A DNA stretch of 63,058 nucleotides, counting the filler, from Rhabdomonas costata (taxonomy: Eukaryota), in the NCBI GenBank assembly GCA_019059605.1. It is 42 parts of 42 records of this genome, joined end to end, with 100 filler letters (N's around TTAATTAATTAA, not from the genome) between each part and the next. Parts side by side here need not be neighbours in the genome. Positions count along the whole stretch, not along the records: positions 39,107 to 40,510 come from JAHMHO010016934.1; positions 40,611 to 42,014 come from JAHMHO010016935.1; 40 more parts are not named here. One strand, 5' to 3'. How positions within the stretch are numbered: position 1 is the first letter of the stretch; each line of letters starts with the position of its first letter. This document shows positions 1 to 63,058 of this stretch, one piece after another. The notes under the pieces are model-generated. The model saw only the letters and a program-made list of their open reading frames with translations, did not search any database and had not been told where the DNA came from. A program made the position numbers and the translations under genes.

Positions 1-1405
1 GTTTGTTGTTCGTCACAAACAGAACAGTAGTATGATAACAGCGGAAGTTTTCTTTAACTGAGGAAGCGTCAAGCGGAAAGCGCCAGGGTACCGAGATAAA
101 GGCTCCCGTCACAGAGGCAGCTAATCCTCCCACACCCCATTCCAATTCGACCATCAGCCATCTTCAGCAGTGCAACAAAAACAGCGGGGAAGTGAGAAAA
201 CAGCTGTGCAACGCGTTTAAAAGTGGTTGTTGAGAAGAATTACGGTTAAGCCCATATCAAAACAGAGAAGGATGGGATAGAGGGTGAGGGACAGAAGGGC
301 GTGCGGGCACGGGTACGCACGGGTCGACGCAGTTCGTGTGGAAGAGGTGGCAGCAGTTCAGCCTCCGAACGTCCTCTCCGTCGCGGAAGGATTCCCGGCA
401 AATCACGCAGACCTACCCCGCAGGTTAGCGCCACCATGACCCCAATTAGTCAACTTGCAACATGAGCAGCACGGATTCTGTTCTAATTTACAGTAAAGGA
501 TGGAACGCGTGGGTTCAAAGTGGTTTCCCAGACCAAACGAAAAGGTGGAATGAAAGCTTCAACCGTCTAATGTGAGAGTGCACGGCAAAGCATGGGGTCA
601 ACACAAAGCAGACAAACCCTTGCATCCTCGGGCAAACCCTGCGCAGATGTCATCGCACTACGCAAGGAGAACATCTCGAAGCACGCCGGGTTGTGATTTC
701 TCCGGGCGGCTGAGAGCGGACGCACTCACCAAAATGCACCACAGGGTAGGAGGCCGTTGTATTTTCTTGGGAGGGGGGGAGGTTAACCTTTTAACATGGT
801 TTTAAACGTTTTTAACACCATAAAGCAAACAAACGTATTTGGAACCCAAGAAAAAAGGCACGTTCCCGCTTCATCCCTCATCGCTCATTCCACCACCTAG
901 CTTCCAGCCCAATATAATGTGGTCCCAATTAACTTGCAAAGTCCCAAAACACTGACGCCCCCTCCCCCTACAATCCCATGGGCAGGATTCCAAGTCCGCT
1001 GCGCAAGCGAGAGTGTTGCCCTCAGCATAAACTCGCAGTTTTGAGGACGGCGGGAACCTTCCTGGCTGGGCAATTGTTCGCTCGGACTTAGAGCGGATCA
1101 GTCTCATAGCTGACGGAACGAGTTTTTCTGATGTACCTTTTCCCAGAAGCGACAGCGTAGACCCGCGGACAGAGCGGGCACACCTCGGTCGTCATCAGAG
1201 AAGTCCGGCGCGCCGTCCTCTATACCACCGATCCCTGCAGCCCCACCCAAGATTTCAGCAGGGAAGGTCTCCGTGTCGTACTCGATGGCGGCCTGCAGCT
1301 CGGCGTCGATATCACTCCTCACAAAGGCCGCGAACTATGGGAAGCAGTGGCGGGTGAAGAGCAAGACCCCACAAAACAGTGCGTGTGGTTCAGCGAAACC
1401 CAAAA

Positions 1406-1505
1406 NNNNNNNNNNNNNNNNNNNNNNNNNNNNNNNNNNNNNNNNNNNNTTAATTAATTAANNNNNNNNNNNNNNNNNNNNNNNNNNNNNNNNNNNNNNN
1501 NNNNN
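1406..1505. other. Artificial contig spacer N44-TTAATTAATTAA-N44 (first of 41 copies, one every ~1.5 kb up to 61556-61655)
   Basis: An identical 100-bp block separates contigs of 1403-1405 bp (one, 51139-52534, is a few bases shorter). The 12-mer gives stop codons in all six frames. No synteny can be inferred across spacers. Confidence 0.99.
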
Positions 1506-1588
1506 TTGTGTTTTTTTGCGCTCTAAATAGGTGTGTGGGTGGACTTTGTCATGAAACCAATTGCATAATGTAATGCACCTCCAGAAAC

Positions 1589-2910
1589 TCATAATTTGGG
1601 ACGTTCACGGTTTGAAGTGCATTTTGGATCCAGTTGTGATGTGGACAGTGTTTTCGGGTTTGGATTCGTTTGCTGTGCCGCCGCGCCCCTCGAAGTCAGA
1701 GGCCACGGTTTTATTCCCATCCAAGTGTTTTGCATAGGCGAGGCTGGACGAGGCGCGAAAAGTGAATCGTTCACGGCTGGGGAGGTTGCCTGATTAAGAC
1801 AAGGCGATTATGTCAGTTTGGGTAGCGTTCGGCACGAAAGCGTGCGCACATAGACCCCGGAAAAACCACTTGGGGATGTAAGTGGCCACAGGACTCGCGG
1901 GAGGCATCCAAAAATTTTGCCTTATACCATCACGTGTTTTTGAGGGCCAACCCGTTGAAAATGAGAGGCCATTAGCGTGGTCGCTGCCAGGATGCCATTT
2001 AAGCTAAGAAGCGCTGAAACTGAATGGGAACCATGCATAGAAGTCAACCCGTGAGGTTGGATAGGCATTCATTCCTTCAAAAGAATAGTTCGTTCCAAGT
2101 GCATTGGCGCTAACCAAGACATATCGGTTCAACTGGTCCACTGAATCGAAGAACCGGTTCCACAGGTGCAGCACGTTCCGCCTCTTCTGGTGCTGCAGTC
2201 TGAATAGGTTTGCGCAGAAAGAAGAATTCCTCTGTGATGAAGGTCAGCTTGTGCATGGATACCAAGGGTGTGTAATTTTGTAATTGTGTTTCTTGTTCCG
2301 GGTCTTGTTGCGCAGCGTGGACTTCGCGTGGGTGTGGATACCGAGACCGGGCGCCAGCTGGTGCGTGATGGAGATGACGACGGCAGTCGGGTCAACGTTG
2401 TAGTGCGGCAGGATGATGTACGCCTGGCGCTATCTCCCCCTAATGGCCACGTCTGTTGCTGATTACGCTCGACTTACAGAATGGGGAATGATCAACAACT
2501 GCCTCGTGCCTGTGAGTAAGTCCACTTTGTTGCAGCAGAAAAGTTGTCACCAAACCAGTCGGCCGCCAATTTGCACAAGTGGCAGATGACGGGGTCAGCT
2601 TAGTCCGAAGATTTCGACAACACCACTTCGTGGCCAAGCCAACACCGGAGGAGAATTCCAAAGGTTTGAGGTTGTAGTTCGAATCAAATTGCTGGGGAGG
2701 GAACTACGCGGAGCCACGCGCCTACCAAGGCATCCCTGGGAGTGAGAGGTTGATCTGCCGGGCTAGCTCGTCAATTTCCTCCACATATATAGACCGGAGG
2801 AGGTGCACAGCACAGTTGCGAATGAATTCTGTAGATACAATTGGCACGCCAAGCACTTTAAAGCCCGCACCGCTCCTGCATCTGGACGACCCTCACGGTC
2901 TCCAGGGCGC
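1589..2910 (-). mobile_element. Degenerate CRE/SLACS-like non-LTR retrotransposon fragment
   Basis: The minus strand near 2870-2790 reads CGLKVLGVPIVSTEFIRN, matching the G-x-KVLGVPIG end-of-RT motif. Near 1760-1690 it reads PRPASPMQNTWMGIKPWPLTS, resembling a decayed RPAD...W..G restriction-like endonuclease motif. Many stops and frameshifts lie between. Confidence 0.55.
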
Positions 2911-5659
2911 NNNNNNNNNNNNNNNNNNNNNNNNNNNNNNNNNNNNNNNNNNNNTTAATTAATTAANNNNNNNNNNNNNNNNNNNNNNNNNNNNNNNNNN
3001 NNNNNNNNNNTGTTTGTTGTGATCTGTTTGTCCTTATTTATGCCCTTTCTATATCCCCCGGCGCCTTATGCCGCGGCGACGTCAAAGCATCAGCACTGTT
3101 CACCCAACGGTGGCACCAAATGGTACCCATGGCGCGTTGACCCCCGCCGTTGCGGCGAGGGAATAGATGGGGACCACCGTGCCCTTCTAAATCGGCGAGT
3201 TTGGATGGGATCCCTTCTTTTGCGCGTCCCGGTCGCACGGACGACGGCACGGTGGAAGGTATCAGGTTTTGCCAGCTGGCGGGCAAGGGCTTTGTTTGGT
3301 ATGTGCGTCGCGGGTAGAACCAATTTCCCGGAAATAAGCTGAAATCAAAGTGGCCCTAAGATGCCACGGCGGAAAAGCTCAATCAAAGCTTTGGGAAACA
3401 CTGCAATATACACAGAGTCCTCGAGGCGTTTGTTTTCACACCCGAAGTGTTGGTCTGGCTTTCGTCCAGGAGCACCGCAGGCAGCAATCCACCGCCATTA
3501 CAAAGTATTTTACGGTTTTGAGGGTCGAATATGACCCGAACCCGAACTTTGTGACATGAAGGGGAGAGCGAAAAACCAATTGCCTACCGGACCACTCTGT
3601 CGCTGTGCGGAAAGGGAACAGAAATGCTGACACACCGAAGAGTAACAAAGAGCACGTCCAGCAGTTTCCGGCAGAAAGGCGTGGTTTAGCAGCCAATAAC
3701 AGGGGTCACCTCTCGGGCCCATCAGGCCGACGAGTCAGGCTAAGCGCAAAGGCCCGCAACACCACGGACAGGACCCCCGAGTAGAAGAACCACACGGGGA
3801 AACACGCCATGCGGAAGAACGGACATACAACGAAAATAACTCATGAGGACAAAACAGAGAGGTGCATTCCTTGACAAGAGAGAGAAAGGCACGAAGGCAC
3901 ATCCAGAGAGCAGCATCAGAAAGCCCAATCAGGCGAAGAAGGAGAGATGCCAGCACATGGGGTGCGTAGCATGACCGGGCCTTTGATTAAGAGAACCTTA
4001 ATCAAAGGCTAGTCGCTAGAGAAACCCTCCTTCCTTCCTTCCCAAAAATCAACAATGGTCAGCCACGGGGAGACGGGAAGGGGTGTGATGCTGCGTGCGC
4101 AGGATAGCGCGCATGAGCTCACAGGCTCACCTCCCACACTCCCCACAGGTGTCGGGAAGTTGGTTCACAGCAACCAAATTCCACCGGGCTGCACTTAGGC
4201 TTAGTCTTCGTCGTCAGAGCTCTCGTTGCCGCGGAAATAGGAGATCTGGGCGGTGTTGTCCAGGGCTTGGGAGGCCTGCCACCACCAGCGGAGATAAAAA
4301 ACGAAAGCGCAAGAGGGAAAACGGATCGACGGAGGGGTTGAAGGGTGAGGTATCTTTGTAGCCCTCCAAAGGATTCAAACTTTTCTCTGTGTGCTCTTTC
4401 TCTGTCACAAACAACNNNNNNNNNNNNNNNNNNNNNNNNNNNNNNNNNNNNNNNNNNNNTTAATTAATTAANNNNNNNNNNNNNNNNNNNNNNNNNNNNN
4501 NNNNNNNNNNNNNNNTTGTTGTTGGGGTGAGAATTTGGAAAGGACAGCCGAAAAAAAACGGAGGTAAGTGTGGCCAAAAGATTGCGCATGCAATTAGAAG
4601 TTTCACATAGAAACAAAAAAGCGTTTTAGACAAGCTACAGACTCGAACACTGCCTAATCAATGCCTTTTCATGCAAGGAAACAAATTGGGAATTCGCTCT
4701 TACCCTTTGCTCTTACTAAAGAGAACCTTGCTTCCACGTGAAGACGGACGAGCAGCCTCGTCCGTGTCGTCCGAAAGATTTAGCGAAGAATGGGGCGAAT
4801 CGCTGGTCATCTCAACACACAACAGAAACCAGAAATGCTGCAACTGCTGTGAAATTCAAAGTTCACGCCCAGGTTGATGTAACATGCATGAACACCACTC
4901 ACTTTCTCCCCACTGTTGAAGAACGCTGATAATGCTGCAGTAAACGACGTTTTTTTTCGCAGTATGCGGGAAAAACGACCTGTCCTGGGGGGGAACCCAC
5001 CGCACCTGTCCTTTCAAAAGAACCTGTCGGCGTCTCTGTGGAATCAGACTGAAAAGATTCATGAACCAAGAAATGTAGATAAGGTAAAAACATCTCTTCC
5101 AATTGCACCAGCTCACTCTCCTATACCACTTTCCTGCTTCCCTTTCGGCGTGGGTGGTTCGTTGTAAAGTTCGTTGTGGGTGGCTGTCGTAACTCGGGTG
5201 CGTGGGGCAAGAAGCGGCGCAAAATGGAACGAAAGAGCCTCCAAGTGGCACCACCACCGGCAGAGGATGAAATCGGGACTCTCCTGACTCCAAGGACCGC
5301 CCACTCAGCGTTTCGGGAGGCCGCTGTATATTCAAAAGACCCCAGGCCTCCTTCGTCTTAGCCCCCAAAATGTAAAAAAAAGTCTATTCTACCATTTGTA
5401 TGAAATACGTCAGCAAGTTTTCTTCGTTTCAATGGGAAATTAAAAGTAAGGAAAATAAGAAATTCGTTTTTCTGGAACTTTGTGTAATCGTGATTGGAAT
5501 TCCTTTTCTTTTGCGGCGGCAATTTACACGAACCCCTCAAATAGCAGTGCCGCTTCATTATCATCAGCGGCTTTCATGCAGCTCATCAGATACTTCTCAA
5601 AGTGATTTTTTAACAGTAAAGGTCACGGAACCGTGGAACAAGACAAGAGCAGCACCGTT

Positions 5660-5920
5660 CTGGGTCTTATGTGGGCCCACCCACCCACTTCGAGGACTTC
5701 TGCACAAAGAGATTAGCCGGGTTGGAGGGTTTCTTGGATCGGCTGGATGCATTAGACTGTCCGCAAACCTCCTTGCTTCTACTGCGTTCGTGCCTGGGGG
5801 CGTGCAAACTTTCCTACGCGGCACGGACAATCCCTTTCGCCCTGCTTGAGCCCGCTTTGCGCACTTGCTCATCCTTTGTTCGCGACGAGCTGTGCCAATG
5901 TCTCGGGTCTCCCATATCGG
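5660..5920 (+). mobile_element. CRE/SLACS-like non-LTR retrotransposon, RT thumb region
   Basis: GPPTHFEDFCTKRLAGLEGFLDRLDALDCPQTSLLLLRSCLGACKLSYAARTIP matches the Q.ALLLLR.C...KL.Y..RT.P pattern of CRE-clade elements. Runs off the contig end. Confidence 0.7.
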
Positions 5921-6054
5921 NNNNNNNNNNNNNNNNNNNNNNNNNNNNNNNNNNNNNNNNNNNNTTAATTAATTAANNNNNNNNNNNNNNNNNNNNNNNN
6001 NNNNNNNNNNNNNNNNNNNNGGGTGGGGGGGGGACGCCGTCCGTCGGTGCATAC

Positions 6055-7087
6055 ATCAGCAAAGGTCTGGTCCTGGCCCCAGAGGGTGAGCAGGGATCCT
6101 GGGGGAAGCGGGGGGCGCACGATGAGCACCCCGCGTTCCCCGGGCTGGGTGGGCTCCCCGCGCTCCGTGACCACGGCGCAGTTCCACCCGAATGTGGGCT
6201 TCGAGGCGGAGCCCGGCTTGATCGGGAAGGTCTCCAGGCCCTTGTGGTTGGTGATCATCGGCCACCCTGTTTGGATTTTGCGTTCATTGGAGAGAAAGCG
6301 CGGTCCTCTAGAAGAAGAACAAGAAGAAAAAGAAGCTCGACCACGCGAAGAACAGCGACAGCCGGCACCCGTCCATGACGCCATCCTCAACCATGGGGTG
6401 GGTCATCGTGCTGCTGATGTGCGTGCCCGTGCTGTTGGCGCTCCTGCTGGGCGTCAAGCCCCGTGCTGTTCGCGCCTGCTCTGACATAGGTGTGGATCTG
6501 CTCCACCCCTCCTCCCCCGTGCTGCTCCACCACAACGAAAACGCAAAGACGAAGGGGAACCGTCACCAGCTGCATGGCACTGTGCGTCACCACAGGTTCA
6601 GTAAATAGTGCAGCACCATTTCAAATGCATCCCATAAAAAAGGAGCCCTGTCAAAAATGTACAGAAGCTAAACGTTTAACGCCCCCCCTCCCCACACAAA
6701 AAAATACAAGAGAGTCCCAGCGAAACTTGAGATGACAGCAGGGAAGGGTCAACACACACCTATTTTGGGATTTGGGGAAGGGTCACACACACACACACAC
6801 ACCGCTCTCGGTCTGCCAATAGTGGTCGATCACCTCCACGCCCAGCGCCGCGGTGGCCCAGGCGTGGGTAGGCTCGTCCAGGGGCTCCCCGGCCAGGAAG
6901 AGGTGCCTCAGGCTGGACAGGTCCGCGCCGCACCCCCGAGGCCCTTGGGCCTCGGGGAACTTCCGCAGCACTCGCATCGCCGTGGGCGCGGAGAACATCA
7001 CCGTTACCCCGAGGCGCTCCACCAGCGACCACCACACCGTTGGGGTGGGGTAGTCCGGAGTCCCCTCAAACAGCACCGCGGTGATAC
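6055..7087 (-). CDS. prpE: Propionyl-CoA/acetyl-CoA synthetase (PrpE/ACSS3-like), two internal exons
   Basis: Exons 7087-6803 and 6266-6055 join in frame across GT-AG intron 6802-6267: LFEGTPDYP...FSAPTAMRVLRK...LFLAGEPLD...IDHYWQTESGWPMI...KPGSASKP...PLPPG. Confidence 0.92.
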
Positions 7088-7618
7088 CTTGGCGGGGAAG
7101 GGGGGGGGGTAGACGGTGGCAAGGTGACAGCAAGGAAAAAGCTTGCTCCTTCTCCTATTCGTCCATAGACTGCATCATGATGACGATGATCAAGCAGTCT
7201 TTTGATCATAAGGACTGCATCCGCACCAATCCCCATCATGTCCGCCATCCTCACCTGGTCTCTCATTTTCCACAATGGATCCAACTGTGTGAGTTTCTTT
7301 TTTTCTTCTTCCAGGAGTGCTCCAGCGGCCTCGGGAGATGCATCGACAATCAGGGGTTCGCACCGCAAAAGGGTGGAGGTGTCTTCCCCCTAGCCTCTGG
7401 GTGACTTTGGGGTCCCCAGCCCGGNNNNNNNNNNNNNNNNNNNNNNNNNNNNNNNNNNNNNNNNNNNNTTAATTAATTAANNNNNNNNNNNNNNNNNNNN
7501 NNNNNNNNNNNNNNNNNNNNNNNNTGTTGTGTGGTAAGGGTCAAAGGGGTCAAAGGCAGCCATCAAAGGCTCCTCTAGTTTGAGCTGCTTTGAGGTTGTT
7601 CTTGCTTCTTGCACTCAG

Positions 7619-8888
7619 GTGGCCTGTGCAGACGTGCGGGTGCCCATCCCTTTGGAGGAGTTCCAGCTGCAGTTCCCCAACAACACCCACTTCGAGCCGG
7701 AGATCTTTCCAGGCCTGGTCTCCTGAACTCCTCTTTTTCTCCCTGCCTTTTTTTCGGACGACCATGATTCAGTCCCCTCACGCTAATGCAGCACACGTTT
7801 CAGCTCTTGCTGGCAGCGCGCTTTGAGCAGCCACGGAGGACCTGCCCGAAGGTTGGTTACTGTGTTGATCGTGCCCCAAATAAGTTGTTTTAGGGGTTCA
7901 TTAAAGTTCACTGGCCCACCACCGCCTCCCGAGACCAAGAACCTTGGAACACGGATCGCGAGTCACAGGGTGACATACTGTGATGTGGCATGTGTGGACA
8001 CCTGCGGTTTTGGGGGCTTGCGGTGATGTCAGGTGTTCCGCCTGCAGCAGCCCCACTGCGCGTGTGTGCTGTTCTGCTCGGGGAAAGTCGTGGTGACTGG
8101 GGTGAAGGTACGCTGCTCTTCTCTTGGTGACTGAATTAGACGAAGGAGTGAGTTGTAATGTAAATAGGTGTCCTCCTTCCGAATGAGCGTTTGTACCCAT
8201 TTGTTTCGGAAGCTTTTTATGTTCGCCCCGCAATACCAAGATGAAAGTATTGCCGGAGGAAAAGGAGGTAAAATAGAATTCAGACGTGCACGGATAATGC
8301 GGGGGCGACTGAGTGTTTGAATCTCTGTTGCTTTGATATCTCATTTGAGAAGCATTGCAAGGGTTTTCATCGTTCGGTGTTTGATTTTTGAGGTTGCTAA
8401 TCATCTGTTTTTGAGGTCTTCGAGTTTTTCCGAAGGGACTTGAGACGAAATTCCCAATTTAGAATATTAAGACAGAACTGAAGGCCGGCCCGCGTGCCAG
8501 CATGATTTATTGAAAACAAGAAAAGCAAAGAAAAAATCTGCCACCTTAACTCAAGGGCCGGGGTGTTTCAAGAAGAAGAAAAAACAGAAAGCCCCTTAAA
8601 AAAGGCGAACGGAATGACTCGTTGAATCCGTCTTTTGTTTCGGACCCTATCAGGCCGACACGAATGCCACTGATAACAGTGCGTAAACCGCACTTCACCA
8701 GCACACAGCACAGGCCTCACCCCCCACACCGCTGGCCCCTTCCCATTTGCAGTCCATGGGCGATGCCGAGGCGGCTCTGCGGCAAGTCTTCGCCGCGGTG
8801 CAGGCCGTGAAGGTTGACCTGGAGGAGTTCCAACCCGTGGACCCCGTCCGCCACGCCGCCGCGTTACGAGCCCGTCGGGCCAGGGAAG
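7619..8888 (+). CDS. TATA-binding-protein family factor (second core repeat plus C-terminal extension)
   Basis: Exons 7619-7717, 8033-8107 and 8753-~8888 splice in phase 0: VACADVRVPIPLEEFQLQFPNNTHFEPEIFPGL-VFRLQQPHCACVLFCSGKVVVTGVK-SMGDAEAALRQVFAAV, matching TBP repeat 2 (YEPELFPGLIYRM...LIFVSGKVVLTGAK). Confidence 0.88.
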
Positions 8889-11266
8889 GCAAGCTCGAGC
8901 CAATGCCCCGGCCCGCCCTCCACCCCACCNNNNNNNNNNNNNNNNNNNNNNNNNNNNNNNNNNNNNNNNNNNNTTAATTAATTAANNNNNNNNNNNNNNN
9001 NNNNNNNNNNNNNNNNNNNNNNNNNNNNNGTGGTGGGGGGGGGACTACGACGGGATCAGAAGGGCAGCACAGGGCGGCAATACGGCAAGTGGGGAACAGA
9101 AAGGAGAGAGTAAGTCCGTAATGTTAGTGTCTGAGGGTTTGTCTGCGTGTGTGGAGTGTGGGGCCGACAGAGGGGCTGCAGCACAAAGGAGGCAAGAGGC
9201 GTTCCCCAAGAGGCTTGGGTGCTTGGGGGCCCAACCCCTGCTCAGCCACTATTTTAACTGAGGTTGATTCAAGGTACAACCATACGGCGGGCATCAGATC
9301 CGTAGCGTTGCGGCGTGGGTGCTTGCGATGCGGCGGATAAGAAGATCACGTTCTGAAACTCATTGGGAGTTTCCAACTGAAGCCCCGGGAACGCACTAAA
9401 ACTACTTATCGACCTGCCTACCCACCTACCTATCTACTTATGTATCGCGGGATCTTAGAATCAGCCTGCTTGAAAACGACGCCGATTCTTTCTGGTCTGG
9501 CGACTCCAATATACGACATTGCTCTAAGTTTTGGGGTGCAACTTCCACAGCTCGAAAACAAAGTCGAAATCGCACAAACGTCAATTTTGCGGAAACCAAT
9601 CTGTGGAACCGTAGCCATTCCGTACCCCCTCCATATTAAAAAGGAGACTGCCATGTGTATCCCACCCGCGTCGAGGTCATGAAACACAATGCAACGGCAA
9701 CACGCAAGACCATTGGAACACTCTGGAAATCCAGGGGATCTGCAGTGTTCAGGCCAGGAATGGACGGTGAGAATGAGAAAGCAAGCGCAACCATCTGCAC
9801 CACCACTTTCACTGCGGGAGCTTTTGCTTACGCGGATGAGCGATGGGACACAGAAAAGGGAGAGAGGGCCCACAAAAAGCAACCCCCCCCCTAAAACCAA
9901 CGCAACAATGCACAACACAAGAAGGGAAAAGAGGTTATGACTCCAACCGCGGCGCTAGTGGCATGCAGAGCGTGCCTCCCGAAACGCCACTCAGCCGGAG
10001 AGCGGTGCACCACGGTAGTGAATGCGTCCCGCGATCGAGAAGACAGGGAAGACAGGAACGACGATCAGCCCCCGGGGCCAACCCAAAGCAAAAGCAAAAA
10101 GGTATCGTAATGGGCTCATAGTGTACACGAGCAGGTGAAGGCCCCCGGGAAATGGTTCACGAGAGCGGTGAACGCATGCAGTGGGAACAAAGAAAAGGGC
10201 TACAACACAAAAAAGGGCACAACGGACAGCACTGCGCAAAAAGCTGCTCGTGAGAGACGGAATGAGTGCGCGAAGGCCAGGGAAGCGGTAAAGCTGATCC
10301 TAGGTTCGCGCAGTTGGAGGAATTGCCGCAAAGCGTGTCAAGAGACAAAGAACCACCAACGGTACAGTCCCGACGCACCCGAAAACAGCGATGACCAAAG
10401 AGATACATATTTAGCAAGGCAGAAGAAGAAGANNNNNNNNNNNNNNNNNNNNNNNNNNNNNNNNNNNNNNNNNNNNTTAATTAATTAANNNNNNNNNNNN
10501 NNNNNNNNNNNNNNNNNNNNNNNNNNNNNNNNGTGGTGGGTGTGTTTGGGTGGTGTTGGGGAGCAAGCAGTTTTTCCCGGACTGGTGAAAACGGATCGTG
10601 AATTCCTACAAATATGGTAATCTCGGGAACAAAGGAATCATTTCGCTGCCCCAACCCCTGGGCCTCATACGGCGCCGCTTAATGCTGCAATGTTTGCACT
10701 TGAGAGGAAGGCATCCACAACATGTCCATAATCCCTCATCATCCCTTGTTGCGAATAGGATGTTGAGCCCCTTGGAATAGTAACCGTCGGATGTCTCGCT
10801 AATGTTGCAGTGAACAAGTGCTGGGTGCTTGGGGAGCTTCCAAGCTTTGCTGCAGAACAGCCGCTGAACTTGCGATTGTCTGAGGTCGCGATGTGGCAAC
10901 CGTGTGCACATGGTGCCTGGTTTGCTTTCTTCGAAGCAAGTTCTCTCTTTCCCGACCGGGCATTTTTCGCATTCGCTTCGCAATTCAGATGTTATCGGCA
11001 TCTAGTAATTGCGCAAGAACGCTCGCCGTGGTCGCAATCCTTTCATTCAAAAGCTATTTCCCACCCCCCATGTCAGGTTGCTTGCTATAATGGTTTTCAT
11101 TAGGTTGGTACACGCACTCAAGCAAGGACAAGAAAGGACCATTAAGTGACTGCCTGCCTCTTTTTTGTTCAAGCCGCTCTTCTGTGTGAAGGACTCTTGA
11201 CGCTGGACATTGACCTGGTGAACTGTGTTTCCATTGGTCAGGGCTACTTTCTGCTTTTTGCGCTCT

Positions 11267-11548
11267 ATGGCGAGCCCTGCTACCGCTCTTCTGGTGGTGG
11301 ACATGCAGCGCGACTTTCTGGAGCCCGACGCCCCACTGTGCGTCGCCGGAGGTCTGTCGTGCCTCCCCAAGGTCGTCGAGGCCGTGGATTTCGCGAGGTC
11401 CCGCCAGCTGCCCATCTTCTGGGTGGTGCGCGAGAACGACCCCTCGGGCATCGATGCGGAGGTGACCCGGCAGCACCTCTTCGCCACCCCGGGTGCCCGG
11501 TACTGTGTCCGGGGCACCCGCGGGGCGGAGATGGTTGAGCCCCTGCAG
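11267..11548 (+). CDS. Isochorismatase/nicotinamidase-family cysteine hydrolase, first coding exon
   Basis: MASPATALLVVDMQRDFL...IFWVVREND...CVRGTRGAEMVEPLQ, then donor GTTTGG. Confidence 0.9.
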
Positions 11549-12352
11549 GTTTGGTTTGGATGCGTTCCGCAGGGACCACGCTTCCTTTTTGCTTCAGATC
11601 CGGACACCCTGAGTACTAATGCCAGTGAGGCAGCAGCCAAAACTCGCCAGTCAAGGACTCAGTTTCAGCCGAAGGCATGCTTGAGGAAAGATCATCAAGG
11701 AGACTCTCGCATCCTCCGTGCTGTTCAGCGCAGTTGCATTGCTATGTAACGCTCTGAGTAAATTACCTGTGCGGCAATAGCCCTCGTTTTCACTTTCGTT
11801 TCGGCTCACAAAATTGGGTGATGTATGTGCTGGTGCTGTGGTGACATTTGCTGGTGTTGGTGTTCCCTGTCCTCATGCCTCAGTAGGTAAGTGAGTTTTA
11901 CCTTTTGATACACCACACGCATGCGCGGAGACAACGNNNNNNNNNNNNNNNNNNNNNNNNNNNNNNNNNNNNNNNNNNNNTTAATTAATTAANNNNNNNN
12001 NNNNNNNNNNNNNNNNNNNNNNNNNNNNNNNNNNNNGGTGGGTTGGGCAACTGCCATGGAACTCGGAAAAGTGCGCTTACTTTTTTTTTTAGCAGTTTCA
12101 AAATAAAAACTAAAGCAGGTAAGTAAGAACTTACGGTTTGGCGGTAAAAACAGAATATCCGAAGCCGAAATAGGCGAGCGATTGAAAGTCATATTGGAAT
12201 CTTCTCCTTGGAGTGTTACTTACTTTAAGACTCGCTAATTCAGGTCGAAAAGCAAAAGGCAGCCAAGGTGCCCAGCCCCGTCCCGTGGCAATGGAGAGTA
12301 GTTTTTATTTCTGAGTGGCGACGGAGGGAAGTGATGGGTGGGGATACCACAG

Positions 12353-12497
12353 GCCTTTGCCAGGGTTGCGGGCCTGGAGCTGGCGAACAACAGCGCACAG
12401 CTGCACGGTCCCCTGGCAGGGAAGAAGCGAACGGCGTCGATGAAGATGCTAAGTGTGGCCGAGGCAAAGGCCATGACGGCCGAGGCGTCACGAATTG
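12353..12497 (+). CDS. Hypothetical protein, internal exon
   Basis: CAG acceptor, GC3-rich frame AFARVAGLELANNSAQLHGPLAGKKRTASMKMLSVAEAKAMTAEASRI, GT donor. No family recognised. Confidence 0.5.
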
Positions 12498-13540
12498 GTG
12501 CCTCACCCACGCCTTTCCCACTCGATTGCAACCGCCTGCCCTCATCATTTGCCTTTTGTCAGCGCGAAGGAATGTGGGGCTTTGCAGCAGCTAGGAATCG
12601 CAGGATTGCAGGGGCGCTGAAAGTTCAAATGACGAATGACGTATGGCAGCGAGCAGGAAGATGCATTTCCTTTCGTTTTTCTTTTGGAGCTGCAGCACAT
12701 CGTCGGTTGTGCTGGAAATGTGCGTCAGCATGGATTCATCAGCTTTACGTGTCCGTGCTAAATACTCGTATTCGAACCCTCTGTGGATGTTTTACGGTGT
12801 GAGAGTGTGAGTGAATGAGCGAATGGGTGGGTGAGTGGGTGAGTGGGATTGTGTGTGTGTGTGTTGGTTTGAGGCCGCCGGAAGCGCAAGGTTACGTTCG
12901 TTTCCAGTGGCAAGCCTTTTGCCTGATGTGTGCGCAGTAGGGGATGCCTTCCCTGAAGAAATGGCACTTTGGGGGTGGGGTGCCCGTATGGGGTATTGTA
13001 GGGTATCGTACAGTGATAATATACTGAATATCATTACAGTATAACAGCTATAATATAATATTATAAACACTGTACATACGGGGTTAGGGATGTACGTGTC
13101 CCCTGGGATTCCAATAAAAGCTTCAGAGAGTTAGGAGGTGATGCACACGTTCCCTTTATTTTTTCCGTGATGTCTTGGGCTGCTGAGCGCAGCGGAGCGG
13201 CCGAAGATCCTAGTATTTACGGGAGTAAAGATTTACCTTCATCTTTTGTTCGCTGTGTATAATGCCTACAATGTTTTAATATAGCCATTATGCTATAATA
13301 TCGCTATACTATAATATCACTATACTTTTGTGATATTATAGCTTATAGCACCATTTTGCGGCCCGTACAATACCATTCTAGTATGATGATAGTATAATGG
13401 CTACAATACCCGGGCACCCCCTCCCCACACCCCCAAACACNNNNNNNNNNNNNNNNNNNNNNNNNNNNNNNNNNNNNNNNNNNNTTAATTAATTAANNNN
13501 NNNNNNNNNNNNNNNNNNNNNNNNNNNNNNNNNNNNNNNN

Positions 13541-14653
13541 TGTTTTGGTGATCGGGGGCGCCAGGGATATCACGCACGACATCGTCGTGGGGTCCCCACC
13601 CCACCCGTAGGGGCACGCCCCTGCAGCACCCCGCCGCTCCCGATCATTAAAATGACAAAACATGCAAAACAAGAGAAGGCCAGATGGTGGAGGCACGGAG
13701 AAGGGACGAAGAATGAAGAGGAGAAGGGAAGGCAAAGGGACTTGGTGCTGGGATGGAAGGAAAAAATAGTATATGCACGTGGGTATTAAATAAAGTGAAA
13801 GTTGAGAATCAGAAGAACAGAAATGCAGAAAAAGAACGTCGTTTTTTTTTTGCAAAAAGTCACTGGTTCACTTGAGGACCTATGGCCAACTCACAATCCT
13901 CCACAGCCGCTATTGGGTCGTTTGGCTGGAAGGAGGTCCTTCGTAAACCTTACCGAGGTAGTCAGATACAGTGCTGTGATACTTCAAAATCGGCCCTTCT
14001 CCACATTCGCGACCTGACAAAAACCGCCCTCACTGGAACACTAGGGATAGTGAAGGCCCCTCTGATTCTACTTGCCAGGCACACGGGCAACGGGCAACCT
14101 TTAACCTTCCACTTTATTTTCAACTGGCGGTTGTTTCGCCTCATAGAGGTTTGTTGCGATCCCAAACAGCCTTCTAACATAGATCGTCAATATTCTCCCG
14201 ATACCCCTAGTTACGACATACCCCTACTTACGCAAACGTAGGGGACACCTTAACAGGTAGGTGCGCGCCGCCACTTTGCAGCGGGCAGGAGCGAGCCCCA
14301 CGGATTGCGTCCCAAGGAAGGGGGGGGGGGTATGGGGCATTCTCAATGCCACACATAGACACGCAGCCACGCACCTGCCGTAACCGTGAACTCCCGAGCG
14401 TAGGACAGTCCCCCCTGGTCCTTGGTGGTGACCTCCACCACCAAGGAAGGGGTGGTCTCGTTGGCATACCGCAGCAGCAGCTGCGCCCCAGAGATTGTGA
14501 AGTGATCCGCTGAGGGCCCCCCAGTGAGGGAGTAGGTAAAGGAGTCCCCGGGGTTGTAGTCCAGCGAGGACAGCAACCCCACCACAGTGCCGGGCTGGCC
14601 CGGGGGAAGGTACTTTGTGACGGTCAGCTGGAGCCCGTAGGGTGCACGGTTAA
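13541..14653 (-). CDS. Cadherin-like repeat protein (one cadherin domain exon plus a Cys-containing exon)
   Basis: Exon 14653-14375 (279 nt, phase 1-1): VNRAP...PGTVVGLLSSLDYNPGDSFTYSL...HFTISG...VEVTTKDQGGLS...FTVT. It splices in frame to 13620-13541 (GACPYGWGGDPTTMSC, EGF-like tail). Confidence 0.8.
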
Positions 14654-15529
14654 CTGAAAAGAAGCAAAGGACATCACGGACGTCACAGACAAGGGACAAG
14701 TAGCCACACTGATTTTACTGAAAACCCGCCGGTCATTACAAGGTTGTAATTACAACAGCCAACATCTTTGCTGGCACACCGGCCTGTGGTCAGGTGGATG
14801 GTGTGCCAGCTTCCTCATCAGCCGAAACAAAGACAACAAAAAGAGCTCAAAAATAGTGAAAGGTTCTAATGGAGAATGAGATGAGAAGCGGGCAGCCTCC
14901 TTAGTAGTACTGCCATCCCACGAAAGATGAGCCCCCCAAACAANNNNNNNNNNNNNNNNNNNNNNNNNNNNNNNNNNNNNNNNNNNNTTAATTAATTAAN
15001 NNNNNNNNNNNNNNNNNNNNNNNNNNNNNNNNNNNNNNNNNNNGTTGGGTTTTATTGTTGCCCCCCTCCCTCTCCTGTTCTTACCGAGGAGAGGGAGGGG
15101 GGCAACAATAAGGCCCCAGCCAAAGGAGAGGGACCTCGAGATGTACACCCAGTTTTTCCCTGTGCCGATGGGCCTTGCCTATAGAAAAGGTGAATCGAGA
15201 AAATCTCGAGTTGATAGTTGCCTCAACAAAGTCAAAGAGGTCTTATACGGAGTCTATTTGCAGTTGCGATTGTGAGGCCATCAGGGGAACAGAGGACAAC
15301 TTCCAGGTCAGCAAGAAGTTGTCACCGCGCCATACCCAGCTCAGTGCTCAAAGCACTGTGCGTGGGCGAGTTGGCACCATCATTTCCATTTGAGAAACCG
15401 CAGGGTAGCTAGACCAGTAAACACAAGGTTGGAATTGAGGGACAGCCTCGCCGGCGTTTTCGTTTCGGGCCGTGGCATGGATCAGCAAACTCTTTTCAGA
15501 AAACGGGAATGGTGCTCCCCGCCAAAGAC

Positions 15530-15742
15530 TCAGCGCTCCTGCAACAGCTCCGCCAGGATTCCGCGGGTGGCGAGTTGTGAAAACGTCCCAACTTGCACCA
15601 CCTCACCCTTCTCCATCACCACGACCTGGTCCGCTGTCTTGGCCAGCTCCAAGCGGTGGGTCACGGAAACAAGGGCAAGCCCTTCTTCATGCACAAGTCT
15701 CAGAAGAGGCCGAAATATCAGGCTCTCCGTATCGGGGTCCAG
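15530..15742 (-). CDS. ABC exporter nucleotide-binding domain, last exon
   Basis: After a CAG acceptor: LDPDTESLIFRPLLRLVHEEGLALVSVTHRLELAKTADQVVVMEKGEVVQVGTFSQL...stop, containing the D-loop and H-loop. Not in the ORF track. Confidence 0.9.
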   Translation of the reverse strand: MDPDTESLIFRPLLRLVHEEGLALVSVTHRLELAKTADQVVVMEKGEVVQVGTFSQLATRGILAELLQER

Positions 15743-16828
15743 CTGTGAACAAATGCGGCCCCACTCCTCGACATACAGAAAAAGCAGGGGATCCTATGCA
15801 GGGGAGAATGAACAGGTAAATACCATCACTGGTACTGGAGTAGGGCCGAAACGTTGTGTCGTTCTCTTATTAGGCGACTACTGCGTGTGATCATTCTTTC
15901 GAATTGTCTTTCGCTGACAAAACCATTTCTGTTATCCTCGCCTCGCGCGTGCGTTTGAGTTGGACTTTCCATCACAGAAAAAGTAGTCAGAATGTTCATT
16001 AGGATAGTCATGCACATGCGCATGTAAGTCCTATGGCAACTATCAACGGTGTGAAGCAGCACCTGGCAAAAGTTCCTTCCCATCTCATCAAAAATGGCAC
16101 TTGCGAGTTCTCAAGCGCAGATACAAACCGGGAATCCGGCCCACTTCGGTACCAACATCAAGTATTCCTGGGCTACGGTTTAAGATAAGTAAGATGTACT
16201 CCAACAAAGATTCAAAACATGTTCTTTCTAAAAAAAAATTTCATCTTTCTTCTTTTTCGCAGAGATGGGCACATGCGTTTCCTACAAAACAAAAGCGGAC
16301 AGAGCAAGCGTGTATTATCAGTGTCCTTGTCGTTCAAGGCTTTTCCATCACCCAAGAAAAAGCAGAATAAAAGCAAAGTTTAGTCAGGGTAGCAACCCGA
16401 AAAAAATATTACACTCAGTAATGCCAACCGACAACGGCACCACACAANNNNNNNNNNNNNNNNNNNNNNNNNNNNNNNNNNNNNNNNNNNNTTAATTAAT
16501 TAANNNNNNNNNNNNNNNNNNNNNNNNNNNNNNNNNNNNNNNNNNNNTGTTGTTGGGCAGCTTTTGGTGGACAAGTGGTAAAAGCATTAGTGGAGGTGGA
16601 GAGAAACCCGCGACGCGGTAATAGTGGGCGGCCAGGTGAGAACATTTCCTTCGGGAAGAGGAGAGCTTTGTTGAAATTATATACTGCTCCAATGGAAATG
16701 AATGTCTCACAGTAATAACGTAACACCCTCCAACCGTGTCGGAAAGACAACGAATTCGGAGAACCACCACAACGTCCCAGGGCTTTCTGACAATTCCAAA
16801 GCACTCACCTGATTCTATTGGAGTGTAG

Positions 16829-17951
16829 GTGCAGCGTGGCCAGGGGCATCAGCGCGACTTCAGGGGGGACCTGCTGCAGCTCGTTGAACGACAGATCCAA
16901 AGAGGTGATGTGCTGGAAGGGCTGCTGCACAAGAACCTGCGTCCCGTCCCGGACTCTCCCTTCCCGACCAGACCTGCCCTGTCCGGAAACTCAGAATATG
17001 GTATGTAACAAGGTTCAATTCGACGTCTTTTTCCCTGCACGGGTTAGGTAATCAGCCCGAAAGGTTTTCCGGGAAGTGACCTAAAAATTGGGAAGATATG
17101 GAGTACTGCTACGTGAGTAGTGCGATTCTTTCGGGTAATTCCGTGTTTGCGTTGGTTTTTCAAGAGACGTGTAGCGGCTGCTTGAGGAGAAGGTAATGTA
17201 AAATTCCGTGTTGGAGTACAGTTCAGAGGTAACAGTGTGACGTACTCTAGCAAAAACAGATGGAGGCAGGGGCCTTGGTCAACCCCCTGCCCGTGTTTGT
17301 TTCCAGACCGAACTTACACACTACTTCGGGTCCGCACACACTCCGCCACCACCCAATGAGATCTATTTGTGGCCGGCAGATGGAGGGCTGCATGGATCGG
17401 CATGGCAACGACCTGGCTTGGCAGACGGGCGTATCCTACACACAACAGCTGGCGCGCCGTCTTTTTCCTCGGAAAGGTCGATCGAAAAAAGAAGGCGGTG
17501 GGATGAGGAAAAACTATCCTTCTGTATTGGGAATTGCGCCCCATTTCCCCAAAGTTAAAGGCAGGGTAAATAGGCAGAAGGGGGGGGGAACCTCGTGGTG
17601 TACGTGTTCGGCCCTGGGCATTTTGGACTCATCAGTTGCTCATCTGTGGTCAAAACAGAGTTAGAAGGTGGTAGCGTTCACGATTGCTAATGGTTGCGGT
17701 AACGTTTTGTTGGCAGGTTACGTTTGTGACACCCACTCGCACAAGCGGACCTCGACCACAGGCTCCCACTCCCGCAAGTCCCGCAGGGAGTTATGCGCCA
17801 GCTTCAGCCCCGAGGCGCAGTACCACCCCAGCAGTAGCTCCGGCCGCCGCGCCGTGCCGGACTCCGAGGAGGTCCCCAGGCCCACCCCAAGGCTCCCACT
17901 GGCACTCACGCTAGGCCGACGCGGCGGCCCCCCTCGCCCGTTGATCGGAGG
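16829..17951 (+). CDS. Hypothetical protein, two exons
   Basis: Exon 16829-16999 or 16829-17000 (AAWPGASARLQGDLLQLVERQIQRGDVLEGLLHKNL...) with a GT donor is phase-compatible with an exon from 17717 (YVCDTHSHKRTS...). Confidence 0.5.
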
Positions 17952-18221
17952 NNNNNNNNNNNNNNNNNNNNNNNNNNNNNNNNNNNNNNNNNNNNTTAAT
18001 TAATTAANNNNNNNNNNNNNNNNNNNNNNNNNNNNNNNNNNNNNNNNNNNNGTGTGTTTGGTGGTGGTGGGGGGAGGGAGACCAGTCAACTAGTCATACT
18101 GATCGTCCGAGTACCACTTGTTCGAGAGTCAATGAGAGATCATGCTCATTTTGTTTCCCGGGGAGCAGACATGGTTGACTGAACAAAGCAGGGTGGCAAG
18201 GGAGGGCTGTGGGTGACGTAC

Positions 18222-19168
18222 GCGGGGGTCTTCAGCAAGCCCTGGCGAAAGACCTGCTCCAGCTTGCGCGCGGCCTCCTTTGGGGCCAACGGAGCAGGAT
18301 ATTTCTCTGCACCAGAAAGAACAATAATGAAATAGACGCATCACATCAGCAGGACAAGCCCAGAAGAAGGAAAAGGAACAATGGTTGCCTGAACGACCTG
18401 ATCACTTCACGAATTACAAACGAACGTGAATTTCTGGCGGACTTTGGAATGTAAACACATTTGGAATGTAAAAACGAGCAGAAGGCAAAAAGAGGGGGGC
18501 AGGAGGCAGCGACCGACATAGGGGCCCAGTTGTTCCCACACTATGGGATACAGGGCCTCTGGAGTCCCGCACTGCTTGGCCGCGTTGACTTCCACCACGG
18601 CAAAGGAAGGCACTCCTCTACCTTCCCCGGGGCTTGCAGCCTCTGACTGCCGCTTCAGCTCTGCCAGACAGGCCTTCACGCAGAGCGTCTTTCCACAGCC
18701 CACCAGCCCCGAGATGTCTATTTTTTCGTTTTTCGATCAATCACGAGAGAGAAGGACTGAGGGAGGGAGGGAGGGGTGAGGTCACAAATGCCCCGTGGAG
18801 AAGTGAGCCCCAGTAGCAGGCATACCACTGCAATTCCGGACACTGCAGGAAAGATCAAGAAAACTGCCAACCATAAGGAAGGTGATGAGATAATTGCCAT
18901 CGAGTGCAGGATAAGGCAGAGCGCCATTTTAGGTTCACCAGGCTCGACAACCGTTGTAAAGCTGCTCCGCAGAACAGCTCCAGTAACAAAGAACAATCAA
19001 AGCCAGGGCCCCTGTTTCACCGGCTGAAGTGGGACACTATGGAAAGCGCATACAAAGCACATTGGCTCGACGGTGGATCAGGTCCTGCATGAAGCCCAGA
19101 ATCCGCCCGCGCTCTTTGATTCGCCCCACAGTGTCGGGCTGGAACGACACCTTCAGCCGCTGCCTCAT
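18222..19168 (-). CDS. ORC1/CDC6-family AAA+ replication initiator, three exons
   Basis: Exons 19168-19054, 18717-18514 and 18306-18222 give RLKVSFQPDTVGRIKERGRILGFM...LYISGLVGCGKT...FAVVEVNAAK...PEALYPIVWEQL...AARKLEQVF (Walker A in ORC1/CDC6 context). Confidence 0.88.
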
Positions 19169-20232
19169 CTTTTAAAATGAAAAATGAAATCATTGGAATC
19201 TGGAGACAATGATAGGGTCTTGAAAGTAATCACATGTTTCTACCCACAGTCCGGACCGGGAATAAGTCTACCTCTAGCCTGGGCTACCCGTTGGTACGGT
19301 GTGGACAATGGCTGAATTTTCTCGAAGGGGGAAGTGTTTTGTTTATGGGACATTCGAAGATCGGACTTATTCCATCCAACGTCCAAATGTTGACAAATGT
19401 TGACACGAACGATTCCCAAACTGCTGGGTAGAAACATGTGATTACGTTCAACACCNNNNNNNNNNNNNNNNNNNNNNNNNNNNNNNNNNNNNNNNNNNNT
19501 TAATTAATTAANNNNNNNNNNNNNNNNNNNNNNNNNNNNNNNNNNNNNNNNNNNNCTGTAGAAGTGCGCGTGTGTGCGTGTTTCACATGCATACACGTGC
19601 ACTTCTACAGTTTGCGGGCTGTGTGCAAGGACATAGAGGCTGCTTCTGGTTTCTGCTCATGGCATTCCGGATCAACGTCCTGCATGGATTAGCAGAAGGG
19701 AGAGGGGATAGAATAATAGAATAATGCGCGGTGGTTCAGTGGCCCCCAGCTGGAAGCCTTTGCAGAACCTTCGTACACGTGCAAAAAAATTAGCGACGTT
19801 AAATGGTCCCTCGGAAAAGACGTCTCCTGCCTTTCGCTGTCCGCTGTGAGTGGCCCCTGAGAGGGGAAGGGACCACGTTCTGCTTTTTGCAGGAAATCGC
19901 ACGTATACCACTTTTGGCACTCTTTTTCTCATAATAAAGGGAGAAAAACTCTGCACCCATTCTGTGTGGAAGCAACCGGGCGGGTTCTTTGGCAGAATAA
20001 CAGAACCCCCATGCAGGATCCCCGAGCAACCAAATCAAGGATGCGCACGCGCGATACGATTCAATTCTTGCACAGGGCAATGGTGAGCTCCCTCTCAGCA
20101 TCCTGGAGCCCGGGCTTGCTCCGATGTTGCTGTCCAAGGTGCCCACCTACCGTTACTGTCTCCTGAAGGACTCTGTGGTGCTATCTCTCGGTCCCTTCTC
20201 GTCATCACACACAAAAAGAACGGGGAACCAAA

Positions 20233-20371
20233 CCTCCATTGCGGTGAAGATCTCCTTAGCTGGTTGAACTCCATCTGTAGCGCAGCCTTGTCCTCCAGCA
20301 CAGCCACCGGGGTAATCTTCAGCACCCACGGCACGTGCCGAAGGACCACCCGAGAAAGCGCCCGCGAGCAC
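20233..20371 (-). CDS. Hypothetical protein, internal exon
   Basis: CAG acceptor, CSRALSRVVLRHVPWVLKITPVAVLEDKAALQMEFNQLRRSSPQW, GT donor. Confidence 0.45.
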
Positions 20372-21729
20372 CTGCGAGACGAAGCCACTTTCAGGCGGAG
20401 GACGGGAGACTTGGATTCCGTTAGGCCACTGGGACTAACCCGAGTGCGCGTGAGCTTCATTGCTGCTGTGATGTGGTGGATGCTTTTGCGGCAGAAGTCC
20501 CCGCGTGCGTGTGAAAACAAGAAAACAACCTCGAACTCCGGAAACAGAGAAGCACACACAGGTATCACCCACGCGCTTCCCTGAGTTCCTGTAAAACCAA
20601 AAACCTGAGGGACTTCGCCAAAAGGCGAAACGAGGCGTGAAATCGTCACGGTGTCATGCATTCTTCCTCCATTTCAGGGGTGTGGGGGAAACGACTAAAC
20701 AGTTTCAAAATACCTGTCCCCCAATGCCCCCCCCCTCCAATTTGAATAAACTGTCGGGGGTCAGCAAGACCATCCCGCCTTCATATATTAACTAGCAGCC
20801 ATCACATCACTTCCCAAAACTTAGCTTTCCAAAATGAAGGCACGGCACACAGCCAGATAGTGATGAATTCCCTATCTGCAGCAACAATCTCAGGTAGAGT
20901 CAGGGGTGGCATTAGCGCCCTGGCCAGGGGTTCAGACACCCCGACCCCCCTGGCCTCCCNNNNNNNNNNNNNNNNNNNNNNNNNNNNNNNNNNNNNNNNN
21001 NNNTTAATTAATTAANNNNNNNNNNNNNNNNNNNNNNNNNNNNNNNNNNNNNNNNNNNNGTTTTTTTTTCGGGACAAGCTATAAAGATGCTATAAAGATG
21101 TGCAGGTGACGTAAGCTGGAGTTGTTCGGTTCTTTTGACGTGGGGCGAGCCATCATACAAAAAAATTGCTGTCATTACCTGGGATGAGAATAAGTTTAAC
21201 CAGCCCCTGCTACATACAGGTTTATACAGCTTTCTCAACCTCAAGGCGGAGTGGAGTGCCTTTCCACCACAACGTCAGGTATTGCTCCACTTATGCGGGG
21301 GTGGTGTTAAGGTGGGGGAAAGACAGCGAAGCGGAGAGAGCAGCGGAAACAGAAGCCAAGCGGGAACCTGAAGAAGCTCGAGTAGCTCAGGGGGCAGGGG
21401 ACCAGGAACAGAGGTCAGCGTGATAGGTGCGGGAAGGAGCACCCGCCGGACAGGCCTGGTTGAGAAGGACAGGGTTTAAGTGTCAAAGTGTCAAAAACCA
21501 CAAACGGCCAAAAAACATCGAAAATCATTCCGTCACACTTCGGTGCGGGTCCAGGTCGGCATTGTACCACAAACAAGCACAAAAAAAGGGGGGGGGAATC
21601 ACCGCGGTGTGCTCTGGAAAGCACATTGCTGTTGTGAAACAATCTGCAGGGCTTCCGTCACTGTGAGGGCACAAAATCAGAGGATGCAAGTGGGTGGAGG
21701 AGAGGGAGTGACATAGAAACCTAGGCACG

Positions 21730-21978
21730 CCCCGCGCCTTCACCAAAGGAGTGGACGGGAGATAGTCTGCCTCGTCCACCGCGTCGCCGGGCTGCGGGGG
21801 TTCTGCCTTGTCTGCGGGTGATTCGTACCACGGCGTCACCGTGCCTCCTGTTCGGGCCAGCGTGGTCTCGTCGATTCCCACGTCCTCCTCAGGAAGCCAT
21901 CGGAAGGACATCTCCGAAGGGGGCCCAACGGAAGTGGCAGGCGGCCATGTTGACTTCTTGGGCTTTTTCCGAGCACGG
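21730..21978 (-). CDS. Hypothetical protein exon (approximate boundaries)
   Basis: GC-rich open frame RARKKPKKSTWPP...FRWLPEEDVGIDETTLARTGGTVTPWYESP after a pyrimidine tract and CAG. Confidence 0.45.
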
Positions 21979-24106
21979 TCTGGAACGGAGGGAGGGAGAG
22001 ATATCCCGAAATACCCCCATATAGGAATTCCATCCGAACCCACCCAAGCATACAGGCATACTGGCACCAGAGACAGACAAAGGAAAGTTCAAGTTGTAGA
22101 ATCTCAAACCCAAACCCAAAGAAAGCTCCACAAGAAACCAATTGGGCGGTTGAACGTGACTAAAACCACCGTGCCCCTTACGGGTTTTTTGTGGGTCTAC
22201 CACAGAGGTGGTCTCCATAGGGGACGCAGTTTCATGGCTTTGAAAACGAGAAAAGTGGTCGTCCTGCACGTTCCGAGAAGTTACGAAAACGGAAAATGAC
22301 TTGAAGAGCTGGAAGAAAAAGGCTGAGAAAAGCGAAAAAGAGGTAAGGAGGAGAAAGGAAACGCACGCGCGTCCCATCTCCACACCACACACTCCACACA
22401 TGCACACATGCGAGCCCAGCCAACGTCCCCCATCCCCCCCACCACCCCAACCACACCCACCACNNNNNNNNNNNNNNNNNNNNNNNNNNNNNNNNNNNNN
22501 NNNNNNNTTAATTAATTAANNNNNNNNNNNNNNNNNNNNNNNNNNNNNNNNNNNNNNNNNNNNGGTGACAGTAAGAGTCATGGTTGAAACTTGCGTAACC
22601 CAAACAACTGTTGCACTTGGTAAAAATAGGTTTCGTAGGCCACAGGAATTCTATAAACAGAAGCCCCAGATGCCCATCACGTGCTGAAGCTGAGACTCAG
22701 CCCCATTACCACATTATATATTCCACAATAGCGACGACAAATTCCAACAAGGCACAAAGCAGAAACGCACAAACGCAGAAGCACGACCAAGATTTCGCCA
22801 ATTGTTGGCGTGTGCAGGGCTTTGTGAGACAACGGATCAGGCTAACTTGAAGGCGGAAGCGAGTCTCCGCGGTGGCTGGCGGCTGGGACGAATCATCCCA
22901 GTGGGTTGATTGAGGCGTTGGGCCATAAGGCGCTGTGGAGGTGAAGGTCTTTGTCTAGTTTTTCCCTGGTGGGATCAAACACACGGGATACCGTACGCTT
23001 TCTTCTCTTTCCAACAGAATATGACCGCGGAAACGCGGTGCTGGTGTATGAAAGCTTTCACTTAAAGGCTCTGGATGTTGATCTTGAATGCTGTAAATTT
23101 ACCTTTTAACAACACCCTTTCCAACAACTGGTGCATCCATCCGTTTTTCCGCTTTGTACCAGAACGAACCGTTTTCCTGGGCAGAGACAGAAATACGGGA
23201 TTCCTACGTGGGGCGTTTTTCTTGTTTTGCGCCTGAGTGATGGGTGACACCCTCAGTCGACCCATCACAGAGAAATTTTCTGAAAAGCTTGAGGATGAAC
23301 GTTTGCGGGTATTTTTTGCACACCCAATTGACGCATAGCATGAAAAACGGAGACACTGTAGATGTCAGCATTGCTGCAATAGCTGGTTTATCTTCGTTAG
23401 TTTTGGATACATTTCAAGTTTATATCTTTCAGGAAAAACTCGTTCGCCCCCATCAGTCGTGGATAAATGACACCGCCAGGCTTAGCCTCACGCCTGGCTG
23501 AAGTCCTTTGCGAAGTGTTGGGTCTTCCCTTTACCCCTCCGGCTTGGGTAAAGTTGTCCCCTCCTTGGATGAACTTTGCCCTGCTGCAGAGAGATTTGAT
23601 AAAGTCATGGGGCTGTTCGGGACGAGTGTCAAGGTTCGGGACCGGCACCCGAGTTTACCAAGGAGCTGGCACAGCTGAGACAGAACGGGTATAAGTGGAC
23701 TGAAGCGGCAGCCAAGGTGGAGGTTTCCGGGCTGTTAAATTTAAACCTGGTGAAAGTTAGTGAGAACGATACAGAGAGAGGCTCGTAAATGCCAGAAAGA
23801 CAAGTGGAGTGCCAAAACGCGCTGCTCATGTAGCTGGGTTGGCGGAAGTGCCAAGGGCATTCCGTGACCGCGTGTCAGTCCAGCTGGTGGTAGATACACT
23901 CACGGAGCCTACCGCTCGAACTCTCCACTGAAGGACCAGACGGAGTTGGTCCAAGCCCCCCAAAACCNNNNNNNNNNNNNNNNNNNNNNNNNNNNNNNNN
24001 NNNNNNNNNNNTTAATTAATTAANNNNNNNNNNNNNNNNNNNNNNNNNNNNNNNNNNNNNNNNNNNNGGGGGTGGGGCGGGTGGTGGTGGTGGGCGTGTG
24101 GGCAAC

Positions 24107-25210
24107 CCGCCCGGGCAGCATCCTCTGCGGAGTCGTTCACGGTCAAGTTGAATGCATGGACCCGGTGGAGGGTGGGGTGATGTTCCTCCTGCAGCTGGAT
24201 CAGCTCACACACATGGTCAAACACCCTATTCGAGAAGCATGGAATAAAGATTGGCGCACTCTGAAGTTCATTGCTCTGACTTAACGGGAAACGGACATGA
24301 ACACTTCCCTTGCGATGTGATTACGAAGAAGAAGAAGAAAAACAATGACAGCGGAAGCCACCACGCCACCCCGGAGCAGCAGACCTTTCCTCAAAGCAGA
24401 AGATGACACTGGAGGCGTGCCTCAGCCAAAGGTCCTCGAACCTCTCCGGGGCAGGCTTCGTGTCCCGATTGGCACGAAGAAGAGCAAGCAAACCTGACAA
24501 CGATGCACCAAAAACCGTAATTGAGACTAAATGTCAAAGTCACGGATGTCACGGATGTGGGCATTCACCACACACGGTGGCTTCATTTTTCATCCACAAT
24601 TCGGCCCACGGCTGAGTTGATGAAAAATGACCGCACACGTCCTCCCTCAAGCATTTACACAACATTGCTGGCGCCAAATGATTCCTTCATTCTTCAGCAT
24701 CGCCCTCCACTGACTTGCTGATGGTTCCTTTCGAAGTGGGAAGCAGGCAACCTCACCTATCAAAACTGTCTGCGTGTCCAGAAATTTTGGGGTGTCTACG
24801 TGTCCGATTTCAAGGCACGGCCTCCCACCACGTCCCGACTGCAAAACACACTTTCCATTGCTGCGGCTTCGGCCCTTTTGTTCCTTTTTATTGCCTTGGG
24901 CGTGCGCGTGAGAAGCGAAAGAGCAACCACCGCGGAAGAAAAGGTCGGCAGCACCTTTCCGGGAGTAGAGCTCCTCATCTTTCCGCCGAAGGTCCTCCTC
25001 AATCTGCTCATAAGTTGTCCCAAAGAAGAAGATGTTGGGGCGGTCTGCCGAAGGCCCAGGCAGCTTTACGCTTTGCCCGACCCCGCTGGAGATAACGCTT
25101 ACTGGGACTTCGAACTCCGACACACGCGCGGACAACCTTCGGTGAGTGGCCATGCTGCGGTTGATGTTGGACTGGCAAACCATGTGCACAGTTACGGGCG
25201 GCGCAGCCAT
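24107..25210 (-). CDS. SSU72: Ssu72 RNA polymerase II CTD phosphatase, exons 1-3
   Basis: Exons 25210-24955, 24493-24385 and 24225-24107 join in frame: VCQSNINRSM (CX5R), VKLPGPSADRPN, LYSRKGLL..NRDTKPAPERF, FCFEERVFD, VHAFNLTVND. Confidence 0.95.
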
Positions 25211-26257
25211 ATTCGTTCGCTTCTTTGAAGACTCCGATGATGTGAATCCTGCGTTCAAAAAAAAAAGGAAATCAACCACCTAGCGTTGCTCGAAGCTTCA
25301 ACCATGAGAGCGCATGATACCTGACCACCACTCCATTTTTCGGTTGTGGGTAGTTTCTCCCATGCCTTCAACTCGAATCAGAGGGACAAAGGGGATCAAA
25401 AATTCAGCCTTAAAGTCTTTCGCTGGCCCTCTGAAAAGTTCGTCATAATGGCGTCACTTTGACAACCCCACNNNNNNNNNNNNNNNNNNNNNNNNNNNNN
25501 NNNNNNNNNNNNNNNTTAATTAATTAANNNNNNNNNNNNNNNNNNNNNNNNNNNNNNNNNNNNNNNNNNNNGTGGGGTTGGGGGGGGCAGGTGCGTGCGA
25601 CACCTGAAGGGCACGCGGAGAGACCCACAGATGGGGCTCACTTGCCATCCCAAAAGCCGCTTGTCGCTGTTGGAGGACAGATGACGGAACGGCATGAATG
25701 GATATTTTGACAAGCGAGAGGGACGATAGAGAGGCTCTATAATGATTCCTCACTCTGGTGTGCGCCGCAAGGATATGATTCAGTTTCGCGGACCCATTAG
25801 TGAAGAGTCAGTGCAACGCACACCCTGATCTAAAGGACATAAATGAGCTCGGCCTATCAACCCCACTGCTCGGATGCCACAGTAATTTCCGTCACCACCA
25901 TGTGCAGGCAGACCTGGCCAGAGGATCCGCTCGATTCAGTTCCATTCAGTTTACCCCCAAAACGATTTGATGTTCTCATTCACCTGCCGTCATTGGCACC
26001 TAGAAAAGTCCCCAGACCACTGAGAAAGGAATAAAACTGTGAGACCCGGGATGGCAAATAAGAACACCAACACCACACTATCGGCAAGGAGAGACGCAAC
26101 AGACGAAGAAGGGAAGGGGTGCGAGCCGGAGCTAAGCCGAACCCTATGGTCAGCATTCTCGTCCGGAATTTGCCACCACCAACACCTCCTTCGCATTGCA
26201 TTGACACCAAATTGTTTGAGAGGGAGAGCCCACATCCGCAGAGCAATCCACTGAGAG

Positions 26258-26377
26258 TTAGTTAGTGCTGGCCCGAGCCGCGGGCAGGTGCAGGCGGGAC
26301 AGCACGGACTTGCCCATCTCGAAGCAGCTCACCATGATGGCACACGAGGGCGCGATCTTCACCACGCGTGGCCGCAG
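26258..26377 (-). CDS. Mitochondrial carrier, SLC25A39/40 (Mtm1)-like, last exon
   Basis: LRPRVVKIAPSCAIMVSCFEMGKSVL...stop matches the PRxxKxAPxCAIMIS.YE.GK C-terminal helix. Confidence 0.82.
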   Translation of the reverse strand: MRPRVVKIAPSCAIMVSCFEMGKSVLSRLHLPAARASTN

Positions 26378-27526
26378 CTGTGTGCGTTCGTGGGGTGTGC
26401 ACGTGGATCCATTTCACCCTTACCCTCAAAAAGTTCCAACGCACCCTTCCTCGAGGGCTGACAAATGATTGGTGTTCTCAGCGTGCCCTGCTTTCCCCAA
26501 AGTGAGGACATTCGCCGGACGTGTGGTTGGATTAATTTCCAGTGACCAGGTTAAAGAGTATGGGAACTCGTGACGTGGTCGACTTATCCAGAACCCGTTG
26601 CCCACCCCCCTGTATCAAGCAATACTGTATAGAAAAGTGACCACAGCAAAGGAGGATAAGAAGAGCGGGTAAAAAACTCGCACTCTCAGGGGAGGGACAG
26701 GGCAAGGGCAAAAATGATGCGGATTCACAGCACTGGAACCCGCCCACCAAGAGGGAGCATACACACACTGGGACACCGCCCGCCCGACGTTAAGTGCCGC
26801 GCTGGGAGGGCGCTGCTGAGTAATACTAAGACGTCTTTCCAGGCCACACAACTGCCGCGTTCTCATTTCAAACCCACACACATGCAAGTCTCCACCCCTT
26901 CGCTACCCTATGCGTGTCCTATTCATCTTCCTACGCCAGCGGCACACCAGTTTCAAGCCAGCTGCATTTTTAGATNNNNNNNNNNNNNNNNNNNNNNNNN
27001 NNNNNNNNNNNNNNNNNNNTTAATTAATTAANNNNNNNNNNNNNNNNNNNNNNNNNNNNNNNNNNNNNNNNNNNNGGGGTTGTTTTTGCACGACTCATGG
27101 CCGCGCCTGCGGCAGCGGGTGCCATAGTTTGTGGTTCGGTTTTGGTGCCCAACTGGCCTTGTCAGGACAATGCAAAGGGTGGATTTTTCGCGTAACTGTA
27201 TCGACCATATGTCCGGTTTCACTTGGGTGAAAATCGAACTTGCAGCCACCTTTCCAAGTGAGCCGTCCGGGAACGCTTCTTCAGTGCAAGCCCCTGAACA
27301 CAAACAACAAAGGGAACAACAGGGTGGAAGAGGTAAAAATTTTCCATTGTTTGCAAAAAGTGTCTGCACAACCTATGACTCGGAAGGGGTGCTCGCTCGA
27401 TTGCGCAGTTGTTTGAGCAGTTGTTTTTCGGTCATTTTTGCTCCCCCCCCCCGCTTGGCCACTTCAGGTACTTTGGAGTGGTTGGGTGCACCTTCCACAC
27501 CGCCCTGCTGGAGTTCACGTGTTTAG

Positions 27527-28378
27527 GCTCACCAGGGAAGGGTCATCATGGGCACGGGCGCGGCAGCCACAGTCACGCAACTGCGAAGTATAACAACGGC
27601 AAGAGCCTGCCTTTTGACCAGTATGCACTGCGTCGCACAGCCTCACTCCTCATACGCGCAACGCGGACTCACTCATACGCCAAGTATCGGCACCACCATT
27701 GGGTTTCGCTCGTCGTCAGGAAAGCACATGAAAGGTGGCCTTCAGCCTTCCACAGACAAGCAGTCTGCGGTTGTATTCAGCTTGAGTAAGGCGAAAGAGC
27801 AACCATCACAGTAATCTCACATTGGGTTAGGTGCCCTCCCCGACATTGCTTGCCAACTGCTTCTGGTCCATCTCTCTGCCTTCTGTGTCTCAGTTACATT
27901 TTGGTGTGCTGGCTTTCCCTTTGAATGATGTTGGTTGGCCTCTCTCAATGACGCACTCCTACACCAAGTGCCCCTCCCTGTCCGCAAGCTTTTACCGTCC
28001 CCTTTTCAAACATTGACGATATACTTCTTTGTCATTCCGACCCCCCCCCCTTAGTTTTTGCAGTGGTTGTCGGGGCTCGAACCTAATACTAGCTTTCCAC
28101 ACGAGCACAGGCCCTGAAACCGCAAAAAGAAACTTCTTCAGTGAAACAGACCTGCCCAAGATGCAATGTAGCGACAAGTGCCGGCGTTTTTGGTCCCTTG
28201 CCCCTTCTGGGAAGGTACATACGGAAGTTCCTGAAGGCGGAGGCGGGACTGCACCAGGGCACATCCCTGGGGGCCTCTGTGCTGCTGTTCCGGGTCTTCG
28301 TGTCGTACCTGCTCAGCGTGTTCTTCACTGCCAGGGCGCTGTATCTGAGATACACCCCTAAGGGCAGCCAGGACACAG
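27527..28378 (+). CDS. Hypothetical protein, two exons
   Basis: Exon 27527-27620 (SPGKGHHGHGRGSHSHATAKYNNGKSLPFDQ) is phase-compatible with 28215-28378 (YIRKFLKAEAGLHQGTSLGASVLLFRVFVSYLLSVFFTARALYLRY). Confidence 0.55.
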
Positions 28379-28650
28379 GTTTTGTGGGGTTGGACGGAGG
28401 GGGGGGGGAAATTTCCCTCAATCCCTCAAGGCGTCTATGCGGTCAGAAAGCGAGGTGCGCAGGAGTTTGAATCGATGATNNNNNNNNNNNNNNNNNNNNN
28501 NNNNNNNNNNNNNNNNNNNNNNNTTAATTAATTAANNNNNNNNNNNNNNNNNNNNNNNNNNNNNNNNNNNNNNNNNNNNGTTGTGGTGTTGTGTAGAGCC
28601 TCCGCCACATGGACTCGCCTTGTTTGTGTGTTTGTGTGTGTGTGTCCCAG

Positions 28651-29982
28651 GCTAAGCTCGAGCTTCACAAAGAGATCGAGCGGGTCCGGGGAGACCTACA
28701 GGGACAGGTCACCCCCAGTCCGCTCATGCACTCCTTTTCCCTTTGAAATGGCTGTGAAAAGTCCCACTGCTGTTTGAGGCTTCGCGGGTGCACAACGCTA
28801 CGGTTATGGAGTTACGCAGGACCCTTCCATCGTTCGTCCAACATCCAGCGAGTGCCTCCTTGCTGCTTCAGGGTTTGTTTCTGATTATGGTCCTTTTTCA
28901 CCGTTTCTGACTTCCCATCTCATTTTCCTTCTTTTGCCATTACGTGACACCCCAGCGCTCCTGCATTGCAAACGCAGTGATTTGGTTGGGGGGGGGGGAT
29001 AGACCTGAGAACCTGATGTGCGTATGTGTGAATGCAGGGGGACAACAGCCGCAAAGCAGTGCTGAAGCAGCTTGAGGAAAAGCTGCAGCAGGAAGAGGTC
29101 AGCAGTCGCAACTATCAGCAGTTCTACGAGAAGGGAACCAAGCTCTTGGAGAATATTATGGTAATACCCAACACAAACATACACACAGCACCCCATCGGA
29201 AACTTTCCTTCTCCGGCCGCTTATCTTCAGTTGAGGTTTTTTCAGGTCAATTAGGACAAGAGCCCGAATCGCAGGCAGACGGTCACTGAAAGAAAGCTTC
29301 TTAGTCCTGTGGTCCAGGTATAGGGAAAGCTTCGCGTCATCTGGGAAGGGCATCTTTGTTTTTGGGGGGTGTCTTTGATGCTTTGTTGTGTGCAAAGTAA
29401 GCCTAATTGTGATATCGAGAAGAAGCGACGTGTTCTTTTCAGCAAAAACTTGGCCCGCTTCTGAACCATTTGTGCCCTCTCTCTTCCTCTCTCCGGGGGT
29501 GCGCACCAGGCTGGTGTAGACTCGCTATTCGCGAAAATGCAGTGTGAGGACCAGCTCATCACAGAGCAGCAGGGGGTGCCTGGGCTCTCGGAGAATACCC
29601 TGCTGCAGTACCTGGCCCTGATTGAAGTGAAGACGGACGAGCTCCTGAACCGCTGGAGGAAGAACTCCGACGGCGATAAAGGTGTCAACCCAAATGCGGT
29701 TTTTTAATCGGGGTGGCATATTGTGTGGCACCTTCAGCTCTGCACTCTCCAGTCCAGAGGACTGGTCTGTGCTCGCCCTGACCAAAGGGGGGGGCGCTAG
29801 CGTGCTACGTTGGCCGCGTTGTTTCCCTCTCAGCAGGTATCCCTGGCCCGGGGTTCCCGTTTGGCTCGACCCCGATCGGCATCGACATCCCCAGCACAGG
29901 CGATGAGTACAACGACGGCTACAGCGATGAGGACGAGAAAGTCCTGACCCGGGACGAGCTCCTTGCGAAGACAAACCACAAA
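28651..29982 (+). CDS. Outer dynein arm docking complex subunit DC2 (ODA1/CCDC63/CCDC114 family), four exons
   Basis: Exons 28651-28707, 29038-29160, 29510-29681 and 29837-end: GQGDNSRKAVLKQLEEKL...GVDSLFAKMQC...GLSENTLLQYLALIEVKTDELL...IDIPSTGDE...VLTRDEL. Confidence 0.85.
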
Positions 29983-30279
29983 ANNNNNNNNNNNNNNNNN
30001 NNNNNNNNNNNNNNNNNNNNNNNNNNNTTAATTAATTAANNNNNNNNNNNNNNNNNNNNNNNNNNNNNNNNNNNNNNNNNNNNTGTTGGTGTGTTTGGGG
30101 TGGGTGTGCTTTATGCTCTCTTTAAATGGGTTTGCGATCCAGCACCAACCTCAGGAGCCTTATTGAAAATATGGAGGTATGGGGACAAAACACAGGATTG
30201 ATGTGTGAGTGACGGGAACACATACATGCACCACATGCACGCAAGCAAGAAAGCACACGCCTCAAGTAACTTCCGTACA

Positions 30280-31198
30280 CTTGCAAGAACTGCCCCCACA
30301 GCGCGACGTTAAGCTGCCGCCGGCGGGAGGAAGTCTCCACCAGGCGCTCCAGCAGTGTCGTCAGCGTCCGTACGGAGGAATCCAAATCCTTGCCAGACGC
30401 AGACACCGACACACACACGGTGTGCAGGGAGAACAGTGGTACGGATACTGTCAGGCACCGACCGGTCTAACACGCGGTCACGACCAGGCGTTAGGCTGAG
30501 GCGACTCTGGCCCCACCCCAATCAGGACTTCTCCACATAAGTTGCCTGGAGATGACAGGAGTCTCGAGCAGTCCCGAGGCTTAAGACTTAATATGATGAC
30601 TGAGAAATATCTATATCACACACACTTCGCAAGGGCAACTTTTTCTGGTGAGGACTCGAGGCCCACTTCACTTCCTTTCCTTTCTCTTTGTGGGTACTCA
30701 AACTTACGCGCCTGGATCCTCAATCCCACTACTGGTTCGGAAATGCTTTCTTGGTGGACGGGTTTGGTTGTCTTTCTCACACACATACATACACACAATG
30801 AGCAGACAATGTCCATTCTTTCTGGGGTCAAAGATTAATGGAGTTGAACGCTTTGAGACTTGCAAAACGACTGGGTCAAGATTATTTTAGTGAAACGTTT
30901 TGCTTTCAACGTTGAACGGTGTCGTGTTACATTAACCCCCCCCCCCGCCAAAAAATGCAACAACCCCGATATAAGACGCGGGAGGAAGGGAGCAGTGGTT
31001 TGTCTGCTATTCCGGCACCCACGCCAAAGCGCATCCATATACCACTACTCCCGAGGGAAGGATCTCCCCCACGCTGGGCAAGGTCTCAACATAGTCGCCG
31101 CTGTGAATCCGGCACAGCAGCGGGTGGCTCAGGGCTTGAGCAATTGCCGCTTGTAGGCCATCAAGCGTGCCCTCAACCCCTTGCAGGACCTCAGGTCT
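30280..31198 (-). CDS. Hypothetical helical protein, two probable exons (approximate boundaries)
   Basis: Frames RPEVLQGVEGTLDGLQAAIAQALSHPLLCRIH (31198-~31043) and DLDSSVRTLTTLLERLVETSSRRRQLNVALWGQFLQ (~30388-30280) are flanked by AG and GT. Confidence 0.45.
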
Positions 31199-32569
31199 CT
31201 GCCGAAGAACCAGGGAAAGAAGCGGGAAGAAGAAAACGGTGCGCGGCGTTCTGAAAACCCCTGCTCTAACCCTGGCGACACGATGGCTACCATTGGTAAT
31301 CGCGCACATGGGAGGACACAGACATGGCCCGTGCCACTTCAAAAGTTAGAAGCAAAAGACCTAAAGCGATGGTCACCTGCACATCTCGAAAACATCAGTA
31401 AAATCCCACAAAATGCTCTCTGAACTCGAATCCCCAAGATGCGATTATTCTACCATGGTTTATAATGGGGAATTATAGTAAGTTCANNNNNNNNNNNNNN
31501 NNNNNNNNNNNNNNNNNNNNNNNNNNNNNNTTAATTAATTAANNNNNNNNNNNNNNNNNNNNNNNNNNNNNNNNNNNNNNNNNNNNGGGGGGGGGGGGGT
31601 CGTCCAGCTGTACCAGATCGCGATCCTGAGGGATTTGACGCGCCATCTCCTGGGATTCCGGAAGAGGGAGAGGGAGAAAATGTGCAACCAGTGAGGGAGA
31701 AAACGTGATAGCAGTCACCGCTCCTGTCTCGAAAAATGCGGAGCTGATCCAGTATTAAACCGCGTGCAAACAAAAAACCTCAGATCTTTTTCGGTTCAGC
31801 TAGAAGCTTGTCGCTGTTTCTGTCTCTGTCATTGTCTGTGAATGCTGCTTTCCTGAGCAGATGTTTCGCTGAAGATCTTTTTCACTTTTCTTTCTCTTTT
31901 CCGCGCGCCTTGGGAAAAAACGACCTTAGAAAAGGTTTAGGAGAAGCAGCCCTTCTTAGCGATGTCTTGCTGTGGCACTAATCCGTGTGGGTCGAGCACT
32001 GATAGGAACGTTGTGGTTGACAAGACTGAGCGGCTGGCGTCCGTTCAAAACTATTACGGGAAGGTCCTGCATTGTTTGAGTTTGGTCATGGGTCTTTGAT
32101 CTCGTGAACTTTGGCGTTGCCCTCTCCTGAAGTTGTGCCAATTGACAAAACTTTATCGGTATCGTACGTGCCCAACACCTGTCCAGAGAGACGGTGGTAG
32201 GCAGATTGTTGAAGCTAGCTTGTTGAAGCTTGTCTTTGAACCTCTGCACTCGGTAGAATGTCTGGTCCATCTTGGTCCATAAGGCCCATCTGCAGCGCAT
32301 ACACACACCCAGTACGAGTGTGGCCGTTTGTGGTCACTCGTTCCACCTTGCGGAGCGACACACACGGAGCGAACCACACCGACAACCGCTGAATTTTAGT
32401 TAGTTAATAATGTAACCGAATAGCGTAGGAAAATGCGGGTTGCTTGTTGTTTTAATGCACCATTCACTGAACTGTGGTTTCGCAGTGCGGTGCATTTCTT
32501 ACATTTCTTCTTAAAAAGAAGAATAACAATGAAATATATTGATATTGATAACTCGTGCTCTCTCCTCAG

Positions 32570-32720
32570 GTGTTGTCATCCTCCAAGGATCTGAAAACCA
32601 ACGCATGCACTGCTTCGGGGAGGCCCCCTCAGTACATCCTAGATGTTTTGGCGAAGGTTCCTGCGGAAGTGTTGGACAGGTTTTTCGGCTGCAGCAACCC
32701 CATTCCGACAGAAATCGAAG
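32570..32720 (+). CDS. AS3MT: Arsenite methyltransferase (AS3MT/ArsM), N-terminal exon
   Basis: VLSSSKDLKTNACTASGRPPQYILDVLAKVPAEVLDRFFGCSNPIPTEIEG has the DLKTxAC and (Y/F)GC cysteine motifs. CAG/GT boundaries. Confidence 0.88.
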
Positions 32721-35700
32721 GTACCTTTCGTCCTTCTGACCTTCGACCTTTCAAAAGCTTTTCCTCACACTTCGGCGGAGGGTCTTGAGCCTTGGATCTC
32801 GACAAACTGGTCGCCGGTCGTGGCGGTATTCTGCTGCATTTTATGCCCCCCAGTTGCTTGTGAGGGCGGGTCCACATTACTCTGCCTTTGCTTCTGCTGC
32901 AATTGCTGTTCAGTGATAATCAGCATCTGGTAACCTCTCTGAAAAGCAATTGCAGCAGAAGCAAAGGCAGAGTAATGTGGACCCCCCAACNNNNNNNNNN
33001 NNNNNNNNNNNNNNNNNNNNNNNNNNNNNNNNNNTTAATTAATTAANNNNNNNNNNNNNNNNNNNNNNNNNNNNNNNNNNNNNNNNNNNNCAATGTTCAA
33101 AATTGGGGGAAGTTCAAATCCTTCAGGTCCCCTTTTGATTCCATTGAGCCCTGCCTGTTGGAGGGCACTGCACCCTCCAGATGGCAAGCCGAAGAAATGC
33201 CCGTTGGAATGAGAGTGTCATTCGGAAAGGCAAAGACCATTTTACATGCGAAAAGAAAAAGAAAACGGGCGAGTCCCGATACAAACGTCATCACGTTAAA
33301 AGTCTGCTGGGCAAGGAAAGACAGCAGTGACCCTTCCGAAGATGGGCAACCAGAATTCCAGGAATTAGCACGGGTTGCTGTACAAAAGGGAGTGAATTAA
33401 TTTCGGTGCGGAGGCCAGTCCGCGGCCGAAGCGGGGGGGGGGGTCGAGTTTTAACTTTGCGCGATGCCCCGAAGGATGACCCCGCAAAGGAAGATTTGGA
33501 ACGCAGGGGGTGAACAAGGGCAGCAGGAAGCAAGAAATGGTACACAGAAAAAGGAAAAGTGGCAATAACTGAAAAGGTGAAAGCCAACTGTGTTGAAGTT
33601 GAAAGCAAACCCAGGAAGTAAAAAAGTCGTGACGGACCGGAGTGGTCGGAACACACGCGGTTAACACAAGCAACGCAGCAGTGCGTTGGCTTTACGCTTT
33701 TCCGTTTGTACGCCGGTGGAGACAGACAGTAGAAGCGGCTATCGACCTTCCGGCCGTGCGTCCCCTGCCGCTGCAGGCTCACTTCTCCAAGGACTGTGGA
33801 GCTTTCGCTGCCCGCCGTGGGCGGCAGAAGGACGGCCAGTGCCTCGCCTTGCGCTGCGACGCCCGTGTGCATTTGCGGTCTGGGGCCCTTCATGGGATTT
33901 CTCCGCCAGCTATTTCGGACGCATCCCTGACGCCACCCTGGCTTAGGACCTTCGGTGCACGCTGTCTGTGAGAGCCGGAACAGGCGCACTGCAGAGCCCA
34001 ACCGCAGCAGGTGTTCGCCAGCAAACTCCACGCCTTCTTTGGCGCCAGAGACCGATTACAAGGCTTTTCTCGGGGCATACCTTCTCGCATACGCCAGACC
34101 GCAGGGAAGGCCGAAGTTGGCTGAGAGCTGAAGCTCGTTGAACACCAAACAGGTCAACAACGTATTTGCAACCGGGGCCTTCTCTGAGCCCAACTGCTGG
34201 GTACAAAGCGGAAATACCACAATAAACGGACAGAATAGGGGGGGGGGTTGTCGTGAAACGAGTTGCTGAAGGTTTAGTGCGGGTTATTACGCCCGTGTTA
34301 TGTCCTCTCGGGCAAGAAAATTCCCTCACCGAAACAAATTAACTAAATTACCGCATGTGGGGCAAAAATGGAACTTTGGGCTGTTTGACATTCCACTGAA
34401 GTTTGGGTCACACTGGGTAGGATTCCGCTCCAATCGCAAGTTAAAACATGGATCTGACCCAGTTTTTGGTCGGTGCTCAAAGCCTTGGTATGATNNNNNN
34501 NNNNNNNNNNNNNNNNNNNNNNNNNNNNNNNNNNNNNNTTAATTAATTAANNNNNNNNNNNNNNNNNNNNNNNNNNNNNNNNNNNNNNNNNNNNGGTTGT
34601 GTGGTTTTGCTTAAGCATAGCGTCTAAGCACTGAAACGTCTTGAGGATTGCCGTTTTGGTTGTTCCAAAGCTTTTTGGTGCCGAAATTTAGCAGGGAGGT
34701 TTCTGTCATCTGAACCGCAAGTGTTTCAGCCGAAAATGTGATCATTGCCTTCCTGCTGTTGGGTTTCTCAGGTTTCTGTAATGTGAATTTCCAATGACCG
34801 CACTGTGTGGTGTGGATAACTGGTTTCCTGGTTTCCATTGCGGTGCATCATGTCCCCGTTTGCGGGCGTTTGCTTGTCCTCCCGCCCTTAACCGTGTCGC
34901 CAGATCAACAGAAGAATTTCCTCCCATCGCGGGTTTCATTATTCGATTCGCGTCCGCCGCTTTCCTCCTGCCCGCGCCTTATTGCGCGCAAAACATTCTA
35001 GCAGATAACTTGGTTTTTTGTCGCTTCTTCTTTTAATCTCCGTGTTGAAGAACCGTTGCCCTGTGAAACTGTGAGAAACAAAACACCGCCCCGGAGGAAC
35101 AGAGGAAGGGGTTGACCAAAACAAAGGTTCTACAACACCTTCCCACTACAAATTTGAGAAGGCACAAATTTCCCAAAGATAGCATAATGGGAAACATAAT
35201 GGGAAAAACAACGGGACGTTCTGCACCACAAGCGTTCCCAACCTTCCAACATTCTTCTTCTTCTTCTGTTGCTGCTGCTGCTGTCTTGTGCCGCTTTTGG
35301 GGATTCCTCGGCTTCAGGCTTCTTGGCTCTTCCACCCGAGGCCCCCTTCGTAACCGCGGCTTGCGGTGACGTCGGTGCCAAGAGGCGCGGTCCAGGCGCC
35401 CCGATGCCGCCAGCCGTGGCCCGACTCAAGGGGGGAAAATGCCCTTCCCAACGCAAGGCCGGGAATATTTGAGTACATCGAAAAAAAACAAAAGAGGCCT
35501 TTTTTTTGCGTTGAAGATAACATGGGCGTGTTTCGTTTGGACAGCGCGCGCCTTCAACGACGGGCGACTATATTTTCGGCCTACGACGTGCCGGGTTTTT
35601 GGGTATGTGCGTTTAGTTGTTTCGAGCCTTAATGGATAATCACCCTTGCCAATCGAAAAAAAGTGTGTGGGGGGGGGGAAGGACAGTGCAGACAGACGCT

Positions 35701-36392
35701 GCGCGCCAATGTCATCGCGCAGGCGCTGGCCGCTTATAAAACACCAAAAGGAACACCCGCAACTAGGTTGGGGATCGCCCCAAAAGCCACGCAACTCCAC
35801 GCACCACTCAGCCACAACCTTCCCCGTACACGCCTTTCACGTCTTGGCTCAATGGCGGCCTCCTCCTCTTCTGACCTCTCTCCTTGTGGGGCGGAAATCA
35901 ACAGAATCGCGTCATTCACTCGAAAACTAAGCGTTCCCATCCTTGGGGAAAGCGCGAAAGAGAGCAGGTTGAGTTGGGAATGCCGAAAACCACAACACNN
36001 NNNNNNNNNNNNNNNNNNNNNNNNNNNNNNNNNNNNNNNNNNTTAATTAATTAANNNNNNNNNNNNNNNNNNNNNNNNNNNNNNNNNNNNNNNNNNNNAA
36101 CCCTGCTTGGCAAGCGAAAGGGATAAGGAACCGTGGAATATCAAGGGGTTGAGGCCCGATGCCCCATCGAAGGTTGGGAGCCCATGGGGAAACTGGACCT
36201 CGAGTACTCCCGAGAAAAACCTTGCCAAGGGCACAAAGCGTTTGTGTGTGTCTCTCTCTCTGTAAAGTTTCGCCACTGAACGAGACTCCGGCCATTTATG
36301 CGTGCCGAGGCAACTTATGTCCCAATTCTGAGGCACCTGCTGGCCCCCATGTTCCACAGGGAAGTCCTGGTTTGGGTTGGGGCCAGAGTGGC

Positions 36393-37456
36393 CTTTTACC
36401 TCATGCCAAATCGAGACGAGCGTGTTCGACCGTCATATGGATTCGAGCCGATTTTTGTGCCTGACAGTATTTGTACCAGTAATAAACCTTCACACCAGAC
36501 TCTGTGTGTGTGTGTGTGTGTTGTCCGGACCCTGAGAAGCGGCCAGGCAGAATGAAAATATTTGAAAGCTTGCTGGAAGCAAAAAAAGACCTCCGGCACA
36601 ACAATGCCTTGCGACGTTGGACGAATCCCCTCTTCCAAAACCGATTGAGCCGTATGAACCGCAGTGAACTGAGGCTTTCATCCTCAAGCTATTCCTTTTG
36701 AAATGGCAGGGGACCACCCGTTTCGATAGGAGGGCAGCTTATGCACGCGGTACACGGCGTGGGTGTTCCCGGCGTTCGAGACGTATGACCCGCTGCGGCA
36801 CTTCTGGATGGGCTCGGAGATGGTCATGCACGACTTCAACGCTGCTTCCAGGGTTACCGCGATCTCCGACAACCCGGAGTTCCAGCACAAGCGGTGGGTG
36901 TACGAGAAGCAGAAGCGCTTTCCTCAGGTGGGCGGAACAGGGGTTGTTCGCTATTCAGCGGGTGTTGCGAAGGAGAAATGAAGAACAAGCATAATGTGAG
37001 GTGAGGTTCAGTGAGGTCAGGTGAATGGCGTGTTGTACGGTGATGACTTTTCAGAGTAACTCTTCAACCGCGTTTCTCTTCAACCGTGTGCGCTCGTGCA
37101 AGGGAAAAACAAGTTAGGGGACGTTCGGCACTGCCTCCATGTCAGGTTGTGGATCTTGCCTCGACTGCGGAAGCGAAGAAAGCCGTGCAGGAAGTCCTGG
37201 ACGCCTGGGGCAGGCAGGAGATGCCGGGGATGAAGCCAGTGGTGCAACTCCCGGGGATCCCGTACGAGGCGAGGTACGAACGGGGCAAGCTCTGGCTGCG
37301 GAGGCGCACGGAGGACGGAGCCCCTGGTGAGGAGGAAAGGTGAGTGTATTTGTGATGTGTCACCTTCAGTCTAACGCCTAATCCAGACCAGCGTGTTAGA
37401 CCGTGTTAGATATGGATTCGAGCCGACCTCGGTGCCTGACAATATCCGCACCAGTG
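36393..37456 (+). repeat. Two diverged copies of an ~90-bp intronic repeat (36393-36480 and 37364-37455)
   Basis: Shared blocks AGCGTGTT.GACCGT, ATATGGATTCGAGCCGA, GTGCCTGACA and ACCAGT occur in the same order. Confidence 0.8.
36730..37339 (+). CDS. Hypothetical protein, two exons (a probable upstream exon ends at 36369)
   Basis: Exons 36730-36927 and 37146-37339 join in phase 0 with strong GC3 bias (WVFPAFETYDPLRHFWMGSEMVMHDFN...VVDLASTAEAKKAVQEVLDAWG). Confidence 0.7.
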
Positions 37457-37940
37457 TTCTCCCTTCTTACCCAAATCAGTATGTAAGTAAGAAACCCCAC
37501 ACNNNNNNNNNNNNNNNNNNNNNNNNNNNNNNNNNNNNNNNNNNNNTTAATTAATTAANNNNNNNNNNNNNNNNNNNNNNNNNNNNNNNNNNNNNNNNNN
37601 NNGGGGTGGGGTGGAGAAGGACAAGGCCGACACGGAGTTGAGTGAAAACGCGGCAGGGAGGAGGAGGACGTAAGGCAGCAACGCAGCAGCACAGCGGATG
37701 GATAAAGCAGCAACAAGGCAGATTGACGCAATTGGGTGCAGATGCTGGGAGGATTGGATAAAGATTGGTGGTTTTGGTACATATGCTTTGATAAATGGGC
37801 TGCTCCAGCGGAGGAAAAGTCATCGCTTCGTGCGTGATTTTGGGAGATGGTAAAAGATAGCTCAGGAAAGACTTCCTACTGCAAAACACACAGGTTCGCG
37901 AGATTATCGTTTACCGCGGTGGTTGCTCCTTCGTCTCACC

Positions 37941-38053
37941 CGAAAAAACGGCTAAAGTACAAGGGACCAACGCCAGAATCGACAATCACGCCAACGAAAA
38001 AACGGCTAAAGTGGATAAGTATGCGGTGACGCCAGAATCGACAATCACGCCAA
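37941..38053 (+). repeat. Imperfect ~55-bp tandem duplication
   Basis: CGAAAAAACGGCTAAAGT-(variable)-ACGCCAGAATCGACAATCACGCCAA occurs twice. Confidence 0.85.
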
Positions 38054-38552
38054 TGTTGTTAAGGTTGATTTTTAGCACCTCTACCGGATCGACCGGTTCG
38101 GTGACGAACTATCCGACTCCTTTTACGCAGCCTCAGACTGCCATGAAACCATTCCGAAACCCAGAGGGGGAAACTTGAGCAGCAAAACCCCTAGCAAACC
38201 ATTCTGCTGAAGTGCTGAGTACTGAGTATTCCGCGTAAAATATAACAAGGAAGCGGCACACACAAAACAAGCCAACATGGACACACAAAAGGGCACCCAG
38301 CCACTCTGAAAAGTGTGCAGAGGGACGGAGGTGCTCCACCGGCGCTCACGTGCACCATGCAGGGGAGGGAAAGAAAAGCAAGGCAACCAACGGCAATCCA
38401 AAACCACGAAGCAAGGCAACGGGCGCCACTTTTGCTCTTGCCTCTGGGAAAAGTAAAGTGGCGCAGCAAAGTCCTCCCTTTCACATTCGGTATGGAAATG
38501 GAACATGACCGATATCCAATATGGTCACAACCGCCGATGAAGTGGCGGGGAT

Positions 38553-39006
38553 TCATATGCTCTGGAGAGAGGTGGCCATTTCATTGGCGCTGAGGTACAC
38601 CAGGGTGACCTTGTCCGGGTTGGTCGGGAAATTGCTCTCCACTTCCCGCACAAGGTACCGCGACAGGGGCGGAAACAGCACCTCGTCTTCCTCTGAAGAA
38701 TGCAAAACAAACTCAATCTTCCGCTCAAGATACTTCAGTAAAGTAGCCAACATCGATACTGTGGAACATCCGCCTTAGATACCTTTTGACAAGCATGTCG
38801 ACGTGCTGCATTCTGCCGCATTGTGATAAATTGTGATAACGTCAACCGCGTTGTGGGTCCATTTTGCTCGCCAGCTTTATTCTATTTATTTCCCTTTCTT
38901 TACTCGCCACAGCCAACCACACCTGTGGGAACTCAGCTTTGCTTGTCCTGGTAGCTAAAAAGCCGAAATCACGACCGAACTTACCTTTCTCAGGGTGAAC
39001 AACACC
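38553..39006 (-). CDS. ADP-ribosyltransferase (ARTC/VIP2-like, ExE) domain protein, last two exons
   Basis: Exons 39006-38923 and 38690-38553 give FTLRKGKFGRDFGFLATRTSKAEFPQ-EDEVLFPPLSRYLVREV...VTLVYL...stop, matching G.D...S.FP.ExEVLFPP. Confidence 0.7.
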
Positions 39007-39515
39007 NNNNNNNNNNNNNNNNNNNNNNNNNNNNNNNNNNNNNNNNNNNNTTAATTAATTAANNNNNNNNNNNNNNNNNNNNNNNNNNNNNNNNNNNNNN
39101 NNNNNNGGGTTTGGGGGTGGCGTACATGCTTGCTTTGGAAGTTTGTTTGGAAGTCCATTTCACTCCGTTTTAACTTTTTTCCAAAAAGTACCGTATTTCA
39201 TGTGTCTTTGGTTATTGATCATGGGGCACCGTTCACCCCCATTCCTGCGTGCTTTGTACACTGTGTACTATTACCACTTCATTGCCAACAACATTGTGTG
39301 GCTGTTGTTTTCGTACGTAGTGAGTGAGGACGTCAGGAGCGAATGAGCGACCAAGGAACGAACGAGCTGATGCGAGTGAGTGACTGTATCTGTGAACGTA
39401 GCCGACCTATGTCGGTGGAGTGAATCATCATTGGAGGAAGCATTCGACGTACGGAGAATGCTGACGACTGAAGAATGTATCCTTCCCGTCGCTCCCTCTC
39501 GGTCGCTCCTTCTCC

Positions 39516-39767
39516 TCTTGCGTCACTTCACCACCATAAGGTGCTTCCGTTCCGCCCTTCAACCATGGTTCGCTCCACCACCATAAGGATGGTTACGCTC
39601 ACTCCGAACTCAGACCTCAGGATTCTCAGGTCCTCGAATCCCTCCTCAACGTGTGGTTCGTTCCACCGGCATAAGCACGGTTTCACTCACGCACTTCACT
39701 TCAGCCCTTCTACCCACGTGTCTCTTGCGTTCGTTCCACCACCCTAAGGTGCTTTCACTCACTCCGA
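39516..39767 (+). repeat. Array of four degenerate hairpin-forming units (~40 bp each)
   Basis: Units start near 39516, 39566, 39654 and 39722. Consensus is approximately GTTCGYTCCACC-hairpin with (A/C)TAA loop-TTCACTCACTCCG. Confidence 0.8.
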
Positions 39768-40899
39768 CCGGGCGTAGCCACAGGAAGGATACTGTGGGTG
39801 GTTTCACTCTTCAAGGGTTCACTTTACGGGTTCACGTTCTCACTCAAGGATGATGCAAGGGTGGAAGGAACGAAGCATGGGTGCGTCAGCGAGCCATGCG
39901 TAGTAGGATGGATGGAAGGATACAAGGATGGATGTTGGAGGGCCACCGGCAGGTAGGAGGGTTCTTCTTCTGAGTCATGCTGAGTTACCCTTACGCCCTA
40001 ACTCACCAACAACATCCACCCTACCACCTCAGAAGCGCTAAGAACACAAACACAGGATGCACTCAACCAAGCCATGCCAACACCGCTAACCCCACGAACC
40101 CATCAACACGAACCCAACATCAGCCCTCAACCCCACACATCCTCTGACACAGCAAGCACTAACACAGCGTAACACACCAAGCACACCACAGGCAACAATG
40201 ACACGAAGCCCTCAACGCCACACACCCTCCAGCCTTGAACCCACTGACACTGACACCATCAAGCACTACAACAACGCTACGACCAACACAACCAACGCAT
40301 CGCCTCGAACCACCACACCCACAACACCAGCAACAGAGTCCAGAATACCGCTAGAGACAGAGACAGGAACATGCACTAACACAGCACTAGCATCAACCGA
40401 CACACGAACCCATCCTCTCCAACAGAAACAAACACACCCTGAGAGCCAAGAACGCAGGAACCATCAACATGCACTACAGAAGCACTAACAACGGAAGCAT
40501 CCCAAAACCCNNNNNNNNNNNNNNNNNNNNNNNNNNNNNNNNNNNNNNNNNNNNTTAATTAATTAANNNNNNNNNNNNNNNNNNNNNNNNNNNNNNNNNN
40601 NNNNNNNNNNGTGGTGTTTAACTTTTTTCTTCAGGTCAAGTGTATAAAAAAGCTGATATTCAAGTCGTCATATGCAGCGGACCCCTGTCCAAAACCCACT
40701 GGATTCTCTAAGGCAAGTGGCAGCCTCACACCCTCAACAAAAAAGGTTGCCTCAGCGCGCTCCATATGACGACTTGAATATCAGCTTTTTTATACACTTG
40801 ACCTGAAGAAAAAAGTTAAACAGCACCTGACCTGCACTAGCACGCACAGTCCACCATCGCGTTGTATGCGCTGATGTGAAGTTGGCGGCACCGGCATAC

Positions 40900-41926
40900 C
40901 GGGAGATTTTCGCGGTCGTTCTGGCGGTCAACAAGGTAAAGCACGTAGCGGATGTCGATGTTGTACTCTCTTTTCAGCACGATGATACCGTCCTTGAGCG
41001 AAGAGCCTGCACCCGCACGATTGTTTTATTCCCGTCGCAAAGGGTGACTAACTGCGGCAAGTTCAAGCCGAAAAAAACGAAGCTGAACCCATTTGAGTAT
41101 TTAGACCAAGTATCAATTTTTGAAGGCAAGCATGACGTCCAGTCCAAGCCGATTGCGGAACAGGCAGGAAGAAGCTTGTGCTCATAACCCAATTCACATT
41201 CGAATCACTCGGTGGCGCGGGTCAACGACGAACCTAACGCAAGGAAACCAGGCATTTTTGAATATTACAGAAAGCCTGTGCTTAGACCTGTGCTTAGAGC
41301 ATCATCCACCCAGACCCCAATGATGGGTGGACTGGTTGACTTTCGGGTGGTGTACTCCACCGGGCCTTCAAGCTGCTGGGCAGTTCCTGTATGCAAGGGA
41401 AAACGCTCACGTGACACAGCCTTCACATGTCATGGAGCGGCCTAGTTCTCCCGCTGCTCGGAAAGAACGTCTGGTGGAGACGCAGATCATCAGTCAGCTA
41501 CAAAACAACGCATGAGAAACCTCCGCTTCGTCGGCCTTACACCTGGAAGCTGTGGGAAACGGCTGGAAAATGTAACATCAACAGTAACCGTTTCCTCAGA
41601 AACTTTTGTTTTCTCAGAGAACAGGGGAACACTTTCCCCGGCAATGGTTGCGCACCAGACCAACGTTCAAAGTTCTACGGCAACGCAAAAGAGGAGTCCG
41701 GGAGGGCTGCGGATGTGTCGAAGCATAAAGAATGCAGCTGCGAGAAAACAACAGTCCAGAGGTCCGCAGGGCAGCCCACGCCCCGAACCGACTTGTACAC
41801 GGGTGCATTTAAGGTGGTTGCGCGCACGGGTCGCAAACCCGTTTCCTTCTTGGCCTTTCTGACGTAGAGGAAGTCGCAAAACGAGTTGAGCGGGGACTGC
41901 GACACGGCCAGCTGGGAAGCCATGAT
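40900..41926 (-). CDS. pyrE: Orotate phosphoribosyltransferase (type I PRTase), three exons
   Basis: Exons 41926-41839, 41386-41288 and 41006-40900: FLYVRKAKKETGTAQQLEG...GVWVDDALSTGSSLKDG...VLYLVDR (catalytic loop and PRPP-binding motif). Confidence 0.88.
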
Positions 41927-42134
41927 CTGCGTGGGAAACCATACAAATTCGGACGAATCCGGACCCGCCCGCACCTCTGTAAATCAAAAAAAAGAAGACG
42001 GCTGCCAAACCACANNNNNNNNNNNNNNNNNNNNNNNNNNNNNNNNNNNNNNNNNNNNTTAATTAATTAANNNNNNNNNNNNNNNNNNNNNNNNNNNNNN
42101 NNNNNNNNNNNNNNGGGTTGTGGTTGGTACATAC

Positions 42135-43377
42135 ATGAAGAGGATGCTCACCACGCGGCGGGTCATCACATTCGTGGACTCCATCTCCCCGGCCAGCATC
42201 ATCCGTACTACGTCCCGGGGCACGTACTTCACGAAGGCCTTCAAGCCCCTGCGGTGAGAAAAAACAAACTGAAACGATCAGCTGCAAAAGCAGCACCCGA
42301 GTTGCACCACAGTGTAAAGCATAGGGATGCAAAGATGCTTCACATGGACCTTCATAAGCCTCTGTAGAATGAGTGATCAAGAACCAAAGAAGCACAAACG
42401 ACAAGAAATATTCAAGAAATATATCAGCTCCAAGACTACGAAGCCACATGGATCCCTCATGGAGTGACGCGTAGACGACCACTGTAAAAGGCATGGCCAC
42501 ACAAACGGGGTGCCAGCAGTACCGATGATGGCTCAGCAAACAAAGACACACATGGGACACACCCAGTAAAGAGAGAAGAGAGGTAGTCTAGGCTGAGAAA
42601 AAAAGATCGATGACATCTCACAATACATGCTTTTCAGCCCTGGCCACGCCAAAGCGTGGAAAGTCGCCTTATGCGCACATGAAATCCCATCGGCATTTTG
42701 GAGTGTTACCCAAAACTCTGATTTCGGGATGCAACCCATATTGCCCTAAAATCACAATGAGGTCTATCGTGAAACGGCTTCACTTCCCAGAACGAAAATT
42801 GCATGCCCGCGAATGTTTTTGTCTGCCTTTTTCTGAGACCTCAGGTTGCAGGAGTTTGCGACAGGTTTGGTGCATGCCCTGCTTTTAGTCAAAAAAGGGG
42901 GGTTTGCGAAATCTATGACGAAGGCTGGGAAATACTGTCCTGTGCAGTGCATTTAATTTCCGTAATAACGGCTCTAAAGTGTTTCCCAATTCATGGCTGG
43001 GGCTCCCAAGATACTGTCATACTAGTACCAGACTTGAATTCACAACACACTAATACAAGATTTATACGGAATATCAGAACGAACCCTTTTCAGTCCTGGA
43101 TACGTCAATGAATGGAAAAAACGTCTTATACGCACATCGATGCCCACTGGCATGTTGGGCGTTCCCAGGACTTCAAACTAGGAAGCTCTTGGCATACTAA
43201 ACACTAATTTCTGTATAGGATATCTGTATCTCACATTGCAAAGCAGAGAAAGGGCATGGTGAGAGGGGCCAACCTCTCAAGCGCGACAAAGGAGAACTCG
43301 CACTTCGAGACTTCCGCGAACCGCGAGGTGGACGCCAGCAGGCTCCCACCCCCGCCATCATCAAACCGCAGCAGGGC
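42135..43377 (-). CDS. Class III adenylate/guanylate cyclase, HAMP-to-catalytic junction exons
   Basis: Exon 42248-42135 reads GLKAFVKYVPRDVVRMMLAG...TRRVVSILFM. A probable upstream exon 43377-43304 reads ...STSRFAEVSK (HAMP-like). Confidence 0.8.
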
Positions 43378-43903
43378 CTGCGAAACGCAAATCACACTGC
43401 CCTTCGGCAACTGCAAACCATCAAAAGAGAAGTGATATCTCCGCTCTCCGGTCCCCCTCCACACGGCCAGATGTCTTCACATACCCAAAAACTAGATAAA
43501 TCACGGAGCCAACACCCCNNNNNNNNNNNNNNNNNNNNNNNNNNNNNNNNNNNNNNNNNNNNTTAATTAATTAANNNNNNNNNNNNNNNNNNNNNNNNNN
43601 NNNNNNNNNNNNNNNNNNGTTGTTGTTGAATCATTCTGTCACTGACTCCCTCCTTCCCCCCTTCTATGGTCCAAATCTGGCGACGTGATCGCTGAACCAG
43701 CATGGGTTCGGAGTATACAACGGAAAGAACAGAACAGAAGAGAAGCTCTGGTTTGAAATTCGCAAGTGCTTATTCAATTTCTCTGTGTTCGGGTTAACCG
43801 AAACACTGAGATGAGGTTCCAGGACCAGGAGGAAATGTTGTCGATCCGGGTCAACGTTTTGCAGAGTACCACCTGCCGATTTTTCCGATTTTTCCGTTCT
43901 GAC

Positions 43904-44413
43904 CTTGATCCGCAGCTTGCCGGTGTCTGGGTCCTCCTTCGCCAGGACGTTCTCCAGCTTCATGTCGCGGTGCACCAGGTTCAGCCGGCCCATATACACC
44001 AGGGCCTCAAACAGCTGCCGCGCCACATCCGCGGCGATCTGCTCACTGAGTCTTTTCCTCTCCACAATCACTGTGAAAAGCTCCTTCCCGTTGAACAGCT
44101 CCTCCACAAGGTACACCGTGGAAAAATCCTGGAACGCGAACAAAAGCTGTACAAAGTACTCCGAGTCCAGGGCCTTCATGATGCCCACCTCGCGGCGGAT
44201 CATCTGCACCAGGTCCTCCTCCTTGAGCATCACCTTCACGGCGTAGGTGACCCCCTTGTGGATTCCCTTGAAGCCCTTGAAGCTGTGGCTTGTGATGCAG
44301 GTGGTCCGGTAAACCTTGGAGTACGCCCCATCGCCCAGCTCCTGCCGGGACTTCCAGTCAAACAGCGCCTCAACACTGCCAAGCGGCATAAACGTCAGCA
44401 CTGGGCGGGACAT
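43904..44413 (-). CDS. CAMK-group Ser/Thr protein kinase, first coding exon
   Basis: LGDGAYSKV, YAVKVM, REVGIM, GKELF, VHRDMKLENVL, LRIK, then a GT donor just before the DFG motif. Confidence 0.95.
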
Positions 44414-45166
44414 CACGGGCAAAGAGACAAAGAGTCGTCTTCCCCCACTGGGCAGCAGAACTTCAGGCACAACACGTTTACATAAGCAGCCACCTCCCGC
44501 GGACGTGGGCCACACACTCACCAGCTACCAGCCGTCCCGAGAGAATGGAGAGAAAGCAGAATACAAGGGGGAAATTAAGCGGGAAAAAACGCAGTAAATG
44601 ATAGATGGGTAAATGGCCTCAAACTGAAAAAAAGGCCCACACCGCGAACCTGTTGAGGTGAGAGCAGTTCAAAGCGCGGGCACGCGCATATCCACACAAT
44701 GACCCCAACGCATGCAGAAGTTAGCAATACGCGGTGGGGGCTGAACTCCGAGGCACATGCGCTGGTCACTCTCCCGAGCACAGCACAGATAAGGAGGAAT
44801 CCGAGAAAAATACACGAGGAGTGCAATGTCCCAGGCAGCGTGGCAGTGAATGATTGCAGCCGAGAAAAAGATGGTGTGGACGCTGGAAGAGACGGTAGCC
44901 CTGGAGTCAACGAAGTGCCCCCGTAACCCCACAACTAGAGTTTACCTGAGCCCTCCTGAGCCCTCAACCCCTCTTCCTCATTCAGCGCACAGGAACGGGG
45001 TTCGGCAGTCACCACACCCCACNNNNNNNNNNNNNNNNNNNNNNNNNNNNNNNNNNNNNNNNNNNNTTAATTAATTAANNNNNNNNNNNNNNNNNNNNNN
45101 NNNNNNNNNNNNNNNNNNNNNNGTGGGGGTGGTTTGACGTCGCGAAGCCCCACCGAAGTTGCGTAC

Positions 45167-45383
45167 CAGAGGAGACTTTGAGGTGAGAAACCAGTCCATC
45201 GGGAGGCTCAAAAAGAGGTGCTTTTCCAGTCCAGCTCAGCTGAAATGGAAGCCGGAAGGTCCTAAGGTCGATCCGGGCAGGGGGGTCAGTATCATGTGGT
45301 GTCTCGCTGTGCTCGGAATTGTCTTCACGGTCTCCCGAGCGCTCGCCATCACTTCCATCCTCGGAGCTTCCGCCATTTCCCAT
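45167..45383 (-). CDS. Hypothetical protein, first exon, with possible N-myristoylation (MGNGGS)
   Basis: The ATG follows a T-rich tract. MGNGGSSEDGSDGERSGD...IDLRTFRLPFQLSW, donor GTACGC. Confidence 0.55.
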
Positions 45384-46143
45384 TGTTGACGTACACCCGG
45401 AGAAACACACAAAAAAAGCACACACAGGACAAAAACAGCAACAGCAAGAACTAAGAGCGGGTGAGCTGGAAGCACAAGGGGAGAGAAAAAGCCAGCCATC
45501 ATCCTGGAATGAAAAATTAAAAATAGGATGCCCGCAGTCTATAATGCAAGCACGCGGAGATCACATGAACTTCGTCTAAATAGCTATAAGCTCAGGTATG
45601 CGGCATAGCAGGAAAGAAGGGTTCGCACGAATTTTTTTTGGAGCCAATGAAAGTGCGGTCGCCTTGTACTGTGCAATGCTTCTTTCCTGTTCAGCCCACA
45701 TTGACGATACATACACCGTGAACGACGAAAAAGTCCAACCCACATGCTCGCCGCGAGAACAAAAGAAAGGCACACCAAAAGCAAAGATCAACCAGGTACC
45801 CCTCCTGAGTCTGATCAGCTGCAGGTTTCAGGGAATAAGAAGAGAATTAGAAATACAACTGAGCGCATCCCATGATTCCAACAGCAGGAGGCAGCCAATG
45901 CAAACAAACCACCACAACGCTGCTCTGACGCCCATATCAGATATGGCATGTTGTGCTCCAAGATCGACAAACAGGAGCAACGAGAAACTCAAAGAGAATG
46001 AGGTGCGGGTAATTCGGCAAGTGCGTGAGCGAGTATGAGTAGCTTCCACAAGCTGCGTGAAGATTTGTCGGTACGTAAGGGCGAGGTGGCTTTGCGTGTG
46101 TCTGTGTGTGAAACAACGAAGCTATGCAGGGGGAGGGAGACTG

Positions 46144-46526
46144 CTAGTCCGAGTCTGCTGCAGCCTCGTCGTGGACCTTTCCATGGGCAGAGGCGGAGGA
46201 AGGGCTGAGCATGGCCTGTAACGCGGCCAGGCTGCCCACCCCGAACCCCGCAAAGCCCGCAAAGACCACGCCTTGGCCCACCGCGGCCACAGCGGAGGGG
46301 TACCCCAGGTTGATCCCGAAGTTCAGTGCGAACTGCAGGACGTTGGTCAGCCCGCAGCCCACCTCCCGGAGGGCGGGCGGGAAGATCTCCGTCGCCAGGA
46401 TGAAGAAAAGCGGTCCCGGGCCCAGCTGGAAAGTCAGCACGAAGCAGGCCAGCCCTGGTTCGGCAATACAAAGCAAAAGCACAATCTTCGACATGAAAAC
46501 CCGGGAAGGGGACGTCACCACAACCC
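46144..46526 (-). CDS. MFS sugar-porter (hexose transporter) C-terminus
   Basis: FVLTFQLGPGPLFFILATEIFPPALREVG...LQFALNFGINLGYP, resembling kinetoplastid glucose transporters. Ends in a stop. Confidence 0.88.
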
Positions 46527-46855
46527 NNNNNNNNNNNNNNNNNNNNNNNNNNNNNNNNNNNNNNNNNNNNTTAATTAATTAANNNNNNNNNNNNNNNNNN
46601 NNNNNNNNNNNNNNNNNNNNNNNNNNATGCGTGCGCGGGACGTCGAGGTGTGTGCGTATGGGTGGGAAGGTGTCTTATAGGGAAGCGCTTAGGAAAGGCA
46701 TCCTCCCAATTTAACAAATCAAGCAAACTGAACGGCGAAGGTTTGAGAGTTGGTTGGTTGTTTGAAAAGTAGAGTGTGGTGGGGTGGGACCTTTTTTTTT
46801 GGGAGGGGGGGAGTAACGGAGAGGTTGAGCTTTTTTGATGGGAATGGGCTTTTAG

Positions 46856-48030
46856 GTCGCCCTGGGAGTGCAGGACGTTCCCCGGCACCACGTTTTTGGG
46901 TGCTCCGCGATTGCCGACCCCGTGGATGAGAACATTGAGAAGGGGCTGGAGTGGCTTCTGGAGGAGGTGCGTGTTGTGTTGCACTTTGTGCTCACACACA
47001 TACACGCACTTGACGAAACAAACGTCTGCAGGTAAGGGCAGTCCTGCAGCAAGGTAGGTTCACCCAAAGCTCAGCATTTTACAGAGAGGTGACCCGTTGG
47101 CATATTTCAGAGGCCCGAGGAAGTCACAGAGGCAAGCCGGAACCCCATCGCAACTTGGAGCTCGAGGGTCAGGGAGGTGAGTACCCTGGCGATTATCTGT
47201 GCCACAACCTGGGCACACACGCAAACGCAGAAGGGTCACCAGCCAGCAAGCCATTTACATGTTCAATTAATATGCACCTGTCACGGGTTCGCAAATTAGT
47301 GTGGGATTAGCGGTTTTTTCCTGTGGAATCGCCTTCCCCTTTGCCGTTGGTGTGCCCTGTACAACTTTTGCCATTCGCTTCTGCAGTAAACTTTCTTCGT
47401 GCGAACGCCATAGCCCTGACTCCTCCAAAAAAAACAGCTTTTACTTCTTGGCATTGCTCAAAACGCCGTGGGCGCACAGGCAGCCATGGATGTTATGGCT
47501 GTTATGGCTGTTATTATGCAAACCTAAGGTAACTGGAAGCTTCGACGACATCTCTGCGAGGATCAAGAAGCAGCTTGCAGAGGACAAGGAACGGCGCAAG
47601 CAGGCCCTGCTGGAGCAGCAAAAGCGCGTCGCCGAATACAGGTGCCTTTTGCCTTTTGCCTTTTGCCTTTTCCAAGAAGAAGGAAGGAGAAGAAAGAAGT
47701 ATAAGACAAGAAACCGGAAGTTCAAAATCAAACACACACACACACACACAGAGAAAGATTGAGAAGTATGCTGGCAAGATGTCCTCTACTTGCGCAGAGT
47801 CTTTTCTCTGAGGACTCGGGGACAACAACCGGGGTTGGGTTCGGAGTTCGGTTGCTTTTCCTTAATTTCTTTGCGTTCATTAAACCACTAAACCACCAAA
47901 GTCCGGACTTGTTTTTACACCTGTCCTGTTTTTGTTTGAGACTTTTTGCATTCATAGGAAAGCTTGGGACGCCGAGGAGAAAGAAAAAGAGAAGGAGAAG
48001 GAGAAGCAATCGAACTCCGAACCAAACCCC
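46856..48030 (+). CDS. ARL13: Ciliary Arf-like GTPase ARL13, C-terminal exons
   Basis: Exons 46856-46966, 47529-47641 and 47958-end: VFGCSAIADPVDENIEKGLEWLLEE-VTGSFDDISARIKKQLAEDKERRKQ...RVAEYR (G5 CSA, GLxWL, then coiled coil). Confidence 0.85.
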
Positions 48031-48683
48031 NNNNNNNNNNNNNNNNNNNNNNNNNNNNNNNNNNNNNNNNNNNNTTAATTAATTAANNNNNNNNNNNNNN
48101 NNNNNNNNNNNNNNNNNNNNNNNNNNNNNNGGCGGGGGGTGGTGGGGAAGGGCCGGAACGGTGACCACTGGTGAGTTTTTGCTCGTTTCTTCTCTGGTTT
48201 ACGGGGACCACCTCCGGGATCTACTCGCCATCCCCTCTGGCGCTGACTCCCCCACATGGAACGATACGATTCTCTCAGAACAGCGCCAAGAGTAAGGAAA
48301 GACTGCAGCTGCACCTCGGTGAAAGCTCCAGAGTCCGCTTGGCATGTTCCCCCCACCTCTTAAGGTCTTCCCCTCTCCCACCTCCACAAAACAAGTGCCG
48401 CTCGATCTCGGCCAGTCCCGAGACAAACGTCGCTTTGTATTCGATGGACGTGGGAAATCAAAATCCTATGGCTTCGTTTCGAATCAAAACTCCAATTGAC
48501 GAAGAACCAAAAACAGGCTTCCACAGCCACCCAACCGCCCTCCCAAGACCCACTGCCAGCCCGATGGTTGCCAAATCCTTCCAGCTCCTAACAGGACAGA
48601 AGCAAATGGGAACCGGCACCTTGCGGCGCGGAAGCAGCTTCCCCCACTGCGGTGGAGGTCCGAGGTGGGTGCACCACGCAAAC

Positions 48684-49113
48684 CCAGGCTTGCGTCCCAT
48701 TCCAATTTGTACAAGCCTCACATTTGGTGTACACTCTGCGGGTCCCAGTGCAGGAGTTGCGGCATTGATCGTAGGTTGCCTTGCAGTAATCTAGCAAAAA
48801 GAAAAATGCAAGAAAAAGAGAAACGTCCCCACCAGCACTGCTCCCACGGCTTCAAAAGGCGGCAGGACCCTTGACACAAGAAAGCAAAGTTCACTTGCGG
48901 CAAACAACATGCGGAGCAGATGCGAGCAAACGATTGAGCTGGAGAGAGCACATGACAGGCTGAGGTCCTGCAAGAGAGCACTTGAAATTCCGAGGAACTG
49001 CAAGCGGGCAGGGAAAAGGCACCTTGGGCGAGAATGGCCTCCGCCCTGATCCCCAGCAGTAGCACAACAACCACAACCACAAAGCTGATGAAGCGAAACC
49101 CGAGGTACTTCAT
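48684..49113 (-). CDS. Secreted cysteine-rich protein, exons 1-2
   Basis: Signal-peptide exon 49113-49023 (MKYLGFRFISFVVVVVVLLLGIRAEAILAQ) joins in phase 1 to 48790-48684 (DYCKATYDQCRNSCTGTRRVYTKCEACTNW). Confidence 0.65.
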
Positions 49114-49678
49114 TTTGATCCTTTTTGTGGGAGCAGTGTGCAGAGTGTGGGAGGGCTTGAGGAAGGACTGCAAAGCGAACAGGAAAAGAGCGGGTGAGAG
49201 TGAGGCAGCGGGATGCGTTAGAAGGTTTTCCAATGCAAATGATGTCTCTGCTCAGAGAAGGACAGGGCCCGTCCGAGCCACTACCACGAAAAAAAAGAAG
49301 AAGACCAGGAAGTGTCCGTTCCCTGATTTTTTTGTCATGGTTTGTGACCGAGGCGAGAGTTGGGCACTGCCCTTAGATGGTCGTGCTGCTTTGTGCCTCA
49401 CATTGTTTGCGCAACACCTGCACGGCAACGCTCTCGGTAACCCATGACTCTTTTCGTAATCTGACCCCTTGCAAATCAACCAATCCAAGCTCCCCAGCGT
49501 GAAGAGCGCACCGGCTCGCATGCTCCCCAACCCCNNNNNNNNNNNNNNNNNNNNNNNNNNNNNNNNNNNNNNNNNNNNTTAATTAATTAANNNNNNNNNN
49601 NNNNNNNNNNNNNNNNNNNNNNNNNNNNNNNNNNGTGGTGGGTGTGTTTGGGGTTTTTTTGTTGTGCGTTATGTACAG

Positions 49679-61150: not shown

Positions 61151-61970
61151 CTTGTGGGGTGGGGTGGGGAGTCAGCTGGAAAAAATGGGTTTGATGCAAG
61201 GTACAAAATCAAAAAGTCAAAGCATCCCCAAAAAATGCAATTTCACTTAATGGCATCGGCAGTGTAATACAGGCAATCTTCCACTCCAACGGTCTCACTG
61301 GCTTAACATATTAGTGGTGAGAAATCCGTCACTAAGGTAGCATGGCAAGAGACTATCGACTGCCATCGGAGATACATACCGCATCAGCCATATTGCACAC
61401 TGCACACCCACTCGTTAGGGTCACAAAAAAGAAGGGGTTGCATCACTTGCAATTGCGCCCGGGGCATCCAGGCTTTCAGTCAAACTGGACGGTTAAGAAA
61501 TTCTACCCCTTTTATATTATTCGCTGTGCTGAGGGGAGCAAGCCCACACACCCCCNNNNNNNNNNNNNNNNNNNNNNNNNNNNNNNNNNNNNNNNNNNNT
61601 TAATTAATTAANNNNNNNNNNNNNNNNNNNNNNNNNNNNNNNNNNNNNNNNNNNNTGGACCGAGGAGGAGGGGGCATTGGATAATTAACGGTCTCGAGCG
61701 TTGGCGGCGCCTAAGTTTTTGGTCAGTGTCTCACTCTCTCACTCACCAGACGGCGTCAACGTTTCAGACGCCATAAACTGTCAAAAAAACGGCCTTTAAC
61801 GGTTACAACGGCCTTTAACGGTTAAAACGGCCTCGAAACTCAAGTTACTTCATCTGGGGGATCCAACAGCAAAACCTAATAATAGAAGGTGCAGGCAACA
61901 TCATCTCACCTCCGGGATCAAAAAAAATGTTTCCAAAAGGTAGCAGGGTGGATGCGGGCGAGGTAGGAAC

Positions 61971-62606
61971 CAAGGGTGCCGTGACAGTCAAAGAGGTAGT
62001 GGCTCTCGAGCAGAAGGTTGTGCGCGACGAACACGGCGAAGCACAGCACTCGCTTCAGCCGCCGCAGCGTCGCCTTCCCCGCGTTGCCCCCACTCAGCAC
62101 CAGAGTGCAGCTCTGTGGACACAGGACCCGGACTCAATGCATCTAGAGGCGGACAGAGTTGTTTGTGGGGTTCCAATACCGAGCACAAGTGGTGTAAGAT
62201 TGCGGCAAAACCAAACTGGCATCACTATACCTTTCTTGCGCCAATGGAAATGGATAGCTGAATGCGTATATAAGGAAGTAGATAACCCGCCACACAAAAG
62301 CCATCCAGTCCTACATTATCGTAGTTCTGCGTGCTTTTATGGAAAGGGGGCAGACATTAATTATGAGCACATCTCGATCAGCCAAGAAGTGAAGTACATC
62401 GCTGAGAGTGTCTTCGTACTTGCAACTGGCAACTACGGGAGTTCATTTACCCGTCATCCAACACCCAAGTTGTCTCACGACTCCACAAACCGCTCCTGGT
62501 AACCAACAACGCTCACACCTGGCGGGGGTCACAGCCCTCCAGAAAGGCGAAGGTGGTGCCCCCGAGCTTCTTCGTCGCGAAGGCCTCACAGCAGCCCAAG
62601 GGACAG
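61971..62606 (-). CDS. FAB1: FAB1/PIKfyve PI3P 5-kinase, CCT-like domain, two exons
   Basis: Exons 62606-62519 and 62112-61971: LGCCEAFATKKLGGTTFAFLEGCDPRQ-SCTLVLSGG...LRRLKRVLCFAVFVAHNLLLESHYLFD. Confidence 0.85.
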
Positions 62607-63058
62607 CTGCCGGACTCGGGAGATAACACCACGGAGCCTAATATGATGTTTTTGTGCCCGAACGGGAAAAAGACAAGCAAGCACAGAGGCTCGCGGGAAC
62701 AATCAATGAAGCGGTGCAGCAAAGGGAAGCCTATCGAAGTGTGGCGGCAAAAAGACGCAGGCAGAAAGCGGCTTGGGTGCAAGCTGAAAGCTGCAGCGAA
62801 GCCCAGATCGTTGCAAGCCGGTTTGTGCACTTCCGACTCGGACGACTCCGAAAGCAGCAATTTTTGTTTTTGTTTTCTGCACAAGATCTGAAGGTAGTGC
62901 CGATGGGATCCGAAGAAAGGAGCAAAAAAGTGAACAATCAGAAAAAGTGGCACAAAAATAGCAAGCAAACGAACGCCGCCCAGGCACCACTCAGTCTCAG
63001 GAAGGAAGGAAGGAAGGAAGGAAGGAATACCACCACCCCGAGGCCACGAGGACACACA

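What the first reader, a model, noticed from the sequence alone, without database searches (positions are those of the whole stretch)
39107..40510. Outlier contig: hydrophobic coding fragment, structured repeats and a strand-skewed tail (candidate organellar or extrachromosomal molecule)
Seen: no obvious splice architecture. A T-rich frame open from the contig start encodes a very hydrophobic peptide (GVHACFGSLFGSPFHSVLTFFQKVPYFMCLWLLIM...YYYHFIANNIVWLLFSYVV) that stops looking protein-like at ~39320, before any stop. Next come GAGCGAA/GAACGAA/GAGTGA motifs (39320-39425), their complements TTCGCTC/TTCGTTC/TCACTC (39485-39845) and a C/A-rich, T/G-poor tail (39995-40510). Established: diplonemid mitochondria carry short gene modules inside non-coding constant regions. 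Inference: this may be a mitochondrial gene piece (TFFQKVP loosely recalls ND2 TWQKxAP) on a small chromosome, or a plasmid-like element.
Basis: partly seen in the sequence, partly recalled or inferred. Interest (0 to 1): 0.75.

Follow-up and report, generated by a model that had tools for sequence, protein, structure and literature searches.

The report
Mitochondrial non-coding arm in nuclear DNA
This short contig joins single-copy DNA to a repeat-rich stretch with no recognisable gene that elsewhere in the genome follows intact mitochondrial genes of a Euglena relative, so it is likely a piece of mitochondrial DNA pasted into a nuclear chromosome and not a gene fragment on a mini-chromosome.

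Summary
The described features exist, but the 'hydrophobic gene piece' is not supported. The first ~210 nt are single-copy, nuclear-like by 4-mers, lack this genome's mitochondrial codon usage and match nothing significantly; their hydrophobicity is what 39% T gives. The rest (about 39316-40501) is one variant of a high-copy non-coding family. In other contigs that family follows cox2, cox1 and nad1 through a shared ~45-nt motif, in fixed polarity: gene, motif, G/T-rich tail, core motif, hairpin array. The organism is a euglenid with contiguous mitochondrial genes and TAG=Tyr (a published code), not a diplonemid with gene modules. Most likely the contig is a young nuclear insertion of mitochondrial DNA (NUMT, ~0.6); an amplification or assembly chimera is the main rival (~0.25). 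This scan found the same arm, hairpins and code earlier on other contigs of this genome (e1-9216016, e1-9334778, e1-9153606); I re-tested them here. Modest interest: the arm's architecture was not found in print in six searches.

The parts
39107..39315 (.). Single-copy, nuclear-type DNA; no supported gene. The first 3 nt are probably a contig-end artefact.
   Evidence: Only self-match in G000; 4-mer score -0.154, inside the nuclear range (73 of 246 pieces lower) and below all 176 mitochondrial-type pieces; codon test; a read-derived contig fits only from 39110.
39110..39139 (+). Ten codons resembling a cytochrome P450 haem-binding motif; probably chance at a G/T-rich contig end (about 20% real exon).
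   Evidence: E 0.99 to a P450; atlas score 0.83, lead only; no Pfam hit; the degenerate pattern has 8 hits in G000, 5 within 12 nt of a contig end, only this one with C-x-G.
39316..39326 (.). Junction between single-copy DNA and the repeat family (about 10 nt uncertain).
   Evidence: Family-like words start at 39316; BLAST cover starts at 39338; bridged by one record each in runs X1 (39110-39368) and X2 (39207-39385).
39316..39763 (.). Array of short repeats and hairpins on both strands; part of the shared mitochondrial non-coding arm.
   Evidence: near-identical to L002 apart from one substitution and one 40-nt unit.
39354..39385 (+).
   Evidence: its 21-nt core occurs at 18 places in G000, 0 for the reversed control.
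39433..39468 (+). Predicted hairpin, 10 Watson-Crick pairs plus 3 tandem G-A blocks; a diverged opposite-strand relative lies at about 39610-39673.
   Evidence: inverted repeat I7, 64 nt, 72%.
39488..39509 (-). Predicted hairpin on the minus strand, 5 Watson-Crick pairs plus 2 tandem G-A blocks.
39764..39781 (+). Conserved core motif of the arm (one-letter variant of the searched pattern).
   Evidence: The pattern matches 71 places on 68 other contigs, 0 for the reversed control.
39782..39994 (.). Conserved blocks between core and tail.
   Evidence: Shared with up to 16 loci per 40-nt bin; high summed depth.
39995..40501 (-). Non-coding tail, G/T-rich on the minus strand, homologous to DNA downstream of mitochondrial genes; the contig ends before any gene.
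   Evidence: L135 (cox2 end, motif, tail) matches 40175-40113 at 84%, E 9e-14; L024 (motif, tail) matches 40501-40269 at 76%, E 3e-51; no Pfam family above cut-off in three frames read with TAG=Y, TGA=W; skew equals that of the genes, 0.71-0.79.

Best explanation
The contig joins about 210 nt of single-copy DNA to about 1.2 kb of the non-coding arm that follows mitochondrial genes in this euglenid genome, and is likely a young nuclear insertion of mitochondrial DNA (NUMT) with no function of its own. Shown: the arm's link to cox2, cox1 and nad1 ends through a shared ~45-nt motif; its fixed order (gene, motif, G/T-rich tail, core motif, array); the excess of G-A-mismatch hairpin sequences; the nuclear-like, single-copy 5' part; a junction bridged in two runs of one sample. 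Inferred: that the 5' part is nuclear; that a broken mitochondrial molecule was captured during double-strand-break repair (general knowledge of NUMTs); that the insertion is young (near-identity to L002); that in the mitochondrion the arm serves as a shared control region of gene-sized molecules, the post-gene motif would mark transcript 3' ends and the hairpins would fold in single-stranded DNA as replication or end signals.
For: Mitochondrial origin of the arm: links from gene contigs; shared motif in 14 loci, of which 7 cox2, 2 cox1, 1 nad1, 4 arm-only; C/A tail downstream of the core in 34 of 68 contigs, upstream in 0 of 68; same skew as the genes; summed depth of the same order as cox1 (X1: arm 64-4611, cox1 2050-19205; the tool warns this is no copy number). 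Nuclear 5' part; depth 32.6 (X1) and 12.2 (X2), within the 9.6-114.5 (X1) and 19-43 (X2) of the nuclear-type part of L045. Real junction: unbroken records cross it in X1 and X2; no second continuation of the 5' part in G000. NUMTs look common here: 21 of 68 core contigs and 16 of 71 gene loci also hold nuclear-like DNA; decayed, frameshifted cox1 and cob copies beside such DNA (L043, L078, L079) cannot be made by a chimera; the cox1-nuclear junction of L045 is bridged by 33 nt in X2 and X3.
Against: All four runs are one sample, so the bridges are not independent, and they are assembled contigs, not reads. Nuclear depth is very uneven (0 to 114 along L045 in X1), as in amplified DNA, where chimeras arise. 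X3 and X4 do not cover the 5' part. The insertion's far end is not in the contig, so only one junction is seen. This copy shows almost no decay, which fits a chimera equally well. The 4-mer classifier was trained on this window's other contigs, assumed nuclear, and on hand-picked mitochondrial-type loci. No neighbouring nuclear gene anchors the 5' part. Every functional role of the arm is untested.
Confidence: 0.6

Rival explanations
1. The two halves are as described, but the junction is an artefact: a template switch during whole-genome amplification, or a mis-join at a repeat.
For: Uneven depth between and within runs; one sample only; arm copy nearly identical to L002; inversions and duplications typical of chimeras occur in mitochondrial contigs (L048, L054, L135). 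A published euglenid assembly of this kind used amplified DNA (PMC8219788, passages); how G000 was prepared was not determined.
Against: Records cross the junction unbroken at the depth of the 5' part in two runs; no other continuation of the 5' part in G000; decayed NUMT-like copies show that real insertions exist.
Confidence: 0.25
2. The whole contig is a rare mitochondrial molecule whose array ends in a unique or captured non-coding sequence.
For: Arm variants are very heterogeneous and many are at low depth; nuclear-like joins are about ten times denser on the array side (19 in 25.0 kb) than on the tail side (3 in 42.7 kb), as if arrays were molecule ends.
Against: The 5' part scores below all 176 mitochondrial-type pieces and has no G-A hairpin; joins inside genes are also frequent (16 of 71 loci), so the asymmetry may be assembly bias against the tail.
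Confidence: 0.07
3. The family is a nuclear transposon or dispersed repeat that happens to lie beside NUMTs.
For: It often abuts nuclear-type DNA, once an LTR-retrotransposon-like region (L005). Earlier notes read other skewed repeats of this genome as nuclear (e1-7217666, e1-9504259; not tested here).
Against: No fixed end: junctions lie 0-950 nt from the core. It follows different mitochondrial genes directly, in one polarity, through one shared motif. No coding capacity found.
Confidence: 0.05
4. One reading: a diplonemid-type chromosome with a short gene module (nad2-like) in a cassette inside a constant region, joined by trans-splicing.
For: A unique stretch beside a recurring flank is the expected layout (PMC5658414 Introduction). 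A very divergent module could escape searches.
Against: Genes of this mitochondrion are contiguous; cox1 is euglenid; the frame fails the codon test; nad2 is reported lost from euglenid mtDNA (PMC8130358, passages).
Confidence: 0.02

Closest known systems
NUMTs of non-coding mitochondrial DNA in Diplonema papillatum (PMC10161547, passages read: more than 1400 NUMTs, some from the constant region)
   Same: Non-coding, repeated mitochondrial sequence inserted in nuclear DNA of a euglenozoan, in many copies.
   Different: Euglenid host; donor genes are whole; only one junction is seen; nuclear location inferred from composition and depth, not from a long assembly.
Euglena gracilis mitochondrial DNA (PMC4700960, passages read; Spencer and Gray 2011 known only as cited there)
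   Same: Contiguous cox1, cox2, cob, nad1, nad4, nad5; many gene fragments; genes on separate contigs; repeats shared between molecules.
   Different: Here about 50% G+C with strong strand skew, TAG=Tyr, a ~45-nt motif shared by gene ends and G-A hairpin arrays, none of which appears in the passages read. Linear topology and terminal position of the repeats are untested here.
Mitochondrial code of the euglenid Rhabdomonas costata (PMC8219788, passages read)
   Same: UAG at tyrosine positions with UGA=Trp, contiguous genes, no sign of editing or introns.
   Different: The passages read describe four gene contigs and do not describe non-coding arms or NUMTs. G000 is cited by handle; its source was not established.
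Diplonemid multipartite mtDNA (PMC5658414 abstract and Introduction; PMC7049700 abstract)
   Same: A non-coding region shared by molecules that carry different genes (works like a constant region).
   Different: No gene modules, no cassette; the arm is a shuffled mosaic (69-100% identity, variable order) and not a near-identical constant region.

Membership tests
Diplonemid mitochondrial chromosome | Genes split into modules of about 40-550 nt | tested here: not met
   cox1 frame of 723 nt in L031 overlapping L033/L035 frames; nad1 frame of 337 aa; colinear with relatives.
Diplonemid mitochondrial chromosome | Unique cassette holds a coding module | tested here: not met
   No significant hit; fails mitochondrial codon usage.
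Diplonemid mitochondrial chromosome | Constant region shared by chromosomes | tested here: inconclusive
   The flank recurs, but as shuffled blocks at 69-100% identity.
Diplonemid mitochondrial chromosome | Circular molecules; trans-splicing and U-appendage editing | not testable with these tools
   Short contigs; contig ends do not overlap; no raw reads to lay.
Euglenid mitochondrial DNA (E. gracilis type) | Whole genes of the set cox1-3, cob, nad1, nad4, nad5, plus scattered fragments | tested here: met
   Six genes found in many copies; cox3 was not searched; cox1 nearest named relative E. gracilis.
Euglenid mitochondrial DNA (E. gracilis type) | Repeats shared between molecules that carry different genes | tested here: met
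   Shared motif and tail after cox1, cox2, nad1; nad5-type sequence joined to the tail in L094.
Euglenid mitochondrial DNA (E. gracilis type) | Linear molecules with the repeats at their ends | not testable with these tools
   Contigs only; array-side join excess is ambiguous.
NUMT | Sequence homologous to mitochondrial DNA | tested here: met
NUMT | Flanked by nuclear DNA | tested here: inconclusive
   One flank, nuclear-like and single-copy, with no anchored nuclear gene; other end outside the contig.
NUMT | Junction present in native DNA | tested here: inconclusive
   Bridged in 2 of 4 runs, all one sample, contigs only.
Transposable element | Defined termini shared by copies | tested here: not met
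   Junction offsets scattered over 0-950 nt; only L137 joins near the same place.
Cytochrome P450 exon (5' end) | Haem motif within recognisable P450 context | tested here: inconclusive
   Ten-residue motif only; not recovered by PF00067; pattern enriched at contig ends.

The most novel reading that the evidence does not exclude
This euglenid's mitochondrial genome is a set of gene-sized molecules that all carry one polarised control arm (post-gene motif, skewed tail, core motif, array of G-A-zipper hairpins facing both ways), a functional counterpart of the diplonemid constant region attached to whole genes; the hairpin array forms the replication start or the molecule end and is the preferred break point from which arms are captured into the nucleus, as in this contig.
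Probability: 0.3. Interest if true: 0.6.

Novelty: new variant of a known kind. Interest (0 to 1): 0.3.

Why it matters
The contig itself is probably an inert insertion or an artefact. Its value is as a witness to the non-coding architecture of euglenid mitochondrial DNA, known in detail mainly from Euglena gracilis. A shared, ordered arm behind whole genes would be a plausible intermediate between E. gracilis-type molecules and diplonemid chromosomes, and gives concrete candidate signals (post-gene motif, core motif, G-A hairpins) to test for transcript ends and replication. It also warns that 'unique hydrophobic frame plus recurring flank' in this assembly is usually a nuclear-mitochondrial junction.

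Tried and rejected
Peptide searches: Pfam none; 23 candidates, none at E<=10 among proteins of 127-2000 aa; 0 hits at E<=0.001 among 1.84 billion representatives; PDB only a P450 at E 0.99 and immunoglobulin-like receptors at E>=0.018, taken as chance; best E 0.064 against six frames of 75 mitochondrial-gene loci. P450 exon idea: considered, left at about 20%. Tail as a hidden gene under TAG=Y: no family over cut-off (DUF2304 at E 0.07 only). Kinetoplastid minicircle (resemblance of the contig start to a recalled conserved block): dropped, since G/T-rich starts are general and the organism is a euglenid. Rfam: nothing on this contig. Plasmids: no match. Long tandem repeats: none, best score 47. 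No RNA holder listed; this says nothing about expression. Runs X3 and X4 give no cover of most of the 5' part. Scan for related euglenid cox1 contigs in metagenomes returned 80 loci at 41-47% identity, none close, so conservation of the arm in relatives is untested. The G/T-rich region upstream of the shared motif in L024 could not be identified. The junction count of 38 for gene loci is over-counted by the script and was not used; 16 of 71 loci was. L051, L052, L056 and L061 were left out of the gene-locus count as not of this mitochondrial type or unclear. Literature searches listed no paper on this arm or on euglenid NUMTs of this kind; only listings were seen for most hits, the library lacks subscription papers such as Spencer and Gray 2011, and no supplements were opened, where non-coding flanks might be described.

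Full report
Setting. The window is 42 unlinked contigs of about 1.4 kb joined by N spacers; the finding is one of them, G000:C16934. Neighbouring contigs carry no positional information. Contig ends in this assembly are biased: 32 of 42 start G/T-rich and 22 of 42 end C/A-rich, so the first and last few bases are unreliable.

Observation. The frame, motifs and skewed tail are present as described. The tail is a real outlier (78% C+A; at most 62% in the other 41 contigs). The peptide is not: it lies on 39% T, and 404 of 867 stop-free shuffles are as hydrophobic.

Two halves. A search of G000 with the contig gave 54 matches besides itself among the 40 candidates scored of 264, all from contig position 233 onward, at 69-100% identity and in shuffled order. 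The first 239 nt match only themselves. Family-like words begin at about 39316.

Organism and its mitochondrial genes. Pfam searches of G000 found cox1 (62 matches), nad4/nad5-type (40, including two foreign-looking contigs), cob (44), nad1 (18) and cox2 (25). The genes are contiguous and carry in-frame TAG. In an alignment with 11 relatives the TAG codons of cox1 fall in Tyr (or Tyr/Phe) columns, including the invariant WTLYPP and HPEVY. The nearest named relative is Euglena gracilis (57%); unnamed environmental proteins reach 84%. UAG=Tyr with UGA=Trp is published for a heterotrophic euglenid (PMC8219788, passages). So the host is a euglenid, and the diplonemid model of 40-550-nt modules (PMC5658414 Introduction) does not apply.

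The 5' part is not a mitochondrial gene piece. Nine real gene pieces have A or C at 11-19% of third positions, use TAG for 24 of 41 tyrosines and score +0.40 to +0.70 on a leave-one-gene-out codon model; the 5' frame has 44%, 0 of 6 and -0.38. A 4-mer classifier puts it among nuclear pieces (73 of 246 score lower) and below all 176 mitochondrial-type pieces. No search gave a significant hit. Its first ten codons resemble a P450 haem motif, but the pattern gathers at contig ends (5 of 8 hits) and Pfam does not recover it; I leave it at about 20%.

The flank is mitochondrial non-coding DNA. cox2, cox1 and nad1 end in or just before one ~45-nt motif, found in 14 loci (7 cox2, 2 cox1, 1 nad1, 4 without identified gene). 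It is followed by a G/T-rich tail. L135 runs from the cox2 end through the motif into tail that matches window 40175-40113 (84%, E 9e-14); L024 runs from the motif into tail matching 40501-40269 (76%, E 3e-51). A core motif occurs at 71 places on 68 contigs, 0 in the control; I fetched all 68. With the core oriented as in the window, the C/A-rich tail lies downstream in 34 of 68 and upstream in none. The skew equals that of the genes. Three tail frames read with the mitochondrial code gave no family over cut-off. Read on the minus strand, the contig is therefore tail, core, array, then unrelated DNA; the gene would lie beyond 40510.

They are arms of predicted hairpins in which short Watson-Crick stems alternate with tandem G-A blocks: 3 in 39316-39990 (mean 0.04 in 200 shuffles; none with eight other dinucleotides), 51 in 15.4 kb of 14 hand-picked arm contigs, 4 in 57.6 kb of the other window contigs, 0 in 9.2 kb of gene contigs. 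The 'complements' are copies on the other strand. The lead came from e1-9334778; the definition was set after seeing the motifs, and folding in the cell is untested.

The junction. Summed depth rises from 32.6 (X1) and about 12 (X2) on the 5' part to 64-4611 and up to 2315 on the arm. On control locus L045, cox1 has 2050-19205 in X1 and the nuclear-type part 0-114.5. These sums are not copy numbers, but they place the 5' part with nuclear DNA and the arm with cox1. One record each in X1 and X2 crosses the junction by more than 31 nt on both sides. At 40191 and 40195 all laid depth in X1-X3 shows another letter, so this copy is not the abundant version (contigs drop rare variants). Similar joins are common: 21 of 68 core contigs and 16 of 71 gene loci hold nuclear-like DNA, at scattered offsets, which argues against a transposon with fixed ends. 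Some gene copies beside nuclear-type DNA are decayed, so true NUMTs exist. Against certainty: one sample, uneven depth, one visible junction, and near-identity to L002, all compatible with a chimera.

Mechanism and odds. NUMT by capture of a mitochondrial fragment at a nuclear break, 0.60 (mechanism from general knowledge); chimera 0.25; rare mitochondrial molecule 0.07; nuclear repeat 0.05; diplonemid-type module 0.02. That the arm is of mitochondrial origin: about 0.9. Its roles in the organelle (3'-end signal, replication or end structure) are inferred only.

Comparison and novelty. NUMTs from non-coding mitochondrial DNA are known in Diplonema (PMC10161547, passages). E. gracilis mtDNA is described as linear fragments with terminal repeats, whole genes and gene fragments (PMC4700960, passages; PMC8130358, passages). 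The ordered arm with a shared post-gene motif and G-A hairpins was not found in print, with the limits given under Tried and rejected. Earlier notes of this scan describe the same arm, hairpins and code on other contigs; they are not independent support, and I re-tested the points used. Verdict: new variant of a known kind, interest 0.3.

Noticed in passing
L024:1-730 (G000:C2784), also L023, L026: A long G/T-rich stretch, open in several frames under TAG=Y/TGA=W, lies just upstream of the shared post-gene motif, where a gene is expected; no Pfam or PDB hit. Could be cox3 or another very divergent mitochondrial gene.
   Followed up: partly
L028:280-1030 and L022:470-928: A 750-nt balanced-composition stretch between a G/T-rich 5'-type flank and the core motif, shared by two contigs at 92%, with a long inverted repeat in L022 (805-912); no true Rfam match. 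Candidate divergent rRNA piece or other non-coding gene.
   Followed up: partly
68 core-motif contigs: Joins to nuclear-like DNA are about ten times denser on the array side (19 in 25.0 kb) than on the tail side (3 in 42.7 kb); natural ends, fragile hairpins or assembly bias.
   Followed up: partly
L137 (G000:C4472):180-240: A second contig joins unrelated nuclear-type DNA to the arm within about 10 nt of the same place as the window's contig; other copies join elsewhere.
   Followed up: partly
L069, L095, L162, L126, L127, L134: Upstream flanks of cob, cox1, cox2 and nad5 also share short G/T-rich blocks, suggesting a common 5' signal; L095 and L162 join such a flank directly to the array.
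   Followed up: partly
L051 (G000:C65586) and L052 (G000:C39239): Complex I subunit fragments without TAG and with 60% and 35% G+C, unlike the host's mitochondrial genes: probable bacterial and other-eukaryote contaminants in the assembly.
   Followed up: no
L080 (G000:C227:497-2183, minus): A clear nuclear cytochrome P450 gene in two large exons.
   Followed up: no
L005:700-1951 (G000:C1621): Arm fragment next to a decayed LTR-retrotransposon-like integrase/chromodomain region (read by eye from translations).
   Followed up: no
window, all contigs: Contig ends are biased to G/T at the start and C/A at the end, which creates Gly/Val/Phe/Cys-rich pseudo-motifs at contig starts.
   Followed up: yes
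window 40611-40830: The next contig starts with a long inverted duplication (about 40619-40700 against 40760-40825), a possible amplification or assembly artefact.
   Followed up: no
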